NCBI GenBank assembly: GCA_965262935.1
Contig: OZ253572.1
Coordinates: forward strand, 6,462,066-6,526,065
Length of the DNA stretch: 64,000 bases
Direction of reading: 5' to 3'
From: Spirochaetia bacterium
Lineage (GTDB): Bacteria > Spirochaetota > Spirochaetia > SZUA-6 > Bin103
Shown here: positions 1-64,000 of the stretch, one piece after another
Numbering within the stretch: position 1 is the stretch's first letter
Layout: the number at the start of each line of letters is the position of its first letter
Made by a program: the position numbers and the translations under genes
The notes under the pieces: generated by a model
Database searches by the model: none
The model's input: the letters and a program-made list of their open reading frames with translations, nothing else
Told to the model about the DNA's origin: nothing

Positions 1-908
1 CTGCGGGGATTGAATGTCGCCCCGGAGCCAGTTCCGCCAGTGGCATCGACCCCGCTGGAGCGTCTGCTGGAGGAGTTTACCGGCTTTCTGCTGCGACCAG
101 CTACCAGTGGATGGCTCGGGCATTTCTGTCGGTTCGGGGGCAACAGGCCCTCGATTTGGACCGTCTTGGAGCCGACGACGTGTACGCTTTCCTGCTCACT
201 GAAGCCAACCAACGCAGTGCCGGCTCGCTCAACAACATCGTGACGGCGCTACGGGCGTTGCTTCGTTTTCTGCACCTGCGCGGCTACACCGCGCAGTCGC
301 TGGCGGAGGCGGTGCCGCGCGCGGCCACCCGCTGGAGCGGGCCACCGCAGCCGCTGTTGGATGGCGACGACGTGACGCGCCTGTTGGCAAGTTGTGATCG
401 CCGGACCAACGCGGGGCGGCGTGATTACGCGATGCTGACAGTATTGGCGCGGTTGGGACTGCGCGCCGCGGAGGTCGCCGCGCTCAACGTCGATGATGTC
501 CACTGGCGAGTCGGGGAAATCATCGTATGCAGCAAGGGCGGCCAGCGTGACCGGCTGCCGCTACCCGACGACGTGGGCCAAGCGCTCGCCGCCTACTGTC
601 GGCGTGGCCGCCGTCGCGGTGAGGACCGCCATCTGTTCCTGCAGGTGCGTGCGCCGTACCGAGGGATGGCGCCGAGTGCCGTCTCGGAAGTGGTGGCGCG
701 GGCATGTCGGCGTGCCGGACTGCCACCAGTCGGCGCGCACCGACTGCGGCACGCCGCTGCCACCGCGCTACGGCGCGCCGGGGTGCCCTTGGCCGAAATC
801 AATCAACTGCTGCGTCACCGCTATCTGGCGACCACCGCACGGTACGCGCACGAAGACCTCGATGCACTCGCCGAGGTGGCTTGTCCGTGGCCGGGAGGTG
901 CAGCGTGA
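1..908 (+). CDS. tyrosine recombinase/integrase, 5'-partial (frame 3 is open to the window start). First member of a recombinase-in-trio (RIT)-like array.
   Basis: Catalytic boxes are present: LGLRAAE (Arg), SKGGQRDR (Lys), HRLRHAAAT (His-x-x-Arg/His), LATTARYAH (Tyr). A core-binding domain lies upstream. There is no in-frame stop back to nt 3. The stop overlaps the next gene start (GTGA). Confidence 0.75.
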   Translation, partial: AGIECRPGASSASGIDPAGASAGGVYRLSAATSYQWMARAFLSVRGQQALDLDRLGADDVYAFLLTEANQRSAGSLNNIVTALRALLRFLHLRGYTAQSLAEAVPRAATRWSGPPQPLLDGDDVTRLLASCDRRTNAGRRDYAMLTVLARLGLRAAEVAALNVDDVHWRVGEIIVCSKGGQRDRLPLPDDVGQALAAYCRRGRRRGEDRHLFLQVRAPYRGMAPSAVSEVVARACRRAGLPPVGAHRLRHAAATALRRAGVPLAEINQLLRHRYLATTARYAHEDLDALAEVACPWPGGAA

Positions 909-1561
909 GTCGGCTTCATGCGCTCCTGGACGACTATCTGGCACTGCGCCTCGCGCTGGGGTTCAAGCTCTGCCAAGAGCGGCAGTTACTGCCTGGATTC
1001 GTCGACTTCGTCGAGCAGGCCGGGGCGGAGTCGGTAACGGTCGAATTGGCTTTGGCTTGGGCAAAGAAGCCGACCGGAGTGAACCCGTTTCGATGGAAGC
1101 GGCGGCTCTCGATGGTGCGCGGATTCGCTCGCTATGCGCACGCGTTCCACCCAGCCACCGAGGTGCCGCCCGTTGGGCTGCTGGCTTATCGAGCCACAAG
1201 GCCCACGCCGTTTCTGTTGTCCGAGCAGGACATTACCGTACTGCTGGCGGCAGCCGAAGCGCTTCGACCGCCCCTGTTGGCAGTCACCTGCCGCACGCTG
1301 TTTGGGTTGCTGGCGGTCACCGGACTTCGCGTCGGTGAGGCTATCGATCTCGACCGTGAAGACGTTGACCTTGTTCGCCGCCTGCTGACCGTGCGCCAGA
1401 CCAAGTTCAACAAGTCTCGGCTCCTGCCGTTGCATCCGACTACCAACGACGCTCTCGCCACCTACACGCAGCAGCGAGATCGGTTCTCTCCAAACGTTCT
1501 TCACCCAGCGCTTGCTTGGCGAACGCGAGGCCAGTCCGCACACGGTAGCTGCCTACCGTGA
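905..1561 (+). pseudogene. tyrosine recombinase, C-terminally truncated. It keeps the core-binding domain and the Arg/Lys boxes but lacks the H-x-x-R, H/W and Tyr boxes.
   Basis: GTG start overlaps the upstream stop. It shows GLRVGE (Arg) and TKFNKSR (Lys), then ends about 90 aa early, where the next recombinase N-terminus begins in another frame. Confidence 0.5.
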
Positions 1562-2456
1562 CACCTTCCGGCTCCTGCTCGCGTTCACCACTGCCCGGCT
1601 CGGCAAGACGCCGTCGCAATTGCTTCTTACCGATCTCGACGTGACCGTGATCGACGCATTCCTCAACCATCTCGAACATGACCGTGGCAATAGCGCGCGC
1701 ACCAGGAACGCCCGTCTGGTCGCGATTCATTCTCTGTTCCGCTTCGCCGAGCTGCGCCATCCTGATCACGCCTACATGATCCAGCGAGTGCTCGCGATCC
1801 CGGCGAAGCGACAGCAGCGCACCGAAGTGAGCTTTCTGACCCCTATCGAGGTCGATGCGTTGCTCGCAGCCCCCGATCGTACTACGCGCATCGGTCGGCG
1901 CGACCATGCGTTGCTCGTCCTGGCTGTGCAGACCGGCCTGCGTGTTTCCGAACTGGTCGGCCTACGCCGCTGTGACGCCCATCTCGACCGTGGCGCTCAC
2001 GTACGCTGCCACGGCAAAGGACGCAAAGATCGCGTCACGCCGCTTGCCGTCCAGACGGTAGCGGTGCTCCAGGTGTGGCTCCGCGAACTCGCTGGCGGCC
2101 CGCACACCGCGCTGTTTCCCAGCCAGCTCGGCCGTCCCCTCAGCCGTGACGCGGTCGAGCGTCTGCTGGCCAAGCACACCCGCGCTGCCGTGCTCGCGTG
2201 CCCGTCCCTGGCCACCAAGAGGGTCTCACCACATGTACTGCGCCACACTGCGGCGATGCGGCTCCTGGAGGCGGGCGTTGATACTTCCGTGATCGCACTG
2301 TGGCTCGGTCACGAGAGTGTTCAGACAACCCAGGTCTATCTCCATGCCCACCTCGCACTCAAGGAACGCGCTCTGGCCAAAACTGCTCCGGCCCACACCA
2401 CTCCCGGTCGCTATCGTCCACCCGACGCACTGCTCGCCTTCCTGGAAGCCCTGTAA
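1512..2456 (+). CDS. tyrosine recombinase (XerC/D-like), complete. Third gene of the trio.
   Basis: N-terminal AAYRDTFRLLLAF core-binding motif. Catalytic boxes GLRVSE (Arg), HGKGRKDR (Lys), HVLRHTAA, GHESVQTTQVYLH (Tyr). TTG start per ORF track. Homology-like sequence continues a few codons upstream, but no start codon is found there. Confidence 0.8.
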   Translation: MLGEREASPHTVAAYRDTFRLLLAFTTARLGKTPSQLLLTDLDVTVIDAFLNHLEHDRGNSARTRNARLVAIHSLFRFAELRHPDHAYMIQRVLAIPAKRQQRTEVSFLTPIEVDALLAAPDRTTRIGRRDHALLVLAVQTGLRVSELVGLRRCDAHLDRGAHVRCHGKGRKDRVTPLAVQTVAVLQVWLRELAGGPHTALFPSQLGRPLSRDAVERLLAKHTRAAVLACPSLATKRVSPHVLRHTAAMRLLEAGVDTSVIALWLGHESVQTTQVYLHAHLALKERALAKTAPAHTTPGRYRPPDALLAFLEAL

Positions 2457-2641
2457 CTATGCCGACCCCTGCGGCGCGTTCACCGCCGTTGCACCTGCTG
2501 GAACACACCGAATTCCCGCCCGCCTCGATCACGCGGCATATTCGGTCGGTCGGCATAGGAACTGCACCTTCAGATCCAGCGTCTGCTATTGCCCGCCAAG
2601 TGAGAGTTCCTGGTTTTGTACAACCCCGCCAGGGGGCGTAG

Positions 2642-3352
<711 letters not shown>

Positions 3353-3676
3353 TAGGGGCGCCTTGCAACACGCGGGCGTCACACTACTGGGAGGGCTGTC
3401 ATGCTCGAAGAACTGGTTTCGATACTGGCTATTGGGGTCGCCGCGGCGGCGCTGTTCGTGCCCCGGATAGGATCCGCGCGCGATTCGATGCGAACGATGA
3501 CTCGGAATCTACCGGGTCACGCCGGAGATGCTCTCTTGCGCTCCGGGACCTTACTTCACAAGAAAGCGTACCTGACAGCGGCCCGCGCGCGGACGCCGCG
3601 GAGGAGAGAAGACAGGTGATGAGCACTCGAATGAGATGCATTCCAAACGGCCACACCGCCGAAGAGGAGGCCTCTG

Positions 3677-4171
3677 GTGGCAAACGATGACCGGAGTCTC
3701 GTACCTGTCTCGTCCTACCTGCGCGATCTCTACCAGTTGATCAGCCTACTCCTTTCAGACCGGAGGGTGGCCGGGATCGCAGACTTCAAAGAGCTTTCCG
3801 AGGTCAACCATGAGGCCGAGGTGAATCGCCTATTGATATGGATCGCAACTGCGACGCGCCAGTTCCTTGACATGGACGAACGTAGCATCGGAAAATCCAT
3901 GGCCAACGTAGCGTGCGGACAATACTGGAACACGTATACCGGCGACCCGGACAAGGACAACAGACAAGCTCTGCGATTTCGACAAGCATGCAATATCGTC
4001 ATTCATGCGGTGGAGATCACGTCATACGATCCTGATCGTGGCTACCATAGAGGCGTGATAACGATTCGGGGCACGCGACGACGGCAATTCGGATTCCAGG
4101 CTAACCGAGCAGCACTTGATTTTGTGCAGTTCGCGAAGCTATGTATCAGATTGACCAGGGAGTTGGAGTAG
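3677..4171 (+). CDS. hypothetical protein (164 aa) in a low-GC island
   Basis: GTG start preceded by GAAGAGGAGG. The ORF has a clear local GC drop and no strong competing ORF. No domain recognised. Confidence 0.55.
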   Translation: MANDDRSLVPVSSYLRDLYQLISLLLSDRRVAGIADFKELSEVNHEAEVNRLLIWIATATRQFLDMDERSIGKSMANVACGQYWNTYTGDPDKDNRQALRFRQACNIVIHAVEITSYDPDRGYHRGVITIRGTRRRQFGFQANRAALDFVQFAKLCIRLTRELE

Positions 4172-4178
4172 GACGACC

Positions 4179-4400
4179 ATGGCGACCAGCAGGACTACGT
4201 ACAAGTACCACTACAAGCTTGGCAACAGGATTGTGCACACCGGCATCACCAAGGATATCGACCGCCGGGAGGCCGAACATCGACGCCACGAGGGGTGGGA
4301 GCGCGGCCACATCAAACAGGTCGGCGTCCGCACCACGCCGGAGGCGGCGCAAGAGTGGGAGCAAGATCAGCGCAGTCAGGGCAAACCAACCGGACCGTAA
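4179..4400 (+). CDS. small protein (73 aa) with a GIY-YIG-like N-terminal motif
   Basis: GGAG RBS 8 nt upstream of the ATG. YKYHY...IVHTGIT...DIDRREAEH resembles GIY...YIGxT...NLxRRxxEH. Length is at the lower limit for that fold. Confidence 0.4.
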   Translation: MATSRTTYKYHYKLGNRIVHTGITKDIDRREAEHRRHEGWERGHIKQVGVRTTPEAAQEWEQDQRSQGKPTGP

Positions 4401-5540
4401 CGACGACTCGATCCCCGCGCCACCGAACCCGACTTGCTGTATGCCGTCGAGCGCAAGGCCGGCGATATTCCCGCGTGGCTGACGCCGGACCCCTGTTGGT
4501 CAGCCTTGTGCGCCCTGATCGGACGCTTCGATGGCAAGCGCGCGCGCCCCGCGGGGCACGGCCTGGTCTGGTTCTCAGCCCCCTGGGCTTTCGCAAGACC
4601 CCCTTTACCCGCGAGTTGACCGTGCGCGAGCGCTTCCCGCTCGATCCGCAGGCACAGGTCGCCGCCGCACTCGCCGAGCCTGATCGGATGGAGCGACCTG
4701 TGGCGCGACTACGACCGCCCCGAGCAAGATGGCCACCTACCTGAACTACCCCGGCCCCATCCTCAACCTGCCCACCAAGGCATCCCGCTCAACCCTCGGC
4801 TCGGATTGAACGGCCGCTGACGCGTACCGCGCGGGTCACGCTTTGCAGCATAGGCGAACCACCCCGGACTTGCCGTGGTGATTCATGCAAGCAAGCAATG
4901 GCCACAGCCGAAACTGCCCCAACCCAGCAGAGCGACAAGACCGTCACGATTGAAGTGAATGCCCACAAAGTCAAGATGCCAGCGGGCCGATCACACCAGG
5001 AGCCCAGTTCGAGCAGCGCCCAGCGCTTCAAGTGTCCCGGCGCAACAACCTCGCCCTGAGAGACAACAGAGTCGAGACGGCGGCATTCGACGATGAACTC
5101 ACTCTTATCGCACCCATCGCACCCGTAAAGGGTTGACCGCTCGCCACCTATGCTCAGGCAGCGACCGGCGCACTCGTGCGTGTCGGTGGCGGCGCTGCAT
5201 CCAGACCGGAGCGGAACGGTTCGCGTGGTGCACCGACGAGCGTATCAGACCGACCTCGCTACGACAAAAAGCTGCCCACAGTATCCAGCCGGAAGAAAGG
5301 CTGCTCAAATACCCGACTATCTTCCGCCGGACACGAAGTGCGATTTCGGCTCGCCTTGCGGATATCAGCCCGCAACTCGAGCGGCGGAGCCATCTCCCAT
5401 ATATTACAAACGGCGTGTGTTGGACCGAGCCGGACTGCGCCGACCGAAGGCGCGCGCCGCGAAACCCTCGGCGTTGGTGATGCTGGCGCTACTGCCGGTG
5501 GCCCGGATAACGTACAGTCCCTGGCGCCCGGAATGGACGA

Positions 5541-5888
5541 TCACGGAACCTCCTCGCCGTTGACGGCCAGAATGTCGAACTCCCAGCGCCGCTCCCCATA
5601 GTTCTTCTTCGCATTGGTTATCGTGTGGTCCACTGCGATGCCGCGCTGTTGCAGCAGTTTCACGAGGTCGCCCTCCACCAGGGACTCCATCAGCTTCCCC
5701 CACTGCCCGTTGAACAGCTCGTCGAGTTTGCGCAGGCGCAGGTCGGTCTCCTGCATGCGGCGGTCGGTGTCCTGACCGAGTCGCTTCAACACCTGGTCGG
5801 TTTCTTTCCGGCTCTCCGCTACCTCGCGCAGGATGTTCCAGATCTCCTCCGGCGTCGCCGGGTCCCGATGTCCGTTCTGGTCAGCCAT
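5541..5888 (-). pseudogene. DUF3782-like PD-(D/E)XK family protein, 3'-truncated. It retains only the N-terminal coiled-coil and the start of the nuclease core.
   Basis: ...GQWGKLMESLVEGDLVKLLQQRGIAVDH...ERRWEFDILAVNGEEV then a stop. Full-length relatives continue for another ~80 aa. A paralog lies at 12927..13640. Confidence 0.45.
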
Positions 5889-5901
5889 GCCGCAACCCGG
5901 C

Positions 5902-8900
5902 CTACGGGAGGTTCAGGGGTATGTCGACCTCGCTCTCCGGTATGCGGTACGCCCGGTAGCTCCAGGCATCCTCACCGGCCACGCGCATGTTCATCTCCAG
6001 GTGCGCAGTGCCGGTTACGGGGTTGACCTCGCTCACCGCGATTGTCTTGTCCAGCGCGACCGTGCGGCCGGTGGCGCTGCCGCCCCAGCTAATCAGCCAA
6101 TGCACGCTGCCGACGAAGTCTTCGAGCACGTGCACGCCGCCCCGGTAGGGGAAGTAGCCGTGCGTGGCAGGCAGCCGGTATTCGCGCTCGTACTCCGCCT
6201 GCGTTCCGGACGATATGTCGTACTCCACCGCGCGCGAGAACGCGTTAGAGTCCTTCCTGGGGCCGATGCACTGTACGCCGTTGTCGTACATTACGACGGT
6301 GTTGGTAGAGGTCAGCGTGACGTGGTGCGGTCCGCAGAACTCCTCGACGACGGCATTATCCGAATGCTCGACCAACTCCAGGAACTCGGTCGTGGAACTC
6401 TCCGGCGGCGCGGTGCCGCCGAGCTTCCACTCGACAGCGCCGGTCGTTCCGTCGATCCGCAGCACCTGCGAGCAACCGCGGGACGACACCACGAAGTCCC
6501 CGTCTGCCAGCAGTTGCAGCGAATTGAATTGAGCATAGCCCGGCGGATACGACAACCCACCTCGGAGGAACATCCCGACCTTGCAATCGGTGCCCCACTG
6601 GAGCACGTCTCTATGGGTCCAGGAGTTCCACGTGAACTCGGACACGCCGATCGCACCCGCGCTCCTGCGCTGGATGGCCGAGTCGGCAACCTGTTCGGTT
6701 TCGGTTCCTCCGTGGTCCGAGAAATCGCGCGGCTCGTCATCGTAGTAGGACAGCATCGCGTAGTCCCCGTCAGCGGCAATCTGAAAGTCGTGGCCATCGG
6801 TCTGCGACAGCGGCGACACCGTGGTGAGGGTAGCGGTCACTTCGAGCCGCTCGTTGAGCAGGTCTATCTCCCAGTTTCCGAACGGAGAGTCGTTGACGTT
6901 GAACACCTCCCTTCGGGCCACCGAGAAGCGGCTGTTGCCGTGGGGCTTGAAGTCCATCACCCAGAAGTTGGTATCCGTGAGCAGACGATGGAACCGCGGC
7001 ACGCCATTGTTGTCGACCATCGCCATGAACATGGTGCGGCTGCTGTAGCTGCCGTAGGCTGGCGTGAGGAGCAGCAGCCCGTCCTTGACCTGATCGGTCC
7101 TGGTCAGGATTTCGATGGTCGGGAAGGCGGCGGGCAGGCAGTGCACGACGTAGGTCCTGGTGTCGCCGGCGTCACTGACTTCGATCGCCAGGTCGTGGTC
7201 GCCGCCGACCGCGACACTTGCGTTCAGGATCCCGGTAGTGGATACCACGTTGTCGGCGGTATCGGCGCGCAGCAGCGTGAGTTGCGCGCCGTCGCGCCCG
7301 GTCGCTGCCGCGACGGTGAGCGTCGGCGAAGTGTTGCAGGTCAGCGCGTAGTGCAGGGTGTCGGCGTCGAACGTCGGGTACATGGCGCCGCCGCCGGTCA
7401 CCGCCAGGGATGAGAGCTCAAGCGCAGTCGAATCCAAGGGGTCCTCGGGGTCGACGGGATCCACCAGGTCCACCGGGTCCGTGGTAGTCGTATCGCCATC
7501 GTCGGCGATCGTGCCGGTGGCGCTGGCGTCGGACACGGTGGCGCCCGCGGGGTTGCTGAGCGTAACCGTGAACGTCTCGGTTTCCTCGGCGGTGCTGTCA
7601 TCCAGAATCGCTACATTGACGGTCGCCGTCGTGGCGCCGTCCGCGAACGTCAGCGTGCCGTTCGCGGACGTGTAGTCCGCTCCGGAGGTGGCGCTCCCGT
7701 CCGCGGTCTCGTACGCCACCGTGACCGTACCTCCGCTCGCCGGATCGAGTCGCACCACGAACGGCATGCTGCCGTCTCCCGAGCCCTCCGTCAGACTCCC
7801 GTTGCCGATGCTCAGCTCCGGTAACTGGTCGTTGTCCGCGATCGTCCCGGTTCCCTGCGCGGTGGCCACGGTCGCGTTCACCGCCGCCCGCAGGGTGACC
7901 GTGAACTGTTCGGACGGCTCGTCCAGCGTGTCGTCGACTACCGTTACTGCGATCGTCCGGCTCGTGGTGCCGGCACGAAACGTCAGCGTGCCGCTCGCGG
8001 CCGTGTAGTCCGAACCGGCCGCGGCGCTCCCGTCCGCCGTCGTGTACTGCACCGTGACCGTGCGTCCGCTCGCCGCGTCGAGCCGCACCACGAACGGCAT
8101 GGTGCCGTCACCCGAGCCCTCCGTCAGGCTGCCGTTGCCGATGCTCAGCTCCGGTGCCTGGTCGTTGTCCGCGATCGTCCCGGTTCCCTGCGCCGTGGCC
8201 ACGGTCGCGTTCACCGCCGCCCGCAGGCTGACCGTGAACTGTTCGTCCGGCTCGTCGATCGCGTCATCGGCAATCGGCACCGTCACCGTCCGCACCGTGG
8301 TGCCCGCGCCGAACGTCAGCGTACCGCTCACCGGCGCGTAGTCGCTCCCGCCCGTGGCAGTCACGTCCGCCGTCCCGTATTGCACCGTCACCGTGCGCCC
8401 GCTCGCCGGTTCGAGCCGCACCTCGAACCGCATGCTGCCGCCGCCCGTGCCCTCGGTTAGCCCGCCGTTGCCGATGCTCAGCCCAGGCAGCGCATCCTCG
8501 TCCTCGATCCGCCCTGTCGCCGTCAGCGTCGCCCCGCCGCCGGCAAGTTGCGCGTTGTCGGCGTTGCGCAGTGTCACCCTGAACACTTCGGTGTCCTCGT
8601 TCATGCTGTCGTCGTTCACGGTCACTGCGACCGTCTGCGCCGCCGTCGACCGCGCCGGGAACCGCAGCATGCCGCTCGCCGGCGTGTAGTCCACCCCCTC
8701 GGTGGCCGTGTCGCCGCTCGAGTCGGTGGCGTAGTCCACGGTCACGACCTCGTCGCTGGCCTGGCTCAGGGTCACGGCAAACACTATCCGGCGCGCCTGC
8801 TCGGAGGCCTGCGCCGGCGCCATCGCCAGCGTCGGTACGTCGTCCTCCACGATGATCACCCTGACCACCGGGCCGGTTACGCCGTCGTAGCCGCCGCCGC

Positions 8901-9774
8901 TCGCCGTGTGCGCAAGCTCCACCGCGATGTCGGCCAGCGCATCGATGTCCTGCTCCGCCGTCAGCGTCACCTGCCGAGCGTCTCTCCACTGCGCTGGCGC
9001 GAACACGAACTGCTCCGGGGCTATGGTCAACTCCGGTGCATCCGCCGCGGTCACGGTTACCGGCGCCGTCGGCCGTGACCCGAGCCGTACCTCGTAGCTC
9101 GCGCTTTCTCCCTCCGTCACGAACAGCTCCAGCGGCTCGATCGCCAGCGCACGGGCGTCATCGTCCTGAATCGTTCCGGTCGCCGTTGCCGACGCCAGTG
9201 TCGCCCCTTGTGGGTCGCTGAGCCGCACGGTCAGGGTCTCACCCGCCTCGTCTACCTCGTCGTCCACGAGCCGCACCTCGATCCGCTGCGCCGTGGTCGA
9301 CTCGGCCGGGAATGTGAGCCGGCCGCGCGCCGCCTGGTAGTCCGCTCCCGCCTTCGCCGTGCCCTCCACGGTGTCATAGGCCACCGTGACCGCGGCGCCG
9401 GCCGTCCCGCTCAGGCTCACCGTGAAGCGCAGCACGCCGTCAGACTCTGCTGCGCCTGCCGCCGCTATCGCCAGCACCGGCGGCCCTTCCGCCGGCGCGA
9501 CGGGCGTGCCGCCCGGCTGGTCCACCGGCGTGCTCTCCGGCTGCGCGCTGTCCGGCTGTTTCGCGGCCTCGACGTGAGCCATCTGGCACCCCGCCAGCGT
9601 CAGCGCCAGCGCCAGCGCCAGCAGTAGCGGGACAGCGGCCGACCACAGTGCTGCAGGCAGGAGCAGGCGCCGCGCTGCCAGCCGAAACGGCGACCAATCT
9701 GCCGAGCCGCCGCCGGGTGTCTGTGCGGCGCTCTGGGCGCTCTGCGCGCTCTGGCTGGAGACTTTCTGCAACAT
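5902..9774 (-). CDS. large lipoprotein (1290 aa). Contains ~7 Calx-beta repeats, a cadherin-like beta-sandwich, and a C-terminal arylsulfotransferase (ASST)-like beta-propeller domain.
   Basis: Lipobox LTLAGC. Repeated G.L.F..G.T...V.V.I.DD..DEP.E.F.V.L units with near-identical copies. A LSSLAVTGG...HYAL motif. C-terminal ~500 aa carry GHDF, WNSW and FCGPHHV motifs shared with the paralog at 10474. Confidence 0.8.
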   Translation of the reverse strand: MLQKVSSQSAQSAQSAAQTPGGGSADWSPFRLAARRLLLPAALWSAAVPLLLALALALTLAGCQMAHVEAAKQPDSAQPESTPVDQPGGTPVAPAEGPPVLAIAAAGAAESDGVLRFTVSLSGTAGAAVTVAYDTVEGTAKAGADYQAARGRLTFPAESTTAQRIEVRLVDDEVDEAGETLTVRLSDPQGATLASATATGTIQDDDARALAIEPLELFVTEGESASYEVRLGSRPTAPVTVTAADAPELTIAPEQFVFAPAQWRDARQVTLTAEQDIDALADIAVELAHTASGGGYDGVTGPVVRVIIVEDDVPTLAMAPAQASEQARRIVFAVTLSQASDEVVTVDYATDSSGDTATEGVDYTPASGMLRFPARSTAAQTVAVTVNDDSMNEDTEVFRVTLRNADNAQLAGGGATLTATGRIEDEDALPGLSIGNGGLTEGTGGGSMRFEVRLEPASGRTVTVQYGTADVTATGGSDYAPVSGTLTFGAGTTVRTVTVPIADDAIDEPDEQFTVSLRAAVNATVATAQGTGTIADNDQAPELSIGNGSLTEGSGDGTMPFVVRLDAASGRTVTVQYTTADGSAAAGSDYTAASGTLTFRAGTTSRTIAVTVVDDTLDEPSEQFTVTLRAAVNATVATAQGTGTIADNDQLPELSIGNGSLTEGSGDGSMPFVVRLDPASGGTVTVAYETADGSATSGADYTSANGTLTFADGATTATVNVAILDDSTAEETETFTVTLSNPAGATVSDASATGTIADDGDTTTTDPVDLVDPVDPEDPLDSTALELSSLAVTGGGAMYPTFDADTLHYALTCNTSPTLTVAAATGRDGAQLTLLRADTADNVVSTTGILNASVAVGGDHDLAIEVSDAGDTRTYVVHCLPAAFPTIEILTRTDQVKDGLLLLTPAYGSYSSRTMFMAMVDNNGVPRFHRLLTDTNFWVMDFKPHGNSRFSVARREVFNVNDSPFGNWEIDLLNERLEVTATLTTVSPLSQTDGHDFQIAADGDYAMLSYYDDEPRDFSDHGGTETEQVADSAIQRRSAGAIGVSEFTWNSWTHRDVLQWGTDCKVGMFLRGGLSYPPGYAQFNSLQLLADGDFVVSSRGCSQVLRIDGTTGAVEWKLGGTAPPESSTTEFLELVEHSDNAVVEEFCGPHHVTLTSTNTVVMYDNGVQCIGPRKDSNAFSRAVEYDISSGTQAEYEREYRLPATHGYFPYRGGVHVLEDFVGSVHWLISWGGSATGRTVALDKTIAVSEVNPVTGTAHLEMNMRVAGEDAWSYRAYRIPESEVDIPLNLP

Positions 9775-9883
9775 GCTCGTCCGTGCTACGATTGTACCGT
9801 TGGTTCAGGTGTGCGTCTCGGGCGCAGCGGACGTAATGCACCATATCCGCACCGCCGCAGGCTGAAGGAGTGAAGCAAATCGC

Positions 9884-10459
9884 ATGGCACAAACAGGACT
9901 GCTCGACAGGGCCGCATGCAGGACGCTGACAGGCGCCGCCATGGGGATGGTTCTCGGGATACCACTGCTGTTGAGCGGCTGTGGTGCCGCCACCCCGTTC
10001 AACCCCATCTTGCTTGAGATCTCGGAACACGTTGCTACCGGCCCCGACTTCCTGGCAGACGGGCGTATCGAGAGCGTGCACGATGTCGACTATTTCGAAA
10101 TCCTGATCAGGCGGGAGTTGGCATCCGTGATCGTGATGACCACGGGCACTACCGATACCGCTGGTGCGGTGCAAACGGTAGACCGAATGGAGATCAAGGA
10201 ACAGTGTGAGGGTGAAGAGCCCGCGCGGCCCTGCATCTTCTCCTACGACGCGGACACCGCGCACAACGTGGAGCGCTCGGACGCGTTCAACAGCATGGAA
10301 CCGTCGGGCAACTTCGTATGGGAGGGGAACCTGCCGGGTCCCGACGGCGATGAAGAATATCGCACCTACTACATTCGAGTGACGGGACAGCGCGGGTCGA
10401 CCGGCGACTACGTGTTGACCGTCGAGCTCAACGAGGGCGAAGGCCCGATGTACTCGTAG
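9884..10459 (+). CDS. lipoprotein with a pre-peptidase C-terminal (PPC)-like beta-sandwich domain
   Basis: GAAGGAG RBS. Signal peptide with lipobox LLSGC. DVDYFEI...GDYVLTVEL pattern typical of PPC domains. Confidence 0.6.
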   Translation: MAQTGLLDRAACRTLTGAAMGMVLGIPLLLSGCGAATPFNPILLEISEHVATGPDFLADGRIESVHDVDYFEILIRRELASVIVMTTGTTDTAGAVQTVDRMEIKEQCEGEEPARPCIFSYDADTAHNVERSDAFNSMEPSGNFVWEGNLPGPDGDEEYRTYYIRVTGQRGSTGDYVLTVELNEGEGPMYS

Positions 10460-10473
10460 GCGGGGCCGTTGTC

Positions 10474-12063
10474 ATGACGCACGGATTTTCAGCCGGCCGG
10501 AGACGGTTGCTCGCGGCACTCTGCATCGCGTTGGCTGCTCTGCTCGCCATCAGTTGCACGGTGCCGGGCGCGGATCGCGCGGATCGCACGGACGCGGCGC
10601 CAGGACATGGGCGGCTGAGCGCTCTACGGGTGACCGGCGGGGAGGGCCTGTTTCCCGCATTCGATCCCGGCGTGCACCACTACGCGGTGCGGTGCGAAGA
10701 TGGAACGACGCTGCAGATCGCCGCGCAGGCCGTGGACAGCGATGCCCGCCTCACGCTGCTGCACAACGGTCGCACCACGACCGGCGCCGTGGAAGAGACG
10801 GTCACGGTCAACAGCGACCACGACATTGCAATCGAAGTCCGCGACGGGCGGGGCACCTCGACCTACTACGTGCACTGCATTCCGCTTGAGTTCCCGGACA
10901 TCACGATCGAGAAACGGACCGCGGCCGTGACTGACGGCTTGCTGCTGATGACTCCCGGCGTACGCCGAAGCGAAATCTCGTGGCTGGCCATCGTGGACAA
11001 CAACGGCGTACCGCGCTGGGTGCGCAAGCCGAACGTGAGCGCGCGCAACTTCCGGCACTACGCCGACGGCCGGTACTCCTACTCCGAACGCGCCGCCGAC
11101 GGCAGTGAAGACGACACTGAAGACGCGGTGATCCTGGACGCGGAGTTCAACCGGATCGATACCGCCACGCTCGTCGGCGACCTGCTGGCCGAGCACACCG
11201 GCGGCCACGACTTTCTGATCACCGACCGCGGCACCTACCTGCTCATGTCCTACTATCCCGCGGAGCGCGATCTGAGCGGGTTCGAGTGTGAAGACGAAGA
11301 TGGTTCCGCCCGGCCGTGTTCGACGATGGAGCCCGCCGACGACTCGGTGATTCAGGAGGTGACACCCGCCGGGGACGAGGTGTTCCGGTGGAACTCCTGG
11401 GATCACCTGAAGATAGCGGATTGCACGATCCATCGCTTCCCCAACGACTATGCGCACCTCAACTCCCTGCACGAGCTGGATGGGGACATCGTGGCATCGC
11501 TGCGCGGCTGTGCGCAGGTAGTGCGCATCGAGCGTGCCACCGGCGCCGTGGTGTGGCAGATGGGCGGCACGCTGCCCATGCGCGCAGATCGGCCGATGCC
11601 TGCCACCGGCGCCGCCGCATTCCTGAAGGTGGTCGACGACCCGGCGGAAGAGTTCTGCGGCCAGCACCACGTAACCGCCACCACGGACGGCAGGCTCCTG
11701 ATGTTCGACAACGGCAACCACTGCCTCGGCGGGCGCAAGAACGAGCGCCCGTTCACGCGCATCGTGGAGTACGACATCTCTTCCGGCACCGAGGCGCGCT
11801 GGGTGCGTGATTACCGGCTGCCGCCAGAGGACGGAATCTCGACCTCCGGCGGCGGCGTGGTGGCGCTGGCCGGCACCGGCCACTGGCTCATCACCTGGGG
11901 CAACAACGGGCCGATGAACGGGGTGAGCGAAGTGGACACCACCGGCACGGAGATTTTCCGCCTGAGCATGTCCCGAAACGGTCAGAGATACGGCACCGCC
12001 CGCGTATACCGGGAAAGCGAGGCCACCCTCCGCCTGCAACCCAACTTGCCGGACCCACGCTAA
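10474..12063 (+). CDS. lipoprotein (529 aa): cadherin-like beta-sandwich plus ASST-like beta-propeller. Paralog of the C-terminal half of 5902..9774.
   Basis: Lipobox LAISC. LSALRVTGG...HHYAV. GHDFLITD, WNSWDH and FCGQHHV motifs are collinear with the large lipoprotein. Confidence 0.8.
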   Translation: MTHGFSAGRRRLLAALCIALAALLAISCTVPGADRADRTDAAPGHGRLSALRVTGGEGLFPAFDPGVHHYAVRCEDGTTLQIAAQAVDSDARLTLLHNGRTTTGAVEETVTVNSDHDIAIEVRDGRGTSTYYVHCIPLEFPDITIEKRTAAVTDGLLLMTPGVRRSEISWLAIVDNNGVPRWVRKPNVSARNFRHYADGRYSYSERAADGSEDDTEDAVILDAEFNRIDTATLVGDLLAEHTGGHDFLITDRGTYLLMSYYPAERDLSGFECEDEDGSARPCSTMEPADDSVIQEVTPAGDEVFRWNSWDHLKIADCTIHRFPNDYAHLNSLHELDGDIVASLRGCAQVVRIERATGAVVWQMGGTLPMRADRPMPATGAAAFLKVVDDPAEEFCGQHHVTATTDGRLLMFDNGNHCLGGRKNERPFTRIVEYDISSGTEARWVRDYRLPPEDGISTSGGGVVALAGTGHWLITWGNNGPMNGVSEVDTTGTEIFRLSMSRNGQRYGTARVYRESEATLRLQPNLPDPR

Positions 12064-12162
12064 GCACGAACGTGAATCGGCGTCGTTTCGTGACCAGCGG
12101 GGCTGCCTGACAGTTCACGAGACACGGGCGCCGCGCAACAAGCAGTCGCGCCCGGCGGGAGG

Positions 12163-12864
12163 CTACAGGACGGCGCCGTAGGTCTCGGTGATGGCTTTGG
12201 CGGCGTATTCGTCGGAGGCGTAGGCGAAGCCGCGGTCGCCCCAGGCGGCGCCCCAACTGTTGCGCACGATGAAGGTGTCGGCGGTGAATCCCACCAGGCA
12301 GATCGCGTGGCCGCCGCCGTCCTCCTGGTCGGGGCGATACACGGCCAGTTCGCCGTGCGTCCTGCTGGCCTGCCGCCAGGTGCGGTCCACCTCCACGCGC
12401 GCCAGGATCGGGCCCTGGTTGGACAGCCAGCGGCGCCAGGCGGTGCGGTTGCGGCGCAGGTTGTGGTAGCTGGCGATGCGGTACCTGGCCGCCATGGTGT
12501 AGAACGCGGCGACGCGCAGCGGGCTCAGGCCGCCGTCCATCGGCAGGGCGCTGTCGAGCACGCAGCCGTAGCGGCGGGCGACGCGCAGCGCCCGCTTGGT
12601 CTGGGTGCCGGCCGACTCGATGAAGGTGGTGGGGTAATCGGTGAGGCGGTCGGTTTCCTTGTTGGCCATCCAGATAAAGCGCGGCGACGGGCGCTCACCG
12701 GGCGGCAGCAGGCCGGCTTTCCAGTAGTGCCAGTGCAGCACGCCGTCGGCCGCGGCAAAGCCGACGCAGGCGCCGGTGGAGCCCTGGTCCCTGACCGGCC
12801 AGTCGGGCCGCCGCAGATCCACCTCCGGGCGCGCCTTGGCAGGCGACACCACCCCGGCCGCCAC
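12163..12864 (-). CDS. papain-like cysteine peptidase (C1 family)
   Basis: QGSTGACVGFA (catalytic Gln/Cys), GGHAICLVGF (His), NSWGAAWGDRGF (Asn-Trp). Confidence 0.75.
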   Translation of the reverse strand: MAAGVVSPAKARPEVDLRRPDWPVRDQGSTGACVGFAAADGVLHWHYWKAGLLPPGERPSPRFIWMANKETDRLTDYPTTFIESAGTQTKRALRVARRYGCVLDSALPMDGGLSPLRVAAFYTMAARYRIASYHNLRRNRTAWRRWLSNQGPILARVEVDRTWRQASRTHGELAVYRPDQEDGGGHAICLVGFTADTFIVRNSWGAAWGDRGFAYASDEYAAKAITETYGAVL

Positions 12865-12926
12865 CGCGTCCGCGAACGTCCAGTCGGCCTCGACGCCGGC
12901 CGACGGCTCGCAGTTGAGTATGAAGC

Positions 12927-13640
12927 TCAGACCCGTTCGGAGATTTCCAGGCAGAGTACGCGGGCGGCGTCCGCCCGGTCCCGGTCGGCGGCATCGATTC
13001 GATACCCGGCGACCAGCGCCACCGCCTCCTCTCCGAATACGGCGGCAAGGGCGTCAGCACTCTCCCGGCTGCGGCGGATGTCCTCCGCATCGATCCGGCC
13101 GGCGACCTCGATCGCCACCCAGATCGGCGTTCGCTCGCGGCGCCGTTGCGCGTGCAGGATGATATCGGTGACGATGAGCCGGTCCTCCTGCCGGGCACTG
13201 ATCCGGCCCGCTTCTTCGGCCGCGGCGACCGATTCCTGGAACTCCGCATCTGCCTGGTGCAGCGCGCTGCACATGATGCGTGCCCGCTTCAACTGCAGGT
13301 GCTGACTGACCAATGGTTGAATCCGGCGATGCACCCTCAACTCCAGGTCGGAGCCCTTGAGGTAGCCGACGTCGTCCTTCAGCCCAGCCACGTCGGCCTT
13401 GACCTCCGCCATGTCGGTCTTGAGTTCGGCCACGTCCGTCTTGAGAACCGCCACGTCGGCCTTCAGTTCGGCGATATCCTTCTCTATGCGGTCCAAGCGG
13501 GCCGGCATGCCCAGGAACTCATTGGTCAGGAGTGCGCGCAGCAGCATGCGCTGAGCCTCCGGGTTAGCCTGCAACTCGGCGATGATCCGGGCTACCAGAG
13601 ACTCCGGATCAAGATGTTCGGACGCGTTGTCGCTCATCAT
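12927..13640 (-). CDS. DUF3782-like protein. Coiled-coil repeats (D.A.LK.DV x4) plus a C-terminal PD-(D/E)XK-like domain.
   Basis: Tandem ATG ATG start. Heptad-like IAELKADVAVLKTDVAELKTDMAEVKADVAGLKDDV. C-terminal ...IWVAIEVAG...; homologous to the fragment at 5541..5888. Confidence 0.6.
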   Translation of the reverse strand: MMSDNASEHLDPESLVARIIAELQANPEAQRMLLRALLTNEFLGMPARLDRIEKDIAELKADVAVLKTDVAELKTDMAEVKADVAGLKDDVGYLKGSDLELRVHRRIQPLVSQHLQLKRARIMCSALHQADAEFQESVAAAEEAGRISARQEDRLIVTDIILHAQRRRERTPIWVAIEVAGRIDAEDIRRSRESADALAAVFGEEAVALVAGYRIDAADRDRADAARVLCLEISERV

Positions 13641-13959
13641 GGGGGTTCCGCGATGCAATGCAGGCAACCTATTGCGGTTTTGACGCGCGGTCAAGGAACG
13701 CAGATCCGCAGAATCCGTGGCAGCAGGACCGCCTTCCGGTGCCACCGGGGCACGCATAGCATGGTATTTCGCCTCGCTCCCTCTCAGACAAGAGCCGTGG
13801 CCTCGCAAGCCTCGCCGCACCGCTCGAAGCGCCCCGGTTCTTGAATGTTTGGTCTGTTATCGAGTCAAGCTACCACTGACGGCGCGATGTGCGCAAGTGT
13901 GCAGCGGATAGATGGTACCGATGGCGCAGGACGTTCCCGAGACACCGGGGGTCAGCGGG

Positions 13960-14643
13960 TCAGCGAGCGGCTTGCGGGGATTCCGGCAGGCGGGTGGCGC
14001 AGAAGTGGCCGGTGACGCGGCGGGCGTGGACGCCGCTCGCCCAGGTGCCGGTGAAGCCGCCCCGCGGCATGATGTGGGTGAGGTGGAGCGCCATGTAGCC
14101 GCCGTCGACGGCCGCATTGCCGGCGCGGCGGTTGGCGATGGAACCGAAGCGCAGCGTGATAGCCACCGGCGCCTGCCCGGCGGTCCACTGTTCCAGCACC
14201 AGCACGCCCGGCTGCAGCGGGTCGCGGGAGCCGATGTCGCCGATCGCCAGTGCGTCCACCGCCGCCAAGTCAATGGCCGCCCAGCCGTGCAGCGACAGCA
14301 GCACGCTTTCGTCGGGAGCCTCGCCGCCGGTTGGAAGCCGGCGCAGCGACGGCTCGTTGTCATTCAGCTCCAGGGTTCCGGTGACCGTACGCCCGGCCCC
14401 GTCGCCGGCGGCTACCAGGGTCAGGTGGTAGCGCCCGGCGCCGCGAGCCAGCGTCGCAGCCGCGGGCAGCTCGCCTTCGCGGGCGACGCAGGCGGCAATC
14501 GGCGTAGGGGCCCGCTCCTCGCCGCCGCCGGCGCAACTCGCCACCACCGGCGCCAGCAACGCGCACAGGGCGCCGATCCAGTAGCCGCGAACCGGCTGAC
14601 GGGTACCTGCGCCACGGTGTGAACGCAAACGGATCGACACGTG
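13960..14643 (-). CDS. hypothetical lipoprotein
   Basis: Signal peptide plus lipobox VVASCAGG. Start assigned to an in-frame GTG ahead of the signal peptide (uncertain). Confidence 0.45.
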   Translation of the reverse strand, partial: HVSIRLRSHRGAGTRQPVRGYWIGALCALLAPVVASCAGGGEERAPTPIAACVAREGELPAAATLARGAGRYHLTLVAAGDGAGRTVTGTLELNDNEPSLRRLPTGGEAPDESVLLSLHGWAAIDLAAVDALAIGDIGSRDPLQPGVLVLEQWTAGQAPVAITLRFGSIANRRAGNAAVDGGYMALHLTHIMPRGGFTGTWASGVHARRVTGHFCATRLPESPQAAR

Positions 14644-14892
14644 TGTTCGGATGCTTCGGGTCAGAGGACTATGGCCGCCAGCGTTTCGTCCGCTAGCTTC
14701 TCTCGTAGATCGCGCGGCGCGGGGATCACTGCCATTCGGAACGAACATTACAGGCTGGTGCGGTTGGAGTCAATGAATTGTGCGGGGGCTGCGGGTGCGC
14801 GGGTCTTGCATCGAACCCAGGGGCCGGCAGCGGGAGCCGAGGCCGTTGCGCCTGGCGGCGCTGGCCGTTGCGACTCCCGCTGCCGGCAGCCG

Positions 14893-15291
14893 TTACGAGG
14901 CCAGCTCGGCGGCCGGCTCTTCCTTGTCGGCGGTGGCGGACTCCTGATCGGAGCCCGTTGCGCGCCGCTGCGGCTGGAATTCGACGTGCTCGGCCACGAT
15001 CACCAGCTTGGCGCGCGCGTTGCCGTCACCGTCCTCCCAGCGTTCCTGCTTGAGGCGGCCCACGACGCGCACGCCGCGGCCCTTGGCGAGGTGCTCGGCG
15101 CACACGGTCGCCAGCTTGCCCCAGGTGGTGGCCTCGACGAAGGACACCTCCTCGTGGCGCTCGCTGTCCACCTTGTAGGAGCGGTTGGACGCCACCACAA
15201 GCGTGCACACCGCAGTCCCCTTCGGCGTGTAGCGGATCTCGGGATCCCGGCACAGGTTCCCTTCCAGCAATACGGAGTTGAGATTGTTCAC
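14893..15291 (-). CDS. ssb: single-stranded DNA-binding protein
   Basis: LEGNLCRDPEIRYTPKGTAV...ATTWGKLA...GRLKQERWEDGDGNARAKLVIVAEHVEF, a classic OB-fold SSB pattern, with an acidic C-terminal tail. Confidence 0.85.
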   Translation of the reverse strand: MNNLNSVLLEGNLCRDPEIRYTPKGTAVCTLVVASNRSYKVDSERHEEVSFVEATTWGKLATVCAEHLAKGRGVRVVGRLKQERWEDGDGNARAKLVIVAEHVEFQPQRRATGSDQESATADKEEPAAELAS

Positions 15292-15422
15292 AACAACCCT
15301 CCTGATATAGTCGGCGGGACCGGCGCCGCAGTGGCTTGTCCCGCTCTCGCTATCTATAACGGGCTCCGGGCGGTGCCGCTTCAGGGGGATGCAACGATCG
15401 AAGGTAGGTCTACCAATAGAAA

Positions 15423-15462
15423 ACGGCGCGTCCCCCGAAGGAGACGCGCCGTCATGGTTAGC
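15423..15462 (-). terminator. rho-independent terminator downstream of the 15478..16917 gene
   Basis: Perfect 10-bp GC-rich inverted repeat (ACGGCGCGTC / GACGCGCCGT) with a 4-nt loop, followed on the minus strand by TTTCTATT. Confidence 0.5.
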
Positions 15463-15477
15463 GAGAGTTGCGAAAAC

Positions 15478-16917
15478 CTAGTACTTGATCTTGGTCCAGA
15501 GGCTGACCACACCACTCTGGGCCGCATTGGCGCCAGAATCGATGAGCTGGCCGGTCTTCCACTTCAGGCCGAACGTAGTCGCCGGAATCGCCTCGGTCAG
15601 GACCGCCCGTACCTCAAACGCCACGCTGGCGTCACCGCCATCGAGCTGATTGACGGTGACCGTCGTGCCCGGAGTGAGCGTGCCGCCGAACGTGTCGCTC
15701 AGGTGGTAGTCCAGCTTGCCTTCCACGAACAGATCCGACTCGTCGTTCACGTCCTGCGCGGCGGCCTCTGCTGTGTCGCCGTTGGTGATGTCGAACATCC
15801 CCCACGTCAGCGACAGGTCGAGACTCTCCACGAGACCGTTCTTGTCGGACAGGTTCACCTTTACGTCAGTGGCGACCGATGCCACGTTCGAGAAGATGAA
15901 GTCCGACTTGAGGGTGGTGTTCGGGGTCAGCGTAACGGTCGCGTTACCGCCCGCTTCCCAGTACATGGCCTCGTTTACGTCGGTATCCACGTTGTCGTCT
16001 TCCTGGGTCATCTGAACATCGGCACCCGCGGAGAGGGAGACATCGCCGAAGTCGGTCGTCAGCTTGGCACCGATGCCGGTGTCATCATCCTTGTCGCTAT
16101 CTTCGGGTTCGTCACCATTTTCGAGGCCTTGCACAAACGCCAAGTCGAGCGTGGCCGGTCCGACGTTTACCTTCAGATCGGCACTGATCGCGTAACTGCC
16201 GTCGTGAGCAGCCTTGGTCTCATCCAGATACTTGGTAGCGTCAACGTCTTTGACACCGTCCTCGGACTCGGAGTCATACGCCTCCTCGGAGAGGATCCCC
16301 ACCGCGATGCTCAGGTCGGCGGTGGTGTAGCCGACCGTGACGCCGTGGCCGTTTAGGTCCAATCCAACATCCTTATCCGCATCATGACTCTCGGCCGCGC
16401 GGTCGTCGTCCTCATCGTCCTCAATGTGTGGGATCAGATCGGCCTTGCTTGCAGGCGCGGCGAATATCTGCAGCCAGAGCGGGCCGTTCTTGAGCGTGGC
16501 GACGATGTCCGGCTCCACGACATACAGCTTGCTGCGCCCCTTCTTCTCTTCGACGCCCTTTAGATCAGGCATCGTTTTGCCGTCTGGGACCGACGCGGTC
16601 GTAGTCACGAACTCGGTGGAGTCCTCGTCGTCACTGTTGATGACGATCTGGAAGTCGTTCAACTCGATCGAGCCGTACCATCCTCCTGACATGTCGACCA
16701 TCTCGGAGTTGTTGGTCGACTGCTTGGCGACGAGCACGATCTTGATGTTGGCGCTGGACTCGTTCTTGAATCCGAACTGCTCATCATCGATGTCGTAGCC
16801 CGCAGTGACAGTCGCATCACCGGAGATGCTGAAGTTCGTTCCGATTGCCATTTGCCCATACAGGCCGGCAGAGCCCGCGGCAAGTAGCACCACTAGCAGA
16901 AGTGAGAGTTTCTTCAT
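15478..16917 (-). CDS. secreted, very acidic protein with a C-terminal aromatic residue. Putative outer-membrane beta-barrel or porin-like protein.
   Basis: Strong RBS AAGGAGGAAGTG before the ATG. Signal peptide MKKLSLLLVVLLAAGSAGLYGQ. Alternating hydrophilic/hydrophobic strands. Ends ...SLWTKIKY. Local GC is markedly lower than the neighbours. Confidence 0.6.
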   Translation of the reverse strand: MKKLSLLLVVLLAAGSAGLYGQMAIGTNFSISGDATVTAGYDIDDEQFGFKNESSANIKIVLVAKQSTNNSEMVDMSGGWYGSIELNDFQIVINSDDEDSTEFVTTTASVPDGKTMPDLKGVEEKKGRSKLYVVEPDIVATLKNGPLWLQIFAAPASKADLIPHIEDDEDDDRAAESHDADKDVGLDLNGHGVTVGYTTADLSIAVGILSEEAYDSESEDGVKDVDATKYLDETKAAHDGSYAISADLKVNVGPATLDLAFVQGLENGDEPEDSDKDDDTGIGAKLTTDFGDVSLSAGADVQMTQEDDNVDTDVNEAMYWEAGGNATVTLTPNTTLKSDFIFSNVASVATDVKVNLSDKNGLVESLDLSLTWGMFDITNGDTAEAAAQDVNDESDLFVEGKLDYHLSDTFGGTLTPGTTVTVNQLDGGDASVAFEVRAVLTEAIPATTFGLKWKTGQLIDSGANAAQSGVVSLWTKIKY

Positions 16918-17524
16918 CACTTCCTCCTTCACTTATTGCCGGGGCCTATTACATCGGGGCCCTTAGCTGGGCCAACGACCCGCAGAACCCTCGCCCCCGC
17001 TATCCGATGGCGCAATAATGCATTGCCCAATCGGACGTTGTCAACCTGTTGCGCCCCGGAAATCGAGTAGCCGCTCACCTTGCGGTCAGCGGGCGCACGA
17101 TCAGTCTCCAGAACTGGTCAACTCCAGGATACTCCTACAGTAACGCCAGCGCAACCGCCAGCGCAACAGAGGGAGAATATCACGAAGCCACCACTGTGTA
17201 AACAGTCACCGGAACGGGCATTATGCCCGCACGTCCAAACAATTGCAAGCGGCCCGCCTCCTTTGCGGAAGCCGCACCTTGTACCAGGATGCGAACGCTG
17301 TCAAACACGCGTTCTCCGAGTGTATCAATGCAATAGTCATGCCAAGCTGCGATGGTGGAAAAAGGACCGTGGCAGGCTACCACAAGGGCGGCGCACACGG
17401 TAATCATGCGTCTCATAGGTGACATTTTTGTAGGAAATGATAGCAAAGGCTACGCACACGTAGGGTAAGGACCTTGCGAAACAGGTTGACCGGCTGCGGC
17501 GGCGGTCGTAACATCGCAATTCGC

Positions 17525-18763
17525 ATGGCTGCCGAATTCAGTCTTTCCATCTATCCGTGGGTCTACCTGAGCAAGTGCGACGGAGACGCATGGGAGCCCG
17601 AGTATATCGAGAAGCGCCACCTCAGCCCCGCCGAGGAGGAGGCGCTGCCGGACGCGGAGCGCGAGCGGCTGTACCGCGAGCGCAACGAGTTTCCCGGACT
17701 GCCGCTGGTCAACTACACGACCCAGTACGCGATGGCCTGCTTCGAGGGCCTGAAGGCGTTTCCGCAGCCGGACGGATCGCTCAAGCTGTTCCGCCCGCGC
17801 GAAAACGCCATCCGCATGAAGCGCTCCATGGAGGGGCTGTACATGCCGGGCGTGCCGGTGGACCAGTTCGTGGACGCGACGCGCGGCGTGGTGGCGCGCA
17901 ATCAGGCGATCGGCTTCGCACCCGCCTACGACCCGGCCTGGGAGCGCGACGACTTCGCCAGTGGGCACACCGTATATATAAGGCCCTTCTCGCTGGCCGA
18001 AGGCGGCATCGGGGTGAACCTGAGCCAGGCGCCCTGGTTCGTGGTGATCTCCACCCGGGTCGGCTCCTACTTCGCCGACGGCGGCTCCTCGGCCACCATC
18101 ACCACCAAGCGGATACGCGCCACCCCCGGCGGCACCGGCTGGATCAAGTGCAGCGCCAACTATGTGACCAGCGCGCTGGCCAAGCGCGAGGCGGAGGTGG
18201 CCGGCTACCTGGAGTGCGTGTTCCTGGACGCCGAGCACCATCGCTACGTGGAGGAGGGCTCCTCCTGCAACCTGTTCTTCGTGCTTGGCGACGGCCGCCT
18301 GGTGACCCCGGCGCTCGGCGACACCATCCTGCCCGGCATCACGCGGCGCACCATCATCGAGCTGGCGGCCGAGGAGGGGATCACGGTGGAGGAGCGTCCG
18401 GTGGCGGTGGAGGAAGTGCTCGACGATGCCGTGGAGGCGTTCGGCACCGGCACGGCCGCGGGCGTGACCCATTTCAGCTCGCTGCGCCACGGCGACACCG
18501 AGAAGGTGTTCGGCGACAGCGCCATCGGGCCGGTGGCACGCGGCTTCCTGAAGACGCTGAAGGGCGTTCAGTACGGGGCGCTGGAAGACCGCCACGGGTG
18601 GATGGTGCCGGTCGCCGGCGAAACCGCCGCGGGCGAAACCGCCGCAGGCGAAACCGCCGCAGGCGGTACGGATGCGGGCGGCGCGGCGAACGGCGCCGGC
18701 ACGGCGGCGCGGGACGCCGGGATGCCGATGGCCGATGTGGCGGCGCAGGCGGCGCCCGGCTGA
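17525..18763 (+). CDS. ilvE: branched-chain amino acid aminotransferase (class IV PLP fold) with a C-terminal AGETAAGETAAGETAAG repeat tail
   Basis: Fold-type IV aminotransferase motifs (…GLKAFPQPDGSLKLFRPRENAIRM…, …EEGSSCNLFFV…, …GTGTAAGVTH…). Confidence 0.7.
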   Translation: MAAEFSLSIYPWVYLSKCDGDAWEPEYIEKRHLSPAEEEALPDAERERLYRERNEFPGLPLVNYTTQYAMACFEGLKAFPQPDGSLKLFRPRENAIRMKRSMEGLYMPGVPVDQFVDATRGVVARNQAIGFAPAYDPAWERDDFASGHTVYIRPFSLAEGGIGVNLSQAPWFVVISTRVGSYFADGGSSATITTKRIRATPGGTGWIKCSANYVTSALAKREAEVAGYLECVFLDAEHHRYVEEGSSCNLFFVLGDGRLVTPALGDTILPGITRRTIIELAAEEGITVEERPVAVEEVLDDAVEAFGTGTAAGVTHFSSLRHGDTEKVFGDSAIGPVARGFLKTLKGVQYGALEDRHGWMVPVAGETAAGETAAGETAAGGTDAGGAANGAGTAARDAGMPMADVAAQAAPG

Positions 18764-18878
18764 CGGACGGCAGCCGTTGCCACCAGAGGGACAGACGCAG
18801 CCGGGGCCGGTTGGTCACAACGGCACCCGGCTGACTGGCGGGCAGCCGTTGCCACGCCGGCGCCATCCGGGTTGACCG

Positions 18879-19286
18879 GTGCCGGTGCCGGTTCCCGTTC
18901 CGGCGCCGCCGGGCAGCCATCGCCAAGCCGCGGTCCGGATCGCGCTGTTGCTGTATGCGCTGCTGGTGCTGGCGGCCTCGCTGTATCCGTCGCCGCCGCA
19001 CTGGGCCACCGCCGCCGGGCGCGACCGCGCCGTTCACTTTGCCGCCTACCTGCTGCTCGGCGCGCTGCTGACCGCCGGCCTGAACGCCGGCCGCTCGCGC
19101 TGGTCGGTGTGGCGGCGCTGCGGGGCGGCGCTCCTGATCGGCGCCTGTTACGGCGCCGTGCTGGAGCTGGCGCAGCGCTACACGGGACGGGTGCCGGACA
19201 CCGGTGACGCGCTCGCCAACCTGTTCGGGGTGGCGGCCGGCGCGGCCGGGGTCACGCTCAGCCGTCTGCGGCGCGGAACGGGATGA
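18879..19286 (+). CDS. VanZ-like family membrane protein
   Basis: DRAVHFAAYLLLGALL...ELAQRYTGRVPDTGDALANLFGVAAG matches the VanZ pattern (D..HF..Y...G....E..Q....R..D..D...N..G...G). Confidence 0.6.
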   Translation: MPVPVPVPAPPGSHRQAAVRIALLLYALLVLAASLYPSPPHWATAAGRDRAVHFAAYLLLGALLTAGLNAGRSRWSVWRRCGAALLIGACYGAVLELAQRYTGRVPDTGDALANLFGVAAGAAGVTLSRLRRGTG

Positions 19287-19405
19287 GGGCGTCGCTAGGC
19301 ACGCCGGCGGTGGCGGCCAGGGCGGCCGGGGGCGCGCTCAGCCGTCTGCGGCGCGCAGCAGAATGAGGGCGTCGCTGTGTATGCCGGCGGCTTCGGCGAG
19401 CGCGG
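19243..19405. repeat. ~80-bp imperfect tandem duplication (2 copies)
   Basis: GCGCTCAGCCGTCTGCGGCGCG...GAATGAGGGCGTCGCT...GCCGGCGG occurs twice, offset ~80 nt. Both copies encode ...SDALI(L/P)(L/F)RAADG* in overlapping minus-strand ORFs. Confidence 0.7.
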
Positions 19406-21140
19406 CCGCCAGGCGGCGGTGCAGCTCCCGCCAGCGCCCGGTGGCGCCGGTTACCGCGGCGATGGCGTCGGCGTGTTCGGGATGGCGCGCCCGCAGGCGG
19501 CCGTTCCACACGGCGAGGAAGTTCGCCACCCGGTTCGCGTCCTGCTGCAGCAGGTAGGACTGAAACTCGTTGACCACCAGATCGGGATAGTCGACATCGT
19601 AGTTGACCGCCGCCAGCAGCAGGATCCAGAACCGCTGCTCGTCCTCGGTCAACTGCTGCCACGCCGCCCACACCGCCTCCCGGAACGGGGCGTGGGTGAA
19701 GTACAGGCCGTGCAGCGCCTCGTGGCGCAGCAGCAGGTCGCGCAACTGGGCGTACGAAGCCTGCGAGATCGACAGGATCGCTCCCCTGCCAGCGCGCCAG
19801 CCGCCGCCGGGATCGGGCTGCAGGATGCCGTGCGTCACGGCCACGGAGCGCAGCAGCAGTTCCTCGTCGTTGAGGGCGAGGCCCTGTTCCTGCGCCAGGC
19901 TGAAGAAGCGCGCCAGATCGGGGGCGGCGTAGTCGTGGGCGTTGTACCCGCGGCGGCCGGCCAGCTCGTCGTCGCCGAGCAGTTGGCCGCGGAAGCCGCG
20001 CTTCTCGACGAAGAACGCCAGGCGGCGGAACAGGCGCGCCTGGGTGGCGTAGTCGGCGGTATCGAAGATCAGCACCGGCGCCTCTGCGCCGCCCGGCACG
20101 CCGCTCCATTCGTAGAGCTCGAAGTCGTCGCGCCGCCAATGGGTGCGGTCGAGGCGCAGGATGGTGCCCAGGTCGGCCGGCACCGCGGCCGGCGGCTCGC
20201 CCGCGCCGCCCGGCGGCAGCGCGCGCACGGCAGCCGAGAACAGGCCGGTGGCGGACGCGCCGGCGGCGGCAGCGGCGCCGGCGGCGGCGTGCTCCAGGAG
20301 CACGCGCCGCGGCTGAAAGCCGATCTCGCCGCCGTGCAGGTACACGAGTTGCCGGCCCGCCTGGCGGATGACCACAAAGCTGCGCCGCATGCCGTCGCCT
20401 TCGAGGTGGATGCGCAGCTCGCCGCCCGGTGCGCCGGGATTGTGCAGGCCAAGCGCCAGCAGCCACGGCCAAGCGGAGCGCCGGGCGCCGTCCTGCGCCG
20501 CCGGGGCCGCCGAGGCCGCCGAGGCCGCCGACGCAGGGAACAGCCACGCGGCCAGTTCCAGGTCCACCGGGCGCAGCGCGGTGCCGTCGAAGCGCGCTTC
20601 GCCGCGGGGGGTGAATCCGCTACCGGCGATCAGTTCCGCGTCGCGCACCAGCAGCGCGCCGGCCGGCGCCGCCACCGCCGCGCCCGCCAACTCCAGGTTG
20701 CCCTCGGCGGCCGCGGGCGGCGCATGCAGTTGCATGCCCCACAGCTCGAACGAAGTATCCAGCACGATTTGATGGTGGATGGTGCCGCTGCCGCCGAGCG
20801 CGACCGTGCGGCTGAGCGCCACCGTGTCGGCGGCGCTGAACAGATCCACGGTGAACTCGGCGAGGTCGCTGCGTACCGCCACGGTGACCGCCTCCCCGGC
20901 GTACACCGGCACCGGCCTCGCCAGCACCAGCCGCGCCGTGCTGCGGACCGCATGAGGCGGTGACAGCGCGGTGGCGGCGATCCGGCCCGCGCGCGCCGCG
21001 CCCGCCTGCTCGCGCGGCCGCCGCTCGGCGCGCACCCGAACCCGCTCGCCGGCGGCGTCGGTGAACGGCAACTCGACGGCGCGCTGCGCACAGGTGGTGG
21101 TAGCGAGCAGTACCAGCGCCGCACCGGCCAGGAGGCGCAA
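19338..21140 (-). CDS. hypothetical secreted protein (~600 aa)
   Basis: Only in-frame start ahead of the signal peptide is TTG (M)RLLAGAALVLLATTTCAQRA. The C-terminal half is well conserved in appearance (…YEWSGVPGG…LIFDTADYATQARLFRRLAFFVEKRGF…). The 3' end lies in an 80-bp tandem duplication. Confidence 0.45.
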   Translation of the reverse strand: MRLLAGAALVLLATTTCAQRAVELPFTDAAGERVRVRAERRPREQAGAARAGRIAATALSPPHAVRSTARLVLARPVPVYAGEAVTVAVRSDLAEFTVDLFSAADTVALSRTVALGGSGTIHHQIVLDTSFELWGMQLHAPPAAAEGNLELAGAAVAAPAGALLVRDAELIAGSGFTPRGEARFDGTALRPVDLELAAWLFPASAASAASAAPAAQDGARRSAWPWLLALGLHNPGAPGGELRIHLEGDGMRRSFVVIRQAGRQLVYLHGGEIGFQPRRVLLEHAAAGAAAAAGASATGLFSAAVRALPPGGAGEPPAAVPADLGTILRLDRTHWRRDDFELYEWSGVPGGAEAPVLIFDTADYATQARLFRRLAFFVEKRGFRGQLLGDDELAGRRGYNAHDYAAPDLARFFSLAQEQGLALNDEELLLRSVAVTHGILQPDPGGGWRAGRGAILSISQASYAQLRDLLLRHEALHGLYFTHAPFREAVWAAWQQLTEDEQRFWILLLAAVNYDVDYPDLVVNEFQSYLLQQDANRVANFLAVWNGRLRARHPEHADAIAAVTGATGRWRELHRRLAAALAEAAGIHSDALILLRAADG

Positions 21141-21475
21141 CGCCGGCAGACGGGCGGACGCTCGCGGAGGCCGCGGCGCCGGCGGGGGCGCGGGTGCAAC
21201 TCGAGGCGGCAGCGCCGCCACGTGAGCGGACCGCGGCCGGTGCGCGCGCGCCGGGGGTGCGTACGGCGCCGGATACGGGGCTGCCGGCACGTGCAAGGAC
21301 GCCGCCGGATGCGCACGCGCCCCAGGGTACGCGCAAGCGGCCTCGTGCGCGGAAGCCTGGCGCCCAGACGCTGGCGGGACGGAGGCCGTGGATCGGCGGG
21401 CGGGCGCGGGCGCGCCGCGTCCTGGTCGCCCGCGCATGGAACGAGGGCGGAGGGCCGGGGGCCGGCGCGCGGCGC

Positions 21476-22105
21476 TCAGCGCAGGCCTCCGATGCGCGCC
21501 GTGACGGCGGCGTACAGCAGGGCGGCCACCTGCGCGGCCCGGTACGGGTACCCGGCCGCGGCCAGCGTGGTGCAGAACGCGGCGTGGCCGCGGCCGCGGC
21601 GATAGTCCGGCACCTGGCGCGGGAACGCCAGGAAGCGTTCGAACTCGGCCGGATCGTTGTTCACCAGCAAGCTGGCCTGATAGAACAGGATGCGGCGCCG
21701 GCGAAACACGCTGGTGCCGGCGATCTTGCGGTCGGCGATCGCCAGGTCGGAGATGCCGCGCTGTTCGATGCCGCGCACGCCGGCGCCGCGCAGCGCGTCG
21801 ATCAGCCAGTCGTTGACGGCATGGGCGTACTCGCGGTTGCGGTACGGGTGATCGACCTCGGTGACCAGCGCCACCACCACTTGGCCGGGACCGAGCAGCA
21901 CCGTGCCGCCGCCGCCGCGCCGGCGCCGGCTGTCGATGCCGGCGGCCGCCGCCGCGTCGCGATGCACGTCCGCGGCCGGGTCGCCGGCGGCGCCGAGCAC
22001 CACCACGCGCCGCTCGGGCTCGTACACCCGGAACTGAGGCTGCCGGGTCGCCTCGAAGGCGGTCAGCAGATCGTCGTTCTCGAATTGCGCCGTCACCGCC
22101 CGCAC
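21476..22105 (-). CDS. biotin/lipoate A/B protein ligase family protein (LplA/LipB/LipM-like catalytic domain)
   Basis: RRRRGGGGTVLLGPGQVVVALV and KIAGTSVFRRRRILFYQASLLV correspond to the GGGAV(Y/L)HD.GN and K(I/V)SG.AQ motifs of the lipoyl/octanoyl transferases. Confidence 0.5.
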   Translation of the reverse strand: MRAVTAQFENDDLLTAFEATRQPQFRVYEPERRVVVLGAAGDPAADVHRDAAAAAGIDSRRRRGGGGTVLLGPGQVVVALVTEVDHPYRNREYAHAVNDWLIDALRGAGVRGIEQRGISDLAIADRKIAGTSVFRRRRILFYQASLLVNNDPAEFERFLAFPRQVPDYRRGRGHAAFCTTLAAAGYPYRAAQVAALLYAAVTARIGGLR

Positions 22106-22118
22106 CGCTACAAGCGCG

Positions 22119-23342
22119 TCAGGCGCCGAAGCGCGCCACCTTGCCGGCGTGGCCGAGGGCGATCGCCATCAGCGCCCGACCCGGCACCACGCCCCAGGCG
22201 CCGGCCGTGCACGCGCGCTCGCCGAACTCGCGCACCGCGTCCGGCCGCGCGCCGGCGGCGTGGATCAGGAACGGCACCGGGTGCGCGGTATGGGAGCGCG
22301 CCACGCTCGGCGTTGAGTGATCGCCGGTCACGATCACCACCTCCGGCGCGCCGGCGAGCAGTGCCGGCAGGGCGCGGTCCACCTTCTCCACTTCCGCCAC
22401 CTTGGCGTCGAAGTCGCCGTCCTCGCCGGCGGAGTCGGTATACTTGTGATGGACGAAGAAGTAGTCGTGATCGGACCAGGCCGCGGCCAGCGCCCGGCTC
22501 TGCGCATCCAGGTCGGCGAGGCCGTCGATCGCCTCCATGCCGACCAGCCGGCTGACCCCCTTGTAGTCGGGGTACACGGCAAGCGCCACCGGGCGCAGGC
22601 CGAAGCGCTCGGCAAGGCCCGGTATCGCCGGCAGTTGCGCGAAACCGCGCAGCAGCACCTCGTTGGCCGGCGCCGCACCGTTCAGCAGCTCACGCGCCCG
22701 GTCCACGAACGCTGCCACGACCTGCGCGGTGTGCTCCGCCTCCGGCGCGGTGGCGCGCGGCGGCAGCGCTGCCACGCCGGTCCGCTGCGGATCGGTGTCG
22801 GACACCCGGTCGCTGAGACCGGCGCCGCGCAGCACCACCACGGCCCGGTAGTCGCGCACCGGGCGCACCGCCACCTCCACGCCGGGCAGCTCGATGCTAT
22901 CCAGCCGCGCCGCCAGCCGCGTGCACAGCTCGGTGGGGATGCGCCCGGCGCGGCGGTCGGTCACCGCGCCGGCGGCGGCGCGGGTGGCGAAGTTGAGGCG
23001 CGCCGCCACGTCGCCGCCGTCGATCGGATAGCCGATGCCGAGCGCCGCCACGATGCCGCGCCCGATCGGGTAGCGCAGCGGATCGTAGCCGAACAGCGCC
23101 AGGTGCCCGGGCGCCGAGCCGGGAGCGATGCCGTAGTCGACCGGCACGTGCAGGCCGCATTCGGCGCCGGCGGCGAGGGCGTCGAGGTTGGGGGTACGGG
23201 CCGCTTCCAGCTCGGTCGGGCCACCGGGCGCGCGCGGCAGCCCGCCGAGCCCGTCCATCACCAGCAGCAGGATGCGCCGGTCGTTGGCGGTCTTGAGTTG
23301 CGCGAGCGGGTCGCCCGCGGGGCGGTCATTCTGTATTGCCAT
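22119..23342 (-). CDS. apgM: cofactor-independent phosphoglycerate mutase, archaeal type
   Basis: LLLVMDGLGG and VIVTGDHSTP motifs; ~400 aa, typical of ApgM. Confidence 0.75.
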   Translation of the reverse strand: MAIQNDRPAGDPLAQLKTANDRRILLLVMDGLGGLPRAPGGPTELEAARTPNLDALAAGAECGLHVPVDYGIAPGSAPGHLALFGYDPLRYPIGRGIVAALGIGYPIDGGDVAARLNFATRAAAGAVTDRRAGRIPTELCTRLAARLDSIELPGVEVAVRPVRDYRAVVVLRGAGLSDRVSDTDPQRTGVAALPPRATAPEAEHTAQVVAAFVDRARELLNGAAPANEVLLRGFAQLPAIPGLAERFGLRPVALAVYPDYKGVSRLVGMEAIDGLADLDAQSRALAAAWSDHDYFFVHHKYTDSAGEDGDFDAKVAEVEKVDRALPALLAGAPEVVIVTGDHSTPSVARSHTAHPVPFLIHAAGARPDAVREFGERACTAGAWGVVPGRALMAIALGHAGKVARFGA

Positions 23343-23378
23343 CTGAAGTGGTGAGATTGTGCGTCCTGCTCACCAGCT

Positions 23379-24053
23379 TTAGCAAGAGGCAGCTTGCCGG
23401 AAGTAGGGGCACAGGTGGGCGACCACGCAGCGCTCGCAGGCCGGGCGGCGCGCGTTGCAGCAGCGGCGGCCGTGGTAGTTCACCACCGCGGACAGCTCGC
23501 TCTGGTGGCGCTCCGGGATCAGCGCGCGGATCTGTGCCTCCACCCGGTCGGGGTCGGTGGCGTCGGTGAGGCCGAGGCGGGTGGCGACGCGGCGGAAGTG
23601 GGTGTCCACTACCACCGCCGGCTTGCCGAACCAGTGCGCGAACATCACGTTGGCGGTCTTGCGGCCCACCCCGGGCAGCGCGGCGAGTTCCTCGATGGTG
23701 GCCGGCATCTCGCCGCCGTGGCGGTCCAGCAGGGCATGCGCGCAGGCGATCAGGTTGCGCGCCTTGTTGCGGAAGAAGCCGGTGCTATAGATCTCCCGCT
23801 GCAGCTCCTCCTGCTCGGCCGCGGCCAGCGCGGCGGGGTCCGGATAGCGCCGGAACAGGCCCGGCGTGACGGCGTTGACCCGTTCGTCGGTGCACTGCGC
23901 CGACAGGATGGTCGCCACCAGCAGCTCGAAGGCGTTGCGGTGGCGCAGCGGGCACGGCGTGTCGGGGTATGCGCGGCGCAACGCGGTACGGATCTCCCCC
24001 GCCCGAGCGCGCTGTTGCGCGCGCGTGGCCACTGTCACCGCACCCTCATGCAC
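23379..24053 (-). CDS. nth: endonuclease III
   Basis: LVATILSAQCTDERVN, helix-hairpin-helix LPGVGRKTANVM, and a C-terminal 4Fe-4S cluster C-x6-C-x2-C-x5-C. Confidence 0.9.
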   Translation of the reverse strand: MHEGAVTVATRAQQRARAGEIRTALRRAYPDTPCPLRHRNAFELLVATILSAQCTDERVNAVTPGLFRRYPDPAALAAAEQEELQREIYSTGFFRNKARNLIACAHALLDRHGGEMPATIEELAALPGVGRKTANVMFAHWFGKPAVVVDTHFRRVATRLGLTDATDPDRVEAQIRALIPERHQSELSAVVNYHGRRCCNARRPACERCVVAHLCPYFRQAASC

Positions 24054-24087
24054 GGTTCCGCGGCCTGCCCGGTGCTTGAGCGCGAGC

Positions 24088-24477
24088 TCACGGAGGCAAC
24101 GCGCAGATTTGCCCCTTGGTTACCTCGTTGTAACGACCGACCAGGAGGTCACGGATTTCGCACTCGGGCTCGCCGACAGCCTTGTAGATCCAGGCGAACA
24201 TCGTCCGCAACGAGGAACACGCGTCTTGTCGGGACAGCACATGAGGAATTGCGAGTCTCCCGATGATCATGTTGACTAGAAAGTGCACGGATGCCCGACG
24301 CGACTGACTCAAGCTAAGGATCGTATCCAGAGCGCGCCGATAACGGTCAAAGATCTCTTGGATGTAATCCGACCTATCAGCCTCGCAATCGTCGACCAAG
24401 AGGACAAACTTGTCATCGGAAGAGAGGTAGTGACGGGCCGGCAAACCAATTTCTGTCTCGTCCTTGTCGGGAATCAT
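24088..24477 (-). pseudogene. DUF4276/RloB-like protein, paralog of 39145..39699; likely remnant
   Basis: KFVLLVDDCEADRSDYIQEIF aligns with VQLVVLCEDQQQRTFILQFL. RRASVHFLVN aligns with RRHVSQALIV. PECEIRDLLVGRYNE aligns with PTWRIETWLAYLNGE. Low-GC context. Confidence 0.4.
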
Positions 24478-24545
24478 CTTGCCTCTACCGACCATCTGCA
24501 GCTGGCGTTTTTCCGATCTTGGCGATCGTTGCCCGATTCTTCTGA

Positions 24546-24743
24546 TCACTCTGAAGGTGCACACTCCGGTTGCTTGCGTATCGCGCAATCCCGAAAGAAG
24601 TAGAGTGAGTCGAGCAGCGTGGACTTGCCAGCGCCGTTGGGTCCGAATACAACATTGATCGGACCCACGTCGAGCTCCACATCGGCGAGAACTCGGTAGT
24701 TCTGTACGCAAATTCTTGTCAGCCCGCCCAAAATCACCTCCAT
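24546..24743 (-). pseudogene. N-terminal 66-aa stub of an AAA_21/AAA_15-type ABC ATPase (Walker A only)
   Basis: MEVILGGLTRICVQNYRVLADVELDVGPINVVFGPNGAGKSTLLDSLYF then a stop. Same architecture as the N-terminus of 38003..39157. The rest of the ATPase is absent. Confidence 0.5.
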
Positions 24744-24942
24744 CGTCGTCGATCCGCGATGACAGCTCGCGTTACACGTAGTACCGGAGTCGCAGGAAGT
24801 ATACCAGTGCATGGAGAGCCCGAGAAGCTGCCACGGACGGTCTGGACCGCCTTTGCTCTGTGTAGCAGCGCGGTGTGCGGCTGGCGGCCGGAGGCCAATG
24901 ACGGCATAGTAGACAGAACGGCCCTGCAACTTTACCGGAACC

Positions 24943-25863
24943 GTGCGCAAGAGATTACCAACTGAACCAGCGGGCGGCGGCGGGCGGCGGGTGGTGGCCC
25001 TGACCGGGGCCAGCCGCGGCATCGGCCTGGCGACCGCGGGAGCGCTGTGCGCCGCCGGCTACGCGGTGGTGGCGGGGGCGCGCGATCCCGGCGCCATCGC
25101 GGCGGCGGGACTCGGCGCGCACGTGCGCGCGGTGCGCCTCGACCTGACCGACGGGCACTCGATCGAGCGGTTCGCGGCCGCAGTTGGCGCCGCGGGAGGC
25201 GGCGCGGCTGGTGGCGCGGCGCCCGGCGGCGGCCTGGCGGCGCTGATCAACAACGCCGGCGTCGGGGCGCTCGGCGCGGCCGAGGAGTTCCCGCTGGAGC
25301 GCGCCCGCGAGCTGTTCGAAATCAACCTGTGGGGGGCTGCGCGGCTGGCCCAACTGCTGCTGCCGCGGCTGCGCGCGGGCGCGGCGCCGGAGCGGCCCAC
25401 CTGTCTGGTGAACGTCGGCTCCCTGATCGCCGACTATCCGGTGCCGTTCCACGCCCTGTACGCCGCCTCCAAGGGCGCCCTGCGCGCCTACACGCTGGCG
25501 TTGCGCGGCGAGCTGGCCGGCCACGGGGTCGCGGTGGTGCTGCTGGAGCCGGGCGACATCGCCACCGGCACCACGCCGCTGCAGCACGCCGCGCCCGGCT
25601 CCCCGTACGGCGCCGCGTTCGATCGCGCAGCCGCGGCGCGCGCCGCCCGGATGGCCGCCGCGCCGGGGCCGGACGCGGTGGCGCGGTGCGTGCTGCGGGT
25701 GCTCGGCCAACGGCGGCCGCCGCCGATTGTCGCCTGCGGCGGCGCCGCGCCGCTTCTGCGCTTCGTGCGGCGCCTGCTGCCTGACCGCCTCGCGGCGGCG
25801 CTGACGCTGCGCGCCTACGGTCTCGCGCGCCCCGCAAGCGCGCCACCGGATGGTCCACTTTGA
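24943..25863 (+). CDS. short-chain dehydrogenase/reductase
   Basis: TGASRGIG, NNAG, YAASK motifs. True start may be the internal GTG near 24991 (VVALTGASRGIG). Confidence 0.8.
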   Translation: MRKRLPTEPAGGGGRRVVALTGASRGIGLATAGALCAAGYAVVAGARDPGAIAAAGLGAHVRAVRLDLTDGHSIERFAAAVGAAGGGAAGGAAPGGGLAALINNAGVGALGAAEEFPLERARELFEINLWGAARLAQLLLPRLRAGAAPERPTCLVNVGSLIADYPVPFHALYAASKGALRAYTLALRGELAGHGVAVVLLEPGDIATGTTPLQHAAPGSPYGAAFDRAAAARAARMAAAPGPDAVARCVLRVLGQRRPPPIVACGGAAPLLRFVRRLLPDRLAAALTLRAYGLARPASAPPDGPL

Positions 25864-25902
25864 CCCCCGGCCGTCGGGATGCGGTGGTCATGAAGGCGGC
25901 GG

Positions 25903-27117
25903 TTACAGGTAGCGCTGTTCGAGTGCGGTGACCTCGCGCGGGTGCAATTCTGCCTTTACCGGTTCGCGGCCAAAGCACACCCCGAGCGCCTCGTAGAACG
26001 CCACCGTCGCCAGTGCCACGTGGCACTGTTCGATAGCGGCGGCGGTGGCCAGGTAGCGCACCTCGCCGGCGTCGCCGCCGGCGACCGTGACCCCGGAGAT
26101 GCCGGCCGCCAGCAGGGCCACCGCGCCGGCGCCGATCTGCTTGCCGAAGTTTACGTCGTAGGCGGTGGAAGGACCGGAGCGCACCAAGTGGCTGGGCGTC
26201 AGCTCGCGCACCTCGGGCGCCTCGTAGATGCCGGCCACGAACTGGCCGGTGTCGCGCATGTATGCCTCGGTGTCGGGATCGGCGGCGATGCGCCGCTCCA
26301 GCGCCTGGCGCACGTACTTGCCGGCGCCGGCCAGTTTGCCGTGGCCGAACGCGTCCACGCTGGCGCTGGCGTCGGTCAACACCTCGCCGCTGGCGTCGCG
26401 CAACCCCTCGGCGACCACAATGGTATAGGTGCCGGCGTGCACGTCGCTGCGCCGCACGCGTCCGTACAGGCGCTCCTTGGCGTGGGCGTAGACGATATCC
26501 ATGTCGGCCGGCACCTCCGGCAACAGGATGCAGTCGGCGTCCGCCGCCAGCCCGCCGCGCAGGGCGGTGTGGCCGGCGTAGCGCCCGAACACCTCGGTGA
26601 TCATGATGCGGTTGTGGGTAGTGCCGGTGGTCTTGGCGTCCTGCACCATCTGCGCGATGCGGTTCACCGCCGAGTCGCCGCCCACCGAGTAGGTCTGCAG
26701 GTCCAGGTCCATCGTCTTGGGCGCGTGCACGCAGCGGATGCCGTGCTCGACCAGGTCCACCACCACGCTGCCGGTGTCGTCGCCGCCGGAAATGACCAGT
26801 GCGTCGATGGCGTGGCGCGCCAGTCCGCGCACGATGCGGTCGTATTTGTCCGGATCCGCTATGCGCGAGATCTTGACCCGCGAGTGGCCCGCCTCGGAGC
26901 CGGCGCGGGTCGCGTCGATGCGGTCCACCCGCTCCGGATCCAGCCGCACCAAGTGATCGAGGTCAACGAGGTTGTAGAGCCCGGCATAGCCGTTCGGAAT
27001 CACGTAGGCGCCGATTCCCAGATGCCGGCACATGCCGGCCGCGCCGCGAATGACGCCGTTGAGCCCCCCGGCATCGCCGCCGCTGGTGATGATGCCGATG
27101 TTGCGAAGCGCTGTCAT
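25903..27117 (-). CDS. 6-phosphofructokinase family protein (possibly PPi-dependent type)
   Basis: GIITSGGDAGGLNG, a variant of the GGD(A/G)PG(M/L)N box. MDLDLQTYSVGGDSA. Start taken at MTALRNIGII. Confidence 0.8.
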   Translation of the reverse strand: MTALRNIGIITSGGDAGGLNGVIRGAAGMCRHLGIGAYVIPNGYAGLYNLVDLDHLVRLDPERVDRIDATRAGSEAGHSRVKISRIADPDKYDRIVRGLARHAIDALVISGGDDTGSVVVDLVEHGIRCVHAPKTMDLDLQTYSVGGDSAVNRIAQMVQDAKTTGTTHNRIMITEVFGRYAGHTALRGGLAADADCILLPEVPADMDIVYAHAKERLYGRVRRSDVHAGTYTIVVAEGLRDASGEVLTDASASVDAFGHGKLAGAGKYVRQALERRIAADPDTEAYMRDTGQFVAGIYEAPEVRELTPSHLVRSGPSTAYDVNFGKQIGAGAVALLAAGISGVTVAGGDAGEVRYLATAAAIEQCHVALATVAFYEALGVCFGREPVKAELHPREVTALEQRYL

Positions 27118-27201
27118 GGCGTGAACTTGCCGGTGCGCGGGCGCCTCAGTCAAACCGAAGTTGAGCCGGAAGCTGCGGCGGTCGGGGGCGGTTGCGGAGC
27201 G

Positions 27202-27885
27202 CTACAGCACCGCCAAGGCGACCAGGCCGGCGCCCACCGGGATCAGGAGATTGTCGTAGTCACGGGTCGGCGCCGCCTCCAGCAGCGCCGTGGCGGCCGC
27301 GATGGCGAGGGAGGCGTTCAGGTCGCCGGTGACCCGCAGCGTGACCGCCAGCACCACCAGAAAACATGCCAGCGAGCCGGCTACGCTCTTGCCGCCGGTG
27401 AACGGAATCTTGACGCGGCCTAGTGCAGTACCCACCACCGCGGCGGCGCCGTCTCCGAACGCCAGCGCGTAGATGGCGACCGATGCCGCCGGCTCCGGGT
27501 ACAGCAGCAAGGCCAGCATCGCCCCCAGCCCCAGCGTCACCGGGCCGAGTGCGAACCCCCGGCGGTCGCGCTCGCGCAACGCCAGCACGGTGATATCGGA
27601 GATCAGCGCCACCCGGCCCCCGCACAGGCGGGCCTGCTCGGCGGCCACATAGATCGCGATTCCGACGGCCAGCAGCCCGGCCGCCGCGAGCACATCCACG
27701 GCGGCGATAGCGGGCACCGCCGCAATCGTCAGGTGAATCGACTTGCGAAATATCTCGATCTGCGCCGCGCCGCGCCGCGCAGAGCCGTGGACTAGGCTCG
27801 AAGGTGTCGGCCAGCGCACCCTGCCGGTCAGTCGACCAGCACCCTTTACCGTGTTGCGGACGGCTCGCGCCGGTTCGGCATACAT
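27202..27885 (-). CDS. CTP-transferase superfamily integral membrane protein (phosphatidate cytidylyltransferase / polyprenol kinase-like)
   Basis: Multi-pass membrane protein with C-terminal GDGAAAVVG...GGKSVAGSLA, resembling CdsA/dolichol-kinase motifs. Confidence 0.45.
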   Translation of the reverse strand: MYAEPARAVRNTVKGAGRLTGRVRWPTPSSLVHGSARRGAAQIEIFRKSIHLTIAAVPAIAAVDVLAAAGLLAVGIAIYVAAEQARLCGGRVALISDITVLALRERDRRGFALGPVTLGLGAMLALLLYPEPAASVAIYALAFGDGAAAVVGTALGRVKIPFTGGKSVAGSLACFLVVLAVTLRVTGDLNASLAIAAATALLEAAPTRDYDNLLIPVGAGLVALAVL

Positions 27886-28099
27886 GGTTACCTTCTAATG
27901 AATAAGGTGCGCGATAGGGGGCCTGCGAGTCAACGGCTCGACAACGCTGCCGGCGCCCGTTCAAGCACGCCGGCGAGGCCGCTCCAGCGCCAGCCCCGGG
28001 ACGAGGCCAAGTCGCCATTGACAGCGCCACGGAAGCCCCGGTAGTTTGACGGGACAGGGGCGGCGCCCGACGGTATGGTCCGCGCCGCCGACCTGCGAC

Positions 28100-28172
28100 G
28101 GGCGATTAACTCAGCGGTAGAGTGCTACCTTCACACGGTAGAAGTCACTGGTTCGATCCCAGTATCGCCCAA
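28100..28172 (+). tRNA. tRNA-Val (anticodon CAC)
   Basis: Cloverleaf read by eye. Acceptor stem GGGCGAT/ATCGCCC. D-arm TAACTCAGCGGTAGAGTG. Anticodon arm CTACC-TTCACAC-GGTAG. T-arm GGTTCGATCCC. CCA is not encoded. Confidence 0.85.
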
Positions 28173-28188
28173 CCTCCGGTCTGCTGGT

Positions 28189-29229
28189 TCAGCGCAGCTT
28201 TTTGCGCATGCGGCGCAGCATGGCCTTGCGCGCGCTGCTGTGTTCGCTGCTGATACCGCGGCCGCCGTGGCCGGGGGGATGGTGGCTGGCAAGGATCATC
28301 ATCATCGCCGCTCCGCACACGACCATCGCCGCGCTCAGCAGTTGGCCGGTGGTGAAGTTCCACGGGCTGAACAGGGCGGGATTGTCGAGCGGTATGAAGG
28401 TGAGCGGAAACGCCAGGCCCTCATCCGGTTCGCGCAGGTACTCGACGGCGAACCGCACCACCCCGTAGCCGATGACGTAAATGGCCATCAGGAAGCCGGG
28501 AAACGGGCTGCGTTTGCGGAACACGAACCACAGGAGCACCCACAGGAAGACGCCCTCGAAGAACGCCTCGAACAGTTGCGACGGGAAGCGCGGCAGATTG
28601 ATCATCGCCGCACCGTCGGCGACCGGCATGCCGGCATCCTCGGCCAGTTGCCGCACCCATGGCTCGCTCGCCGGGTAGGCTGGCGCGTGCGGAAACACGA
28701 CGCCGATCGGATGGCTGGTGATGCGCCCGTACAACTCGCCGTTGATGAAGTTGCCGAGCCGCCCGAAGGTGTACCCGAGCGGCGCGCCGGCGGCGATCAG
28801 GTCGGCTACCTCCAACGCCGGCAACCGCTTGATCCGGCAGTACAGCACCACCGCGACCACCGCGCCCGTCAGACCGCCGTGATAGGACATGCCCTGCAGG
28901 CCGACGAACTTCAGCGCTCCGTCCACGCGCTCGAACGGGAACACGATCTGCAACGGATTGCGGACGTAGTAGCCGGTCGGATCGTAGATCAGCACCGAGA
29001 ACAGGCGCCCGCCAAGCAGCACGCCGACGATGCCCCAGAAGAACAGGCTGAGGACCGTGTCGCGGTCGATCTGCAGGTCGCGATTGCGCGTGACGAGATG
29101 CAGCACCAGGTAATACGTGACGGCGAACGCCACGATGTACATGACGCCGTACCAGCGAATGGGCAGGCCCGGAATGATCTCCGGGCGCAGCCAGGATGGG
29201 AACTCTACGTAACCAAGCACCACATCCAC
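28189..29229 (-). CDS. lgt: prolipoprotein diacylglyceryl transferase
   Basis: GLQGMSYHGG signature (G..S.HGG), multiple TM helices, GTG start. Has a basic C-terminal tail extension. Confidence 0.85.
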   Translation of the reverse strand: MDVVLGYVEFPSWLRPEIIPGLPIRWYGVMYIVAFAVTYYLVLHLVTRNRDLQIDRDTVLSLFFWGIVGVLLGGRLFSVLIYDPTGYYVRNPLQIVFPFERVDGALKFVGLQGMSYHGGLTGAVVAVVLYCRIKRLPALEVADLIAAGAPLGYTFGRLGNFINGELYGRITSHPIGVVFPHAPAYPASEPWVRQLAEDAGMPVADGAAMINLPRFPSQLFEAFFEGVFLWVLLWFVFRKRSPFPGFLMAIYVIGYGVVRFAVEYLREPDEGLAFPLTFIPLDNPALFSPWNFTTGQLLSAAMVVCGAAMMMILASHHPPGHGGRGISSEHSSARKAMLRRMRKKLR

Positions 29230-29368
29230 TGTACCGCAAACAGGCGTTATACTTCTCGTTAGTGTCGTGCCCCCATTTCGCTCGCCGACGGCGCCGCCGG
29301 GAGGCGCTAGGCGGCGGTCGGGGCGCCGGCCAAGGAGGACCGAGCGGGCGTTGCGCCCGCACGCTGCT

Positions 29369-30829
29369 ATGAACGCCTGCTGCCGCCACCGATCGCCGCG
29401 CCGAGGGCGGACCTGCCGGCTGCGGAAAGCCCGCACCGGCGCGCTCTCGGTAGTGCTGCTGCTCCTGCTCGCGATGACGCCGAGCGCCATGGCGCAGGAA
29501 GAGGAGGAGGCGGCGCGCGACGCCGCCGAGGTGTTTGCCGAGGTGCTCCAGTTCCTGCTCGAGAATTACGTGGACGAAACGCGCCTCGACCCGGACACGC
29601 TCCTCGACGGTGCCCTCCACGGCATGTTCGATGCGCTCGACGACCCGCACTCCGCCTATGTCCACCCCTCCGACGTTCGCCACATCACCGATCTGACGCG
29701 CGGCGAATTCGGCGGCGTCGGGATGTACGTCGGCAAGCACACGGACGGCGGCTTCGAAGTGATCGCGCCGCTCGAGGGCAATCCCGCGCATCGGGCCGGG
29801 GTCCGCGCCGGCGACCTGATCGTGGCGGTGAATGGCGATTCGGCCGAGGAGTTCGACTTGTCGGACCTGGTGTCCCGGCTGCGCGGTCCGCCGGGCACCA
29901 CGGTGACCCTGACCCTGAGGCGCGATCAATCGATCAGTTTCGACACCGTGATCGAGCGCGCGATGATCGAAGTGGAAACGGTACGTTACGCCATGATCGG
30001 CGACCAGATCGGCTACCTGCGCATCGTTCAGTTCACGCTGCTCACCCCGGAACGGGTGACGGAGGCGCTGCGCGAACTCGACGCGGCCAGCGGACTGATC
30101 GTGGACCTGCGCAGCAACCCGGGCGGCTTGCTCGGGTCGGTGGTGCAGGTGGCGGACTACTTTCTCTCCAACGGGGTGATCGTTTCCACCCATGCCCGCG
30201 TCGACGCCGAGAACGACGTACACCGCGCCGGCCCGGATGCCACGATCGTGGATGCCTCGGTCCCGATCGTGATACTGATCGACCGCGGCTCGGCGTCGGC
30301 CTCCGAGATCCTGGCGGCGGCGCTCGGCGAGAGCGGGCGCGGCTTTCTGCTCGGCGAGCAGTCCTACGGCAAGGCCTCGGTGCAGCAGGTGCGCCGCTTC
30401 GGCAGCCGCGCCGTCAAATTGACCACCGCCTACTACCTGACGCCGAGCGGCGACAGCATCGAGCAGGTGGGCGTGACCCCGCACCGCGCGTTCGGTCACA
30501 CCGATCGAACGGAACAGGAAGAGGCGCAGATCACCGATCTGTTCGACAGCGGACGCATTCGCCGGTTCGTGCGCGGCAACGGCGAACCGAGCGACGCGCA
30601 GATCGAGGAGTTCATCATCGATCTGCAAGAGTCCGGGGTCGATCTGCCGCGGCCGATGTTGCGCAAGCTGGTGCACGACGAGGTGGTGCGGCGCCTGCCG
30701 GACCGTCCCGTGTACGACCTGCGTTTCGACAGCGTGCTGCGCGAGGCGGTACGGCTGCTCGACCACGATCTGGTGCCCGCCGAAGACGCCTGGCAGTTGC
30801 GCGAGCCGGCTGCCGCGGCCGGCTTCTGA
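29369..30829 (+). CDS. ctpA: carboxyl-terminal processing protease (S41 family)
   Basis: Signal peptide, PDZ region, DLRSNPGG, LIDRGSASASE, GKASVQ motifs. Confidence 0.85.
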   Translation: MNACCRHRSPRRGRTCRLRKARTGALSVVLLLLLAMTPSAMAQEEEEAARDAAEVFAEVLQFLLENYVDETRLDPDTLLDGALHGMFDALDDPHSAYVHPSDVRHITDLTRGEFGGVGMYVGKHTDGGFEVIAPLEGNPAHRAGVRAGDLIVAVNGDSAEEFDLSDLVSRLRGPPGTTVTLTLRRDQSISFDTVIERAMIEVETVRYAMIGDQIGYLRIVQFTLLTPERVTEALRELDAASGLIVDLRSNPGGLLGSVVQVADYFLSNGVIVSTHARVDAENDVHRAGPDATIVDASVPIVILIDRGSASASEILAAALGESGRGFLLGEQSYGKASVQQVRRFGSRAVKLTTAYYLTPSGDSIEQVGVTPHRAFGHTDRTEQEEAQITDLFDSGRIRRFVRGNGEPSDAQIEEFIIDLQESGVDLPRPMLRKLVHDEVVRRLPDRPVYDLRFDSVLREAVRLLDHDLVPAEDAWQLREPAAAAGF

Positions 30830-30849
30830 GCTGGCGCGCCGCTGACGAG

Positions 30850-31617
30850 ATGCGTCAATTCCTGGTGCCGGCGGTGCCGGCGGTGCCGGCGGTGCCGGCG
30901 GCGCGGCCCGGCGCCGTACTGGAGATCGCCGGATCCGACTACCACTACCTGGTCCGCGTGCTCAGACTCCGGCCCGGCGCCGTGATCCCCGTTGCGGACG
31001 CGGGCGGGCGCCGCGGCCGCGCCACGGTGACGGCCATCGACCACCGGAGCGCGCGCCTGCTTATTGCCGCCGAGCGCGCCGAAACCGCGGCCGGCGCCCT
31101 TACCCTGATCCAGGCGCTGCCCAAGGGGGCGCTGATGGACCGCATCGTACGGCAGGCCACGGAGCTTGGCGCGACCCGCATCGTGCCGGTGGTGGCCGAA
31201 CGGACGCAGGGCCGCGCCGACGATGCGGCGCAGGCGCGGCGGCGGGAGCGCTGGCAGCGCATCGCCCGGCAGGCCGCACAACAGAGCGGCGCCGGCCCGC
31301 CGGTGATCGAGCAGCCGGTGCCGTTGCGCAGCTATCTGGAGGAGCTGCCGGCAGGCGGTCTGAATCTGCTGTTCCACCCCGGTGCGGACCCGCTGCCTGC
31401 CGCCATGGCCCGCGCCGCGCCGCCGTTGGCGCTGCGCTGCGCGGTGGGTCCCGAAGGAGGCTTCTCGCCCGCGGAAGCGGCGCTGTTTGGCGTGCACGGC
31501 TTTCGGGCCGTCGGCCTGCCCACCGGGTTGCTGCGGGTGGATACCGCCGCGGTCGCAGCTCTGGTGACCGGCGCACAGCTCCTGCTGTCGCTGCACGCTG
31601 CGCCAGACCCCCATTGA
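30850..31617 (+). CDS. rsmE: 16S rRNA (uracil1498-N3)-methyltransferase
   Basis: MRQFLV start, HYLVRVLRLRPG, LIQALPKGALMDRIVRQATELG, GPEGGFSPAE. The N-terminus carries a 9-bp x3 repeat (PAVPAVPAV). Confidence 0.85.
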   Translation: MRQFLVPAVPAVPAVPAARPGAVLEIAGSDYHYLVRVLRLRPGAVIPVADAGGRRGRATVTAIDHRSARLLIAAERAETAAGALTLIQALPKGALMDRIVRQATELGATRIVPVVAERTQGRADDAAQARRRERWQRIARQAAQQSGAGPPVIEQPVPLRSYLEELPAGGLNLLFHPGADPLPAAMARAAPPLALRCAVGPEGGFSPAEAALFGVHGFRAVGLPTGLLRVDTAAVAALVTGAQLLLSLHAAPDPH

Positions 31618-31751
31618 CCGGGATTTCGTGACGCCTGGACTCGCGGTTCAGGAAATTCGTTGTTGTTCAGGACAAAAATTGCGCCGTTCGGGCGGTTTGG
31701 CTCCCGTAGCACATTGCCCAACAGGTTGTCCGGCAAATAACGTCGCAGGCG

Positions 31752-32984
<1,233 letters not shown>

Positions 32985-33028
32985 CCTGCACGGACCGGCG
33001 GCATTATACTGGAGGTGGAATTCAATTA

Positions 33029-33408
33029 TGGCAGAATCGGCAAAGATCGAGGGCTACCTGCTCTCGCTCTCCCTTACTTACGAAACCGTGGAGGATGGCA
33101 CCTGGCTGATCAACGACGACGAGAAGGGCCTGGAGAACGTCCTGGTCATTCTCGCGGATCCCGTCGTGATCATCCGGGTCAAGGTCATGAGCATCCCCGG
33201 GCAGCAGCGCGAGTCGTTCTTCGAGCAGCTCCTGCGCCTCAACCAGTCGGACATGATCCATGGCGCCTACGCCCTCGAAGACGACCATGTGATCCTGCTC
33301 AACACGCTGGTGGGAGCAACCCTCGACCTTGAAGAGTTCCAGGCCACCCTGGACGCCATCGGACTCGCCCTGGCCCAGCACTATCAGACGCTGGCCAAGT
33401 ACCGTTAG
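33029..33408 (+). CDS. YbjN-like (putative sensory-transduction/chaperone-like) protein, upstream partner of pspA
   Basis: GGAGGTGG RBS. 126-aa acidic protein. Its position immediately 5' of a PspA/IM30 gene is the conserved arrangement. Confidence 0.55.
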
Positions 33409-33426
33409 AGAAGAGGAGGTCACCGG

Positions 33427-34116
33427 ATGGGACTGTTTGACCGCTTCCGGCGCGTGGTGCAATCCAACATCAACGAGATGATCACCAAGGCCGAGAATCC
33501 CGAAAAGATGCTCAACCAGTTGATCATGGAGATGAACGAGCAGCTCATCGAGTCCAAGAAGAGCGTGGCATCGGCGATCGCCGACGAAAAACGGCTGCAG
33601 CGGCAGCTCATCGAGCAGCGCCGCAACTCCGAGTTGTGGGAGCAGCGCGCCATGGATGCGGTGCGCGCCGGCAAGGATGACCTGGCCAGGCAGGCGCTGG
33701 TCCGCAAGCAGGAACATGCCGAATACGTGGGCAGCTACCAGGAGCAGTACGACGCCCAACACACTTCGGTAGAACAGCTCAAGAACTCGTTGCGGCAACT
33801 GCAGCAGAAGATCGAAGAGGCCAGCCGCAAGAAGAACCTGCTGATTGCGCGCGCCAAGCGGGCGGAGGCGCAGCAGCGCATTCAGGCCACCATCAGCGCG
33901 ACCGGCAACACCTCGGCGTTCGACGCCTTCGACCGCATGGCCACCAAGGTGGAGGAGGCGGAAGCACAGGCGGAGGCCACTGACGAACTGGCCCAGATCG
34001 ACGACGGCGACGCGCGTCTGGACAAGCAGTTCCGCGAACTGGAGTCCGGCGGCGGCGCCGACCAGATGCTCGAGGATCTGAAGTCCAAGATGCGTCAGAT
34101 CGAGGACAAGACCTGA
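33427..34116 (+). CDS. pspA: phage shock protein A / IM30 / Vipp1 family
   Basis: MGLFDRFRRVVQSNINEMITKAENPEKMLNQLIMEM N-terminus and a coiled-coil body, both diagnostic of the PspA family. Confidence 0.9.
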   Translation: MGLFDRFRRVVQSNINEMITKAENPEKMLNQLIMEMNEQLIESKKSVASAIADEKRLQRQLIEQRRNSELWEQRAMDAVRAGKDDLARQALVRKQEHAEYVGSYQEQYDAQHTSVEQLKNSLRQLQQKIEEASRKKNLLIARAKRAEAQQRIQATISATGNTSAFDAFDRMATKVEEAEAQAEATDELAQIDDGDARLDKQFRELESGGGADQMLEDLKSKMRQIEDKT

Positions 34117-34872
34117 GACCGCTGACCCGATAACTGCCGAGCGGCGCGCGGATGAGCGGTTTGGCCGGCGTGCCGCGCGTTGTGCTGGTCACCGACGACC
34201 CCGCCCTCGAGGCGCGGCTGCGGCGTGTGCAGCGCGTTGCGCCCGAACGGAGCCGCCACGGCCGCGGCTTCAGGCTGCTTGTTGCCCGCCGCTTCGACCC
34301 GACTGCCGCCGCCGAACTGTTCGTGGTGCCGCTCGTGGACGTCAACACCATGCTCGCCGCCGACGGCAAGCTGGCGCTGCCGGTGCTCGCCTACGGCCCC
34401 GAGCAGGGACTGGCCCCCGCGTTCGTGCGCGGCTGCATCGACTACCTGCGCGACCCCTGGACCGTTACCGAACTGCAACTGCGCGTGCAACGCTGGCTGG
34501 ACCGGCGCGCGGGCACCGGCGCGGGCGCGGCCATCGGCGGCATCTGGCTGGCAGGTACCACGCTGCACGGACCGTCGGCAACCGTGGCGTTGTCGGTGGC
34601 CGAGGCGCGGTTGCTGGACATGCTGCTGTACAACGCCGGCCGGGTGACCGGACGCGAGGCGCTGTTCTACCGCCTGTGGGGCAGGCTGCCGGACGCGCCG
34701 AGCCGCGTCGTCGACGTGCACGTCGCCGCCCTGCGCCGCAAGTGCCGGATCGCCGGCGGCGATAGCGCCGGCGGCGATGGCGCCGCGGGCGGCGGCTTGA
34801 CCATTACCGCGGTGCGCGGCGAGGGCTACCTGCTGGCCGTGGCGCGACCGTCGGCAAGCGCCGCGGCAACCG

Positions 34873-37158
<2,286 letters not shown>

Positions 37159-37411
37159 TGGTGCCTCGCAGTGCTGGTTCGCTGGTTTTACCCACTAGAA
37201 CATTGCGGTGCGCCCGAGTGCGGCACCGCCCGAGGGCAGCACACTACACCCCGGTGCGCGCGCGGGCAGAAGCGGGTCGGCCCTAAAGTATGGGCATCAT
37301 CATGAGCAGTCAACGAATGACTCCATCTTGAGTTAACCGAATTGACGCGGGGCGCCGGGGCGCCTATCGTGCCGGGCGTGAAGGCTCACGCATCGTGAAG
37401 GCTCACGGGCC

Positions 37412-37909
37412 GTGAAGGCGCGCATGACGCTGCGCTCCAACCCGCGCGCACTGGTGCCGGTGGCCGTGGTGGCGGCCCTGGTAGCGGGCGCGGTGCTGGT
37501 GGCGGCCCTGGTACAGGTGGTCGTGGGTCTGGTCGCCCTGCTGCTGACCGGCTACCTCGCCTACCGCATCGTGCGCTTCATAATCAAGCACTTGGCGAGC
37601 TACGTGGCCGCGGACGACGACGGCGTCACCATCTGCGAGTTCGGCGAGGACACCCACCACCACCCGTGGGGCGAGGTCACCTTCGCCGGCCAGGCGCGCG
37701 CCGCCGACGGCACCGAGTTGCTGTATGTGTACGTGGAGCAGGACGACCGGCTGATGACCGTGTCGCGCGAGTTCGAGAACTTCGCACCGCTGCGCGGCGA
37801 ACTGGCCCGCCGCGTGCCGCCCACCGACCTGGAGCTGGCCGCCGGCGAATCCCTGTCCGACCACCTGCGCGGCCTCCTGCCGGACACTGAAGACTCTGAC
37901 GAAACCTGA
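37412..37909 (+). CDS. hypothetical membrane protein
   Basis: Two N-terminal TM segments and an acidic C-terminus. No domain recognised. Confidence 0.4.
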   Translation: MKARMTLRSNPRALVPVAVVAALVAGAVLVAALVQVVVGLVALLLTGYLAYRIVRFIIKHLASYVAADDDGVTICEFGEDTHHHPWGEVTFAGQARAADGTELLYVYVEQDDRLMTVSREFENFAPLRGELARRVPPTDLELAAGESLSDHLRGLLPDTEDSDET

Positions 37910-38002
37910 TGGTGAGCGCTTGTTGTGTGGTAGTCTCCCACTTTCCCCGAGTCTTACACATTCGCTCGCAGCGGTGCTGGTACCGATTGGAGAAAGTGCT
38001 CA

Positions 38003-39157
38003 ATGATAAAAAGACTGTACGTCGACAATTACAAGTGCCTCGTCAATTTCGACCTGCCGTTACAAGAGTTGTCCCTGCTGCTAGGACCGAGCGGTACTGG
38101 AAAGACCTCTGTGCTCGACATCATTTTCGCCTTGAGAAGGCTTCTCTCTGGGGATGCACGAGTAGCCGATCCTGACATTTTCCCTGACCGAACCCTCACC
38201 TGTTGGCAGAGTCGTGAACTACAGGTCTTCGAGATTCAGGCGTTCTTGCAATCAGAGACATTCACCTATCGACTCGAAGTGGAACATCAGCGGTCCGCGC
38301 ACTTGTCGCGTATCAGCCGCGAAAAGCTGGAGGTGGAGGGGACACCGTTATTCGATTGTGTGCAAGGGGAAGTGCAACTCTTTCGCGACGATCCCAGTGG
38401 TAGGACAACCGAGGGACCAGTCTATAGCACAGACTGGAGGGAGTCGGCTCTGGCCAGAGTCGCTCCGGGGCGCTCCAATGAACGCCTTACCCGCTTCCTT
38501 GAGTATATGGGACGAGTGCTCGTGTGCGGCGTCAATCCTCCTGTTCTGCAGGCGGAATCGACTGAGGAGAACTCGGTGCTGCAACGAGACGCCCGAAACT
38601 TTGCCGATTGGTACCGGCACACGCTGCAGGAACGCCCGGACCTGTATTTCGAACTCAAGAAGACACTGACCGATGTGATCGGCGCCGGATTTGACGGGAT
38701 CCGGCTTGAGAGAGTTGGCACGGAAACCCGCGCATTGATGGTTGCGTTCGCCAATCAAGCAGACACGGATTCCGGCCTAACCTACCCATTGCGTTTTGAC
38801 CGCATTTCGGATGGCCAGCGCGCGCTTATCGTGTTGTACAGCCTCATTCATCTGGCAGGAGGGGGAGGATACACGTTATTCCTTGATGAGCCCGAAAACT
38901 ACGTCGCACTAAGGGAGCTTCAGCCATGGCTTATGAGTCTTGAGAACGCCTGCGGAGACGTCGTATCGCAAGCCGTAGTGAGTTCTCATCATCCCGAATT
39001 AATCGACTATCTGGGATACGAGAGCGGCATTATGTTGCAGCGCGAAACATCCGGAGTTATCACGGTGAGCCGCCCACAGACTAAGTCAGGAGACGGGACG
39101 GAAGATACAATCGGTCTGAAACTCTCCGAATTGGTCGCCAGAGGTTGGGAACAGTGA
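38003..39157 (+). CDS. ABC-type ATPase of the AAA_21/AAA_15 (OLD/AbiLi/RloA-like) class. Putative abortive-infection ATPase.
   Basis: Walker A LLGPSGTGKTSVL. Signature/Walker B region ISDGQRALIVLYSLIHL...YTLFLDEPENYV. H-loop SSHHPEL. Lower GC than flanks. Stop overlaps the next gene start. Confidence 0.8.
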   Translation: MIKRLYVDNYKCLVNFDLPLQELSLLLGPSGTGKTSVLDIIFALRRLLSGDARVADPDIFPDRTLTCWQSRELQVFEIQAFLQSETFTYRLEVEHQRSAHLSRISREKLEVEGTPLFDCVQGEVQLFRDDPSGRTTEGPVYSTDWRESALARVAPGRSNERLTRFLEYMGRVLVCGVNPPVLQAESTEENSVLQRDARNFADWYRHTLQERPDLYFELKKTLTDVIGAGFDGIRLERVGTETRALMVAFANQADTDSGLTYPLRFDRISDGQRALIVLYSLIHLAGGGGYTLFLDEPENYVALRELQPWLMSLENACGDVVSQAVVSSHHPELIDYLGYESGIMLQRETSGVITVSRPQTKSGDGTEDTIGLKLSELVARGWEQ

Positions 39158-39699
39158 GCAGACGGGTCCAGCTCGTCGTATTGTGCGAAGACCAACAGCA
39201 GCGGACGTTCATACTCCAGTTCCTCAAGAAAACAAGAAGGAACGACCCTGTGCTCCGTGTAGAGATGTGTCCCAGAAACTGCGGATCAGCCGAGCAGTAT
39301 GTACGGAAACGCTTCCCGAAAGAAGTTGCCGAACACCACCGGAGACACGTGTCTCAAGCGCTGATCGTAATGCTTGATGGCGACAACTGCGGCGTCGCTG
39401 CACGCATCGCTGAGCTTGAGAAAGCGTGCCGTAAGGCCAAAGTACGCGCCGGACATCCGGAAGAAGGAGTCCTGGTAGTCGTGCCGACATGGCGAATCGA
39501 AACGTGGTTGGCGTATCTCAACGGCGAAACCGTTGACGAGTCGAGGCGGAACTATCCGCACTTACTCCGTCCACGAGATTGCGGCCCCCATGTGACTCAA
39601 CTCGTCGATATGTGTCAGAGACGTCAGTTGCGGGAACCTGCACCGGATTCCCTCGTAGCGGCTTGCACTGAATACCGCCGCTGGATTGCTAACGTTTGA
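39145..39699 (+). CDS. DUF4276/RloB-like small protein, translationally coupled partner of the ATPase
   Basis: TTG/GTG start overlaps the ATPase stop (GTGA). N-terminal VQLVVLCEDQQQRTFILQFL and C-terminal VVVPTWRIETWLAYLNGE resemble the VEG.TE...F and E.W motifs recalled for DUF4276. Confidence 0.55.
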   Translation: MGTVSRRVQLVVLCEDQQQRTFILQFLKKTRRNDPVLRVEMCPRNCGSAEQYVRKRFPKEVAEHHRRHVSQALIVMLDGDNCGVAARIAELEKACRKAKVRAGHPEEGVLVVVPTWRIETWLAYLNGETVDESRRNYPHLLRPRDCGPHVTQLVDMCQRRQLREPAPDSLVAACTEYRRWIANV

Positions 39700-39743
39700 G
39701 GGAATCGGTGTCGGCCGAGCGTCGGATCTTGTCCACGTTCTCG

Positions 39744-40502
39744 CTAGCAACCGCCGCCGCCGCGCTGCCAGGGGGCGGCGCGCAGGATGGGAGCGTAGGC
39801 GTCGTCTTCGAGGCTGATGCGCAGGGCTGAGAGTTCGGCGGCGCTGGGCTCGCGATCCTGGAATTGCAGGCGGCCGACCCGTTCCACCACCGCCACCGGG
39901 GTGCGCTCGTCGCCCTCGCCCATCTCCAGCACCGCGGCGGCGGCGATCGACTGCACGAGGTTGGTCTTTTCCATGGTCAGCTTGCGGCCGTACAGGTCGG
40001 GCGTGCCGGTGTAGTCGCGCAGCGCCTGGAAGCCGCAGTGGGCGATGCCGCGCCCCACCACGCCCCAGTTCAGCGGGATGCCGCCCGAGTCGGCAAGGAT
40101 CACCCCCAAGCGCCGCTCGCCGGCGGTGTGTTCGCGCAGCCGCCGCCACAGGTGGTTGGCGCTGCGCTGCGGGTCGCGCGGCCAGGGCGCCAGTTGGCCG
40201 GCGGCGTTGGACTGGTCGATGCCGGCGTTCACGAACATCCAGTTGCCCTTGATGGTGAGCATGATGTCGTAGCGCGAGGCGTGCGCTTCCAGGTAGTACT
40301 CCGCCTCGCGGCGCACCAGGTCGTGCAGCGCCGCGCGGTCGCCGGCGCGCCCGGTGAGGCGGCCCTCGGCGATGCTGACGATCTTGGTGGCGACCACCAG
40401 CACGCAGCGGTCCGGCAGCGGGGACGGCAGGCTGGCGGCGAGCACCGCCGCCAGGTCGCTGCCGGGACGGATCAGCGGGGTGCGGACGGCGGTAACGGTC
40501 AC
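39744..40502 (-). CDS. CofE-like F420-0:gamma-glutamyl ligase family protein
   Basis: RCVLVVATKIVSIAEGR and MFVNAGIDQSNA match the CofE G-rich/KIVSKAEG and ANAGID(E/Q)SN motifs. ~250 aa. GTG start 16 nt after the upstream gene. Confidence 0.7.
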   Translation of the reverse strand: MTVTAVRTPLIRPGSDLAAVLAASLPSPLPDRCVLVVATKIVSIAEGRLTGRAGDRAALHDLVRREAEYYLEAHASRYDIMLTIKGNWMFVNAGIDQSNAAGQLAPWPRDPQRSANHLWRRLREHTAGERRLGVILADSGGIPLNWGVVGRGIAHCGFQALRDYTGTPDLYGRKLTMEKTNLVQSIAAAAVLEMGEGDERTPVAVVERVGRLQFQDREPSAAELSALRISLEDDAYAPILRAAPWQRGGGGC

Positions 40503-40518
40503 CGCTTGGCCAGCGCCA

Positions 40519-42003
40519 CTACGGCAGGTCGTGCCGGTAGCCGCGGGCGCTGGCCAGGGCGAGTCCGCCGGCGATGCTGCGGTAGAAGTCGAAGCGCTCG
40601 ATGCGGCCCGGAAACAGTTCCTCCAGCCGCGCCTGCACCGGCAGGAGCTGCGACGAGCCGCCGGTGCACACGACGCGATCGACGCGCTCGGCCGCCACCC
40701 GCGTCTTGTCCAGCAGCGTGGTGACCGCGCCGCCGACCGCGTCCACCACCGGCTCCAGAATCTGCTCCAGCCGCGGGCGGTCGAACGGCACCTCCAGATC
40801 GATGTCGGGCAGCGCGATCGCCGTGTGCTCCGTCTCCGACAGGCGCGCCTTGGCGCGTTCGGTGGCATTCAGCAAGGCGTACGCGTAATTGCCGCGCACC
40901 AGCCGCCACAGCCGGGCCAGCTTGCGCTGCTGGTCAGGCCCCGACCTGATGCCGGCGAACAGGGTGTCCATCAGGTCCGGCTGATTCATCATGTACGCCA
41001 TCTGCCAATTGAGCAGGTAGTCGGCGTAGCGGTAGAAGGGAAACACGGTGTCGGCGTGACTGAGGTGCCGCGCGCTCTTGATCGGCGCGCCCTCGCCGAG
41101 CTCCGGGAACACCAGCCGCTTGATGATGAGTTGATCGATCAGGTTGCCGCCGAGCGGCAGGCCCTCGGTGCCGAGCACCCGGAACTGCCCGTCGCGGCTC
41201 TCCAGCAGACACAGGTCCAGGGTTCCGCCGCCGAAGTCGAAGGTCAACAGAAGCTGCGGCTCGTGGCGGCGCACGTCACTGGCCGCCGCCAGCAGGCCGC
41301 GCCGGACGGGCGCGGAGCGCGCCGCCTCGGGCGCCGCCAGGCGCTGGGAATGGAGGTAGCTCAAGCTGGCCGCCACCGGCTCCGGGTAGAACGTGAAGTC
41401 GGTGAAGCCGGCGTGGCGGCACGCTTCTTCCACGCGTGCCATGGCGATCGCGTTGGCATCGTCATCGCCGACGAACCGTACCGGGCGCCCGATGTGCACG
41501 CCGCCGTCCACCGTGCGGCCCGAGGATTCGATGGAGCGGCGAATCTCGGACAGGATCAGGGTGACCAGGGCGACGGTGCGAAACTGCCGGTCGAACACCT
41601 TGAAGCGCTCGTGGGTGCGGATGCCGAGGTAACTCTTGAGGCCGCGGAACAGGCGTCCGGGCAGCTCTGCGTCGTCATCGCCGCGCACCCGCACCGCAAC
41701 CTCGACGGCGTCTCCCTCCGAGTGGCCGGGAGCGCTGCCGCCGTCGCTGGCGGTGACGGTCATGGCGATCGCCCCAATGTCGATCTTGCGCAGCCGTACC
41801 ACACGGCCGGCGTTGTCGCCGAGGTAGCTGGCGATGGCGATGCTGCCCACGGAGTGGTCCATGGTGCGCCGAATGTAGAGTGCGGTCGGCATGACCGTGG
41901 TCGGGATGGCAAGCGGATCGAGCGTGAGATACGTGATCTGGTCACCATCGGCCACGGCGACAGTAGTGTTGGTCGTGCCGAAATCGAGTCCGATGCCGAT
42001 CAT
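40519..42003 (-). CDS. Hsp70-family ATPase, mostly nucleotide-binding domain with no canonical substrate-binding domain (YegD-like)
   Basis: MIGIGLDFGTTNTTVAV (phosphate-1). LLLTFDFGGGTLDLCLL (connect-1/phosphate-2). VVCTGGSSQLLPVQARLEELFPG (adenosine motif). Confidence 0.75.
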   Translation of the reverse strand: MIGIGLDFGTTNTTVAVADGDQITYLTLDPLAIPTTVMPTALYIRRTMDHSVGSIAIASYLGDNAGRVVRLRKIDIGAIAMTVTASDGGSAPGHSEGDAVEVAVRVRGDDDAELPGRLFRGLKSYLGIRTHERFKVFDRQFRTVALVTLILSEIRRSIESSGRTVDGGVHIGRPVRFVGDDDANAIAMARVEEACRHAGFTDFTFYPEPVAASLSYLHSQRLAAPEAARSAPVRRGLLAAASDVRRHEPQLLLTFDFGGGTLDLCLLESRDGQFRVLGTEGLPLGGNLIDQLIIKRLVFPELGEGAPIKSARHLSHADTVFPFYRYADYLLNWQMAYMMNQPDLMDTLFAGIRSGPDQQRKLARLWRLVRGNYAYALLNATERAKARLSETEHTAIALPDIDLEVPFDRPRLEQILEPVVDAVGGAVTTLLDKTRVAAERVDRVVCTGGSSQLLPVQARLEELFPGRIERFDFYRSIAGGLALASARGYRHDLP

Positions 42004-42070
42004 GTTCAATAAAGCGAGCCACAACTTAATCGCCGGGCCGCGCTTGGTGCAAGAGTTTTCTTTGCGGGCT

Positions 42071-42844
42071 ATGATGCCGGCCATGATTCCGCACAGCAGT
42101 GACTGGCAGACGTTGCCGGTGGACGGCGCAGAGATGCGCACCTTCGTCGCGCGCCCGGACGAGGCGCCCGACGCCCCGGGCGTCCTGGTGATCCAGCACG
42201 CCGGCGGCGTGGACCAGTTCGTGCAGGGCATGTCGCGCCGGTTGGCGGCGGCCGGTTTCGTGGCGGCGGCGCCGGAGCTGTACCATCGCCAGGATCCGGC
42301 GCCGGAGGAGCCGCTTGAGCGGATGGCGCTGCTGCGCGACGACGAGATCATCGCCGACTGCAATGCGGTGCTCGACCATCTGGGCGCCGGCGGCGCGGCG
42401 GAGGCGGCGCGGCCGGTCGGGGTGGTGGGATTCTGCATGGGCGGACGGGTGGCGTACCTGTTTGCCGCGGCCAGCGACCGCCTGCGCGCCGCGGTGGCGT
42501 TCTACGGCGGCAACACGCGCGTGCCGTGGGGCGACGGCGCGGCGCCATTCGACCGCCTCGGCGAGATTGCCTGCCCGGTGCTCGGTTTCTTCGGCGGGCG
42601 CGATACCAACCCTTCGCCGGAAGATCGCGACGCCATCGACGCCGAGTTGACCAGCCACGGCGTGCAGCACCGCTTCGTGAGCTTCATGGGCGCCGGCCAC
42701 GGCTACATGGACTTCACCAACAAGACCCGGTACCACACCGTGGCGGCCACCGAGTCGTGGCCGCTGACCGTGCAGTTCCTCGCCCGACACGTCAGTGCCG
42801 ACGAGCACGTCAGTGCGGGCGAGCCGGTCGGCTCCCCGAGCTGA
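42071..42844 (+). CDS. dienelactone hydrolase family protein
   Basis: VLVIQHAGGVDQF...VGFCMGGRVAYL (nucleophile elbow with Cys) ...FYGG, a typical DLH arrangement. Confidence 0.8.
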   Translation: MMPAMIPHSSDWQTLPVDGAEMRTFVARPDEAPDAPGVLVIQHAGGVDQFVQGMSRRLAAAGFVAAAPELYHRQDPAPEEPLERMALLRDDEIIADCNAVLDHLGAGGAAEAARPVGVVGFCMGGRVAYLFAAASDRLRAAVAFYGGNTRVPWGDGAAPFDRLGEIACPVLGFFGGRDTNPSPEDRDAIDAELTSHGVQHRFVSFMGAGHGYMDFTNKTRYHTVAATESWPLTVQFLARHVSADEHVSAGEPVGSPS

Positions 42845-42937
42845 GCGGACGCGACGGCCGCCGCCGGGCGGCGCGGCGCGCGCAACCGGCGCCGCGGCGG
42901 CGGCGGTGGTCGAAGCGAGCATGACAGGAGTGCATCG

Positions 42938-43756
42938 ATGAACGCGCAGGTTGCCGGCGGCGGCGAACTGGCCGGACGGGTAGCGATCGTGCCGGGCGGC
43001 GCCGGCGGCATCGGCAGCGCGGTGTGCCGGGCGCTGGCCGAGCGGGGCGCGGCGGTGGTAGTGGCCGACATGAACCTGGAGCAGGCGCGCGCGCTGGCCG
43101 TTGCGCTGCCCGGCGGGGGCGGCCACGCCGCGGTCGCGGTGGACGTGACCGACGGCGCCGCGGTGCAGGCCGCGGTGGATGCGCGCGAACGGATCGACCT
43201 GCTGGTGTACTGCGCCGGCAACAACATCAAGGCGCCCTCCCTGGAACTGAGCGCCGCGCAGTGGCGCAGCGCCCTCGACAGCCACCTGACCGGGGCGTTC
43301 CTGTTCAGCCAGGCGGTGGGCCGCCACCTGGTGGCGCGCGGCAGCGGCGGACGCATCGTGTACGTGTCGTCGGTGGGGGCCTGGGCGCCGATTCCCGAGC
43401 GCGGCGCGTACAGCCCCTCCAAGGCGGCGCTCAACAGCCTCGCCGGCATGCTCGCGGTGGAGTGGGCGCGCTACGGCATCAACGTGAACACGGTGTGTCC
43501 GGGAGTGGCGGCCACGGCGATGACCACGCTGGTGTACTCGCGGGATCCGGCGCTGCGCGACACGCGCCGCAAGCGCATGCCGATTCCGCGCGAGGTGTAT
43601 CCGGAGGAGATCGCGACGCTGGTGGCGTTCCTGTGCGGCCCCGGTGGAGATTACATCAACGGCGCCGCGATACCGATTGACGGCGGGTTCCTGCAATCCG
43701 GCTTCATGCCGGAGCCGCAGCCGCAGCCGAGCCGGGAGCGGCCCGCCGCGGATTGA
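42938..43756 (+). CDS. SDR family oxidoreductase (FabG-like)
   Basis: VPGGAGGIGSAV, NNIKAP, YSPSKAAL motifs. Confidence 0.85.
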   Translation: MNAQVAGGGELAGRVAIVPGGAGGIGSAVCRALAERGAAVVVADMNLEQARALAVALPGGGGHAAVAVDVTDGAAVQAAVDARERIDLLVYCAGNNIKAPSLELSAAQWRSALDSHLTGAFLFSQAVGRHLVARGSGGRIVYVSSVGAWAPIPERGAYSPSKAALNSLAGMLAVEWARYGINVNTVCPGVAATAMTTLVYSRDPALRDTRRKRMPIPREVYPEEIATLVAFLCGPGGDYINGAAIPIDGGFLQSGFMPEPQPQPSRERPAAD

Positions 43757-44050
43757 CCGGTCACGAGGAGAGCTCTAGCCGTCCGGCGGGCTGGCGGCGG
43801 CGGGCTGGTGCTCGCGGCGCAGCGCCTCGACCTCGCGGCGCAGTGCGGCGGCGCTCACCCCGTTGCGGGCGCAGGCGTCGTACACGTGCGCAATCAGATC
43901 GTTCACGGCCAGCGGCGCCGCGTGATCGGGCGGCAGCAGGCCATGCTCCTTGAGCAGCATGATGGTGGCATTGACCTCGAGACGATTCACTTGCGGCAGG
44001 CGCGAGTGTAGCAGGTGACCGCGCGGCAGTCAGCGTGGTAGCGTCTGCCC

Positions 44051-44512
44051 ATGGTGGAGCGACAACCACGCCTGTTGGCGATCGCCGTGCGCCACCGCTC
44101 GCGCGGCGCCATGCAGGAACTGGCCGAGGCCGAGGTGACGCTGGACGGCGGCGTTGCGGACGACTTCCGCGGACGGGCAGGACGCCGGCAGGTGACGGTG
44201 CTGAGTCTGGAGTCATGGCAGGCGGCGTGCCGGGAGGCGGGCCGGACGGAGTTGCCGTGGACCACGCGGCGGGCGAACCTGCTGGTCACGGGGGTCGACC
44301 TTGCCGCCGGCGGCGTGCTGCGCATCGGCGCGGTGGAGTTGGAGGTGACCGGCGAGACCGCCCCGTGCGAACGCATGGAGGAGGCGTGCCCCGGCCTGCG
44401 CGGCGCCTTGACGCCGGCGTGGCGCGGCGGCGTGACCTGCCGGGTGCGCCAACCCGGCACCCTGGCTCCCGGTGTGCCGGTGTCGGTGCTTCCCGCCGGC
44501 GTGGCGGCGTGA
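44051..44512 (+). CDS. MOSC domain protein
   Basis: ANLLVTGVDL...GGVLRIGAVELEVTGETAPCERM, the MOSC beta-barrel pattern with conserved Cys. Confidence 0.7.
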   Translation: MVERQPRLLAIAVRHRSRGAMQELAEAEVTLDGGVADDFRGRAGRRQVTVLSLESWQAACREAGRTELPWTTRRANLLVTGVDLAAGGVLRIGAVELEVTGETAPCERMEEACPGLRGALTPAWRGGVTCRVRQPGTLAPGVPVSVLPAGVAA

Positions 44513-44866
44513 CGCCGGGCGGCGGCACGGCAGCACGCTGAGGCCGCGCCGCGGCGCGCAGCGACAATGGCGCCGACACCACGAGCCGCCGCCCAGCCGG
44601 AACGAAAGACGGCCCATAAGAGACGGGGCAGCCGGCGATCCGCGCGCACTGGCCCTCGGCGAGTGCCGAACACGGTGCTGCCCCGGCTATCGTTGCCGTA
44701 TCGGAAACACGTCGCGGCCGCCGACGTCGATCCTCGCGGAGCGACATTGCGGAGCGCGGTGAGTTGCGCCGCTGCCTGATCAAGTGGCCCGCTTGCGGAT
44801 TTGTATCGGCATGACGACATTGAACACAGTCGCCCTCGGGCTCCGTCCGGAGGACAGGCGGCGGCG

Positions 44867-46426
<1,560 letters not shown>

Positions 46427-46459
46427 CCCGCGGCGGCGAACCGGCTACCATGGTGAGCT

Positions 46460-46870
46460 GTGAATCCCGCACCATCCAATTGGGACGACGACCCGCTGAT
46501 CCGCTGGCTGGCCGCAATCGACGGTATCGTGCCGCCGTTCTGCGTGGAAATCGTACTCGGCGACGGCAGCCGCTACTCCCTGCATTCGATCACTAGCCAC
46601 GACCAGGAAACCGGCGCCGCGGTGGTACGCATCTGGGACTATCGCGGCATGTCGGACGAAGAGGTCGACGCGGTGCGCGACCAGGTCATGGCGCTCGACG
46701 ACAGCGCATCGCTGCTGGAACCCGCCAGCCTGCACCCGCGCTTGGCCTGGGCCGCGGTACGGATGCGGCTGACCGACGTCGCGCACTGTATCGAGAGCTA
46801 CGCGCCGCTGTGGCCGGAACGCCAGGAACAGCCGCGCATGCCGCACCACGGCATCGGCTTCGGCCTCTAG
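46460..46870 (+). CDS. hypothetical protein
   Basis: GTG start. Clean 136-aa ORF between convergent genes. No domain recognised. Confidence 0.4.
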   Translation: MNPAPSNWDDDPLIRWLAAIDGIVPPFCVEIVLGDGSRYSLHSITSHDQETGAAVVRIWDYRGMSDEEVDAVRDQVMALDDSASLLEPASLHPRLAWAAVRMRLTDVAHCIESYAPLWPERQEQPRMPHHGIGFGL

Positions 46871-46895
46871 CCTAAGTAGTTCAAGTCGGCAGCCT

Positions 46896-47285
46896 TCACT
46901 CGACCACCCACTCGTCGTCGGGGTCGAACGCCGGCATCACGAAGTTGAGGATGGTCATCGGCGCGCTGCCGGGGATGGCCCGGTGCACGACCCCGCTGGG
47001 GATGAACACGGCATCGCCCGGAGCCAGGGAGCGCAGTTCGCCGTCGATCTCCATCTGCCCCTGCCCGGACAGCACGTAGTAGATCTCGGTGAGGCGTCGG
47101 TGGTAGTGACGCTTGCTGTCCTGTTTCACCTCCACCAGGTGCAGGCTGGCGCGCCCCTGTGCGGCTTCGGCGAACGCGCGCCGGGCGGTGCCGCACGGAC
47201 AGGCGATACCCGGCAGGTCGGCGAGCCGCACCACCTGGCCCTGCAACCGGCCCTGCACCTTGCCCGGGACGCCGGCGGCCATCAT
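46896..47285 (-). CDS. cupin domain protein
   Basis: HYHRRLTEIYYVLSGQGQMEIDGELRSLAPGDAVFIPSGVVHRA, the two-His cupin motifs. Start overlaps the upstream gene stop. Confidence 0.7.
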   Translation of the reverse strand: MMAAGVPGKVQGRLQGQVVRLADLPGIACPCGTARRAFAEAAQGRASLHLVEVKQDSKRHYHRRLTEIYYVLSGQGQMEIDGELRSLAPGDAVFIPSGVVHRAIPGSAPMTILNFVMPAFDPDDEWVVE

Positions 47286-48046
47286 TCGTCCCCGAGGTCG
47301 AGCAGGTAGCGCTGCGCGGCACTCAAGCGCGCCGCCGTGTCCGGGCGCAGGTAGGCGCGCTGGTCGGTCTGTTGCGCCACGCCGCGCGAGTTGAAGTAGC
47401 AGTGCAGCGCGCGCCGGCTGGCGTCCGGGGTGCGGTTCAGGGTGCCGCCGTGCCAGGTGTAGGAGTTGAACACGGCGACGCTGCCGGCGGGCGCGGCCAG
47501 CAGTTCCTGGTCCGGGTGCGGCGCCTTGGGATCGTCCAGCACGTCCGCCGGGTGCCGGTGCGGGTATGAGCCGGGCACGACGCGGGTGCAGCCGTTCTCG
47601 GGGCTGAAATCGTCCAGCATCCACACCGAGTTGCAGCCGTACGGCGGCCTGACGGCGTCGCGCGCGCCATCCTGATGCAGCGCCTGCAAGCCCTCGCCGG
47701 GCAGCGCGTCGCGGGCGTTCAGCGAACTGAAGTGGAAGGGCGCGTCGATCACGCAGTGCACCGCCGCCAGCAGCAGCGGGTGCGACCACACGCAGTCGAA
47801 CACGCTGCCCTTGTTCACCAGGTCGGCGAGCCGGCGCGCGCCCTGCTCCTGATGCACCTCCAGGCCGGCCACCGCCCCCTCCGCGGCCACCAATTCCTCG
47901 AACCGCTCGCGCAGCGCGGCCAGCCACTCGGCGTCGATCACGCCGGGCAACAGCGTGTACCCCTTGCGCCGCAACTCGTCGCGCTGGCGGTCGCTGAGCA
48001 ACTCGCTCCCGGCGCCGAGGCCGGCAAGACATTGTTCCATGGTCAT
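47282..48046 (-). CDS. phytanoyl-CoA dioxygenase (PhyH) family Fe(II)/2-oxoglutarate oxygenase
   Basis: LHQDG...NSVWMLDDFSPENGCTRVVPGSYPH...AVFNSYTWHGGTLN...R (HxD...H facial triad and Arg). Confidence 0.8.
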   Translation of the reverse strand: MTMEQCLAGLGAGSELLSDRQRDELRRKGYTLLPGVIDAEWLAALRERFEELVAAEGAVAGLEVHQEQGARRLADLVNKGSVFDCVWSHPLLLAAVHCVIDAPFHFSSLNARDALPGEGLQALHQDGARDAVRPPYGCNSVWMLDDFSPENGCTRVVPGSYPHRHPADVLDDPKAPHPDQELLAAPAGSVAVFNSYTWHGGTLNRTPDASRRALHCYFNSRGVAQQTDQRAYLRPDTAARLSAAQRYLLDLGDE

Positions 48047-48232
48047 CGCAATAGTCCGTCCAGGCACAGAATGGCCCGAATCACGGCTTTCCGGGAAGCC
48101 CGGAGCCGCGACGCCCCTTTCACGGTGCCGCCGGCGGCGGCGCGGCTGAAATCCGCTACTGATAACGAGTGTCGTTCGGAGCCGCCGGCGCGTATAATCC
48201 AGCGGCGCGGAAGCGCAGGAGGAAGCAGCAAG

Positions 48233-49033
48233 ATGGCACTGAAGGTACACGTGACCGGAGTGAGCGGGTTGATCGGTGATGCTGTGTACGCCCACTTGGC
48301 GGCCAAGCCGGAGCGCTATGACGTCACCGGGAGCAGCCGCCGCTACGAGCCATCGGATCGAGTGGCGGCGGGACGGGCGCTCAGTTGTCCGCCGGAGCGC
48401 TACACGCGCGCCGACCTGACCGATCTGGCCGCCCTGGAGCAGGCGTTCGCGGGCGCCGAGGTGGTGGTCCACATGGGCGCGATTCCCGATCCGGCGGCGC
48501 CGTTCGACGCCATCCTGAACAGCAACGTGGTGGGCGGCTACCACGCGCTGGAGGCGTGCCGGCGCCAGGGGGTACGGCGCATCGTCTATGCGAGCACGGT
48601 GATGACCGACTGGGGCTACCAGTTCGACGAACCCTACAAGGCGATCCGTGAGGCGCGCTTCGACGCCGTGCCGGCCGACTTTGAACGAGTTACCCACCGT
48701 GACGCGGTGCGCCCCACCGAGCCCTACTCGGCGAGCAAGGTGTGGGGCGAGGGCCTGTGCCGCGCCTACGCGGACGGCCACGGCCTGTCATGTCTGTGCC
48801 TGCGCATCGGCGGCGTGAACGGCGACGACGCGCCGCGCGGCGCCGGGTCTGCGCTGTGGTGCAGCCAGCGCGACATCGCCACCGCGGTCGAAATGGCCGT
48901 CAACGCGCCACCGGAATTGCGCTTCGACATCTGCTACGCCGTGTCCGACAACCGCTACCGATGGCTGGACACCGAACACACCCGCGCGGTGCTCGGCTTC
49001 CAACCCGCCGACCGCGCCGAGGACCGGCTGTAG
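48233..49033 (+). CDS. NAD-dependent epimerase/dehydratase family protein
   Basis: AGGAGGAAG RBS. VTGVSGLIGDAV Rossmann motif. YSASK catalytic dyad. Confidence 0.8.
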   Translation: MALKVHVTGVSGLIGDAVYAHLAAKPERYDVTGSSRRYEPSDRVAAGRALSCPPERYTRADLTDLAALEQAFAGAEVVVHMGAIPDPAAPFDAILNSNVVGGYHALEACRRQGVRRIVYASTVMTDWGYQFDEPYKAIREARFDAVPADFERVTHRDAVRPTEPYSASKVWGEGLCRAYADGHGLSCLCLRIGGVNGDDAPRGAGSALWCSQRDIATAVEMAVNAPPELRFDICYAVSDNRYRWLDTEHTRAVLGFQPADRAEDRL

Positions 49034-49137
49034 ATCGGGTGCGCCCGGGATGGCCGGCAGCTGAAGAGCTGTCGCGCTATGGTTCGCGGCCGCCTCCAAA
49101 CGAATCGTGACGCGCTCTTCGGCCGGCGCCAGCTTCG

Positions 49138-50088
49138 TTACTGCGGGGTGCCGGGAAGGGCGGCGATGGCGGCCAGGGCGGCGGCGATGCGCTGTTTGGC
49201 GGCGGCCGCCCGGGCGGGAGGCCAGTCGCCGAAGCCGCGGCCGCTCTTGGCGCCGTAGTCGCCGGCGGCCGCCGGTGCGGCGAGCAGGTCGGCTACCCCG
49301 CCGGTGGCCAGGTCGGGCCACAACTCGCGGGCGATGGCCGCGATCACGTCCAGGCCGGCCAGGTCGGAAACCTCGAACGGGCCGGCCACCGCCAGCCGGC
49401 GGCCGAAGCTGCCGCTCACCACGGTGTCCACGTCCGCGGTGCTCGCTACGCCGGCTTCCACCAGCGCCGCCGCCTCGCGCAGCAGCGCCTGCTGCAGCCG
49501 GTTGGCGATGAAGCCGGCGATCTCGCGCTGCAACACCACCGGGCGCTTGCCGAGGTCGCGGTACAGGCCGCACACGCGCGCTACCACGACGGGGTCGGTG
49601 CCGGGGTGCGGCACGATCTCCACCACCGGCAACAGGTGCGGCGGGTTGAAATAGTGGGCCACCAGAATCCGCTCCGGGTGGCGGGCGCCGGCGGCGAGCG
49701 CGCTCGGCATGAAGGTGGAGGTGTTGCTCGCCAGCACCACTTCGGCGCCGCGGGCACGGTCCAGTTCGGCGAACACGCGCTGCTTCAGGGCCAGGTTCTC
49801 ACTCACCGCCTCGATTACCAGGTCGGCGTCGGCTACCGCCTCCGGCAGCGAGGCGCACGCGGTGACGCGCTGCATCGCGGCGGCGCAGGCGGCGCGCGGC
49901 GCCAGCGAGAGGTCTGCCAGGGTCTCGGCTCCGCTGCGCATGTTGGCCAGGCCCTGTTGCAGCGCCGCGGCGGAGGCATCGGTAATCGTCACCCGGCGGC
50001 CGGCCACCGCGAACTCCAGCGCTATGCCATGCCCCATCAGGCCGGCGCCGATCACCGCCACCCGTTCGATTGCGGCTGTACTGTCCAT
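49138..50088 (-). CDS. 3-hydroxyacyl-CoA (3-hydroxybutyryl-CoA) dehydrogenase
   Basis: VAVIGAGLMGHGIA, ASNTSTF and HYFNPPHL motifs. Confidence 0.85.
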   Translation of the reverse strand: MDSTAAIERVAVIGAGLMGHGIALEFAVAGRRVTITDASAAALQQGLANMRSGAETLADLSLAPRAACAAAMQRVTACASLPEAVADADLVIEAVSENLALKQRVFAELDRARGAEVVLASNTSTFMPSALAAGARHPERILVAHYFNPPHLLPVVEIVPHPGTDPVVVARVCGLYRDLGKRPVVLQREIAGFIANRLQQALLREAAALVEAGVASTADVDTVVSGSFGRRLAVAGPFEVSDLAGLDVIAAIARELWPDLATGGVADLLAAPAAAGDYGAKSGRGFGDWPPARAAAAKQRIAAALAAIAALPGTPQ

Positions 50089-50594
50089 GAACGTCACGTG
50101 ATTCCTCCCCTGTCCGCTCGGGCCGCCGGCACGGCTGGCGCCGCCCGCTCGCGCGAGCACGCTCACTGCGTAATACGCAGCGGATCGCGACGGGCGTCAT
50201 TCCCGGATTGGCGACGTGCTCAACCTATCACGGGCGGGCACTTCCAGATTGGGTCCAGGAACCGCCACGCCGGGCTGTCTCTCAGCGGTTGCCCGCCGGC
50301 GACGCCGCCGAGGTTCGTCGCGCCCTACACGCCGGAACAGCGTCACGTCGACGACAGACGCGGGGCCGCAGCAGAAATAATTCTCGATCTCGTCCGATTT
50401 CGTCGGTTCGGGGTTGACACGGTTTGGGCCGTCCGATTCGGAAGCGTGCCCGACCCTGCCGCAATCCTGCGTACCGCGGGCGTAGCGGGCGCTGTCCCGG
50501 CTCGGGCCGCACGAACTGACGCGAAAAACCAAGAATCGTCGTCCGGCGCCGCCACGGGCCGTCAGGGGGTGTCTGAAATCCGGGTGTACGATGG

Positions 50595-52607
50595 ATGATC
50601 ATGGAACACGACACAATCACGATTTCGCAGGCGACGGCAGTGGCGACGCCTGAACCGACGGTGGTCATGCAGCCGGCCGGGGGTGCTGTCGCCATCGCTC
50701 GGGAGACGGCGGGAGGGCGCAAGCCGCCGGACGCCGTATCGGCGCGACCGGGTCCGGCCCAGCCGGCCGAGTTGGAACTGCTCGGCAACCAGATCGCCGA
50801 GTTGTCCGCGCGCATCGACGCCGCCACCTACGACCTGCTGTGCCACCTGCACGAGTTCGACCGCCGCTACGGCTGGGAAGGTTGGCGCTCCTGCGCCCAC
50901 TGGCTCAACTGGCGCACCGGCCTCGACCTCGGCGCCGCCCGCGAGAAGCTGCGCGTCGCCGCCGCGCTGGCCGATCTCAACCACGTCTCTGCCGCCATGG
51001 CACGCGGCCAGTTGTCCTACTCGAAGGTGCGCGCCCTGACCCGGGTGGCCTCCCCCGCCACCGAAGCGCGGCTGCTGGCGGTGGCCTTGTGCGCCACCGC
51101 CGCGCAAGTGGAGCGCCTGGTGCGGGCCTGGCGGCGGGCGGACCGCGACGCGCAGCCGGATGCCGAGCAGGTGCTCCTGGCCAGCCGGGCGCTGACCATG
51201 CAGGTGGACGAGGACGGCATGGTGGTGCTGCGCGGGCGGCTGCCGCCGGAGGTGGGCGCGCTGCTGCTGCGCGCCGTGGAGGCGGCAATGCAGCAGGTGC
51301 CGGCGAGCGCGGACGGCGGTGAGCCCACGATCGCGCAGCGGCGTGCCGACGCGCTGGGGCTGGTGGCCGAGAGTGCGCTGGCCGGCGGACTCGATCCGGG
51401 CAACCCCGCCGACCGCTTCCAGGTAACGGTACACGTGCAAGCGGACGCTCTTCCCGCTCTGCCCGCCCGCGACCCGGCCGACGCAGCGCCGCGCGTTGCC
51501 GCGGAAACGCGAGAGGTCAGCCCGGCTTCGTCGGAGCCGGTCGCGCCGGCAACGCCGCGCGTTGCCGCCGATACGCGCGTGGTCAGCCCCGCGCCGTCGG
51601 AGGCGCTCGCTCCGGCGCGGCCGCGCGTTGCCGCCGAGACATGCGCGGCCAGCCCGGCGCCGTCGGAGCCGATCGCGCCGGCAAAGAACCTTGTCTCGGA
51701 GCACGCGGCCATGGAGCAACGCGGCGGTCTTGGCGCGGGAGGGGAGCTAGTGCCCGGCGTCGCCGCTGAGTCGGCGCGGTCGCCCCATCGCACCAGTGGC
51801 CTCGAAAGCCGGAGTGCAGACGCCGCTGGCTGGTTGCCCCTTTGCGAGGAGTCGACATCGCGCGCCCGTGACGCCAACGATCAGGACAAGCGATGTACCG
51901 AGATCGCCGGCCGGCCGTCCCACGCGGGGCAGGCGACCAATGGCGCGCCTCACATTTCCGCGGAAACGTTCGAGGTCAGCGAAGCGGCTTTTGAACGTGT
52001 GGATCCGGGGACAGACCTGGACGCCGGCCAGGCCGTGATCGAGCAGGCGGGCGGCCTCCACCTGGGCAGAGAGGCGGCCCGCCGCGTGGCCTGCGATGCC
52101 GGCATCGTGGTGCTGCGCCACGCCGCCGGCGGCGAGGTCCTGGATGTCGGGCGCAGGACCCGCACCGTGCCGAGCGCCATGCGCCGCGCCCTGCTCAGCC
52201 GGGACCGCGGCCAGTGCCAGTTCCCGGGCTGCGAGTCGCGCCACTGCGATGCCCATCACGTCGAGCACTGGGCGGACGGCGGGGAGACCCGGCTGCAGAA
52301 CCTCGTCCTCGCGTGCCGGTTTCACCACCGCGCGCTGCACGAAGGGAGCTTTCGGGTGGTTCCGGGAGACGCGGATGGGCGGTTCCGGTTCCTGCGCCCG
52401 GACGGCACGCCGCTGCCGGCAGAGCCGCCGGTAGCGAGCTGGGAAGGGGCGCCGCTGGCGCCGACCGACGCGCGGCTGGCGGCAGCCGGCATCGGCATCG
52501 GTCCGCACACCGCCACGCCCGAGTGGTATGGGGAGTCGCTGAACCTGACGTCGGCGCTGGATGTGCTGTGGGAGCCGACGGCGGCCGTCGCGCTCGGCAG
52601 TTCCTGA
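50595..52607 (+). CDS. DUF222 family protein with a C-terminal HNH endonuclease motif (13E12-repeat-family-like), containing a 3 x 20-aa internal repeat
   Basis: N-terminal LLCHLHEFDRRYGWEGWRSCAHWLNWRTGL. C-terminal RALLSRDRGQCQFPGCESRHCDAHHVEHWADGGETRLQNLVLACRFHHRALHEG. Confidence 0.8.
   Translation: MIMEHDTITISQATAVATPEPTVVMQPAGGAVAIARETAGGRKPPDAVSARPGPAQPAELELLGNQIAELSARIDAATYDLLCHLHEFDRRYGWEGWRSCAHWLNWRTGLDLGAAREKLRVAAALADLNHVSAAMARGQLSYSKVRALTRVASPATEARLLAVALCATAAQVERLVRAWRRADRDAQPDAEQVLLASRALTMQVDEDGMVVLRGRLPPEVGALLLRAVEAAMQQVPASADGGEPTIAQRRADALGLVAESALAGGLDPGNPADRFQVTVHVQADALPALPARDPADAAPRVAAETREVSPASSEPVAPATPRVAADTRVVSPAPSEALAPARPRVAAETCAASPAPSEPIAPAKNLVSEHAAMEQRGGLGAGGELVPGVAAESARSPHRTSGLESRSADAAGWLPLCEESTSRARDANDQDKRCTEIAGRPSHAGQATNGAPHISAETFEVSEAAFERVDPGTDLDAGQAVIEQAGGLHLGREAARRVACDAGIVVLRHAAGGEVLDVGRRTRTVPSAMRRALLSRDRGQCQFPGCESRHCDAHHVEHWADGGETRLQNLVLACRFHHRALHEGSFRVVPGDADGRFRFLRPDGTPLPAEPPVASWEGAPLAPTDARLAAAGIGIGPHTATPEWYGESLNLTSALDVLWEPTAAVALGSS
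51470..51660. repeat. 3 x 60-bp in-frame tandem repeat inside the DUF222-HNH gene
   Basis: PRVAAETREVSPASSEPVAPAT / PRVAADTRVVSPAPSEALAPAR / PRVAAETCAASPAPSEPIAPA. Confidence 0.7.
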
Positions 52608-52950
52608 CCGCAGCGTCGGCGCGCGGCAACGGAGGTCGGCCGGGCGACGCAACGGAGACCCCGGCCGCCCTGGCAGTACCGGCGGCAGCGACCGGGTCGC
52701 CGGTCGCTGGGAATCTCCCCGGCGGGCACGATCCGGTTGCGGAAGCGAGGTTCCTTCAAGCGCCCGTGGGAGCTCCCCACGAGCAGAGGCAGCAGACACG
52801 GAAGCGATTGACACGAGGGATTGGTTGGGCGACCGGCGGTATGGGCTTGGCGCATCGAACAGTGCGCGTTGTTTTGGCTCGGCCACCGTCGCCGTGCGCT
52901 CGTGCACGGAACCGGGTTGCACCCCTACACTACGCGGCGGAGGGAAGTGC

Positions 52951-53976
52951 GTGGAGAAGTTGCAACTGGGGGTGGCGGGCCTGGGCCACGGCGCTACGCT
53001 GCTGCAGGCGAACACGCCCGCCGGCCGCCACCTGCCGCTGCGGGTGACGGCGGTGTGCGACATCGACGCGGCGCGGGCGCGGCAGGCCGCCGAGCGCTAC
53101 GACGTGCCGGTGGTCGCCGCCGACTTCGATGAGCTGGTGGCGCGCCCGGAGCTGGACGTGATCGGCATCTACACTCCCGGTCCACTGCACGCGGCGCAGA
53201 TCCTGGCCGCCCTCGACGCCGGCAAGCACGTGATGGTGACCAAGTCGATGGTGTACACGATGGCCGAGGCGGAGCAGGTGGTGGCGGCGGTGGAGCGCAG
53301 CGGGTGCGTGCTGCTGGTGAGCCAGTCGCTGCGCGCGCGGCTCGACTTCATGGAGGCCAAGCGGGCGTGCGACACCGGCGAGATCGGCGAGCCGTACCTG
53401 GCAGAGTCGCACTACATCCACGACCTGCGCCCGGTGTACGACTACTCGCCGTGGCGCGTCCGGCTGCCGCAGGACCTGATCCTGGGCGGCGCCTGCCATC
53501 CGATCGACCTGCTGCGCTGGTTCATGGGCGACATCGAGGAGGTGCACTGCTACGGCCAGCGCAGCGGCCTGGCGCCGGAGTATCCGCAGGAGGACAACTT
53601 CGTGATCAACGTGCGCTTCGCCAGCGGCCGGATCGGGCGCATCGCCAACTTTCTCGGCGTGGTGGAGCCGCCGGAGGTGGCGATGAACGAACTGACCGTG
53701 TACGGCACCCGCGGCGTGCTGCGCAATGCGCGCAAGCGGCTGGACAGCGACGGCTACCTGCCGACGCGCTCCTCGGAGGTGACGTTCTCCAGCAGACTGC
53801 CGCTCGGCCACCAGCAGGAGATGCTGGTGATGATGGCGCACCTGGCGGAGTGCATTTTGGACGGCAAGACGCCGTGGGTGGGGGTGCGCGAGGGCGCGTG
53901 CGTGGTGGCCACCGGCCTGGCCTGCTGGGAGTCGCTGCGCAGCGGGAAGCCGGTGCGGGTGCGCAATGAGTTCTGA
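52951..53976 (+). CDS. Gfo/Idh/MocA family oxidoreductase
   Basis: GTG start. LGVAGLGHGATL Rossmann N-terminus. EKP-like and C-terminal alpha/beta domain pattern. Confidence 0.8.
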   Translation: MEKLQLGVAGLGHGATLLQANTPAGRHLPLRVTAVCDIDAARARQAAERYDVPVVAADFDELVARPELDVIGIYTPGPLHAAQILAALDAGKHVMVTKSMVYTMAEAEQVVAAVERSGCVLLVSQSLRARLDFMEAKRACDTGEIGEPYLAESHYIHDLRPVYDYSPWRVRLPQDLILGGACHPIDLLRWFMGDIEEVHCYGQRSGLAPEYPQEDNFVINVRFASGRIGRIANFLGVVEPPEVAMNELTVYGTRGVLRNARKRLDSDGYLPTRSSEVTFSSRLPLGHQQEMLVMMAHLAECILDGKTPWVGVREGACVVATGLACWESLRSGKPVRVRNEF

Positions 53977-54964
53977 GCAGGCACCCACCCGCCGCCGCCC
54001 GGCCGGCTCGGCAGTCGCCGCATGTACGGCGGGCTCGGCGGCTGCGGCGGCAAGCGCCGGGGGCTCGGCCGCCGGATCTGCGGACGCCGCGGGCTTGGCG
54101 CACTCTGCGGACACACGCCCGGCCGGCGCTGCCTGCGCTGCCGGCGCTGCGGGTTTGGCCGGCGCTGCGGGCTTGGCCGGCGCTGCAGGCTCCTCGGGCT
54201 CCGCAGGCGCGTCGGGCTCCTCGAGCGCGGCAGGCGCGCCGGCGCCCGCCACTTCGCAGGATATGGCAGCCGCTACGGCGGGCGGCGTGGACCGCGCGCC
54301 CGCTTCCGGCCAAGCGGCGGGGACAGCCGGTGCCGCCATGTGCCACGGGATCCGCGCCGCAGCCGCCAGCGGCGGGCCGGCGCAGACGAGTCCGGCGACG
54401 CCGAGCCCGCGGCTGCCGCAACTGCGGATGCAGTTCCGCGCGTTCGCCGCGCTGGAACCGGTAAGCCTGCCGCCCGGCTACCGGCTCGCCACCCTGGCGG
54501 AGCGGGACGCCAGCGAGTGGATCGCGGTGCTCAACGCCACCGGCCAACTCGGCGCCTGGGACCGGGCACGCGCCGAGCGCTGTCTGAATGACCCGCGCCC
54601 GGTGCTGCCCGAGGGAACTTATCTGATCATGCACGACGACCGTGCCGTGGCCACTGCTTGCACCGTGTTGCCGACGCCCGCCGAGCCGCGTTGCGAGCTG
54701 GGTTGGGTGGCGGTGGATCCCGGCGATCAGGGACGCGGGCTGGGGTTGCAGGTGTGCCGCGCGGTGCTATGGTACGCTCGTCGCCGCGGCTGGCCGGCCG
54801 CCACGCTCGACACCGACGGCTGGCGTCTGCCGGCCATCAGGACGTACCTGAAGCTCGGCTTCGAGCCGGAGCTCACCCACGACAGCCACGGCGCGCGCTG
54901 GCGGGAGGTGCGCCGCCAGTTCGCGACCGCTGCGCTGGCGCCACGACCAGGAGGAGAAAAGTGA
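53966..54964 (+). CDS. GNAT family N-acetyltransferase with a long Ala/Gly/Ser-rich low-complexity N-terminal region
   Basis: C-terminal ELGWVAVDPGDQGRGLGLQVCRAVLWYARRRGW...YLKLGFEP (acetyl-CoA binding motif A). The N-terminus is encoded by 18-bp GC-rich repeats. An alternative start is the internal ATG near 54427. Confidence 0.5.
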   Translation: MSSEQAPTRRRPAGSAVAACTAGSAAAAASAGGSAAGSADAAGLAHSADTRPAGAACAAGAAGLAGAAGLAGAAGSSGSAGASGSSSAAGAPAPATSQDMAAATAGGVDRAPASGQAAGTAGAAMCHGIRAAAASGGPAQTSPATPSPRLPQLRMQFRAFAALEPVSLPPGYRLATLAERDASEWIAVLNATGQLGAWDRARAERCLNDPRPVLPEGTYLIMHDDRAVATACTVLPTPAEPRCELGWVAVDPGDQGRGLGLQVCRAVLWYARRRGWPAATLDTDGWRLPAIRTYLKLGFEPELTHDSHGARWREVRRQFATAALAPRPGGEK

Positions 54965-56226
54965 TCAAACCGTTCGGCGATAGCCGTGACTGGTTCTTTC
55001 GGAAGCGGTTCGGGATGTTCATCCACTGGGGGCTGTACGCCATCCCGGCGTGGCACGAGCAGATCCTGTGGCGCGGTGACATCCGCCGGCGTGACTACGA
55101 AAAGCTGGTGGACGAGTTCAATCCCCGGCAGTTCAACCCGGACGCCTGGCTCGACGTGCTGCAGGAGGCGGGCATGGAATACCTGTGCATCACCACCAAG
55201 CATCACGACGGCTTCTGCCTGTGGGACACCGCCTACACCGACTACAACGTGATGCGCACGCCGTACGGCAAGGACATCATCGGCATGCTGGCCGAGGCGT
55301 GCCACCGGCGCGGCGTGGTGCTCGGCTTCTACTACTCGCTGCCCGACTGGCACCACCGGAACTACCCCAACCTGGGCCGCCACCACGAGATGCTCGGCCC
55401 GCGCCCGGGCGACGATCCGGACGAGGGCAAGTACCTGGAATTCGTGGGCAACCAGGTGCGCGAACTGCTCACCAACTACGGCCCGCTCGGCGAGTTCTTC
55501 TGGGACATCAACGTGGCGGAGTTTCAAGCACCCGAGCTGAACCGGATGATCCGCGACCTGCAGCCGGACGCGCTGATCAACGACCGCGGCCCCGCGCCCG
55601 GCGACTACTCGACCCCGGAGCGGCACGTGCCGGAGGGGGCGGCGTTCACCAGTCCCACCGAGGCGGTGCAGTCGCTCGGCCGCGAAAGCTGGGGCTACCG
55701 CGCGGGCGAAGACTACTACGCGCACAAGTTCCTGATGCAGAGCGTGGACCGCATTCTGGCGATGGGCGGCAACTACCTGCTCAACGTGGGCCCGAAGGCG
55801 GACGGCACCTTCCCGCCTGAGTGCACGGCGGCGCTGCGCCGCATCGGCGACTGGTACGGGCGCGTGCGAGAGGCGTTCGACGGCGCCGTGCCGTGCTCGT
55901 ACCTGGTACAGCGCGCCGCCGCGGGGGCGTCGGGAGACACCCTGTTCCGTTACGACGAGCTGCTGCTCACGCGGCGCGGCAACACCATCTACGTGCACTG
56001 CCCGCACGACCTGCAGACCGGCGGCGCCGTGCTGAGCGGATTCGCCGAGGCGCCGCGCTCGGCCACCCTGCTCAACGACGGCCGCGCGCTGGCGTGGGCG
56101 GTGGACGTGATCCCGTGGCGCTGGACCTCGCGCCCCTGCCTGCGCATATGCGACCTGCCGGTGAACGAGATCACCGGCGAGGTGCTGGTGATCAAGCTGG
56201 AACTGGACGACGAGTCGACCGCCTGA
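54961..56226 (+). CDS. alpha-L-fucosidase (GH29)
   Basis: FGMFIHWGLYA, TKHHDGFCLWDT and YLLNVGP motifs. GTG start overlaps the upstream stop. Confidence 0.85.
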   Translation: MIKPFGDSRDWFFRKRFGMFIHWGLYAIPAWHEQILWRGDIRRRDYEKLVDEFNPRQFNPDAWLDVLQEAGMEYLCITTKHHDGFCLWDTAYTDYNVMRTPYGKDIIGMLAEACHRRGVVLGFYYSLPDWHHRNYPNLGRHHEMLGPRPGDDPDEGKYLEFVGNQVRELLTNYGPLGEFFWDINVAEFQAPELNRMIRDLQPDALINDRGPAPGDYSTPERHVPEGAAFTSPTEAVQSLGRESWGYRAGEDYYAHKFLMQSVDRILAMGGNYLLNVGPKADGTFPPECTAALRRIGDWYGRVREAFDGAVPCSYLVQRAAAGASGDTLFRYDELLLTRRGNTIYVHCPHDLQTGGAVLSGFAEAPRSATLLNDGRALAWAVDVIPWRWTSRPCLRICDLPVNEITGEVLVIKLELDDESTA

Positions 56227-56231
56227 GCCGG

Positions 56232-56510
56232 TCAGCGCTGGCGCCGGCCGGTGACGTGCGCCGCCGCGTTGCGCACCAGCGTGGTGACCAGCCAGGCGAA
56301 GAACGACAGCAGCATCAGCGCCATCACGCCCATGCCAATCGCCACCGCGATGCGCCCCGCAAGCGGCGTGTCCGCGACGAGCATCGCGCCGACCATCCCT
56401 GCCAAGCGCCCGCCGGCCACCGCCGCCACCGCCGCGATCAGCCCGATCACGATCAGCCACACCACGAGATTGACGATGGGATGAGCCGTCTGCCGATCGT
56501 CTGCCGCCAC
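56232..56510 (-). CDS. small hypothetical membrane protein
   Basis: Two predicted TM helices. Weak evidence. Confidence 0.3.
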   Translation of the reverse strand: MAADDRQTAHPIVNLVVWLIVIGLIAAVAAVAGGRLAGMVGAMLVADTPLAGRIAVAIGMGVMALMLLSFFAWLVTTLVRNAAAHVTGRRQR

Positions 56511-56593
56511 GACCGTCTCAATATAACCCGGATCGGTGACCAGGTGATCCGGACCCGTTTGACACGAGTTTCGTGCTTCACTACCTTCGCGTC

Positions 56594-56836
56594 ATGAAAA
56601 ACGTAACGGTTTCATTACCCGAAGATACCGCCCGCTGGCTGCGCCTGGAGGCTGCCAAGGCCGATCGCAGCGTATCCCGCTGGCTGGCCGAACTGCTCGA
56701 CAAGATGCGGCGTCAGGATGACGAGTACGAGGCAGCGATGGCGCGCTATCTGGCGATCAAGCCTCGCAAGTTGCAGTGGGTCGACGGCCGCAAGCCGACC
56801 CGTGAGGAGTTGCATGACCGGGCCAGTTTTCGTTGA
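56594..56836 (+). CDS. ribbon-helix-helix antitoxin (VapB/CopG-like)
   Basis: MKNVTVSLPEDTARWLRLEAAKADRSVSRWLAELL. Overlaps the downstream PIN gene. Confidence 0.7.
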   Translation: MKNVTVSLPEDTARWLRLEAAKADRSVSRWLAELLDKMRRQDDEYEAAMARYLAIKPRKLQWVDGRKPTREELHDRASFR

Positions 56837-57281
56837 CACCAATGTGCTCGTCTACCGTCACGATGCCGCGGACGCTGCCAAGCAGGCACGTGCTGAAGAT
56901 TGGATCACCTGTATCGTCGATCGTCACGCCGGGCGGCTGAGTTTCCAGGTTCTCCAGGAGTTGTACGCCACGCTAACGCGCAAGCTGCAACCGAACCTCG
57001 AGCGGCAGGAAGCACGCGACATCGTCGGCCTCCTTGCGTCCTGGAATCCGCTTGCCGTCGATCTGCCCCTGGTGAGGCGTGCTTGGGATCTGCAGGATCG
57101 CTACTCGCTGTCCTGGTGGGACGCGTTGATCGTTGCCGCGGCGCAAAACAGTGCAAGCCGGGTGCTGTTGACGGAGGATCTGCAACACGGACAGATGTTC
57201 GGGACGGTGCGGGTGATCGATCCGTTCGCGTCCCCGGAGCGCACGCCGGCGGAACTGCTGACCACGGTGCAGGCGGGTTAG
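56814..57281 (+). CDS. vapC: PIN-domain toxin (VapC family)
   Basis: MTGPVFVDTNVLVY...D...WWDALIVAAA...LLTED, the PIN acidic residues. Confidence 0.8.
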   Translation: MTGPVFVDTNVLVYRHDAADAAKQARAEDWITCIVDRHAGRLSFQVLQELYATLTRKLQPNLERQEARDIVGLLASWNPLAVDLPLVRRAWDLQDRYSLSWWDALIVAAAQNSASRVLLTEDLQHGQMFGTVRVIDPFASPERTPAELLTTVQAG

Positions 57282-57285
57282 CCAC

Positions 57286-58452
57286 GTGGCGCGGCGGCCC
57301 AACCTGTTGCTGCTGATCCCGGACCAGCACCGCGCCGACTGGGTGGCCGGAGGCGGCCTGCCGCTGCGTACGCCGGCGCTGCAACGGCTGGCGGAGCGCG
57401 GCATCTGCTTCGAACGCGCCTACTGCACGTCGCCGCTGTGCGCGCCGTCGCGGGCATCGCTCGCCTCCGGGCGCCACTACGCGCACTGCGGCGTGCATGA
57501 CAACTCGCGCAACTATCCGCTCGATCAGCCCACCTTCTACCAGGCGCTGCGCGGCGCCGGCTACCGGGTGGCCGGGGTGGGCAAGTTCGACCTGCACAAG
57601 GACACGACCGATCCCGCCAACGCCTGGTGGGAGCTGGACGGCTCCCGGCTGCTCGACGAATGGGGCTTTACCGACGGTATCGACAGCGAGGGCAAGCTGG
57701 ACGGCAGCAATTCCTACCGCGACGCCGGCGCCCCGCGCGGTCCCTACCTGAAGATGCTGCACGACCGCGGCCTGGCCGACCGGTACGTGCGCGAACACGC
57801 CACCCGCCGCGAGCACCTGGACGCCTACACCACCGCCCTGCCGGACGATGCCTACGGCGACAACTGGGTGGCCGGCAACGCCGTGCATCCCGACCGCGCC
57901 GGCCTGCTGCGCACCCGGCAGAACTACGCCGCCATGATCGAGAACATCGACGGTTGGTGCGGGCGGTTGCTGGACGCGGTGGCGGCACGCGGCGAGTTGG
58001 ACGACACGGTGGTGGTGTACGCCTCCGATCACGGCGAGATGCTCGGCGACCACGGGCGCTGGGGCAAGAGCACCTGGCGCGAGGCGGCGGTGCGCATCCC
58101 GCTGGTCATCGCCGCGCCGCAGGGGGGTACGGCGGGGGCGTCAACGGACGCGCTGGTGAGCCTGCACGACCTGGCGGCGACGTTCCTGGACTACGCCGGC
58201 GCCGCGCCGCTGCCCGGCATGGACGCGGTGTCGCTGCGCCCGGTGGTCGAGGGCCGGCACAAGGGGCATCGCCCGGTGGCGGTGGCCGGCCTGGCGGACT
58301 GGCGCATGGTCACCGACGAGCGCCACAAGCTGGTGGTCAGCCCCGCCCACCCGCCGCTGTTGTTCGACCGCGAAGCCGACGCCTGCGAAGACCACGACCT
58401 GGCCGCCGCCCGTCCGGAGGTGGTGGACGAACTGCGCATGCACCTGGTGTGA
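57286..58452 (+). CDS. sulfatase (formylglycine-dependent arylsulfatase family)
   Basis: CTSPLCAPSRASLASG contains the C-x-P-x-R formylglycine motif. YASDHGE. C-terminal GKxx region. Confidence 0.85.
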   Translation: MARRPNLLLLIPDQHRADWVAGGGLPLRTPALQRLAERGICFERAYCTSPLCAPSRASLASGRHYAHCGVHDNSRNYPLDQPTFYQALRGAGYRVAGVGKFDLHKDTTDPANAWWELDGSRLLDEWGFTDGIDSEGKLDGSNSYRDAGAPRGPYLKMLHDRGLADRYVREHATRREHLDAYTTALPDDAYGDNWVAGNAVHPDRAGLLRTRQNYAAMIENIDGWCGRLLDAVAARGELDDTVVVYASDHGEMLGDHGRWGKSTWREAAVRIPLVIAAPQGGTAGASTDALVSLHDLAATFLDYAGAAPLPGMDAVSLRPVVEGRHKGHRPVAVAGLADWRMVTDERHKLVVSPAHPPLLFDREADACEDHDLAAARPEVVDELRMHLV

Positions 58453-58474
58453 ACGCGCGCGACACCGGTGTGCC

Positions 58475-59497
58475 TCAGTCGACGGCGACGATCGCCTTGA
58501 TCACACCGCTGTCGAGGCGGGTGTAGGTGGGGAAGTCGCCGATCAGGTCGCCGAAGGCGCTGCGGTGGGTGATCCACGGCTGGGTGTCGATGCGGCCCTC
58601 CTCGATGTGCTCGATGATGCTGCGGAAATTGGCCGGCACCGAGTTGCGCGTGGCGCGCAGGGTCAGTTCCGGCTTGTGCACGGCCATGTGCGGGAACGAC
58701 AGCTCGCCGGCGGTGAGCCCGACGTAGACCAGCGTGCCGGTAGGCGCGATGTAGTTGACCGCCGCCGACATGGAGCGGTTCGATCCGGTGGCGTCGAACA
58801 CCACGTTGGGCAGGTCGCCGCCGGTCAGCTCGCGGAGTTGGCCGTCGAGGTCGCCCCGCGCCACCAGGGTGTGGTCGCAGCTCATCACTTCGCTGGCGAA
58901 GCGCAGCCGCTCTTCGTTGAGGTCCATGAAGATGGTGGTGGCGCCGCTCAGCCGCACGAACTCGTAGGTGGCCAGGCCGATCGGGCCGGCGCCAATGATC
59001 AGCGCCACGTCGTCCGCTCCGGGCGCGCCGCGGTCCACGGCGTGGGCGCCGATGCCGAGGGTCTCCACCAGGGCGAGCTGCTCGAACTCCAGCCTGGTGG
59101 AGACGTGCAGCTTGCGCGCCGGCAACAGGAACCGCGGGCGCATGCCGCCGTCCGTATGCACGCCCAGCACCTCGAGGGTGGCGCAGCAGTTGGGCGCCCC
59201 GCGCCGGCACGCGATGCAGCCGTCGACGCAGTTCAGGTAGGGTTCCACCGAGCAGCGGTCGCCCGGCGCCACGTTGCTCACGCCGTCGCCCACCGCCACT
59301 ACCTCGACGCCCAATTCGTGGCCGAGGATGCGCGGGTAGGTCATCAGCGGCATCTTGCCGAAGTAGCCGCTGACGTCGGTGCCGCAGATGCCGATGTTGT
59401 GCACCTGCACCAGCGCCTCGCCGGGACCGGGATCGGCCGGCGGGTCGATGTCGATCATCTCGAAGCGCTGCGGTTCGCGCAGACTGATTGCCTTCAT
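58475..59497 (-). CDS. zinc-dependent alcohol dehydrogenase (MDR; sorbitol/threonine dehydrogenase-like)
   Basis: GICGTDVSGYFG, GHELGVEVVAVG, C-x2-C-x2-C-x7-C structural zinc site, IIGAGPIGL. Confidence 0.85.
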   Translation of the reverse strand: MKAISLREPQRFEMIDIDPPADPGPGEALVQVHNIGICGTDVSGYFGKMPLMTYPRILGHELGVEVVAVGDGVSNVAPGDRCSVEPYLNCVDGCIACRRGAPNCCATLEVLGVHTDGGMRPRFLLPARKLHVSTRLEFEQLALVETLGIGAHAVDRGAPGADDVALIIGAGPIGLATYEFVRLSGATTIFMDLNEERLRFASEVMSCDHTLVARGDLDGQLRELTGGDLPNVVFDATGSNRSMSAAVNYIAPTGTLVYVGLTAGELSFPHMAVHKPELTLRATRNSVPANFRSIIEHIEEGRIDTQPWITHRSAFGDLIGDFPTYTRLDSGVIKAIVAVD

Positions 59498-59501
59498 TGG
59501 T

Positions 59502-60362
59502 TCACTCCTCCAGGTAGGCGCGGTAGCTGTGCATGGAACGGCGCGCGGCCGCTTCCGAATCGGGGTAGGGAAACGCCTCCACCGCCGCCCAGCCACGGTA
59601 GCCGGCGGCGCGCAACGCGGCCGCGATCGGCCCGTACGACAGGTGTCCGCAGCCGGCCGGGCGCCGGTTGCTGTCCACGAAGTGGACGTGGCCGAGGCGC
59701 GGCCCCGCGGCAACCAGGGAAGCGGCGATGTCCACCTCCTCGATGTTCATGTGGAACAGGTCGGCCAACAGGCCAATGCGGTCACTGCCGGTGCGCTCGA
59801 TCGCCTCGCCGCCCTGCGCGAGCGTGTTGCACAGGTCGGTCTCGTAGCGGTTCAGCGGCTCCAGGACCAGCCGCCCGTTCGCCGCGGCGGCCGCTTCGCC
59901 GAGCTGCGCCATGCTGTCGACCAGCCGCGCCAGCGCCTCCTCGCGCGCCTCGCCGGGTGCGGCGCGGCCCTGCACCGAGCCGACGATGGCGGGCGCGCCG
60001 AACGGCGCTGCCAGCTCGATGACCGCGCGCACGTAGTCGACGGCGCGCTGCCGCCCGGCGGCGTCGGGGTCGGCGAGCGACAGGCCGTGCACTACCCCGG
60101 CCGCCCCGGTGCCCACCGCCGCCAGGGCGAGCCCGTGGTCGCGCAAGGCGGTGCGCAACTCGTTCACCGGCACGCCGGCCGCGGTATGCGGGAACACTTC
60201 CAGGCCGTGGAAGCCGAGGCGTTCCGCTGCCGCGCAGGCGGCGGTAATGCCGTCCCAGAACAGGAACGGCCCGCCGCGTACTTCCGGCACGAGGCTCACG
60301 GTAACCGCGGCGCCCACCCGCGGGCGCTTTTCTCCATCACGATGCACAGTCAGTTCCTTCAT
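59502..60362 (-). CDS. sugar phosphate isomerase/epimerase (xylose isomerase-like TIM barrel)
   Basis: AP-endonuclease-2/TIM barrel pattern (…LVLEPLNRYETDL…HMNIEE…). Confidence 0.75.
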   Translation of the reverse strand: MKELTVHRDGEKRPRVGAAVTVSLVPEVRGGPFLFWDGITAACAAAERLGFHGLEVFPHTAAGVPVNELRTALRDHGLALAAVGTGAAGVVHGLSLADPDAAGRQRAVDYVRAVIELAAPFGAPAIVGSVQGRAAPGEAREEALARLVDSMAQLGEAAAAANGRLVLEPLNRYETDLCNTLAQGGEAIERTGSDRIGLLADLFHMNIEEVDIAASLVAAGPRLGHVHFVDSNRRPAGCGHLSYGPIAAALRAAGYRGWAAVEAFPYPDSEAAARRSMHSYRAYLEE

Positions 60363-61198
60363 TCAGCAGCGGCCGAGGCCAGCACGGCCTTCAGGTAGCG
60401 CAGATCCATCTTGCTCATCGCGATCACGTCCGCCACCGGCTCGTCGTACTCGCTGTGCACGCTCATCACGCCGGCGAAGCCGATCCGCCGCAGGGTGGCG
60501 AGCGCGGCGCCATAGTCGGCAAAGCCGCGCCCGAGCGGCACGGTGAAGGTGCGGTTCGGCTCGCCGCGTCCCCACCAGCCGCCCCGCTCCGGCACCGCGA
60601 TGCGCAGCAGGTCCTTGCACGCCACGCAGGCCAGGTAATCACGCACCATCTCCAGCGCCATGGCGATCGGCTCGCCGCACACCGCCAGGTGACCGGGATC
60701 GGCGAACACCCCCACGTGGGCGGGGTCGAATCCCTGCACGATATGCATCATCTGCGAGGAGTTCATGCCCAGCGAGTGGCCGGAGTGGTTGTGCACCACC
60801 GTCTTCACGCCGTACTGCCGCGACCAGTCGCCGAACGTGGTCAGCCAGTCGCGAATCTCCGCGATCTGGTCCCAGAAGCGCCGCTCGCGGTCCCAGGCCC
60901 AGTAGCCCAGCTTCAGGTGGCCGACCCCGGCCGCCCCGCACGCCTCGTAGAACGCCTCGGCGCCGGGGCTCGCCGGCGAGGTGAGGCCGGTGGGAGCGGT
61001 GACCAGGGGTATCGCCAGCCCGGCGTCGGCGAACCGGCGCGCCGCGGCCGGCAGCTCGGCGGCCATGTTGTCGGGGTTGACCGGGTAGCCGGGCCGCACC
61101 GCCAGATCCGCGCCTTCGACGCCGACCTCGGCGAGCGCCGCAATCATTTCGGCCAGGGACAGCCCCAGCAGGTGCTTGGTGAACATTACGAATTGCAT
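60359..61198 (-). CDS. sugar phosphate isomerase/epimerase (xylose isomerase-like TIM barrel), second copy
   Basis: KLGYWAWD...VVHNHSGHSLG...H...E pattern. 4-bp overlap with the downstream gene. Confidence 0.75.
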   Translation of the reverse strand: MQFVMFTKHLLGLSLAEMIAALAEVGVEGADLAVRPGYPVNPDNMAAELPAAARRFADAGLAIPLVTAPTGLTSPASPGAEAFYEACGAAGVGHLKLGYWAWDRERRFWDQIAEIRDWLTTFGDWSRQYGVKTVVHNHSGHSLGMNSSQMMHIVQGFDPAHVGVFADPGHLAVCGEPIAMALEMVRDYLACVACKDLLRIAVPERGGWWGRGEPNRTFTVPLGRGFADYGAALATLRRIGFAGVMSVHSEYDEPVADVIAMSKMDLRYLKAVLASAAAE

Positions 61199-61297
61199 CG
61201 CCGCGCAGCCTACGGGGCGCGGCGCCGCCTGGCAAGCCGTGCCGCTGATCGGCGCTGCCCCGGCGCTGCGATTGAAGTACCTTTACGCGGGTCGATC

Positions 61298-63085
61298 ATG
61301 AGCAATCGGAGCGCTGCAACCACCCTCGACGGGCCGAACAAGACCATCAAGTCGGTGCCGGCGGCCAGCCTGCGCCGCGTGGTGTCGGATATCATCTGGC
61401 CGCGGCGTTGGCTGCTGCTGCTCGGACTCGCATTGATCGTGGTCAACCGCCTGACCGGACTGGTGCTGCCGGGCGCCTCGAAATACCTGATCGACGACGT
61501 GATCGGCGGCCACAACACCGCCCTGCTCGTGCCGCTGCTGCTCGCCGTGGGCGGCGCGGTGCTGGCGCAGGGAGTCAGTTCGTTCCTGCTCACCCGCCTG
61601 CTGAGCGTGCAGGCACAACACCTGATCTCGATCCTGCGCGCGCGCGTGCAGCGCCACCTGCTGCGCCTGCCGGTGGCGTTCTTCGACAACAACCAGACCG
61701 GCGCCCTGGTGTCGCGCGTGATGACCGACGCCGAGGGGGTGCGCAATATGGTCGGTACCGGGCTGGTGCACCTGGTGGGCGGCGCCCTGACGACGGTGGT
61801 GGTGCTCGTCCTGTTGCTGCGCATCAGCGTGCCGATGACCCTGTACACGTTCATCCCGCTGGCCATCTTCGGCGCTGTTACGGGACGCGCGTTCGGGCTG
61901 ATCCGCCCGATCTTCCGCCAGCGCGGCGCCATCACGGCCGAGGTGACCGGCCGCCTCACCGAGGCGATGGCCGGGATAAGGGTGATCAAGGGATTCCACG
62001 CCGAGCCGCACGAGGAGCGCGTGTTCGGCGCCGGCGTGGATCGCATCTTTGCCAACGTGCGCCGCTCCCTGACGGCTACCAGCCTGGTGACCAGCGGCGG
62101 CACCCTGATCATGGGCCTGAGCGCGGTACTGATCATGGCGGTGGGCGGCTCGCTGATCCTGCGCGGGGCGATGACGATTGGCGACTTCGTGTCGTTCAGC
62201 CTGTACCTCGGCATCATGGTCGCCCCGATCGTGCAGATGAGCCGCATCGGCACCGAAATCACCGAGGCGTTCGCCGGGCTTGACCGCATCGAGGAGGTGA
62301 TGGCGCGGCCGCCGGAGGGCAACGAGCCGGAACGCACCATCACGCTGGCGCGGATCGACGGCAGCATCCGCTTCGAGCACGTGTCGTTCGCCTACCAGGA
62401 GGGGCAGGCGGTGCTGCAGGACATCAGCCTGGAGGCGCCGGCCGACACCATGACCGCGCTGGTCGGCAGCTCCGGATCGGGCAAGACCACGATCGCTTCG
62501 CTGGCGGCGTCGTTCCTGATGCCCGACTCCGGCACTGTGAGCATTGATGGCCACGACCTGACCAGCGTGCGGCTCGACAGCTTCCGGCGCTACCTCGGGG
62601 TGGTGCTGCAGGACGAATTCCTGTTCGCCGGTTCGATCCGCGAGAACATCCTGTTCGCCCGCCCCGACGCCGGTGAGGATGATCTGATGCGCGCGGTGCG
62701 GGCGGCGCACGTGATCGAATTCTCGTCGCGCCTGGAACTCGGGCTCGATACCCTGATCGGCGAACGCGGCGTGAAGCTGTCCGGCGGCCAGCGCCAGCGG
62801 GTCGCCCTGGCGCGCGCCATTCTCGCCGACCCGCGGGTGCTGATCCTGGACGAGGCCACCTCCAACCTGGACAACGAGAGCGAGGCGTTCATCCAGGAGA
62901 GCTTGGCGCAGCTCATGGTGGGGCGCACCACGCTGGTGATCGCGCACCGCCTGAGCACGATTCGCCGCGCCGATCAGATCCTGGTCGTCGAAGGCGGCCG
63001 CATCGTGGAGCGCGGCCGCCACGAGGAACTGATCGCCGCCGGCGGCCGCTACCAGCGCCTGTACGAGTACCAGGCACGCATCTGA
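61298..63085 (+). CDS. ABC transporter, fused permease/ATPase exporter (MsbA-like)
   Basis: Six TM segments, then Walker A GSSGSGKTT, signature LSGGQRQR, Walker B LILDEATS, H-loop IAHRL. Confidence 0.9.
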   Translation: MSNRSAATTLDGPNKTIKSVPAASLRRVVSDIIWPRRWLLLLGLALIVVNRLTGLVLPGASKYLIDDVIGGHNTALLVPLLLAVGGAVLAQGVSSFLLTRLLSVQAQHLISILRARVQRHLLRLPVAFFDNNQTGALVSRVMTDAEGVRNMVGTGLVHLVGGALTTVVVLVLLLRISVPMTLYTFIPLAIFGAVTGRAFGLIRPIFRQRGAITAEVTGRLTEAMAGIRVIKGFHAEPHEERVFGAGVDRIFANVRRSLTATSLVTSGGTLIMGLSAVLIMAVGGSLILRGAMTIGDFVSFSLYLGIMVAPIVQMSRIGTEITEAFAGLDRIEEVMARPPEGNEPERTITLARIDGSIRFEHVSFAYQEGQAVLQDISLEAPADTMTALVGSSGSGKTTIASLAASFLMPDSGTVSIDGHDLTSVRLDSFRRYLGVVLQDEFLFAGSIRENILFARPDAGEDDLMRAVRAAHVIEFSSRLELGLDTLIGERGVKLSGGQRQRVALARAILADPRVLILDEATSNLDNESEAFIQESLAQLMVGRTTLVIAHRLSTIRRADQILVVEGGRIVERGRHEELIAAGGRYQRLYEYQARI

Positions 63086-63122
63086 CCGGCCGGCGCGCCT
63101 GAGCCCGTCTCAGGCGTCCGGC

Positions 63123-64000
63123 TCAGGCGCCGGGATAGGCCCAGGCGGGCTTTTCGTCGGGGGTCGGCGAATTGGCGAAGGTGCCGCGCGCCAATACTGC
63201 CGCGCGCCCGCCGTGCGCGGCCACCAGCGCGGCCTGATCCGCCTTGGCCCGGCGGTCCACCGCCTCGGGGTCGAGTAGCGCGCGCAGCTCCGCTTCGAAG
63301 CGAGCCAGCAGGGCGGCGGCCTCCCGGTCCGGGGCGGCGGCCAGGTCGTGGCGCTCGTCGGGGTCGGCTTGCAGGTCGAAGAGCTGCGGTGGGCCGTCCA
63401 CGTAGTACACGTACTTGTAACGCGCGTCGCGCAGCATATAGGAGGCGGACGCCGAGCCGATGGCATGGTACTCGCTGAACACGGTGCGCGAGTGCGGCGC
63501 GGCGCCGGCGAGTTGCCACAGGTCGGCGCCCGGCAGGCCGGCCGCCGGCGTGCCGCCGACCGCGGACACCACGGTCGGGTAGCAGTCCACCAGGCTCGCC
63601 GGGGTGGCGACGGCGCACCCGGCCGGCACGTCCGGCCCGGCCAGGATCAGCGGTACCGCCGCCGACTCGTCGTACAGGGTGAACTTGCCGGTCAGGCCGC
63701 GCGCGCCGAGCGACTCGCCGTGGTCGGAGGTGTACATGACGCGGGTGTCGTCGGTCAGCCCCAGCCCGGCGAGGGCGCCGAGCACGCGCCCGATCTGCGC
63801 GTCGAGGTGGCTGCAGGCGGCGTAATAGGCGGCGCCCAGGTTGCGCAGTTCCGCCTCCGTGAACGGCTCATCCTCGTGGAAGAAGTGGCGGAAGTGGGCG
63901 ATGGCGGGGTGGCGCGGCCACTGCTGCGGCTGCCATTGCGGCGGCAGCGGGGTGGCGCCGTCGCGGTAGCGCCGGTACCACGCCTGCGGTCCGATGTAGG
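63123..64000 (-). CDS. sulfatase, 5' end beyond the window (second copy)
   Basis: YTSDHGE...GKFTLYDES...C-terminal sulfatase domain. The ORF remains open upstream past the listed Met, so the CxPxR motif is expected off-window. Confidence 0.75.
   Translation of the reverse strand, partial: YIGPQAWYRRYRDGATPLPPQWQPQQWPRHPAIAHFRHFFHEDEPFTEAELRNLGAAYYAACSHLDAQIGRVLGALAGLGLTDDTRVMYTSDHGESLGARGLTGKFTLYDESAAVPLILAGPDVPAGCAVATPASLVDCYPTVVSAVGGTPAAGLPGADLWQLAGAAPHSRTVFSEYHAIGSASASYMLRDARYKYVYYVDGPPQLFDLQADPDERHDLAAAPDREAAALLARFEAELRALLDPEAVDRRAKADQAALVAAHGGRAAVLARGTFANSPTPDEKPAWAYPGA

Follow-up and report, generated by a model that had tools for sequence, protein, structure and literature searches.

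Organization and composition of the locus

The window, a stretch of 64,000 nucleotides from a Spirochaetia bacterium, contains two small adjacent genes, designated ORF-A and ORF-B, in a region of lowered GC content. The following features were located in and around the pair (positions are those of the window; RBS, ribosome binding site).

111-908, 704-1561 and 1512-2456, upstream of the pair: recombinase trio, Phage_integrase (Pfam)
2744-3382, minus strand: truncated gene between the trio and the pair
3294-3676, plus strand: upstream leader, putative promoter region, kept in the two closest relatives only, rich in indels
3401-3619, plus strand: ORF of 72 aa in the leader, unconserved, no Pfam match
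3664-3670, plus strand: RBS of ORF-A, GAGGAGG, 6 nt 5' of the GTG, read off the sequence
3677-4171, plus strand: ORF-A, GTG start, 164 aa
4165-4173, plus strand: RBS of ORF-B, GGAGTAGGA (GGAG/AGGA), read off the sequence
4179-4400, plus strand: ORF-B, ATG start, 73 aa

The original prediction for this DNA had named two ORFs on the same strand with RBSs and a gap of 7 bp, and the coordinates and RBSs were as claimed: both ORFs lie on the plus strand, with 7 bp between the stop of ORF-A (4171) and the start of ORF-B (4179). The RBS of ORF-B, GGAGTAGGA, overlapped the TAG at 4169-4171 with which ORF-A ends; judged from the sequence, such an overlap is typical of translational coupling. Homologs of ORF-A began at the equivalent MA(N/x)... 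position.

The GC content of the whole window was 0.687 (standard deviation 0.054 in 495-bp windows). ORF-A had a GC content of 0.537, which was equalled or undercut by only 0.6% of the windows of the same size, while that of ORF-B was 0.622; the dip belonged chiefly to ORF-A. A sharp drop against a background of about 70% had been claimed. The drop was present, but the background was not flat, as local values ranged from 0.62 to 0.72.

The leader was compared with those of the two closest relatives, loci L021 and L022. Positions 3294-3549 were 96.9% identical to L022 and positions 3310-3449 were 81% identical to L021, and the three copies differed by indels of 144 to 283 bp. In more distant relatives homology with the window began only at about position 3707. 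The 72-aa ORF at 3401-3619 is probably not a gene. Its kinship with a small membrane protein, protein C (see below), was considered and rejected: no HMM match was obtained, and indels broke the ORF in the relatives. The sole match to a promoter consensus between 3200 and 4700 was at 3867-3896, within ORF-A and outside the leader, and no terminator match was found in the same interval. Positions 2400-5900 gave only sub-threshold chance matches in Rfam (CRISPR-DR16, E = 0.16).

A recombinase trio and a disrupted gene had been described as adjoining the pair, and both were found upstream of it. Within the truncated gene, the stretch 2760-2903 corresponded to a portion of an FGE-sulfatase gene that is intact in L021 (91% identity), and the whole region from 2457 to 5900 was a mosaic of gene fragments. 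The trio looked degenerate: the N-terminal part of its first gene lies in another frame (10-243 versus 111-908), and the match of its second gene to the catalytic domain profile, which has 172 positions, covered only positions 3-86. A second low-GC cassette at 38.0-39.7 kb was considered as a counterpart of the AAA_15 plus DUF4276 gene pair that lies close to the cassette in L021 and was dropped, the similarity not being significant.

Conservation of both ORFs

The first database search returned 42 homologs of ORF-A and 64 homologs of ORF-B at E ≤ 1e-3; the case that neither ORF is conserved in other genomes thus did not arise. Between the window and its relatives, dN/dS was 0.17 to 0.40 for ORF-A and 0.08 to 0.57 for ORF-B. 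Both are real conserved coding genes and not chance ORFs, and the homologs and dN/dS values therefore refute the reading of the low-GC stretch as a decayed intergenic relic with spurious ORFs. This reading could draw on the fragment mosaic at 2457-5900, but it can be given next to no weight, since homologs from many phyla evolve under purifying selection, the structure models are confident, and the RBS and the spacing are conserved.

The predicted fold and motifs of ORF-B

The second ORF had been called GIY-YIG-like on account of the motif YxY...TGIT...DIDRREAEH, and this motif was nearly invariant over 41 homologs. The structure model agreed with it and did not lack the fold in question: it showed the GIY-YIG core, beta-beta-alpha-beta-alpha, in which a three-stranded sheet is packed by two helices. 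The mean column identity was 78%, and 22 columns were invariant in the 41 sequences. In the first box ('GIY'), Y8 and Y10 were each kept in at least 90% of the 41 homologs (Y-K-Y-H-F-K). In the second box ('YIG'), G22 was invariant and the Tyr position was occupied by H20 in at least 90% ('V-H-T-G'); P0098 and L067 were among the few homologs with Tyr at this position, which aligned with 'Y-T-G' of the structure 1zg2. R29, R30 and E61 were invariant and aligned with D-R-R and W-E of 1zg2. The putative active-site residues are Y8/Y10, H20 (replacing the Tyr of the YIG box), R29/R30, H34 and E61.

ORF-B gave no match in Pfam, including GIY-YIG (PF01541), at E ≤ 1 and none in NCBIfam. The profile of the ORF-B family gave a single match among the PDB sequences, UPF0213 protein BH0048 (1zg2), at a sub-significant E value of 0.09. 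The alignment of the two matched [H/Y]-T-G-x-T-x-D-x-D-R-R-x-x-x-H and W-E. Two of the ORF-B homologs carry the NCBI name 'GIY-YIG nuclease family protein'. Because the sequence statistics stayed below threshold, the membership of ORF-B in GIY-YIG rests on fold and motifs, and these support its assignment to the Slx1/UPF0213 type, as a minimal domain with the GIY-YIG fold that stands alone.

The structures 1zg2 and 1ywl have been assigned to the Slx1 family of prokaryotes, a 'minimal variant' of the domain that has neither auxiliary domains nor the C-terminal Asn (PMC1564403). ORF-B fits this definition, in which motif E (the C-terminal Asn) is absent (PMC1564403), as it ends 12 residues past E61 and has no conserved Asn after E61 and no auxiliary domain. 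The proteins closest to ORF-B were thus the prokaryotic Slx1/UPF0213 minimal GIY-YIG proteins BH0048 (PDB 1zg2) and EF2693 (PDB 1ywl). With its 73 aa ORF-B is shorter still than these, and the Tyr of the YIG box is replaced by His; it also stays below the thresholds of Pfam and NCBIfam, is horizontally mobile and present in multiple copies, and forms an operon with ORF-A in one clade. E. coli YhbQ is a further member of this group of prokaryotic proteins. Within a known superfamily, ORF-B represents a subfamily that is new and very compact. By its motifs it would be a metal-dependent nuclease; the His in 'HTG' in place of the second Tyr and the sub-threshold profile scores weaken the case for catalytic competence.

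ORF-A belongs to a large family without annotation

The first ORF had been reported to lack a recognisable domain, which held true for Pfam, NCBIfam and PADLOC. Searches of Pfam and NCBIfam with 84 diverse relatives yielded no recurrent match, and sequence-profile searches of the PDB with ORF-A yielded none. In the predicted structure two long helices come first and are followed by a beta hairpin, the helix that bears the motif, a sheet of three strands and a last helix at the C-terminus. This large alpha/beta family, still uncharacterised, shares the signature A-C-N-x-I-I-H-A (A104, C105, N106, H110). Among the 84 diverse members H110 alone was invariant, while R61, G81, A104, C105 and N106 were conserved in at least 90%; the mean column identity of ORF-A was 52%. 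A profile search of 1.84 billion representatives gave 339 relatives. The wider search gave at least 1383 clusters (90% identity), all of them 'hypothetical' and without a Pfam domain, and this wider family spanned Proteobacteria to a Nitrososphaeraceae archaeon. Phage family phrog_18838, whose function is unannotated, was matched by 21 of the 84 members. ORF-A therefore represents a family without annotation.

HEPN-domain proteins may be relatives of ORF-A. Their catalytic motif Rx4-6H was absent from ORF-A, since the spacing from R102 to H110 corresponds to Rx7H, and R102 was conserved in less than 90% of the family. In a reading with reversed roles, ORF-A would be the effector, possibly an enzyme built on a degenerate HEPN-like helical bundle and acting through C105, N106 and H110, and ORF-B its neutraliser or co-factor; copies of ORF-B standing alone (see below) would then be orphan 'antitoxin-like' remnants. 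Such a division of roles is regarded as distinctly improbable.

Four distant relatives of ORF-A (21-26% identity) were inspected, and ORF-B was nearby in none of the four. Three of them (L106, L109, L110) sat among housekeeping genes, and the copy from Bradyrhizobium (L104) adjoined an integrase. On a Burkholderia plasmid, a VRR-NUC effector of a T6SS and the immunity gene belonging to it were directly followed by a distant ORF-A-like gene. A shared downstream partner of the distant ORF-A-like genes was considered and discarded: the 159-aa genes in question in Bradyrhizobium and Rhizobium were mutually unrelated and had no Pfam match.

Association of ORF-A with ORF-B

Homologs of the pair co-occurred in many other genomes as adjacent and often overlapping genes. 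Every ORF-A of the window's subfamily whose context was examined had a 73- to 74-aa ORF-B immediately downstream (L001, L002-5, L006-9, L012-19, L020, L021 and L022), and at metagenome loci found via ORF-A (33-39% identity) ORF-B followed in six of six cases. The spacing of the two genes across homologous loci was about -70 to +14 nt, commonly an overlap of 13 nt. Pairwise distances of ORF-A and ORF-B were correlated (r = 0.80, 435 pairs). A TPR-ORF-A fusion was located directly 5' of ORF-B (L037; P0127). A functional link between the two genes is argued for because stop and start codons overlap and the genes co-diverge with r = 0.80. Judged from gene order and co-divergence, the two products may also interact physically.

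ORF-B without ORF-A

One genome per GTDB species was scanned, which gave at least 141 ORF-B loci, and the best 80 of the 141 were screened by HMM. Among these best 80 loci ORF-A was upstream in 22, a second partner, protein C, was downstream in 12, and neither was present in 46, with no ORF-A within 5 kb. Protein C is a conserved single-TM protein of 55-65 aa encoded 3' of ORF-B in a sister clade of ORF-B. Stand-alone copies of ORF-B had a median dN/dS of 0.12 and intact motifs and catalytic residues. Their upstream neighbours were varied and included transketolase, glyoxalase, transporter, RNR, ThiF and EVE genes and AAA_15/21 ATPases.

In the ORF-B tree all copies linked to ORF-A fell into one clade, with copies lacking ORF-A interspersed. 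Four pairs of loci (L020/L054, L037/L044, L053/L051 and L002/L045) shared near-identical ORF-B and at least 1.5 kb of downstream flank, one locus with and the other without ORF-A, and in such pairs the homology ended at a distance of 0-52 bp from where ORF-B starts. Some loci without ORF-A kept about 85 bp of its 3' end or a truncated ORF-A. From the near-identical ORF-B genes with and without ORF-A and from these remnants it follows that ORF-A was repeatedly lost while ORF-B persisted. The pair is a unit with a one-sided dependency, ORF-A occurring with ORF-B and not the reverse.

These results bear on the proposal that the genes form a small nuclease-based toxin/immunity pair. In its classical form ORF-B would be a nuclease toxin and ORF-A the antitoxin or immunity protein. 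As in type II toxin-antitoxin (TA) systems, the genes form a small, mobile, co-directional and apparently translationally coupled two-gene operon whose genes overlap or are only a short distance apart, and it occurs in the company of other TA loci; the neighbourhoods of L012-L019 and L031-L034 were TA-rich. The upstream gene is also less conserved than the downstream one (52% versus 78% mean column identity), and the position of the ORF-A-like gene after an effector and immunity gene on the Burkholderia plasmid points the same way. Unlike in type II TA systems, however, the supposed toxin usually occurred without the supposed antitoxin: ORF-B stood alone in 46 of the best 80 loci, under purifying selection and with intact motifs, and ORF-A was repeatedly lost from sites where a near-identical ORF-B was kept. 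Domains of the HTH, RHH, AbrB or Phd-like type were absent from the 84 ORF-A members (Pfam, NCBIfam) and from the ORF-A model; the supposed antitoxin thus has neither a DNA-binding domain of the antitoxin type nor a known immunity domain, and the pair had no PADLOC match. A toxin ORF-B neutralised by ORF-A does not fit, because ORF-A of the window's subfamily was never found without ORF-B, while ORF-B often occurred without ORF-A, was maintained and had the alternative partner C. The proposal is thus not supported and is regarded as distinctly unlikely.

Horizontal mobility and host range

The two-gene unit moves horizontally among phyla, as is evident from a phylogeny of mixed phyla, differing flanks around copies of 94-96% identity, and a GC content below that of the hosts. 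The MAGs with the module represented more than 10 phyla, and sponge symbionts were numerous among them. In the ORF-B tree Latescibacterota, Gemmatimonadota, Acidobacteriota, Nitrospirota, Gamma- and Alphaproteobacteria, Binatia, Poribacteria, Verrucomicrobiota, Spirochaetia and Nitrospinota were intermixed. Many of the MAGs bearing ORF-B were sponge- or coral-associated; labels other than those of Poriferihabitaceae and Spongiihabitans were presumed to come from sponge studies. Poriferihabitaceae and Spongiihabitans have been reported from sponge holobiont assemblies (PMC12859430, PMC12988363). Several genomes had more than one copy of ORF-B (L033 and L041 on OZ242311.1; L066/L067; L064/L084), and tandem arrays were found at L056 (A-B-A-B), L057, L066 and L116.

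The closest copy, L021, was 95.8% identical over window positions 3594-4419, and L022 was 93.5% identical over 3643-4507. These two copies and that of the window (94-96% identical) had differing flanks; the FGE-sulfatase gene, intact and downstream of the pair in L021, was a remnant upstream of the pair in the window. In distant relatives homology was confined to the two ORFs (3707-4402). The unit measured about 0.75 kb, or 0.8-1.2 kb with the leader. In every host the GC content was below that of the flanks, by 12 points on average for ORF-A and by 4.6 for ORF-B, and that of both genes tracked the GC content of the host (r = 0.75-0.79). As the ORF-A homologs were low in GC in every host, the low GC content is shared by the whole family and is not peculiar to the insertion in the window.

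A search around the cassette for terminal inverted or direct repeats, attC-like sites or other boundaries gave only short repeats at chance level, and no conserved flanks were found across loci. Annotated phage and plasmid collections contained no relatives of ORF-A or ORF-B, and a scan of viral contigs with ORF-B gave one weak match (38% identity).

In another reading ORF-B would be a selfish gene resembling a homing endonuclease that drives its own spread, with ORF-A hitch-hiking. The high conservation of ORF-B across phyla, the multiple copies per genome and the tandem arrays would agree with this, as would the loss of homology among related genomes precisely at the start codon of ORF-B. 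I-TevI and the Seg enzymes require a DNA-binding domain for target recognition, whereas the 73 aa of ORF-B comprise a catalytic core only, without a C-terminal DNA-binding domain. The searches described above also revealed neither terminal repeats nor target sequences conserved in the flanks, and no relatives in phage genomes; viral contigs gave the one weak match. Free-standing GIY-YIG homing endonucleases are an established class, but the Slx1-type branch is not the homing branch of the superfamily (PMC1564403). A homing gene is thus considered very unlikely.

The three recombinases of the window were compared by tblastn with 119 fetched loci, and only L022 had a match near the pair. This tyrosine recombinase was only 27-37% identical to those of the window and was located on the other side and on the other strand of the pair. 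L021, the closest copy (95.8%), had no tyrosine recombinase within 8 kb. The cassette was accordingly rejected as cargo of a RIT (recombinase-in-trio) element, as it does not travel with the trio: the pair merely neighbours a degenerate trio in a scrambled region. The claim of horizontally acquired cargo thus stood with regard to mobility (mixed phyla, flanks and GC content), but its link to the recombinases, judged over 119 loci, did not.

Gene neighborhoods

In several lineages the neighbours of the pair or of ORF-B included RES/Xre, Gp49/HTH, VapC, PDDEXK_9, DUF222 and AbiJ_NTD4 genes, and further neighbours were AAA_15 plus DUF4276, IS21/ISAZ013, a HipA N-terminal domain protein, DUF3800 and PLD. 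TA, defence or IS genes were neighbours in about five of eight distinct annotated contexts, and in about 4 of 47 loci the gene upstream of ORF-B encoded a PtuA/AriA/AbiLi-like ATPase. Many other ORF-B loci were purely metabolic or housekeeping in content, with DnaJ, RNR, transketolase, glyoxalase and transporter genes. A conflict or defence flavour is not general, because many ORF-B loci and three of the four distant ORF-A relatives inspected were located among housekeeping genes.

Neither ORF-A nor ORF-B matched a family in PADLOC-DB v2.0.0 at E ≤ 1, including the model for PD-T4-3 (PDB 9u75), a single-protein GIY-YIG anti-phage restriction enzyme which, in contrast to ORF-B, comprises 248 aa with added specificity regions. 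Literature searches returned no paper describing the A-B pair. The A-B operon and its B-C variant thus match no PADLOC defence model and no paper from these searches. Of the suggestion that the genes are a defence pair, the surroundings rich in TA and defence genes were borne out at several loci, but the pair is not a defence system known to PADLOC.

The housekeeping neighbours could mean that both are ordinary accessory genes without a role in conflict, ORF-B being a repair or structure-specific nuclease like YhbQ/UPF0213 and ORF-A an unrelated operon-mate. The location of three of the four distant ORF-A relatives among housekeeping genes would agree with this, and the UPF0213 family is likewise chromosomal and widespread (PMC1564403). 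Against it stand the patchy distribution that mixes phyla, the multiple copies per genome and a GC content below that of the host; an unrelated operon-mate is also difficult to reconcile with overlapping stop and start codons and co-divergence (r = 0.80), and TA, IS and defence genes recur as neighbours. This explanation is considered unlikely. If it were correct, the two small accessory genes would amount to no more than an operon specific to a lineage.

Proposed function of the two genes

The explanation preferred here, tentatively and with a confidence somewhat short of even, is that ORF-B is an autonomous nuclease of the Slx1/UPF0213 type and ORF-A a coupled, dispensable accessory protein, the two forming a mobile unit that is possibly conflict-related. 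ORF-B would act alone in many genomes as a minimal nuclease domain. ORF-A, coming from a large family, would have become translationally coupled to ORF-B in one sub-lineage and been co-inherited since. It may bind the tiny nuclease and regulate or target it as a dispensable accessory subunit; this is the default reading because ORF-A has no recognisable fold or active site. The unit would move between phyla, especially among sponge-associated bacteria, and settle in variable regions with TA, defence and mobile-element genes. The horizontal movement and these regions suggest a role in genetic conflict or in the processing of foreign or branched DNA rather than in core repair.

The logic may be likened to the activation of Slx1 by Slx4 in the structure-specific endonuclease of eukaryotes, with several differences. 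Eukaryotic Slx1 has an additional RING domain, and ORF-A shows no relationship to Slx4; moreover, ORF-B is maintained without ORF-A in most genomes, and the interaction of ORF-A with ORF-B is putative.

A bolder version, thought doubtful, is that ORF-B forms the core of undescribed small modular conflict systems with alternative partners, which are spreading among sponge microbiomes in more than 10 phyla. The partners would be ORF-A upstream, TPR-ORF-A fusions, the membrane protein of about 60 aa downstream, and ABC/OLD-type ATPases upstream. ORF-A would represent a novel kind of domain that regulates nucleases or serves in sensing, and horizontal transfer would proceed via the dense, phage-rich microbiomes of sponges. 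If the reading of the pair given here is right, the smallest known type of GIY-YIG nuclease would be a horizontally mobile gene that recruits interchangeable partners, and the A-B operon would offer a first functional handle on the ORF-A-like family with its at least 1383 clusters and its phage-family and plasmid members. The pair would also add a candidate to the pool of accessory or conflict genes that sponge symbionts share.

Surroundings of the cassette in the window

The ORF-A–ORF-B pair, which encodes an uncharacterised 164-aa protein and a 73-aa minimal GIY-YIG-like protein, lies between the following features of the window:

1-2456 (+): RIT-like recombinase trio, three tyrosine recombinase ORFs
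2744-3382 (-): truncated FGE-sulfatase-like gene, from DNA identity to L021 (together with 2457-2760)
5541-5888 (-): 115-aa CARF-PD-(D/E)xK / Csx1 fragment, from a PADLOC match
5902-9774 (-): 1290-aa repeat protein, sharing about 64% DNA identity with the Calx-beta genes of L021

The recombinase trio looks degenerate and RIT-like. In the first gene the N-terminal part is out of frame with the remainder (10-243 versus 111-908), and the second ORF aligns to the Phage_integrase profile (172 positions) over positions 3-86 only; the third ORF (1512-2456, 314 aa) is the only one that looks intact. L021, one of the two closest copies of the pair, carries an intact FGE-sulfatase gene of 288 aa, part of which is 91% identical to window positions 2760-2903. 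In the window this homology stops at 2760, near the trio; the gene looks severed by insertion of the recombinases.

Downstream of ORF-B, the region from 4400 to 5900 is a junkyard. Positions 4574-4678 correspond, inverted and at 98% identity, to part of an AAA_22/AAA_25 gene in L022, the other close copy, and the 115-aa fragment matches the C-terminal part of CARF-PD-(D/E)xK / Csx1 models (PADLOC E=1.6e-6). The Calx-beta genes are located upstream of the pair in L021, whereas their counterpart in the window is downstream and inverted, which implies that the surroundings of the cassette were locally rearranged.

Variants of the module in other genomes

The module was found duplicated, in tandem or nearby, in L056, L057, L066, L078, L087, L100 and L116. 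L056 contained an A-B-A-B array and L057 an A-B-B-B array, the B genes of L116 were convergent, and the two B copies of L078 were separated by 4.4 kb. The most divergent ORF-B (59% identity; L010/L011, 6001-6225) occurred without ORF-A and was flanked by one DUF3800 and one PLDc_2 gene.

A sister clade without ORF-A had a conserved protein of 55-65 aa, "C", encoded directly 3' of ORF-B (L080, L082, L084, L086, L088, L089, L092-L094, L096, L098 and L099), at about 5210-5450 in most of these loci. Protein C has a single TM helix, and its tail is acidic and amphipathic (LQIISIFMAVIGVALPALIAIVGFVYIR..ERIDNLADQVDQLWDR). In L054, L034 and about two more loci, a stand-alone ORF-B was preceded, at a distance of 37-47 bp, by an AAA_15/AAA_21 ATPase gene. 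These ATPases resemble PtuA, AriA or AbiLi, and the layout is reminiscent of defence pairs in which an ATPase is combined with a nuclease, for example Septu and PARIS.

In protein P0127 and in L037 (2781-4994), a long TPR array preceded the ORF-A domain as an N-terminal fusion; in L037 this fusion was encoded immediately 5' of ORF-B. Such fusions suggest that ORF-A can be joined to a module for protein interaction or sensing. Two ORF-A-like genes were plasmid-borne:

L118, 3932-4483: distant ORF-A-like gene, Burkholderia contaminans plasmid pB1701

This gene directly follows a cluster of PAAR, VRR-NUC nuclease and type VI immunity genes. In L119, from a Rhizobium etli plasmid, a DUF2513 gene is followed by an ORF-A-like gene overlapping an unknown 159-aa gene.

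A second low-GC cassette in the window

38003-39699 (+): second low-GC two-gene cassette, 384-aa ATPase and 184-aa ORF

The 384-aa protein is an ABC/OLD-like ATPase of the P-loop type, with the sequences GPSGTGKTS (Walker A) and LFLDEPE, and the end of its gene overlaps the 184-aa ORF by 13 nt. The cassette is similar to defence pairs made up of an ATPase and a small partner, but its similarity to the AAA_15+DUF4276 pair of L021 was not significant. Another low-GC spot is present in the window near 24.2 kb.

Follow-up and report, generated by a model that had tools for sequence, protein, structure and literature searches.

The window, a 64,000-nucleotide stretch of a Spirochaetia genome, contains between positions 5902 and 12,063 three open reading frames of 1290, 191 and 529 amino acids, whose coordinates and lengths are as reported in the first-pass annotation. 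As that annotation also described, the two large genes are divergently arranged around the small one, with gaps of 109 bp and 14 bp. The features of the locus and of the adjoining gene are as follows:

5902..9774, minus strand: gene of the 1290-aa predicted lipoprotein (ORF), with a leader, six Calx-beta-type units, a cadherin-like sandwich and an arylsulfate sulfotransferase (ASST)-type propeller
9586..9774, minus strand: leader (aa 1-63) of the 1290-aa protein, with the lipobox L-A-G-C63 at its end (sequence)
7489..9477, minus strand: Calx-beta stalk of the 1290-aa protein (Pfam, five stretches)
9160-9477, minus strand: U1, Calx-beta unit of the stalk
8836-9159, minus strand: U2 (aa 206-313), degenerate, recognized by eye, no Calx-beta Pfam match
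8491-8835, minus strand: U3, Calx-beta unit of the stalk
8158-8490, minus strand: U4, Calx-beta unit of the stalk
7825-8157, minus strand: U5, Calx-beta unit of the stalk
7489-7824, minus strand: U6, Calx-beta unit of the stalk
7120..7419, minus strand: cadherin-like beta-sandwich of the 1290-aa protein, aa ~786-885 (aligns with its counterpart in the 529-aa protein)
5905..7119, minus strand: ASST-type propeller of the 1290-aa protein, aa ~886-1290 (Pfam, alignment)
9775..9883, no strand: intergenic stretch of 109 bp from which the 1290-aa gene and the middle gene diverge (sequence)
9884..10459, plus strand: gene of the 191-aa predicted lipoprotein, the middle gene (ORF)
9971-9982, plus strand: LSGC33 lipobox of the middle protein (sequence)
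10049-10432, plus strand: divergent pre-peptidase C-terminal (PPC)/collagen-binding-domain-like beta-sandwich of the middle protein, aa ~56-183 (fold and profile search)
10474..12063, plus strand: gene of the 529-aa predicted lipoprotein (ORF), with a leader, a cadherin-like sandwich and an ASST/Cpz4-type propeller
10555-10557, plus strand: Cys28 of the leader of the 529-aa protein (sequence)
10615-10881, plus strand: cadherin-like sandwich of the 529-aa protein, aa 48-136 (PF12733)
10897-12051, plus strand: ASST/Cpz4-type propeller of the 529-aa protein, aa ~142-526 (Pfam, alignment)
12163..12864, minus strand: gene of a papain-family (C1) cysteine peptidase without signal peptide (PF00112, E 1.4e-12)

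Because only 14 bp, as read from the sequence, separate the middle gene from the 529-aa gene, these two are probably co-transcribed. A scan of positions 5400-12400 returned no sigma-70 promoters and no intrinsic terminators, the 109-bp divergent region included, and the single Rfam match in the whole window is a tRNA at 28100-28171. Each of the three proteins starts with a hydrophobic leader that runs up to a cysteine (LAGC63 in the 1290-aa, LSGC33 in the middle and AISC28 in the 529-aa protein), a predicted signal peptide ending in a lipobox Cys from which lipidation of all three is predicted, in agreement with their earlier designation as lipoproteins. Cys33 is conserved in 20/20 homologues of the middle protein and a comparable leader cysteine is present in many ASST-family members; the A-I-S-C of the 529-aa protein is non-canonical at position -3.

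The two large proteins share the collinear C-terminal module that had been proposed for them, with 40% identity over ~500 residues (aa 786-1290 of the 1290-aa and aa 47-526 of the 529-aa protein; BLASTP, E 1e-97), and the motifs GHDF, WNSW and FCG(P/Q)HHV were found in both. The cadherin-like domain at the start of this module is supported above the PF12733 cut-off of 24.2 bits in the 529-aa protein (aa 41-144, 31.0 bits, E 3.5e-7), whereas the 1290-aa protein falls narrowly below it (aa 780-892, 23.2 bits, E 9.2e-5). A recent local duplication of the two genes was considered and rejected, since their mutual identity of 40% compares with 72-81% to the orthologues that each has in other species.

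Assignment of the remainder of the module to the ASST-type propellers, as first suggested from the motifs, was borne out by Pfam, fold and alignment. Both families score above their cut-offs in the 529-aa protein (PF14269, 62.9 bits with a cut-off of 27; PF05935, 58.9 bits with a cut-off of 24.2) and in the 1290-aa protein (PF14269, 33.0 bits, E 5.3e-8; PF05935, 44.4 bits, E 1.4e-11), and the fold is a six-bladed beta-propeller that is closer to the solved ASSTs than to other kinds of propeller. A profile search with the family retrieved Cpz4 (9kf4/9kf6) at E 6e-26 and Escherichia coli AssT (3elq) at E 2.6e-5; identity to Cpz4 is 23%, and the sequence match to AssT spans just ~110 residues around the active site.

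The AssT active site consists of His252, His356, Asn358, Arg374 and Thr501, with a sulfo-His436 intermediate (PMC13426309). With the AssT numbering checked against the CFT073 gene, the segments NWAH356VN358S, SSR374 and TQH436 of AssT align with YAH328LN330S, SLR344 and GQH398 of the 529-aa protein, and the His436 column is supported by the entry of the H436N mutant, 4p04. H245 was equated with His252 on the alignment to Cpz4 and on a local match to 'HESIETPNGTVLL' at 6/13 positions, and Thr501 lands on or near S-T-S-G-G-G (aa 456-461) in a low-confidence profile alignment. The 529-aa protein retains the whole mapped set, H245, H328, N330, R344 and H398 (the last encoded at 11665-11667). Of 122 members of the family, the 117 that have no gap at H398 all carry His there, N330 is kept in 121/121, and R344, H328 and H245 are found in 115, 114 and 104, respectively. 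In the 1290-aa protein, His1150 (6325-6327) corresponds to AssT His436 and is also invariant in the orthologues of this type; Gln1082 (6529-6531) stands at the His356 position, with the other three coordinating residues kept. As all close orthologues of this protein have His there, it may be inactive or altered; in other family members F, V, W, Y or D also occur at this position. Neither codon carries a SNP in the three long contigs from other samples (L001-L003).

The N-terminal part of the 1290-aa protein is built from Calx-beta repeats (PF03160, E 7.5e-97), although not the approximately seven that had been counted: Pfam places five stretches above threshold and one degenerate unit, U2, was recognized by eye, which makes six. 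NCBIfam gave only sub-threshold Calx-type matches for this protein and none for the 529-aa protein. Acidic motifs of the DDxxxExxExF and IxDDD types are present in the five canonical units (1 and 3-6), and their loops may bind Ca2+. The first-pass annotation had further described several units as near-identical in nucleotide sequence and the gene as prone to assembly collapse, neither of which is supported. The closest pair, U4/U5 (7825-8490), shares 82% of nucleotides and 74% of amino acids, followed by U5/U6 (74%) and U4/U6 (68%), with the remaining pairs below 60%, and the longest exact word common to the units is 36 nt. That the 1290-aa gene is a pseudogene, or an artefact of assembly in which tandem repeats were collapsed or expanded, could be argued from the 333-bp tandem periodicity (TRF, 2.5 copies, 84% matches) and from a 2-bp deletion that shifts the annotated start in L003. 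This deletion lies in a variable 9-bp tract at 9727-9754 inside the leader, whose indels differ among assemblies. However, positions 5686-12500 match L001-L003 at 99.4-99.6% identity with no 333-bp indel; with a shorter contig, L004, which covers only part of this region, the 663-aa Calx region is ungapped at 99-100% identity in four assemblies, each independent and from a different sample. The gene has an uninterrupted reading frame of 3.9 kb, and versions of 1287-1290 aa are present in other assemblies. Given the same repeat count in four independent assemblies and the divergence of the units, misassembly is ruled out, and an artefactual or pseudogenic origin of the gene overall is extremely improbable. 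Between species the length of the stalk does vary, with orthologues of the 1290-aa protein ranging from 484 to 894 aa.

For the middle protein, the proposed PPC domain was recovered by fold and profile search and not by the Pfam HMM. Pfam and NCBIfam returned nothing for the protein, with no PF04151 match at E <= 10, and only 1/20 of its homologues matched PF04151 at this threshold (E 0.12). Its fold matches collagen-binding domains and homology to the PPC/collagen-binding fold was found at the profile level, with an inserted loop of ~50 aa that carries two invariant cysteines. Since the HMM does not detect the domain, the assignment is taken from fold and profile search only. The protein is a stand-alone product of 191 aa without a peptidase domain, so that the domain does not form the C-terminus of a secreted peptidase.

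The arrangement recurs in related genomes. In five other Spirochaetia loci (L007, L009, L010, L013 and L014) the gene immediately downstream of the middle gene is an ASST gene of the 529 type, and orthologues of the two large genes are linked in L008, L013 and L015. The best match among the species representatives scanned has 72% identity. Related Spirochaetia MAGs contain at least 6-8 ASST-type loci each, and the family is a large one with multiple copies in MAGs of marine origin, apparently from sponge symbionts, with members in Spirochaetia, Chloroflexota, Acidimicrobiia, Binatia, Acidobacteriota and Gammaproteobacteria and tandem arrays in other marine, apparently sponge-associated phyla. 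No donor-synthesis genes, sulfatase or other sulfur-metabolism gene was seen among the neighbouring genes, and a literature search for arylsulfotransferases in sponge symbionts or Spirochaet found nothing relevant. As a separate observation, the papain-family peptidase gene is a recurrent neighbour of ASST-type genes, as it also adjoins paralogues in L013 (87% identity) and L040 (83%).

We consider, with moderate confidence, that two ASST-family proteins of ancient divergence, lipid-anchored and located outside the cytoplasm, are encoded at this locus together with a small, divergent lipoprotein of the PPC/collagen-binding type. On the model of AssT from E. coli and of Cpz4, the donor would be a phenolic sulfate ester whose sulfuryl group is handed to the histidine (H398 or H1150), the resulting sulfo-histidine intermediate would sit in a pocket of His/His/Asn/Arg, and the group would then move to an acceptor hydroxyl of a phenol or, as in Cpz4, of a sugar (PMC13426309). 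In the 1290-aa paralogue the six Calx-beta-type sandwiches may act as a stalk that keeps the catalytic module off the membrane, with Ca2+ or host matrix as possible ligands, while Gln at the His356 position may change or weaken catalysis. The PPC-like lipoprotein is a candidate binding or accessory partner, and all three proteins may be exposed at the surface.

The same sulfo-histidine chemistry could also finish in hydrolysis, in which case the propellers would keep the ASST fold and act mainly as extracellular aryl-sulfate esterases that pass the sulfuryl group to water and so free sulfate or desulfated aromatics from compounds of the host or the environment. Such a role would fit the lack of an acceptor or donor pathway encoded close by and the many paralogues per genome, which resemble expansions of catabolic enzymes; yet the characterized members of the family are transferases (PMC13426309, PMC11576661) and the sequence holds nothing that marks a hydrolase, and we regard this role as unlikely. 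Similarly improbable in our judgement is that the proteins are non-catalytic adhesins or ligand binders, with propellers that bind ligands of the host matrix, sulfated or phenolic, and with attachment served by the Calx-beta, cadherin-like and PPC domains, as in "eukaryotic-like" adhesion proteins of symbionts. PF03160 and PF12733 are reported to be enriched in sponge symbionts (PMC11706023, PMC9531527), and the collagen-binding fold of the middle protein and the variable His356 position, with Gln in the 1290-aa protein, point the same way. Nevertheless, the full mapped residue set of the 529-aa protein, the strictly conserved nucleophile and the near-invariance of N330 and R344 are hard to explain without catalysis.

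We tentatively entertain, as a possibility on the doubtful side, a symbiosis trait that crosses lineages, in which sponge-associated bacteria use a large, horizontally spread family of envelope-tethered, PAPS-independent sulfotransferases to re- or de-sulfate, in the extracellular space, matrix glycans of the host or its phenolic defence compounds. If so, the cadherin-like and ASST family would often be found on Calx-beta or other Ig-like stalks in many phyla, part of the Calx-beta/cadherin enrichment in sponge symbionts would represent enzymes instead of adhesins, and the PPC-like lipoprotein would direct the enzyme to collagenous matrix.

To our knowledge, the characterized ASSTs are soluble periplasmic or biosynthetic enzymes, few of which have a known natural substrate. 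A stalked form that carries a lipid anchor and occurs in many copies per genome would indicate extracellular sulfate-ester exchange as an ecological function, and some of the "eukaryotic-like" domains of sponge symbionts, those of the Calx-beta and cadherin-like types, would gain a concrete enzymatic role. For biocatalysis, the family would be of interest as a source of PAPS-independent sulfotransferases akin to Cpz4. The importance is moderate, since what is predicted here from homology is an enzyme type already known, of which the tethered, stalked form is uncharacterized.

Among known systems, the closest solved relative is Cpz4 of the caprazamycin pathway in Streptomyces sp. MK730-62F2, a PAPS-independent enzyme of the ASST type. 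The donor-synthesis genes that serve it include those of a type III PKS and a PAPS sulfotransferase. AssT of E. coli CFT073 is a soluble periplasmic dimer whose gene lies beside dsbL and dsbI, whereas the proteins described here are predicted lipoproteins without dsb genes nearby, resemble AssT in sequence only around the active site and include, in the 1290-aa paralogue, a Gln at the His356 position. The middle protein can be likened to PPC domains and to the collagen-binding domains of clostridial collagenases (ColG s3a/s3b, ColH s3; PF04151). With its five canonical units and acidic motifs, the stalk resembles surface proteins with Calx-beta domains, a class reported as enriched in sponge symbionts among the "eukaryotic-like" domains in two studies that make no mention of a Calx-beta/ASST fusion (PMC11706023, PMC9531527). 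In contrast to Calx-beta adhesins and the regulatory domains of exchangers, the repeats here form the N-terminal stalk of a predicted enzyme.

The three predicted lipoprotein ORFs lie exactly where the first-pass annotation had placed them and have the lengths it gave. They and the other features of the region are as follows.

5902-9774, minus strand: large lipoprotein ORF, 1290 aa
9884-10459, plus strand: middle lipoprotein ORF, 191 aa
10474-12063, plus strand: 529-aa lipoprotein ORF
111-908, 704-1561 and 1512-2456, plus strand: tandem, overlapping tyrosine-recombinase ORFs, PF00589 in all three
12163-12864, minus strand: papain-family (Peptidase_C1) protein, 233 aa, without signal peptide
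15478-16932, minus strand: very acidic 484-aa protein with a classical N-terminal signal peptide, Pfam empty
28100-28171, plus strand: single tRNA gene, the sole Rfam match in the 64-kb window
aa 100-205, 206-313, 314-428, 429-539, 540-650 and 651-762 of the 1290-aa protein: stalk units U1 to U6

The collinear C-terminal module proposed for the two large proteins was recovered by BLASTP (aa 786-1290 of the 1290-aa protein against aa 47-526 of the 529-aa protein; 40% identity, E 1e-97), and its assignment to the arylsulfate sulfotransferase (ASST) family held in both. Pfam matches above the curated cut-offs comprised Calx-beta in five stretches (E 7.5e-97), PF05935 and PF14269 in the large protein, and PF14269 (4.4e-17) and PF05935 (5.6e-16) in the 529-aa protein. 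When its N-terminal part is scanned by itself, the module matches cadherin-like PF12733, with 31 bits in the 529-aa protein and 23.2 bits in the large protein against a cut-off of 24.2. All three proteins have a hydrophobic leader followed by a cysteine that would be lipidated (LAGC63 in the large, LSGC33 in the middle and AISC28 in the 529-aa protein); Cys33 is invariant across 20 homologues of the middle protein, and many ASST-family members have a comparable lipobox.

A profile built from 26 family members and searched against PDB entries matched Cpz4, the ASST-type sulfotransferase of the Streptomyces caprazamycin pathway (PDB 9kf4/9kf6; E 6e-26), and E. coli CFT073 AssT (3elq; 2.6e-5). 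The active site of AssT consists of His252, His356, Asn358, Arg374 and Thr501, with sulfo-His436 as the intermediate (PMC13426309). NWAH356VN358S, SSR374 and TQH436 of AssT aligned to YAH328LN330S, SLR344 and GQH398 of the 529-aa protein, the H436N mutant entry 4p04 having Asn in the column of H398, while a local match together with the Cpz4 alignment equated His252 ('HESIETPNGTVLL') with H245 ('HDFLITDRGTYLL'). The suggested comparison of active-site histidines thus places H245, H328 and H398 at His252, His356 and His436; no equivalent of Thr501 could be placed. The mature AssT numbering was confirmed on the CFT073 assT gene (offset 27), which adjoins dsbL and dsbI. Conservation among 122 family members is strong: all 117 sequences without a gap at the H398 column have His there, and N330 is conserved in 121 of 121, with R344 kept in 115, H328 in 114 and H245 in 104; six cysteines are invariant in the family. 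In the 1290-aa paralogue, Gln1082 occupies the position equivalent to His356, which is His in every close orthologue. The substitution is real and specific to this lineage, and it may alter or reduce the activity of this paralogue. The Gln1082 codon (6529-6531, minus strand) is the same in L001-L003, three long related contigs from other samples.

Both large proteins are best read as extracytoplasmic, lipid-anchored, PAPS-independent sulfotransferases that may be surface-exposed. The evidence establishes their fold, active-site residues, gene linkage and assembly; activity, substrates, lipidation, surface exposure and Ca2+ binding are predictions. Catalysis would proceed by a sulfo-histidine ping-pong with H398 (529-aa protein) or H1150 (1290-aa protein) as nucleophile in a His/His/Asn/Arg pocket. 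A purely adhesive, non-catalytic role is unlikely, as the nucleophile histidine is strictly conserved, and we consider a hydrolytic, sulfatase-like role similarly improbable. As for possible substrates, Cpz4 adds sulfate to a sugar hydroxyl (PMC13426309), and sugar sulfation is also recorded for LipB and Cpz4 (PMC11576661). No genes for sulfur metabolism or donor synthesis were seen among those nearby.

The Calx-beta repeats themselves were confirmed, but not their number, which had been put at about seven: the stalk dissects into six units of ~105-115 aa, and unit 2 (aa 206-313) is degenerate and lacks a Calx-beta match, leaving five canonical units plus one. Nor are the units near-identical, as had been claimed. 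The most alike pair, U4/U5, shares 82% nucleotide and 74% amino-acid identity, followed by U5/U6 (74%) and U4/U6 (68%), with all other pairs below 60%; the longest exact word common to units is 36 nt, and TRF gives a 333-bp period with 2.5 copies and 84% matches. In three further samples, one long contig each (0.5-0.76 Mb) matches 5686-12500 at 99.4-99.6% identity, and part of this region is also covered by a shorter contig. None of these alignments contains a 333-bp indel and that of the 663-aa Calx region is gap-free, so the repeat count is independently reproduced; misassembly is rejected, and the argument for repeat instability was overstated. That the locus is an artefact is therefore very improbable. 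Stalk length does vary over evolutionary time: proteins orthologous to the large one in the C-terminal module, at 55-80% identity, range from 484 to 894 aa, and in two of them other Ig-like domains replace Calx-beta. The stalk would act as a spacer, possibly also as a Ca2+- or matrix-binding element.

Near the start of the 1290-aa ORF, ahead of the hydrophobic leader, SAQ repeats are encoded by a 9-bp tract GGCGCTCTG in ~3 copies (9727-9754). It is one copy shorter in L001 and L002, and a 2-bp deletion within it shifts the frame in L003, where the predicted gene therefore starts at Met65, encodes 1226 aa and lacks the leader. A contingency or phase-variable tract, an error in sequencing or a true start located elsewhere could each account for this.

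A genome scan yielded 74 distinct loci, many of them in a few 'MAG: Spirochaetia bacterium' genomes of 5-7.4 Mb (at least six in OZ244929, at least eight in OZ242313), and others in Dehalococcoidia, Tepidiformaceae, Acidimicrobiia (Ca. Poriferisodalis, Aldehydirespiratoraceae), Binatia, Acidobacteriota, Ca. Spongiisociaceae and further groups. L008, L013 and L015 carry linked orthologues of both the 1290- and the 529-type gene (~75% identity for each), so the paralogues are an old conserved pair and a recent duplication is ruled out; L013 also has the divergent three-gene layout. A gap of 14 bp separates the middle gene from the 529-aa gene, and at five other Spirochaetia loci (L007, L009, L010, L013 and L014) the middle gene stands immediately upstream of a 529-type gene. 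Dehalococcoidia MAGs (L053, L066-L071) have tandem arrays of 3-4 cadherin-like plus ASST genes, often with a Calx-beta-like unit ahead of each, and the family has expanded independently in this other phylum.

Three tandem tyrosine-recombinase ORFs lie just upstream of the locus, and papain-like peptidase and SSB genes downstream. The trio (111-2456) resembles a mobile element of the 'recombinase in trio' type at the border of the locus; L003 likewise has three tyrosine recombinases in a row, and the stretch between trio and ASST genes varies among strains. Close homologues (83-87%) of the Peptidase_C1 protein adjoin ASST paralogues in L013 and L040, making it a recurrent neighbour. The acidic 484-aa protein possibly sits in the outer membrane or on the cell surface.

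Poriferisodalaceae and Aldehydirespiratoraceae are described as families with sponge-symbiont lineages, and the symbionts are reported to be enriched in cadherin (including PF12733), fn3 and Calx-beta domains (PMC11706023); Calx-beta is also reported as enriched across sponge microbiomes (PMC9531527); neither paper mentions ASST. Judging by its relatives, the organism is probably sponge-associated, and the subfamily, large and uncharacterised, appears to be concentrated in marine host-associated bacteria. If this locus is a symbiosis trait, its importance would be greater.

No Pfam domain was found in the middle protein, which had been called a pre-peptidase C-terminal (PPC) lipoprotein. A profile search of its family against 1.84 billion representative proteins gave 496 matches at E <= 0.001, many of them large repeat proteins hit repeatedly at profile positions ~61-110 and 160-190. 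Among ten matches scanned with Pfam, all nine of 446-869 aa carry PF04151 (PPC) well above threshold, which bears out the PPC call as regards fold and remote homology; the tenth, a close relative of 234 aa, was empty. The domain is divergent, with a ~50-aa inserted segment containing two invariant cysteines. The homologues P0159 (333 aa) and P0253 (358 aa) each have two stretches matching the profile, and P0159 aligns with an additional N-terminal PPC-like copy without the insertion. Diversity is locally elevated at this gene (9998-10273): compared with near-identical contigs there is a 9-bp indel immediately past the lipobox, SNPs cluster at 10015-10065 and 10269-10273, and amino-acid identity is ~95% against 99.8-100% for the flanking ASST genes.

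The finding is thus real and its first interpretation largely correct, apart from repeat identity, instability and count. Some family members are already named 'aryl-sulfate sulfotransferase [Spirochaetaceae bacterium]' at NCBI, so placing such proteins in this enzyme family is not new; the novelty lies in the architecture of a known kind of enzyme, a lipoprotein with a cadherin-like domain, a Calx-beta stalk and a PPC partner. In this partner, which may be an accessory binding protein, the PPC domain is not the tail of a peptidase but belongs to a free-standing predicted lipoprotein.

Follow-up and report, generated by a model that had tools for sequence, protein, structure and literature searches.

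A probable deletion pseudogene of an ABC ATPase and DUF4276 cassette, next to nth in an uncultured Spirochaetia bacterium

Two short open reading frames lie in a patch of low GC content between the gene of a short-chain dehydrogenase (SDR) and nth in the genome of a Spirochaetia bacterium. Are they small genes, a decayed copy of a module found elsewhere in the same DNA, or the remains of something else? The DNA analyzed here, called the window, is a stretch of 64,000 nucleotides (contig OZ253572.1 of assembly GCA_965262935.1, positions 6,462,066 to 6,526,065), and all coordinates refer to it unless a contig is named. The window also holds a cassette at 38003-39699, made up of an ATPase (the 38003 ATPase) and a small downstream partner (the 39145 protein).

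An earlier note, made from the sequence alone, took the two short reading frames for a second, degraded copy of that cassette, left by an independent acquisition or by an internal duplication followed by decay. The analysis below leads to a different origin. Very probably, the locus is a non-functional pseudogene, inactivated by deletion, of a horizontally acquired cassette that encoded an ATPase and a DUF4276 protein.

The locus and its neighbours

The features of the locus are the following.

24943..25863, plus strand: SDR gene (adh_short, 3e-32), divergent from the cassette
24744..24942, minus strand: upstream leader of the cassette, between the SDR start (24943) and the ATG of the stub; GC 0.62
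24546..24743, minus strand: ATPase stub reading frame, ATG at 24743, 65 aa plus stop
24574..24576, minus strand: junction of deletion 1; ATPase homology runs to 24576 and DUF4276 homology starts at 24573
24088..24573, minus strand: DUF4276 remnant in a single frame, stop at 24090..24088
24268..24269, minus strand: junction of deletion 2; 156 bp gone, in frame
23379..24053, minus strand: nth, endonuclease III (HhH-GPD, 3.4e-26), a synteny anchor
22119..23342, minus strand: iPGM gene, a synteny anchor
21476..22105, minus strand: LplA-like gene, a synteny anchor

On the minus strand of the window, the order is thus stub, remnant, nth, iPGM and LplA. The cassette has a GC content of 0.549, compared with 0.72-0.785 in the flanking genes, so the low-GC patch described earlier is real. 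Followed along the sequence, GC content is 0.51-0.62 from 24088 to about 24940 and 0.72-0.79 on either side.

The leader shows weak homology to the sequence 5' of an intact ATPase gene on a metagenome contig, L001, which is described below. Positions 1..101 of L001 match window 24968..24880, and positions 282..330 match 24773..24725. The leader probably belongs to the acquired segment or to its promoter region.

No tRNA gene lies at the cassette site, the sole tRNA of the window being a tRNA-Val at 28100. A search around the insert and the deletion junctions for long direct or inverted repeats and for the ends of mobile elements found just short repeats at chance level.

Two reading frames, one cassette

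The product of the first reading frame is MEVILGGLTRICVQNYRVLADVELDVGPINVVFGPNGAGKSTLLDSLYFFRDCAIRKQPECAPSE. The earlier count of 66 aa is one residue too long, and the Walker A motif reported with it (GPNGAGKST) is indeed intact, preceded by a strand-loop. The stub matches the Pfam families AAA_15 (8.5e-10), AAA_23 (3e-8) and AAA_21 (9.8e-8), and the PADLOC models HEC-01A (1.1e-13) and AriA (5.8e-12); against the NCBIfam model MAD3 it scores far under the cut-off. It covers just the first 45-55 positions of these profiles of ABC-type ATPases: residues 8-52 correspond to AAA_15 positions 3-48, and HEC-01A positions 9-57 are also covered. The idea that the stub might be unrelated to an ATPase can be set aside, since it is a genuine ATPase N-terminus. 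Its codons 1-56 represent codons 1-52 of the L001 ATPase with four extra codons at the N-terminus. Its final ten codons (RKQPECAPSE) come from the DUF4276 gene, which is translated in the wrong frame past the deletion junction. Codons 53-394 of the ATPase are missing from the window copy, and with them the signature motif, the Walker B/D-loop and the H-loop.

The second reading frame is more difficult to identify. Searched on its own, the remnant has no match in Pfam, NCBIfam or PADLOC, and its identity came from a homologue search only. The translation of 24091..24561 found 208 proteins in a collection of 5.8 billion, nearly all of 250-260 aa and mostly of 251 aa. Many of them (most of those listed) carry precomputed matches to PF14103, the DUF4276 family. 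The best full-length homologue, P0002 (E 7.5e-79), is identical to the remnant at 144 of 166 aligned residues in a pairwise alignment, with one clean gap of 52 residues. This gap corresponds to P0002 residues 141-192, between FLVNM and IIGRLAIPHVL. Because P0002 itself scores 24.5 bits against PF14103 (3.6e-5), under the Pfam gathering cut-off of 30.2 bits, the remnant is assigned to DUF4276 on the strength of the many homologues with precomputed matches.

Thus the downstream reading frame is a real gene fragment, as had been proposed, and it is longer than the part first recognized. Homology begins at P0002 residue 38-39 or so (ATGVC[ST]FRVIRRIGQ), at window position 24573 and not at 24477, so that its first part shares DNA with the tail of the stub, in another frame; the reading frame 24088..24477 is merely the part that follows an internal ATG. 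Altogether, what remains of the 251-aa protein is codons 39-140 and 193-251, about 60% of its length.

What the missing parts contributed can be judged from the intact family. The AlphaFold model of P0002 (pLDDT 87) predicts a four-strand alpha/beta core. In family alignments, invariant acidic residues are found after beta1 (E26), after beta3 (D99/D100/E102) and after beta4 (E142), and a further conserved block, GDVE, at 165-168. Intact homologues have the full Toprim catalytic set, which is incomplete in the window copy because the E26 region is deleted. The remnant lacks beta1 together with E26, E142, Y144 and G165-D166-V167-E168. It keeps the DD-x-E motif, with the invariant L101 changed to C (VDDCEAD). 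Of 98 columns with at least 90% conservation, 62 are kept, 35 are deleted (E26, E142, D166 and E168 among them) and one is changed, which is L101. With 35 of these 98 columns deleted, the remnant cannot be a working Toprim-like protein, and without beta1 and roughly one third of the conserved columns its fold is unlikely to form.

Intact orthologues and an empty site

Full-length versions at the same locus in relatives, which the earlier note had suggested looking for, are found on two metagenome contigs. L001, a 103.9-kb contig from ENA, carries a 394-aa ATPase, DUF4276, nth, iPGM and the LplA-like gene in this order; the ATPase and DUF4276 genes overlap by 4 nt. L002 (8.7 kb) starts inside the ATPase and continues with an intact 251-aa DUF4276 gene, an nth relic, iPGM and LplA. 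Coverage is 3x for L001 and 4x for L002, and both have frameshifts of their own, L001 in DUF4276 and L002 in the ATPase, which may be sequencing errors or independent decay.

The L001 ATPase has a complete set of motifs (Walker A GPNGAGKST, SDGYLQ, LFDEPET and ATHSP). It matches AAA_21 at 7.2e-29 over positions 1-304 of 304 and HEC-01A over its full length at 6.5e-47. The match of P0002 to HEC-01B is weak (3.9e-5).

L001 aligns to the window in three collinear blocks with 82-83% nucleotide identity. In the first block, window 24773..24576 corresponds to L001 282..479; in the second, 24562..24268 to 1630..1921; and in the third, 24268..23381 to 2077..2944. L002 is 91% identical to the window over 24573..24268 and 94.5% over 24268..24087.

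An empty site can be found in L005, a complete MAG chromosome (OZ241863.1) whose iPGM has 84% amino acid identity to that of the window. Its gene order is PFK-SDR-nth-iPGM-LplA. The SDR gene lies directly beside nth, separated by 217 bp of GC-rich sequence, compared with 1,026 bp in the window, and nothing of the cassette is seen in this interval. The nearest genome records for the window iPGM are MAGs of Spirochaetia or Spirochaetaceae. L004, which has the iPGM most closely related to that of the window in the genome collection, carries pntB in place of nth and is not syntenic upstream, and is therefore uninformative about the insertion site.

Relatives of this bacterium thus present three states of one site: empty in L005, occupied by an intact cassette in L001 and L002, and occupied by a deleted cassette in the window. 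The cassette has a GC content of 0.54-0.59 in all three carriers, and their flanks have 0.71-0.79. The suggestion that such modules turn over in this lineage therefore holds, since the cassettes vary among close relatives.

The same pair of genes, an ATPase of 393-394 aa and a DUF4276 protein of 252-255 aa with a 4-nt overlap, recurs in unrelated contexts. One copy lies among genes of central metabolism (L097). Another adjoins McrBC and a further AAA_15/AAA_21 ATPase with a small partner (L098). Because it recurs in unrelated contexts, the pair behaves as a small mobile conflict or defence cassette.

The two deletions

Comparison with the intact copies locates both deletions, at junctions that are bridged in L001 and L002 by collinear DNA of 82-94% identity. 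A loss of about 900 bp of ATPase sequence had been estimated. The deletion is real and larger, and it extends into the partner gene. According to blastn, global alignment and the breakpoint sequences of L001, L002 and the window, deletion 1 removed about 1,139 bp (L001 480..1618), that is, ATPase codons 53-394 and DUF4276 codons 1-38. Its junction lies at 24574..24576; a second deletion, of 156 bp at about 24268, had been missed.

At the junction of deletion 1, ATPase codon 52 is followed out of frame by DUF4276 codon 39, and as a result the stub ends in ten unrelated codons and a stop. Two nucleotides at this junction (AA, window 24575-24574) are of ambiguous origin. An imperfect TCTTTCGG(G)AT repeat occurs near both breakpoints. 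Simple slippage between these repeats was considered as the cause of deletion 1 and rejected, because the repeats sit at different offsets (12 and 7 nt) and so do not explain the junction.

Deletion 2 removed L001 1921..2076, which is 52 codons in frame, with a microhomology of 1 nt (G). It takes out the conserved LEAYY...GDVE block.

Probable gain and loss of the cassette

The GC content of the cassette, 0.55 compared with 0.72-0.79 in the flanks, indicates horizontal acquisition. A degraded module of an ATPase and a small partner in a foreign low-GC patch is what had been proposed for this locus, and this much is borne out.

The most plausible history begins with a horizontal transfer, which would have placed the cassette between the SDR gene and nth in an ancestor of an uncultured high-GC Spirochaetia lineage. 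When intact, it would have encoded an ABC-type ATPase of 394 aa (AAA_15/AAA_21, of HEC-01A type) and a DUF4276 protein of 251 aa built on a Toprim-like core. OLD, Gabija, PARIS and HEC-01 suggest a mechanism by analogy, in which the ATPase may sense a trigger and then control the Toprim-like nuclease. For the window copy the mechanism is moot, since both genes are destroyed. The intact cassette is a candidate anti-phage or conflict system, to judge by its architecture and by one neighbourhood in a defence island.

Deletion 1 would then have created the 65-aa stub and cost the partner its beta1 strand and first catalytic glutamate, and deletion 2 would have removed the LEAYY...GDVE block. The cassette would have been gained after the split from the L005 lineage and then lost by deletion in the lineage of the window. 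A clean loss in L005 is less likely than a gain in the clade of the window, the direction being read from GC content and a single empty-site genome.

The timing of the inactivation can be estimated from the surviving sequence. Compared with L002, the remnant has a dN/dS of 0.345, close to the flanking genes (0.20 for iPGM and 0.31 for LplA). Most of the divergence should therefore predate the loss of selection, which agrees with recent inactivation. The surviving sequence has undergone almost no further point decay, and this again suggests that inactivation was recent relative to the divergence from L002.

Occurrence and possible function of the short reading frames

The degraded state is not confined to one assembly. 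Exactly the same 65-aa stub is found on at least ten contigs from at least nine ENA metagenome samples; one of these contigs is a long-read assembly of 552 kb at 24x coverage, and several others are short-read scaffolds. The same remnant reading frame follows the stub every time, called with a length of 129 aa (135 aa in L003), and gene calls for SDR and nth flank the pair on every contig that extends far enough. DNA could be compared for eight contigs, which are collinear with the window, gap-free at the locus and 99.0-100% identical. On this evidence, the degraded state is real and common in that population. Neither the window Nth nor the 39145 protein in its 184-aa form gave a match when looked up by exact sequence, probably because gene callers chose other start codons.

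Could the two short reading frames have been kept because they are useful? The DUF4276 fragment might regulate the other ATPase-Toprim cassette or serve as a decoy for it, or the Walker A peptide might be dominant-negative. Both frames are open, the stub is unchanged in amino acid sequence across all these contigs, just one of the 63 conserved columns retained in the remnant is changed, and the overall dN/dS of 0.345 would suit a protein under selection. However, the contigs are 99-100% identical throughout, including the flanks, so that conservation of the stub reflects recency and not selection. The dN/dS value mostly records the time before the deletions, and in the C-terminal block of the remnant it rises to 0.75. 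In addition, the remnant is short of beta1 and about one third of the conserved columns, and its family has no detectable similarity to the partner in the other cassette. Retention for a function is therefore improbable, and a deletion pseudogene is the better description of the locus.

Relation to the second cassette in the window

The earlier proposal, a decayed duplicate of the 38003/39145 module that arose by internal duplication or by a second acquisition from the same family, has several observations in its favour. Both modules consist of an ABC-type ATPase and a small downstream partner, in patches with a GC content of 0.55 each. Both the 38003 and the L001 ATPase have the PADLOC HEC-01A model PDLC04182 as their best match. 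The likeness of the stub to the N-terminus of the 38003 ATPase was correctly seen, with 32% identity over 44 aa (E 7e-7).

However, this likeness is that of nucleotide-binding motifs. When the intact L001 ATPase is compared with the 38003 ATPase, just two stretches align: 57 N-terminal residues with 30% identity (E 4e-6), and 71 residues near Walker B with 27% (E 0.011). This speaks against a second copy of the same module.

The small partners fail to align at all. An alignment in three blocks had been described between the remnant and the 39145 protein, and its absence had been named as grounds for giving up the pairing. BLASTP finds a match of 34 residues between regions that are not equivalent, with a non-significant E of 0.10, and the pairing therefore fails on the ground named. 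Comparison of the two families with hhalign at two alignment depths gives probabilities of 0.5% and 0.1%, and comparison of a profile with a single sequence gives 0.04%. The proteins also differ in length, 251 aa compared with 181-184 aa.

The "RloB-like" label does not survive either. The RloB family, PF13707, is matched neither by the remnant nor by the 39145 protein at E <= 1, nor by P0002 at E <= 0.01, nor by sets of 31 and 58 members of the 39145 family at E <= 0.1. The partner at this locus is instead DUF4276.

The 39145 family comprises proteins of about 181-189 aa without a Pfam assignment. A homologue search returned 119 matches, and a profile search of 1.84 billion representatives returned 1,723 representative clusters at E <= 1e-3. 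The best 150 of the profile matches are close members only, with no bridge to DUF4276. Weak matches hint at a link between the family and Toprim-like proteins: of 58 members, 16 match DUF4276 (best 6.8e-6), 17 match DUF3226 (best 1.8e-6) and one matches OLD-like_TOPRIM. In addition, the AF2 model of the 39145 protein (pLDDT 92) has strands and helices in the same order as the P0002 model. For both partners, the predicted alpha/beta core has four strands, and acidic residues follow beta1, beta3 and beta4; in the 39145 protein, these positions are E15/D16, D78-x-D80 and E119-x-W121. The 39145 family is thus probably Toprim-like at the level of the superfamily, as these models and weak matches suggest.

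L001 and L002 also carry, at this very site, the locus's own intact orthologue, which belongs to another subfamily. Judged by these comparisons, the two cassettes are of the same architectural class, an ABC ATPase with a small partner that is Toprim-like or, for the 39145 protein, probably so, and share no recent common ancestry. Of the two origins suggested earlier, internal duplication is excluded by the lack of significant direct or profile similarity between the partner families, and the comparisons support independent acquisition, in this case of two distant cassettes. Descent of the locus from the 38003/39145 module or its own family is consequently very unlikely.

Other explanations

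A more specific proposal is that the 65-aa Walker A peptide and the DUF4276 fragment of 129-161 aa modulate the cassette at 38003-39699, as a decoy or as an inhibitor of self-toxicity. Of 16 contigs that carry the 38003 module, six were examined, and on these it is intact with an identical or almost identical sequence. If modulation were true, the deletions would be an event of domestication and not of simple decay; the chance of this is slight.

Finally, the metagenomic source of the data, and the probable frameshift errors in the low-coverage long-read contigs L001 (3x) and L002 (4x), might raise the suspicion that the deletions are artefacts of assembly or consensus and that the true genome has an intact cassette, which is barely credible when identical junctions, gap-free relative to the window, appear in independent assemblies made by different methods from different samples and when the 24x long-read contig of 552 kb agrees with several short-read scaffolds.

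Significance

By itself, the locus in the window is of little importance, as it is an ordinary deletion pseudogene. It does provide a well-resolved case of the gain and subsequent deletional loss of a small defence-like cassette in a housekeeping setting in uncultured Spirochaetia.

Annotation. Both short reading frames should be annotated as pseudogene fragments of one ABC-ATPase/DUF4276 cassette and not as genes. The window has two separate cassettes of one architectural class and no duplicate.

Experimental targets. The intact cassette types, and not the relic, are worthwhile targets for experiments. Both are uncharacterised and abundant in metagenomes. One consists of a 394-aa ATPase and a 251-aa DUF4276 protein; the other consists of a 384-aa ATPase and a member of the unnamed, probably Toprim-like 181-aa family, with about 1,700 representative clusters.

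Comparison with known systems

AbiL/RloB-type pairs. These consist of an AbiLi ATPase and a partner of the RloB family (PF13707). The cassettes have the same architecture, and their ATPases give secondary matches to AbiLi (2e-21 for the L001 ATPase and 1.7e-13 for the 38003 ATPase). In contrast to these pairs, PF13707 is absent from the remnant, P0002, the 39145 protein and 58 members of its family.

HEC-01. [quoted passage not shown] As in HEC-01, the cassette has two genes, the upstream one for the ATPase and the other for a small Toprim-like protein, and the L001 ATPase corresponds to HEC-01A over its full length. Unlike HEC-01, the window copy is a deletion pseudogene, its partner resembles HEC-01B weakly, and the cassette lies outside any Hma system, between housekeeping genes.

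DUF4276 and MADS. DUF4276 has been placed in the Toprim superfamily, with a catalytic E and DxD, and has a homologue in the methylation-associated defence system, Mad4 (PMC12065111). The intact subfamily described here keeps the corresponding residues, E26, D99/D100/E102 and E142 (cf. PMC12065111). It is longer than the Pfam DUF4276 model, with 251 aa compared with 192 model positions. The cassette differs from MADS in its ATPases, which score 45.7 and 48 bits against the NCBIfam model MAD3 (NF047739), compared with a cut-off of 420. Neither a methyltransferase nor any other MADS gene is found near the cassette, whose neighbours are SDR, nth, iPGM and LplA.

PARIS. In this system, the ABC ATPase AriA is paired with AriB, a Toprim nuclease with a DUF4435 domain (PMC11464382). 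The likeness of the cassette to PARIS lies in its genes, with no sign of tRNA cleavage or of activation by an Ocr-like trigger; the AriA matches come from generic models of AAA_21/AAA_15 length (PDLC02980 and PDLC02979). The partner of the cassette is DUF4276 and not DUF4435, and neither P0002 nor the remnant matches DUF4435 or AriB in Pfam or PADLOC. What the two have in common is an AAA_15/AAA_21 ATPase paired with a separate small effector of the Toprim family, and the ATPases associated with DUF4276 share a tree with the AAA15/21 ATPases of defence systems (PMC11464382).

Divergence of the cassette and its flanks

Synonymous divergence is higher in the ATPase and DUF4276 cassette than in its flanks. 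Between the window and L002, the closer of two relatives, dS is 0.165 in the cassette (window 24088-24573) and 0.074 in iPGM. Between L002 and L001, the other relative, dS of the DUF4276 gene reaches 0.73; iPGM dS is 0.24 between the window and L001, a different pair. The excess over the flanks suggests that the cassette evolves faster, or that it is exchanged among lineages by recombination.

Deletion breakpoints and apparent frameshifts in the cassette genes

An imperfect direct repeat of 10-11 nt, TCTTTCGG(G)AT, is found at window 24577-24600 and at L001:1598-1612 and L002:870-891. The 1.14-kb deletion has one copy 12 nt upstream of its left breakpoint and another 7 nt upstream of its right one. 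Because these offsets differ, simple slippage between the copies would not produce the observed junction.

The DUF4276 gene of L001 is intact except for a 1-nt insertion (L001:2110-2125) relative to the window and L002. This insertion shifts roughly the last 45 codons, and the aberrant C-terminus of P0109 is the same as frame 0 of the window. At 3x coverage, it may be a sequencing error or a case of independent decay. The ATPase gene of L002 is likewise frameshifted.

Gene order around the cassette

L002 is a close relative, its iPGM gene being 97% identical to that of the window at the nucleotide level. Within L002:1540-2122, only a 70-bp 3' relic of nth remains, adjoining the DUF4276 gene, which is intact; an inserted HTH_3 gene precedes iPGM. 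The opposite end of the 8.7-kb contig (L002:7534-8728) carries a second SDR-nth junction, more divergent (83-85% nucleotide identity) and with no cassette between the two genes. This layout reflects either a rearrangement or a chimeric assembly at 4x coverage.

In L004, whose iPGM is the closest relative in the genome collection (86% amino acid identity), iPGM is preceded at L004:1-716, in place of nth, by the 3'-terminal part of a transhydrogenase gene resembling pntB. Thus, the adjacency of nth and iPGM is not conserved across the clade.

Another low-GC locus in the window

A 484-aa ORF (window 15478-16932, minus strand) lies in another low-GC stretch (GC 0.59). Its product combines a signal-like N-terminus, MKKLSLLLVVLLAAGSAGLYGQ, with an acidic composition rich in Asp and Thr, and may belong to the surface or outer-membrane proteins of spirochaetes. 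Identity between the window and L084 falls to 92% around window 14651-16086 from 99.9% elsewhere; this locus therefore varies between strains.

A homologous cassette in another setting

On contig L098, a homologous ATPase and DUF4276 cassette has a neighbourhood (L098:1-2586 and 8490-10250) that resembles a defence island. Upstream of the cassette lie the genes for McrB/McrC; downstream, a second ATPase of the AAA_15/AAA_21 group (431 aa) is encoded together with a 152-aa partner.

Follow-up and report, generated by a model that had tools for sequence, protein, structure and literature searches.

[quoted passage not shown] In PARIS, the ABC ATPase AriA is associated with the DUF4435 TOPRIM nuclease AriB, of about 300 aa. 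MADS (MAD3/MAD4), the Menshen effectors and AbiL all combine an AAA_15/AAA_21 ATPase with a small Toprim protein of DUF4276 or RloB type, two families that have been placed in the Toprim superfamily (PMC12065111). HEC-01 (Hma-embedded candidate 01) consists of the ABC ATPase HEC-01A and the DUF4276 TOPRIM-like protein HEC-01B, and protected E. coli against none of the phages tested (Payne et al., bioRxiv 10.1101/2024.01.29.577857). TOPRIM-linked OLD-ABC modules are described from 1,242 or more BREX or BREX-related taxa, and a backup or guard role in BREX has been proposed for them (PMC12839542).

We analyzed here a two-gene cassette from a Spirochaetia bacterium, located in a stretch of 64,000 nucleotides of contig OZ253572.1 (hereafter, the window). 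This cassette belongs to a known class of candidate anti-phage modules, of which it is an unannotated branch, and is not a new kind of system; it leaves unchanged the picture of how ATPase-TOPRIM systems are built.

The gene pair and its low-GC islet

The first gene of the cassette (38003..39157, + strand) starts with an ATG and encodes an ABC-type ATPase of 384 aa. It is preceded by a 93-nt spacer (37910..38002, +), the left border of the islet, in which the ribosome-binding site of this gene (GGAGAAAG) is located 8 nt from the start codon. The TGA stop of the ATPase gene (39155-39157) overlaps by 4 bp the GTG start of the second gene, the junction reading GTGA (39154..39157, +), and an AGAGG Shine-Dalgarno-like word is found 9 nt 5' of this GTG. 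The second gene (39154..39699, +) encodes a small, putatively TOPRIM-like protein, and a 44-nt spacer (39700..39743), the right border of the islet, separates its stop from that of a convergent F420-ligase-like gene. No sigma-70 consensus promoter was detected in the upstream spacer, and no cassette-specific sigma-70 consensus promoter or terminator was found.

The initial annotation had correctly described the overlap and the size of the ATPase, and all the motifs it quoted are present: in the ATPase, Walker A GPSGTGKTS (residues 28-36), signature SDGQR (269-273), Walker B LFLDEPE (293-299) and H-loop SSHH (327-330), and in the small protein VVLCED and IETWL. The size of 184 aa given to the small protein does not hold. 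It corresponds to the frame opened by an in-frame TTG (39145..39699, +), and we place the start at the GTG, for a protein of 181 aa, because alignments of homologs begin at MSRxVQ. As read from the DNA, both genes are intact, with complete sets of predicted catalytic motifs. The pair is not a chance occurrence, since the homologs of the small ORF fall into more than 100 clusters when the threshold is 90% identity and into 1,736 when it is 50%, its AF2 model has a pLDDT of 91.6, and 82 of 83 independent loci show the same arrangement.

The GC content is 0.53-0.58 over positions 37750-39750, versus 0.66-0.75 on either side (500-nt windows), and this low-GC stretch of about 1.8 kb sits, as had been noticed initially, between housekeeping genes, the neighbours being an H+-pyrophosphatase gene, the F420-ligase-like gene and an Hsp70-like gene. 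Upon comparison with three syntenic genomes (L005, L007 and L008), homology on the left ends with the stop codon (37907-37909) that closes the upstream gene, and on the right it restarts at the stop codon of the neighbouring gene; between these limits, the upstream spacer is variable or shortened, and the downstream one variable or deleted. Within this shared chromosomal site, identity is 57-68% for the proteins of the cassette and 73-94% for those of the flanks. The cassette is horizontally acquired and foreign in composition. A search of the islet borders for mobile-element signatures revealed neither repeats (direct or inverted) nor a tRNA or integrase gene. A close and very similar copy was observed at one other locus (L085), where it carries a deletion and a frameshift. 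A second GC dip (33000-34000) was considered as another island and rejected, since the dip coincides with a gene for a PspA-like coiled-coil protein.

Relatives of the two proteins

The ATPase motifs are invariant across the family. Walker A, Q-loop, signature, Walker B, H-loop and fold are those of a non-transporter ABC ATPase of the SMC/Rad50/OLD type: the fold groups with Rad50 and SMC heads, PtuA, retron ATPases and AriA, and not with transporters. The protein also contains a beta-rich insert (residues 73-142 approximately) and ends with a conserved tail (369-384) preceded by a variable linker. No hypervariable sensor region or insert was found in it, variability being spread out.

The assignment to AAA_21 and AAA_15 made initially is borne out by Pfam matches (2e-11 and 3e-8, respectively) and by matches to profiles of defence ATPases. 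Among the latter, the best is the PADLOC model of HEC-01A, PDLC04182 (E 3.6e-19, residues 2-359 of 384), and five more HEC-01A models match at 1e-8 or below. Profiles of mad3 (7.7e-14) and AbiLi (1.7e-13) match as well, and AriA models cover parts of the protein only (residues 239-335 and 1-42). The NCBIfam MAD3 equivalog scores 48 bits, below its cut-off of 420. At the sequence level, the N-terminus matches Ts OLD (6p74, 1.1e-7). An architecture resembling AbiL, RloA/B and PARIS had been proposed; the nearest named system is the PADLOC candidate HEC-01, rather than any of these three.

The small protein is harder to place. Its residues are numbered hereafter according to the 184-aa frame that begins at the TTG at 39145. 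It contains a set of acidic residues, E15, D16, D78-x-D80 and E119, conserved in 134 family members at 100% for E15 and D78, 98% for D80, 96% for D16 and 93% for E119. In the AF2 model, E15 comes after strand 9-14, and D78-x-D80 after strand 71-76; a conserved Glu downstream of strand 1 and a DxD motif downstream of strand 3 characterize the TOPRIM superfamily, and these E / DxD / E residues parallel E26, D30, D88, E90 and E122 of AriB (PMC11464382). The best fold matches of the model are the TOPRIM regions of OLD nucleases (6nk8, 6p74), and they are modest, with low TM-scores (0.34) amid many generic Rossmann-like matches. The closest solved relatives are found among the OLD-family nucleases and GajA of Gabija, in which ABC ATPase and TOPRIM are fused.

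Contrary to the family resemblance first suggested, the small protein of the window gave no match to Pfam DUF4276, RloB or DUF4435 even at E ≤ 1. Searches of Pfam, PADLOC, NCBIfam and PHROGs yielded no meaningful hit (best: VWA 0.033, PDC-M38B 0.015), no nuclease or TOPRIM profile of Pfam, PADLOC or NCBIfam was matched directly, and a profile built on the family alignment retrieved only noise among PDB sequences. Weak matches appear when the 134 family members are considered: 39 to DUF3226 (for which a literature search returned no paper), 30 to DUF4276 (best E 6.8e-6), 4 to RloB (best 0.002) and 2 to an OLD-like TOPRIM, as well as 64 to HEC-01B models (best 2.9e-8), 29 to mad4 and 5 to AbiLii. 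One sampled member reached 16.6 bits against DUF4276, for a gathering score of 30.2 bits (PF14103). Alignment of the family with hhalign to a 31-sequence DUF4276 alignment (E 0.0068, probability 5.6%) and to a single HEC-01B sequence (E 0.16) was motif-to-motif, neither being significant alone. Judged on these comparisons, the small protein is a remote relative of DUF4276 (PF14103) and not a member of it, and membership of RloB (PF13707) or AbiLii finds no profile match in the window protein. We describe it as a TOPRIM-like putative nuclease: of the TOPRIM relationship first suggested, the acidic motif stands, and the rest of the link, through weak family matches and modest OLD fold matches, is indirect.

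HEC-01 and the window cassette are both two-gene units in which the gene for a TOPRIM-like protein, of about 180-220 aa, comes second and overlaps that of the ABC ATPase, of about 370-395 aa, both occur embedded in methylase-containing defence operons, and the window ATPase matches HEC-01A over nearly its full length. However, its small protein matches no HEC-01B model at E ≤ 1, so that PADLOC would probably not call HEC-01 at this locus, and the family differs from HEC-01B by a C-terminal helical part rich in cysteines (C146, C157 and C174 are conserved). One locus (L021) allows a direct comparison, as a canonical HEC-01 pair (HEC-01A 2e-158; DUF4276 72 bits, cut-off 30.2) and a pair of the window type share one BREX operon: by BLASTP, the two small proteins show no similarity, and the two ATPases are alike in Walker A only. 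Relative to PARIS, the small protein has about half the length of AriB and matches neither DUF4435 nor AriB, the ATPase has a beta-rich insert where AriA has helical insertions, and phage- or satellite-borne copies of the cassette were not found. Relative to MADS, Menshen and AbiL, the profiles of mad4 and AbiLii do not pick up the small protein, the cassette adjoins no further gene of MADS or Menshen, and no methylase or other mad gene was found in the neighbourhood. The cassette is, as initially suggested, a sequence-divergent subtype of the ABC ATPase and TOPRIM-like pair class, and it establishes a large family that is sister to the DUF4276/HEC-01B group.

Pairing, distribution and spread

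We then examined the 83 sampled loci encoding the small protein. In all loci except one, the gene immediately 5' of it has the same orientation and encodes an ATPase ortholog; in the remaining locus (L070), a TnpB-like insertion takes the place of the ATPase gene. Stop and start overlap in 70 of 81 loci, by 4 bp in 61 and by 1 bp in 9, the junction words being GTGA (39), ATGA (24) and TTGA (7), and a Shine-Dalgarno-like word precedes the junction in 70 of 74. This nearly constant adjacency, together with the overlap, suggests translational coupling. The ATPase and the small protein co-evolve: their pairwise identities correlate with r = 0.80 over 2,850 pairs. A conserved third gene was searched for, and none recurs beyond 9 of 82 loci; the largest cluster of flank genes encodes an unrelated ABC exporter, whose distance and orientation vary.

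The conservation of the pair anticipated in the initial annotation thus extends to hosts from about ten phyla. The cassette sits in unrelated genomic contexts, and its GC content is below that of the flanks in 76 of 81 loci, by 6.1 points on average. Its distribution is patchy: among 185,579 species genomes, 503 or more carry it. Copies on phages, plasmids and viral contigs were searched for, and none was found.

The small-protein family, with its roughly 1,700 clusters, has no Pfam model, and goes undetected by current profile libraries and defence finders. In addition, the small gene is often truncated or skipped by gene callers, because its GTG or TTG start lies inside the upstream stop codon. 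A profile for this family would annotate hundreds of genomes, mostly from environmental phyla.

Proposed function and alternatives

Taken together, the cassette is probably a self-contained, horizontally spread two-gene conflict module, of anti-phage or abortive-infection type, belonging to the ABC-ATPase and TOPRIM-nuclease class. Its most likely role is in abortive infection or backup immunity, with a TOPRIM nuclease under the control of the ATPase, abortive infection itself being suggested by analogy. The mechanism we propose is modelled on PARIS (AriA/AriB), OLD and Gabija, from which sequestration and release, trigger and substrate are all borrowed. A nucleotide-dependent ATPase oligomer would hold the small TOPRIM protein inactive, docking perhaps occurring through the conserved tail at the C-terminus of the ATPase. 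A phage cue, possibly a phage protein, for example one that counteracts restriction or BREX, or else an aberrant nucleic acid, would alter the ATPase, and the nuclease would be freed or activated. It would then cut tRNA or DNA via a two-metal acidic site formed by E15, D16, D78, D80 and E119, and stop phage production at the cell's cost. Weighing against this explanation are the failure of HEC-01 to protect E. coli, the missing direct match of the small protein to nuclease or TOPRIM profiles, the weak DUF4276 link, the low fold scores, the housekeeping surroundings of the window and of most sampled loci, the failure to find phage, plasmid or viral copies, and the absence of a hypervariable sensor insert in the ATPase. 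More tentatively, and with some doubt, the family might be a distinct and widespread ATPase-gated TOPRIM toxin guard, sensing BREX or restriction inhibitors and responding by a substrate-specific cut, for instance tRNA cleavage. If so, the rapid turnover of alleles at fixed chromosomal sites would represent trigger-specific diversification, and the presence of a canonical HEC-01 pair within the same BREX operon would imply that the two systems respond to different triggers.

The window and most sampled loci have housekeeping neighbours and are not defence islands, and the pair is often found near small toxin-antitoxin (TA) genes (PemK/MazE, HI1420-like HTH, PIN/DUF433, Uma2). Such solitary islets, together with the tight coupling, the strict pairing and the existence of decayed copies (L085, and L070 with its insertion), are what a TA-like addiction module would also produce, the small TOPRIM protein being the toxin, the ATPase its neutraliser, and persistence being selfish, with no dedicated anti-phage role. 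ABC ATPase/TOPRIM pairs do include bona fide TA modules (PMC11464382). We nevertheless consider this explanation unlikely: repeated embedding in BREX operons points to immunity, and plasmids, where addiction would matter most, yielded no copy. Moreover, TA and abortive-infection functions overlap, and the two explanations are therefore compatible.

The embedding itself concerns at least four loci (L017, L019, L021 and L022), in which the pair is located between pglX and pglZ of a type 1 BREX system, and pglX remnants are found upstream of the pair in two others (L045 and L074). The pair could be an accessory of BREX or restriction, a backup effector or guard firing when Ocr-like inhibitors disable BREX, with stand-alone copies being remnants or acting in trans. 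PARIS senses Ocr (PMC11464382), and the role proposed for TOPRIM-linked OLD-ABC modules (PMC12839542) goes in the same direction. As about 76 of 82 loci, including the window with its three housekeeping neighbours, have no BREX gene within about 10 kb, we regard an exclusively accessory role as improbable. Finally, that the pair would serve host DNA metabolism, as a RecF/Rad50/OLD-like ATPase with its nuclease partner, is suggested by the best structural matches of the ATPase, Rad50 and SMC heads, and by the housekeeping neighbours in the window, and is made very improbable by the patchy distribution, the consistent GC deficit, the unrelated contexts, a divergence much faster than that of the flanks at the same site, and the decayed copies in close relatives.

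A conflict module thus remains our preferred explanation. Carriers belong almost entirely to uncultivated lineages. One cultured carrier, Planctomicrobium sp. SH661, has the cassette in a BREX operon beside a canonical HEC-01 pair, on NZ_CP195791.1 within positions 5346766-5367314, and offers a concrete system for asking whether embedded modules back up BREX.

A GTGA-linked gene pair in a low-GC island

The two-gene feature described in the initial annotation is real: both ORFs, their junction and all six quoted motifs were found in the window. The ATPase ORF (38003-39157, + strand) begins with ATG and encodes 384 aa, and the small ORF (39145-39699, + strand) encodes 184 aa when read from an in-frame TTG. 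Since homologs of the small protein start at the motif MSRxVQ, its gene truly begins with the GTG at 39154 and encodes 181 aa, the sole correction to what had been observed (residue numbers below follow the 184-aa frame). This GTG, preceded by an AGAGG word 9 nt 5' of it, overlaps the TGA stop of the ATPase gene (39155-39157), the junction reading GTGA. The cassette is intact, and both proteins retain their catalytic residues.

GC content is 0.53-0.58 between 37750 and 39750, as against 0.66-0.75 on either flank, and the neighbours are genes for an H+-pyrophosphatase, a 165-aa hypothetical protein, an F420-ligase-like and an Hsp70-like protein; the proposed low-GC island between housekeeping genes is thus confirmed. 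Two tandem repeats have no evident link with the cassette: a 17-nt repeat (37377-37410) directly 5' of the gene for the 165-aa protein, and a 30-nt repeat (37467-37526) in the N-terminal hydrophobic region of that protein. A second GC dip (33000-34000; 0.58-0.63, strong AT skew) was rejected as an island, since it matches a PspA/IM30-like coiled-coil gene, itself beside a YbjN/CesT-like gene.

The ATPase and its putative nuclease partner

The ATPase translation contains GPSGTGKTS, SDGQR, LFLDEPE and SSHH, and matches the Pfam families AAA_21 (2.1e-11), AAA_15 (3e-8) and ABC_tran (1.7e-6). Its top PADLOC match, almost full length, is HEC-01A, the ATPase of Hma-embedded candidate 01 (3.6e-19), followed by AriA, PDC-M25A, mad3 and AbiLi; against NCBIfam MAD3 it reached 48 bits, far under the cut-off of 420. 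Catalytic residues K34, S269/G271, D295 and H329 are invariant in 47 homologs. In the AF2 model (pLDDT 85.6), an ABC head carries a beta-rich insert (residues ~73-142) and no coiled coil. The C-terminal tail (residues 369-384, window 39107-39157, GLKLSELxARGWE) ranks with the best-conserved parts of the protein, and the linker preceding it is variable and modelled with low confidence. This tail may be a docking element for the partner, or the ribosome-binding site of the downstream gene may constrain the codons of the tail.

The small protein, which contains VVLCED and IETWL, matched no family among Pfam, PADLOC, NCBIfam and PHROG profiles. Its assignment to DUF4276/RloB therefore failed when tested directly, and remote homology alone survives. 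It belongs to a large family without Pfam coverage (119 clusters at 90% identity; 1,736 at 50% identity, E <= 1e-3). When 134 diverse members were scanned singly against Pfam and PADLOC, only TOPRIM-related families recurred. For Pfam, these were DUF3226 (39/134 members, best E 1.8e-6), DUF4276 (30/134, 6.8e-6), RloB (4/134, 0.002) and OLD-like TOPRIM (2/134, 0.0078); for PADLOC, HEC-01B (64/134, 2.9e-8), mad4 (29/134, 5.9e-5), PDC-M38B (27/134, 5.3e-5) and AbiLii (5/134, 8.4e-5). Profile-profile comparison with a DUF4276 alignment was weak (E 0.0068, probability 5.6%), and paired Glu with Glu, DxD with DxD and IETW with LETF. Among the 134 members, E15 (100%), D16 (96%), D78 (100%), D80 (98%) and E119 (93%) are conserved, mirroring the two-metal acidic set of the PARIS nuclease AriB (E26, D30, D88, E90, E122; PMC11464382). 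The same criteria have served to place DUF4276 and RloB in the Toprim superfamily (PMC12065111). From these sequence comparisons, we conclude that the small protein is a TOPRIM-like putative nuclease, a remote sister of DUF4276 and DUF3226 and a member of neither. A family-specific feature is a set of cysteines in or around the C-terminal helices (C14, C146, C157 and C174, kept in 81-93% of the 134 members), suggestive of a zinc site or disulfides, neither of which is known from DUF4276 or other TOPRIM proteins.

Conservation of the pair and divergence at a shared site

At one genome per species, at least 503 loci were detected. The MAGs of the 80 loci fetched bear the labels Spirochaetia, Binatia, Gamma- and Alphaproteobacteria, Acidobacteriota, Planctomycetota, Gemmatimonadota, Acidimicrobiia, Myxococcota and Rhodothermales. 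The pair is conserved elsewhere: in 82 of 83 loci, an ATPase ortholog on the same strand immediately precedes the small gene. In the sole exception (L070:8492-10567, Paracoccaceae MAG OY759511.1), the cassette is broken by an insertion element: a 450-aa TnpB/IS605 OrfB-like ORF with a zinc-ribbon motif occupies the ATPase position, with the small ORF beginning no earlier than an internal Met. Of 81 loci, 61 have a 4-bp overlap between stop and start and another 9 a 1-bp overlap, and the arrangement suggests that the genes are translationally coupled. Overlapping starts are GTG or TTG in 48 of 74 cases, inside the upstream stop codon, which is probably why gene callers skipped or truncated the small gene (window 39154-39699; L084:11143-11697; entries P0007, P0099-P0103, P0109-P0111 and P0115). 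The source contig of the window and L085, a close relative, both lack a call for it, and several database entries begin at internal Met76, with lengths of 107-113 aa.

Pairwise identities of the two proteins are correlated (r = 0.80), and any further gene recurs beside the pair in 9 of 82 loci at most. The GC content of the pair is under that of the flanking DNA in 76 of 81 loci, with a mean difference of -6.1 points. The cassette is a co-evolving, autonomous unit, foreign by composition. Searches of IMG/VR, PLSDB and INPHARED found no copy.

In three MAGs (L005, L007, L008), both flanks match those of the window at 80-92% nucleotide identity, and a cassette occupies exactly the same position with just 64-70% nucleotide identity. 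Homology stops at the neighbours' stop codons, and spacers are variable. At the protein level, flanks are 82-94% and cassettes 57-62% identical for L008, as against 73-92% and 63-68% for L005 and L007. Cassette divergence therefore exceeds flank divergence and is out of step with it: these relatives rank differently by cassette and by flanks, and the six cassettes of highest similarity fall into one clade, two of whose loci have other flanks. Either diversifying selection or fast evolution, or else allele replacement, would fit. L085:10001-11664 (ENA ERZ26694896 ctg116670; equivalent to window 38003-39761) is a close relative with flanks 95-97% identical and the same cassette, in which the ATPase gene has lost 96 bp in frame between short TTTGAC repeats (window 38692-38787) and the small gene is shifted out of frame after 'NGET'. 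Such changes point either to a module in decay or to an error in long-read assembly.

BREX loci, HEC-01 and possible function

The cassette belongs to an already known class of ATPase + TOPRIM-type modules. The general idea of the initial annotation stands without the DUF4276/RloB membership. The nearest named system is the candidate HEC-01, rather than AbiL, which had been proposed as a match in architecture, or PARIS, proposed as a more distant one. By analogy with PARIS, an ATPase oligomer would keep the TOPRIM protein inactive until a phage cue released or activated it; the activated protein would then cleave a nucleic acid, and infection would be aborted. Evidence against a defence role is that HEC-01 failed to protect E. 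coli (bioRxiv 10.1101/2024.01.29.577857), and that most loci lie outside defence islands, sampled neighbourhoods holding mostly housekeeping genes and scattered small toxin-antitoxin genes. A toxin-antitoxin-like addiction module is a rival explanation.

A dedicated BREX accessory is another. One class of loci departs clearly from the housekeeping contexts: in at least four (L017, L019 from Holophagales, L021, L022), the pair lies between pglX and pglZ of a type 1 BREX operon, with matches for BrxC, PglX, PglZ and BrxL at E = 0 to about 1e-290. TOPRIM-linked OLD-type ABC modules in BREX loci have been described and read as backup effectors (PMC12839542). The third rival, a housekeeping repair factor, agrees poorly with the data on distribution and composition.

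The BREX operon at L021:29-17335 (from the cultured strain Planctomicrobium sp. SH661; NZ_CP195791.1) holds two distinct ATPase + TOPRIM-like pairs, the window type and, between brxC and pglX, a canonical HEC-01 (HEC-01A 2e-158; DUF4276 protein 72 bits, cut-off 30.2). Their small proteins have no similarity detectable by BLASTP, and similarity of their ATPases is confined to the Walker A region. The window-type cassette thus forms a family of its own, which can occur together with HEC-01. Its main value lies in the annotation gap that it exposes and in this testable BREX-embedded module of a cultured planctomycete. In the same locus, brxL is followed by the gene for a 765-aa protein with a weakly TIR/SEFIR-like N-terminus.

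Follow-up and report, generated by a model that had tools for sequence, protein, structure and literature searches.

Gene organization of the locus

The window, the 64-kb stretch of DNA analysed here, carries a gene for an Hsp70-family ATPase followed closely on the same strand by a gene for a ligase of Pfam family PF01996 (Table 1). A gene for a small membrane-anchored protein converges on the pair from the other strand, and two further ORFs between them belong to an insertion that lies outside the module. A reading of this DNA from the sequence only had described an Hsp70-like ATPase with all of its motifs and no substrate-binding domain, followed after 16 bp by a CofE-like ligase, and had called the tight linkage an arrangement not found in textbooks. 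That description stands, with an exact spacer and product lengths adjusted from 495 and about 250 residues. Its statement that the window holds no other F420 genes was also confirmed, as neither F420 nor core folate biosynthesis genes were present among the approximately 40 likely genes scanned in the window.

Table 1. Positions of the ATPase-ligase pair, its convergent companion, and the adjoining insertion in the window
Feature	Coordinates	Strand	Details	Product length
Hsp70-family ATPase gene	42003..40519	minus	ATG at 42003, stop 40521-40519	494 aa
PF01996 ligase gene	40502..39744	minus	GTG start at 40502, stop 39746-39744	252 aa
Spacer, ATPase stop to ligase GTG	40518-40503	minus	exactly 16 bp, from sequence	
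Convergent companion gene, membrane-anchored PH-like protein (predicted fold)	37412..37909	plus		165 aa
Island, AAA_21 ATPase gene	38003..39157	plus	part of insertion 38003..39699, outside module	
Island, 184-aa ORF	39145..39699	plus	part of insertion 38003..39699, outside module	184 aa

Both genes of the pair are intact and evolve under purifying selection in relatives (dN/dS 0.16-0.40), which marks them as genuine genes rather than chance ORFs. A promoter and terminator scan at the pair gave no signal above chance, including none between the two genes; because no terminator was detected in the 16-bp spacer, co-transcription of the ATPase and ligase genes is likely. The corresponding spacers in relatives measure 3-68 bp, with the exception of locus L001, where the spacer is 283 bp. 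Searches for Rfam families (THF, ZTP, or other) around the pair, covering the window and six partnered loci, gave no match, and no regulatory RNA shared by the two genes was detected.

The ATPase is a YegD-like protein with only a nucleotide-binding domain

The ATPase matches the Pfam HSP70 model at 72 bits. Its top NCBIfam model is PRK11678, the YegD type, with a score of 99 bits that falls short of the cutoff of 331; the match runs to the C terminus of the model (positions 207-447 of 450). The DnaK and HscA models score 50-69 bits, also without reaching their cutoffs of more than 600. Three motifs, IGLDFGTTNT, DFGGGTLD, and CTGGSSQLLPVQ, align with DnaK. The nucleotide-binding domain (NBD) is complete, with the phosphate-1, phosphate-2, and adenosine motifs all intact, and residues D7, G9, T10, K123, E208, D256, G258-T261, and G448-S451 are invariant in 19 relatives.

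The AlphaFold (AF2) model of the ATPase (pLDDT 85.9, pTM 0.83) resembles NBD-only chains of Hsp70 proteins in Foldseek searches, with target-normalised TM scores of 0.70-0.78. It consists of the NBD plus about 110 extra residues, inserted at positions 71-111 and 227-245 and within helical segments. In contrast to canonical Hsp70 proteins (DnaK, HscA, and HscC), the modelled protein has no C-terminal substrate-binding domain (SBD) or lid and stops where the NBD closes, and its C terminus is not conserved among relatives. The ATPase is a YegD-like, NBD-only member of the Hsp70 family. E. coli YegD (PRK11678), an NBD-only Hsp70 homologue whose function was still unassigned in 2026 (PMC13232886), shares with it a length of about 450-500 aa, a complete Hsp70 NBD, and the lack of an SBD. 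The window ATPase differs from YegD in its sub-cutoff score, in insertions 71-111 and 227-245, which are lineage specific, and in its conserved companions (ligase, PH-like membrane protein, or J-protein), which have not been described for YegD.

In the wider ATPase family, surveyed at 80 loci, the most recurrent neighbour appeared in 12, all confined to closely related gammaproteobacterial lineages, and no co-chaperone or ligase neighbours were seen. The neighbours that do recur resemble, by eye, Nudix, thioesterase, MsrA, and cyclophilin-type genes.

The ligase belongs to a FolC2-like branch of the CofE superfamily

The ligase matches Pfam F420_ligase (PF01996; superfamily COG1478) over residues 6-206 with 123 bits against a cutoff of 25. 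Its best curated model is TIGR04132 (FolC2 type), at 200 bits over model positions 1-240 of 241, short of the cutoff of 350. The cofE model TIGR01916 scores 126.7 bits, below its cutoff of 180.65, and the match stops at residue 210. What lies beyond is a module of about 40 C-terminal residues that is conserved in the ligase family, covered by the TIGR04132 model, and outside the cofE model.

The ligase nevertheless aligns with Archaeoglobus fulgidus CofE (E value, 1e-23) and keeps its catalytic motifs NAGID-SN, D-S, and MGEG. CofE residues D109 (NAGIDASN), D150-T151, and E208 (MGEG) correspond to D96 (NAGIDQSN), D138-S139, and E196 (MGEG) of the ligase, and these metal- and glutamate-site motif residues are invariant in 18 relatives. 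The deazaflavin is contacted in CofE by F92, G153-C155, and R234 (PMC10861534). By sequence alignment, each of these contacts appears to be missing from the ligase: a deletion of 5 residues takes out the F92 segment, the DTNGRCFRRG stretch reads DSGGIPLNWG, which changes G153-R154-C155 to G-I-P and R157 and R158 to N and W, and the R234 region is unalignable, with another conserved C-terminal module in its place. A shared PF01996 fold and the NAGID-SN, D-[ST], and MGEG motifs therefore link the ligase to CofE and the FbiB N-domain (A. fulgidus structures 2G9I, 2PHN, and 7ULD), and they presumably have their acyl-phosphate chemistry in common (PMC10861534); the lost F92, G-R-C, R157/R158, and R234 positions and the lack of F420 gene context set it apart.

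Gene context agrees with this placement. None of the F420 genes cofC, cofD, cofG/cofH, or fbiC turned up in the 64-kb window or in the 8 kb on either side of approximately 10 related loci. The ligase nests inside a family found in Patescibacteria, other branches of which have a true folC just upstream (TIGR01499, 342 bits; 7 loci), an adjoining RibD_C/DHFR-like gene (10 loci), or a Vut_1 transporter (8 loci). The alignments and model scores place the ligase, as an atypical CofE, in a FolC2-like, non-F420 branch of the CofE superfamily, in line with the suspicion in the sequence-only reading that it is no ordinary F420 ligase.

The closest characterized precedent is Chlamydia trachomatis FolC2 (CT611; COG1478; TIGR04132, "putative folate metabolism gamma-glutamate ligase"), which complements an E. 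coli folC mutant (PMC1971073, PMC4161248). FolC2 belongs to the same superfamily and supplies the best model for the window ligase, both lack F420 genes in their context, and relatives of the window ligase adjoin folC or DHFR-like genes. The differences are the score below the TIGR04132 cutoff, the absence of an adjacent folate gene, and an Hsp70-like ATPase partner, which has not been reported for FolC2. In addition, the ligases partnered with the ATPase carry substitutions of their own beside the active-site motifs (IDQ/RSN, DSGGIPL, and GRGIAHCGF), which could reflect a changed substrate. Because the pair has no neighbouring folate gene at any of the partnered loci, a folate-type substrate is an extrapolation.

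Membrane proteins are encoded convergently to the pair

The convergent companion of the pair (37412..37909) is a lineage-specific protein. It has neither Pfam nor PDB sequence matches, and its family comprises only 78 clusters in 5.8 billion proteins. Its AF2 model (pLDDT 87) places a beta-sandwich and a helix after a long hydrophobic helix, and Foldseek matches this model to PH domains; the product is thus predicted to be a membrane-anchored protein with a PH-like fold. Its C terminus is not conserved. Homologues occupy the same convergent position in L001, L002, L004, L089, L090, and L170, as well as in a sister clade that has no ligase (L005, L171, and L172). The PH-like companion is the older neighbour of the ATPase and predates the ligase. 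In L002, L089, and L170, this small membrane gene follows the ligase within 10-89 bp.

In a second sub-branch (sub-branch B; L086, L173, and L174), a membrane protein with DjlA_TM and DnaJ domains and an intact HPD motif is encoded convergently, directly after the pair. This J-protein association comes from one syntenic lineage with three loci, and no J-protein gene was found within 64 kb in the window's own branch. The PH-like companion was considered as a homologue of the sub-branch B J-protein, and no homology was found between them. The arrangement recalls the DnaK-DjlA pairing in that a membrane-anchored J-domain protein with HPD is encoded beside an Hsp70-like ATPase. It differs in that the Hsp70-like partner has neither the linker nor the SBD through which J-domains normally act, and in that the window's branch has the PH-like membrane protein in the J-protein's position.

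The sequence-only reading had noticed neither the FolC2 precedent nor the YegD affinity, and it had missed the conserved convergent gene as well.

The pair is conserved within one lineage and arose once

The pair is retained by every examined relative whose ATPase is at least 65% identical. These are 10 other loci (L001, L002, L004, L086/L087, L089, L090, L127, L170, L173, and L174), with GC contents of 31-70% and no fewer than four distinct flanking contexts. The pair is the sole element common to the two sub-branches, whose flanks are otherwise entirely different. It is confined to one deep lineage, labelled Spirochaetaceae by NCBI, in which it is vertically inherited.

Partnered ligases form one exclusive, long-branched clade (8/8 tips). 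Partnered ATPases likewise form an exclusive clade (6/6 tips), the sister of which, L005, L171, and L172, has the same synteny of ATPase and PH-like companion and lacks the ligase. Because this syntenic sister clade has no ligase, the ligase must have entered between the ATPase and its older companion, and the pairing has a single origin in one ligase insertion. A sequence signature correctly predicted the partner for protein P0023.

The sequence-only reading is thus partly supported: linkage, conservation in related genomes across several flanking contexts, and the non-F420 suspicion hold. CofE-like ligases in general do not come with Hsp70-like partners. Outside the single partnered clade, an Hsp70-like partner was missing from all 47 informative loci in the wider ligase family, as was a ligase partner from all 80 in the wider ATPase family.

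One 664-aa protein with both HSP70 and F420_ligase domains (P0147) was considered as a natural fusion that would provide Rosetta-stone evidence. We rejected it as an indel artefact because it lies on a long-read contig of 3x coverage, its ligase part is split in two frames, and its C terminus is out of frame; there is thus no true ATPase-ligase fusion.

The adjoining defence-like island is a separate insertion

The sequence-only reading had also pointed to the defence-like island immediately beside the pair, and the suggested link is not supported. The island (38003..39699) has a GC content of 0.57 compared to approximately 0.70 for the window, and it is absent from L002, L089, and L170. Its AAA_21 ATPase matches the PADLOC models HEC-01A, AriA, and mad3, and no family could be assigned to the 184-aa ORF. 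PADLOC-DB models gave no match for either the Hsp70-family ATPase or the ligase. The island is a recent low-GC insertion unrelated to the pair, and membership of the pair in an anti-phage defence system was rejected on the basis of the missing PADLOC matches and this later insertion. Repeats around the island were uninformative.

Possible explanations for the pairing

The two genes are neighbours in all of a single deep lineage labelled as spirochaete and nowhere else, which suggests that their products share a job. We put at roughly an even chance the explanation that they constitute a two-gene cassette of this lineage, vertically inherited and probably co-transcribed, in which a FolC2-like ligase and the ATPase share a physiological role, probably at the membrane. 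The ATPase would contribute a YegD-type NBD that its motifs predict to be catalytically intact, with no client-binding domain. The ligase, by the chemistry of its family, would use an NTP at a two-metal site to activate a terminal carboxylate, to which L-glutamate is then attached through a gamma linkage, with a folate- or pteroate-type cofactor as the most likely substrate class rather than F420. Its gene was inserted once, directly behind the ATPase gene and ahead of the convergent gene for the membrane-anchored PH-like protein, whose position a membrane-anchored J-domain protein takes in the second sub-branch. Retention of the ligase through large changes in GC and flanks favors co-expression and a common physiological role. 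Counting against this explanation, neither family pairs with the other outside the clade, and the spacer in L001 has widened to 283 bp.

A single insertion event, a syntenic sister clade without the ligase, families that are each free-standing elsewhere, and no detected promoter or terminator between the genes would also fit a ligase that landed behind the ATPase once and was held there only by its need of the ATPase promoter, with no shared function. Neutral adjacency is usually shorter-lived than that of this pair, which has outlasted GC divergence from 31% to 70% and at least four flank rearrangements, and even the 283-bp spacer in L001 has not led to separation of the genes; we consider such hitch-hiking rather unlikely. 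It is very improbable that the enzyme is an ordinary F420-0:L-glutamate ligase (CofE) serving an F420 pathway encoded elsewhere in the genome. The PF01996 domain, the catalytic motifs shared with A. fulgidus CofE, and the label that NCBI and JGI give to its relatives speak for this assignment. Against it stand a score below the cofE equivalog cutoff (127 versus 181) and higher on the FolC2-type model, the deletion, replacement, or unalignability of F92, G153-C155, and R234, nesting in a family found in Patescibacteria and adjoining folC or DHFR-like genes, and the lack of F420 genes in the window and approximately 10 related loci.

A physical or pathway coupling of the ATPase to the ligase is plausible. 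In its most direct form, which would amount to a new type of system, the PH-like or J-domain protein would recruit the ATPase to the membrane, where it would hold, remodel, or present a protein, peptide, or membrane-linked substrate for glutamylation by the ligase; alternatively, the ATPase would regulate or assemble the ligase dimer. J-domains are the canonical activators of Hsp70 ATPases, and a membrane-anchored protein is encoded convergently after the pair in both sub-branches, one of them a DjlA-type J-domain protein with HPD intact. The pair as the sole common element between wholly different flanks and the long branch and active-site substitutions of the partnered ligases also favor such coupling. 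This direct form is made unlikely by an ATPase without a client-binding domain, by the lack of conservation at the C termini of the ATPase and the small membrane protein, and by a J-protein link drawn from three loci of one syntenic lineage. Moreover, the ATPase and PH-like protein persist in the sister clade, where the ligase is absent, which shows that the ATPase can do without it, and we know of no CofE-family enzyme that modifies proteins. More speculative still, and in our judgment improbable, would be a new membrane-associated glutamylation machine in which the ligase poly-gamma-glutamylates a macromolecular or membrane-linked substrate, with delivery or gating by an NBD-only Hsp70 that is docked through the PH-like or J-domain membrane protein. 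If this were true, the ligase family would gain its first substrate other than a cofactor, and a YegD-type protein would have a role assigned for the first time.

The pair bears on two little-understood families. YegD-type NBD-only Hsp70 proteins are widespread and have no assigned function, and to our knowledge FolC2 is the one known case of a CofE-superfamily ligase outside F420 producers. The scope of the pairing is limited because the single lineage that carries it is known from metagenomes only; within that lineage, a strictly conserved ATPase-ligase cassette with PH-like or J-domain membrane companions provides a concrete, testable handle on both families. Relatives of the ATPase are labelled "hypothetical chaperone protein" by JGI. 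The relatives of the ligase are annotated as coenzyme F420-0:L-glutamate ligase by the NCBI and JGI pipelines, and these automatic labels are probably wrong for this lineage and its Patescibacteria relatives.

Adjacent genes for an Hsp70-like ATPase and a CofE-superfamily ligase

Side by side on the minus strand lie genes for an Hsp70-like ATPase and a CofE-superfamily ligase, based on Pfam matches to HSP70 (72 bits) and F420_ligase (PF01996, 123 bits), respectively. The sequence-only reading had the coordinates, lengths, and 16-base spacer of the two genes right, as gene starts, stops, and Pfam domains match. In both genes, GC content varies with codon position as in real genes (window GC, ~70%); both have numerous homologues, and dN/dS values of 0.16 to 0.40 against four to five relatives indicate purifying selection. 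A promoter and terminator scan at the pair gave no signal exceeding chance, and an Rfam search nearby found neither a riboswitch nor any other Rfam element.

Coordinates of the gene pair, its neighbors, and other features discussed
Feature	Position	Strand	Size	Remarks
Hsp70-like ATPase gene	42003-40519	-	494 aa	ATG at 42003, stop at 40521-40519; begins MIGIGLDFGTTNT
Ligase gene	40502-39744	-	252-aa ORF	GTG start, 16 bases past ATPase stop
AAA_21/AAA_15 ATPase gene (island)	38003-39157	+	384 aa	PADLOC HEC-01A, AriA, mad3, and AbiLi matches
Island partner ORF	ends 39699	+	184 aa	no family; overlaps AAA_21 gene by 13 bp
Small membrane-protein gene, convergent to pair	37412-37909	+	165 aa	lineage specific; homologous across partnered branch and sister clade
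Class-IV aminotransferase gene	17474-18763	+		22 kb from pair
Calx-beta/arylsulfotransferase protein; second arylsulfotransferase; alpha-L-fucosidase; sulfatases	5902-9774; 10474-12063; 54658-58452; 63123-63785	-; +; +; -	1290 aa (first)	
DUF222 protein	50595-52607			
Five-gene block, locus L086 (also L173, L174)	5796-12406			small protein, ATPase, ligase, convergent DjlA_TM+DnaJ, membrane protein

The three nucleotide-binding motifs of the ATPase align with DnaK residue for residue, and its catalytic positions are invariant across 19 relatives with identities down to 41%. The AlphaFold model (pLDDT 85.9, pTM 0.83) resembles Hsp70 nucleotide-binding domains (target-normalized TM of 0.70 to 0.78 against chains of this domain only); its ~110 additional residues are insertions, and it contains no substrate-binding domain. 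The alignment and model thus bear out the earlier description of intact Hsp70 nucleotide motifs without that domain. The top curated family is PRK11678 (E. coli YegD type); its cutoff is 331 bits and the protein scores 99, which makes it YegD-like yet not a certified member. Within its known superfamily, it is new and divergent. Its relatives carry the JGI label "hypothetical chaperone protein," and yegD itself was still "presumably an HSP70 chaperone" in a 2026 paper (PMC13232886).

The ligase resembles FolC2-type enzymes

The ligase, likewise new and divergent within a known superfamily, scored best over its full length against TIGR04132, a "putative folate metabolism gamma-glutamate ligase" (200 bits, cutoff 350). 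The cofE equivalog TIGR01916 gave 127 bits (cutoff 181), with the match stopping at residue 210. Relatives at 50 to 60% identity are plentiful in Patescibacteria and other bacteria, some annotated as folylpolyglutamate synthase. Compared with the solved Archaeoglobus fulgidus CofE (E = 1e-23), the ligase retains the NAGID-SN, D-[ST], and MGEG motifs, but DTNGRCFRRG is replaced by DSGGIPLNWG, the F92-bearing segment is deleted, and the R234-bearing C-terminal region gives way to another module conserved within the ligase's own family. In CofE, F92, G153-C155, and R234 hold the F420 deazaflavin (PMC10861534). Because catalytic motifs are kept while these contacts are changed or missing, the ligase looks, from its sequence, catalytically competent yet unsuited to F420.

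A precedent is Chlamydia CT611 (FolC2, COG1478), which lies in a folate operon and complements an E. coli folC mutant (PMC1971073, PMC4161248). Elsewhere in the ligase family, a true folC (TIGR01499, 342 bits) lies directly upstream of the ligase relative in seven loci (L095, L097 to L101, and L107), a RibD_C/DHFR-like reductase gene adjoins it in 10 (among L142 to L153, L156, and L161), and a Vut_1 vitamin transporter adjoins it in eight (a subset of L134 to L168). Since the family coexists with FolC in some organisms, it is not merely a FolC replacement. By analogy, we infer the chemistry of the ligase from CofE and its substrate class from FolC2 and these folC/DHFR contexts. Many of the relatives adjoining folC, RibD_C, or Vut_1 are automatically annotated as F420 ligase.

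None of the approximately 40 likely genes of the window is an F420 or core folate gene, in agreement with the earlier statement that other F420 biosynthesis genes are absent from it. A class-IV aminotransferase gene, of a family that includes PabC and IlvE, is the one gene there that might be tied, however loosely, to folate synthesis.

The pairing is conserved within one clade

In every relative examined in which the ATPase is at least 65% identical, the ligase lies directly downstream on the same strand, so the pairing is conserved among close relatives. These partnered loci (L001, L090, L002 plus a frameshifted L004, L089, L170, L086/L087, L127, L173, and L174) range from 31% to 70% GC and occupy at least four unrelated flanking contexts. 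Spacers are 3 to 68 bp, except in the 91%-identical relative L001, where the spacer is 283 bp and very GC rich (7718-8000). By neighbor joining, partnered ATPases (6/6 tips) and partnered ligases (8/8 tips) each form an exclusive clade, and that of the ligases falls within the FolC2-like family. A signature shared by the partnered ligases (one-residue gap, IDQ/RSN, DSGGIPL, and GRGIAHCGF) correctly forecast an ATPase partner for the relative protein P0023.

Recurrent Hsp70-like partners of CofE-like homologs, raised by the sequence-only reading, proved confined to this clade. Only two of 80 metagenome loci surveyed had the ATPase beside a ligase relative, both within the clade, and it was absent from the 47 others with enough upstream sequence. 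No CofE-like gene lay within 6 kb of the ATPase relative at any of 80 loci among the matches listed from species-representative genomes (27 to 56% identity). Among those matches, the closest ATPase is 56% identical, and the partnered clade may lie outside them. Ligases at least 90% identical (the 90% cluster of P0002) occur in NCBI metagenome-assembled genomes labeled "Spirochaetaceae bacterium." An apparent 664-aa HSP70 + F420_ligase fusion (P0147, L004, ctg497251_3x_l) was rejected as an indel/frameshift artifact of a 3x-coverage long-read assembly; several further database entries of the clade (P0020, P0167) are also out of frame.

Membrane companions and origin of the pair

The nearest sister clade of the partnered ATPases (L005, L171, and L172; 54 to 57% identity) shares the window's synteny of ATPase, convergent small gene, H+-pyrophosphatase, and PspA, and lacks the ligase. 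This is most simply explained by one insertion event that placed the ligase between the ATPase and its older small-membrane-protein companion. Whether or not the ligase intervenes, the companion gene is convergent to the YegD-like ATPase in every case. Its product comes from a family with just 78 clusters among 5.8 billion proteins, had no match in Pfam or PDB sequence searches, and is predicted (pLDDT 87) to form a long hydrophobic helix and, after it, a PH-like domain, with a conserved (I)TLRSNPR motif at the N terminus.

The second partnered sub-branch (L086, L173, and L174) has flanks wholly unlike those of the window, in a different five-gene block. Upstream of the ATPase is a small protein that carries an HPDTGW..NYADRWQV motif and has no Pfam match; in L086, its stop and the ATPase start overlap by 4 bp. 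On the 3' side of the ligase, a DjlA-type membrane J-domain protein whose HPD motif is intact is encoded convergently, and the block ends with a membrane protein of 400 to 580 aa. None of these three flanking genes occurs in the window. As the flanks differ, the ATPase-ligase pair is the sole element common to both sub-branches.

Interpretation of the pair

The conserved ATPase-ligase pairing with membrane companions is also new, as a variant. We give about an even chance to a lineage-specific, co-transcribed cassette in which recruitment placed a FolC2-type, non-F420 gamma-glutamyl ligase behind a YegD-type ATPase. Selection for co-expression would keep the ligase in place, and the two proteins would serve a shared process, probably membrane proximal. 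That the ligase merely hitchhikes on transcription of the ATPase seems unlikely. For a new glutamylation machine that couples the two proteins directly in mechanism, the main support is the strict linkage, together with the J-domain and PH-like membrane companions, but the sister clade manages without the ligase, and we consider such coupling unlikely. An ordinary CofE serving an F420 pathway encoded elsewhere is very improbable given how the models score the ligase, its lack of the deazaflavin contacts, and the taxonomic and genomic context of its family. The earlier interpretation thus stands insofar as the pair is real, conserved, and not a textbook arrangement, and its ligase is very probably no ordinary F420 ligase; the pair is also restricted to one clade and unrelated to the neighboring defense-like island.

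The island (38003-39699), a two-gene insertion of low GC (57%) and a candidate defense pair, separates the ligase from the small membrane gene. It is absent from this site in L002, L089, and L170, where the small gene follows 10 to 89 bp past the ligase, and seems to be reduced in L001 (302 aa + 71 aa). Neither the ATPase nor the ligase matched a PADLOC model. The suggested link to defense is thus not upheld, and the proximity is incidental. Elsewhere in the window, the arylsulfotransferases, alpha-L-fucosidase, and sulfatases suggest a sulfated-polysaccharide-degrading lifestyle.
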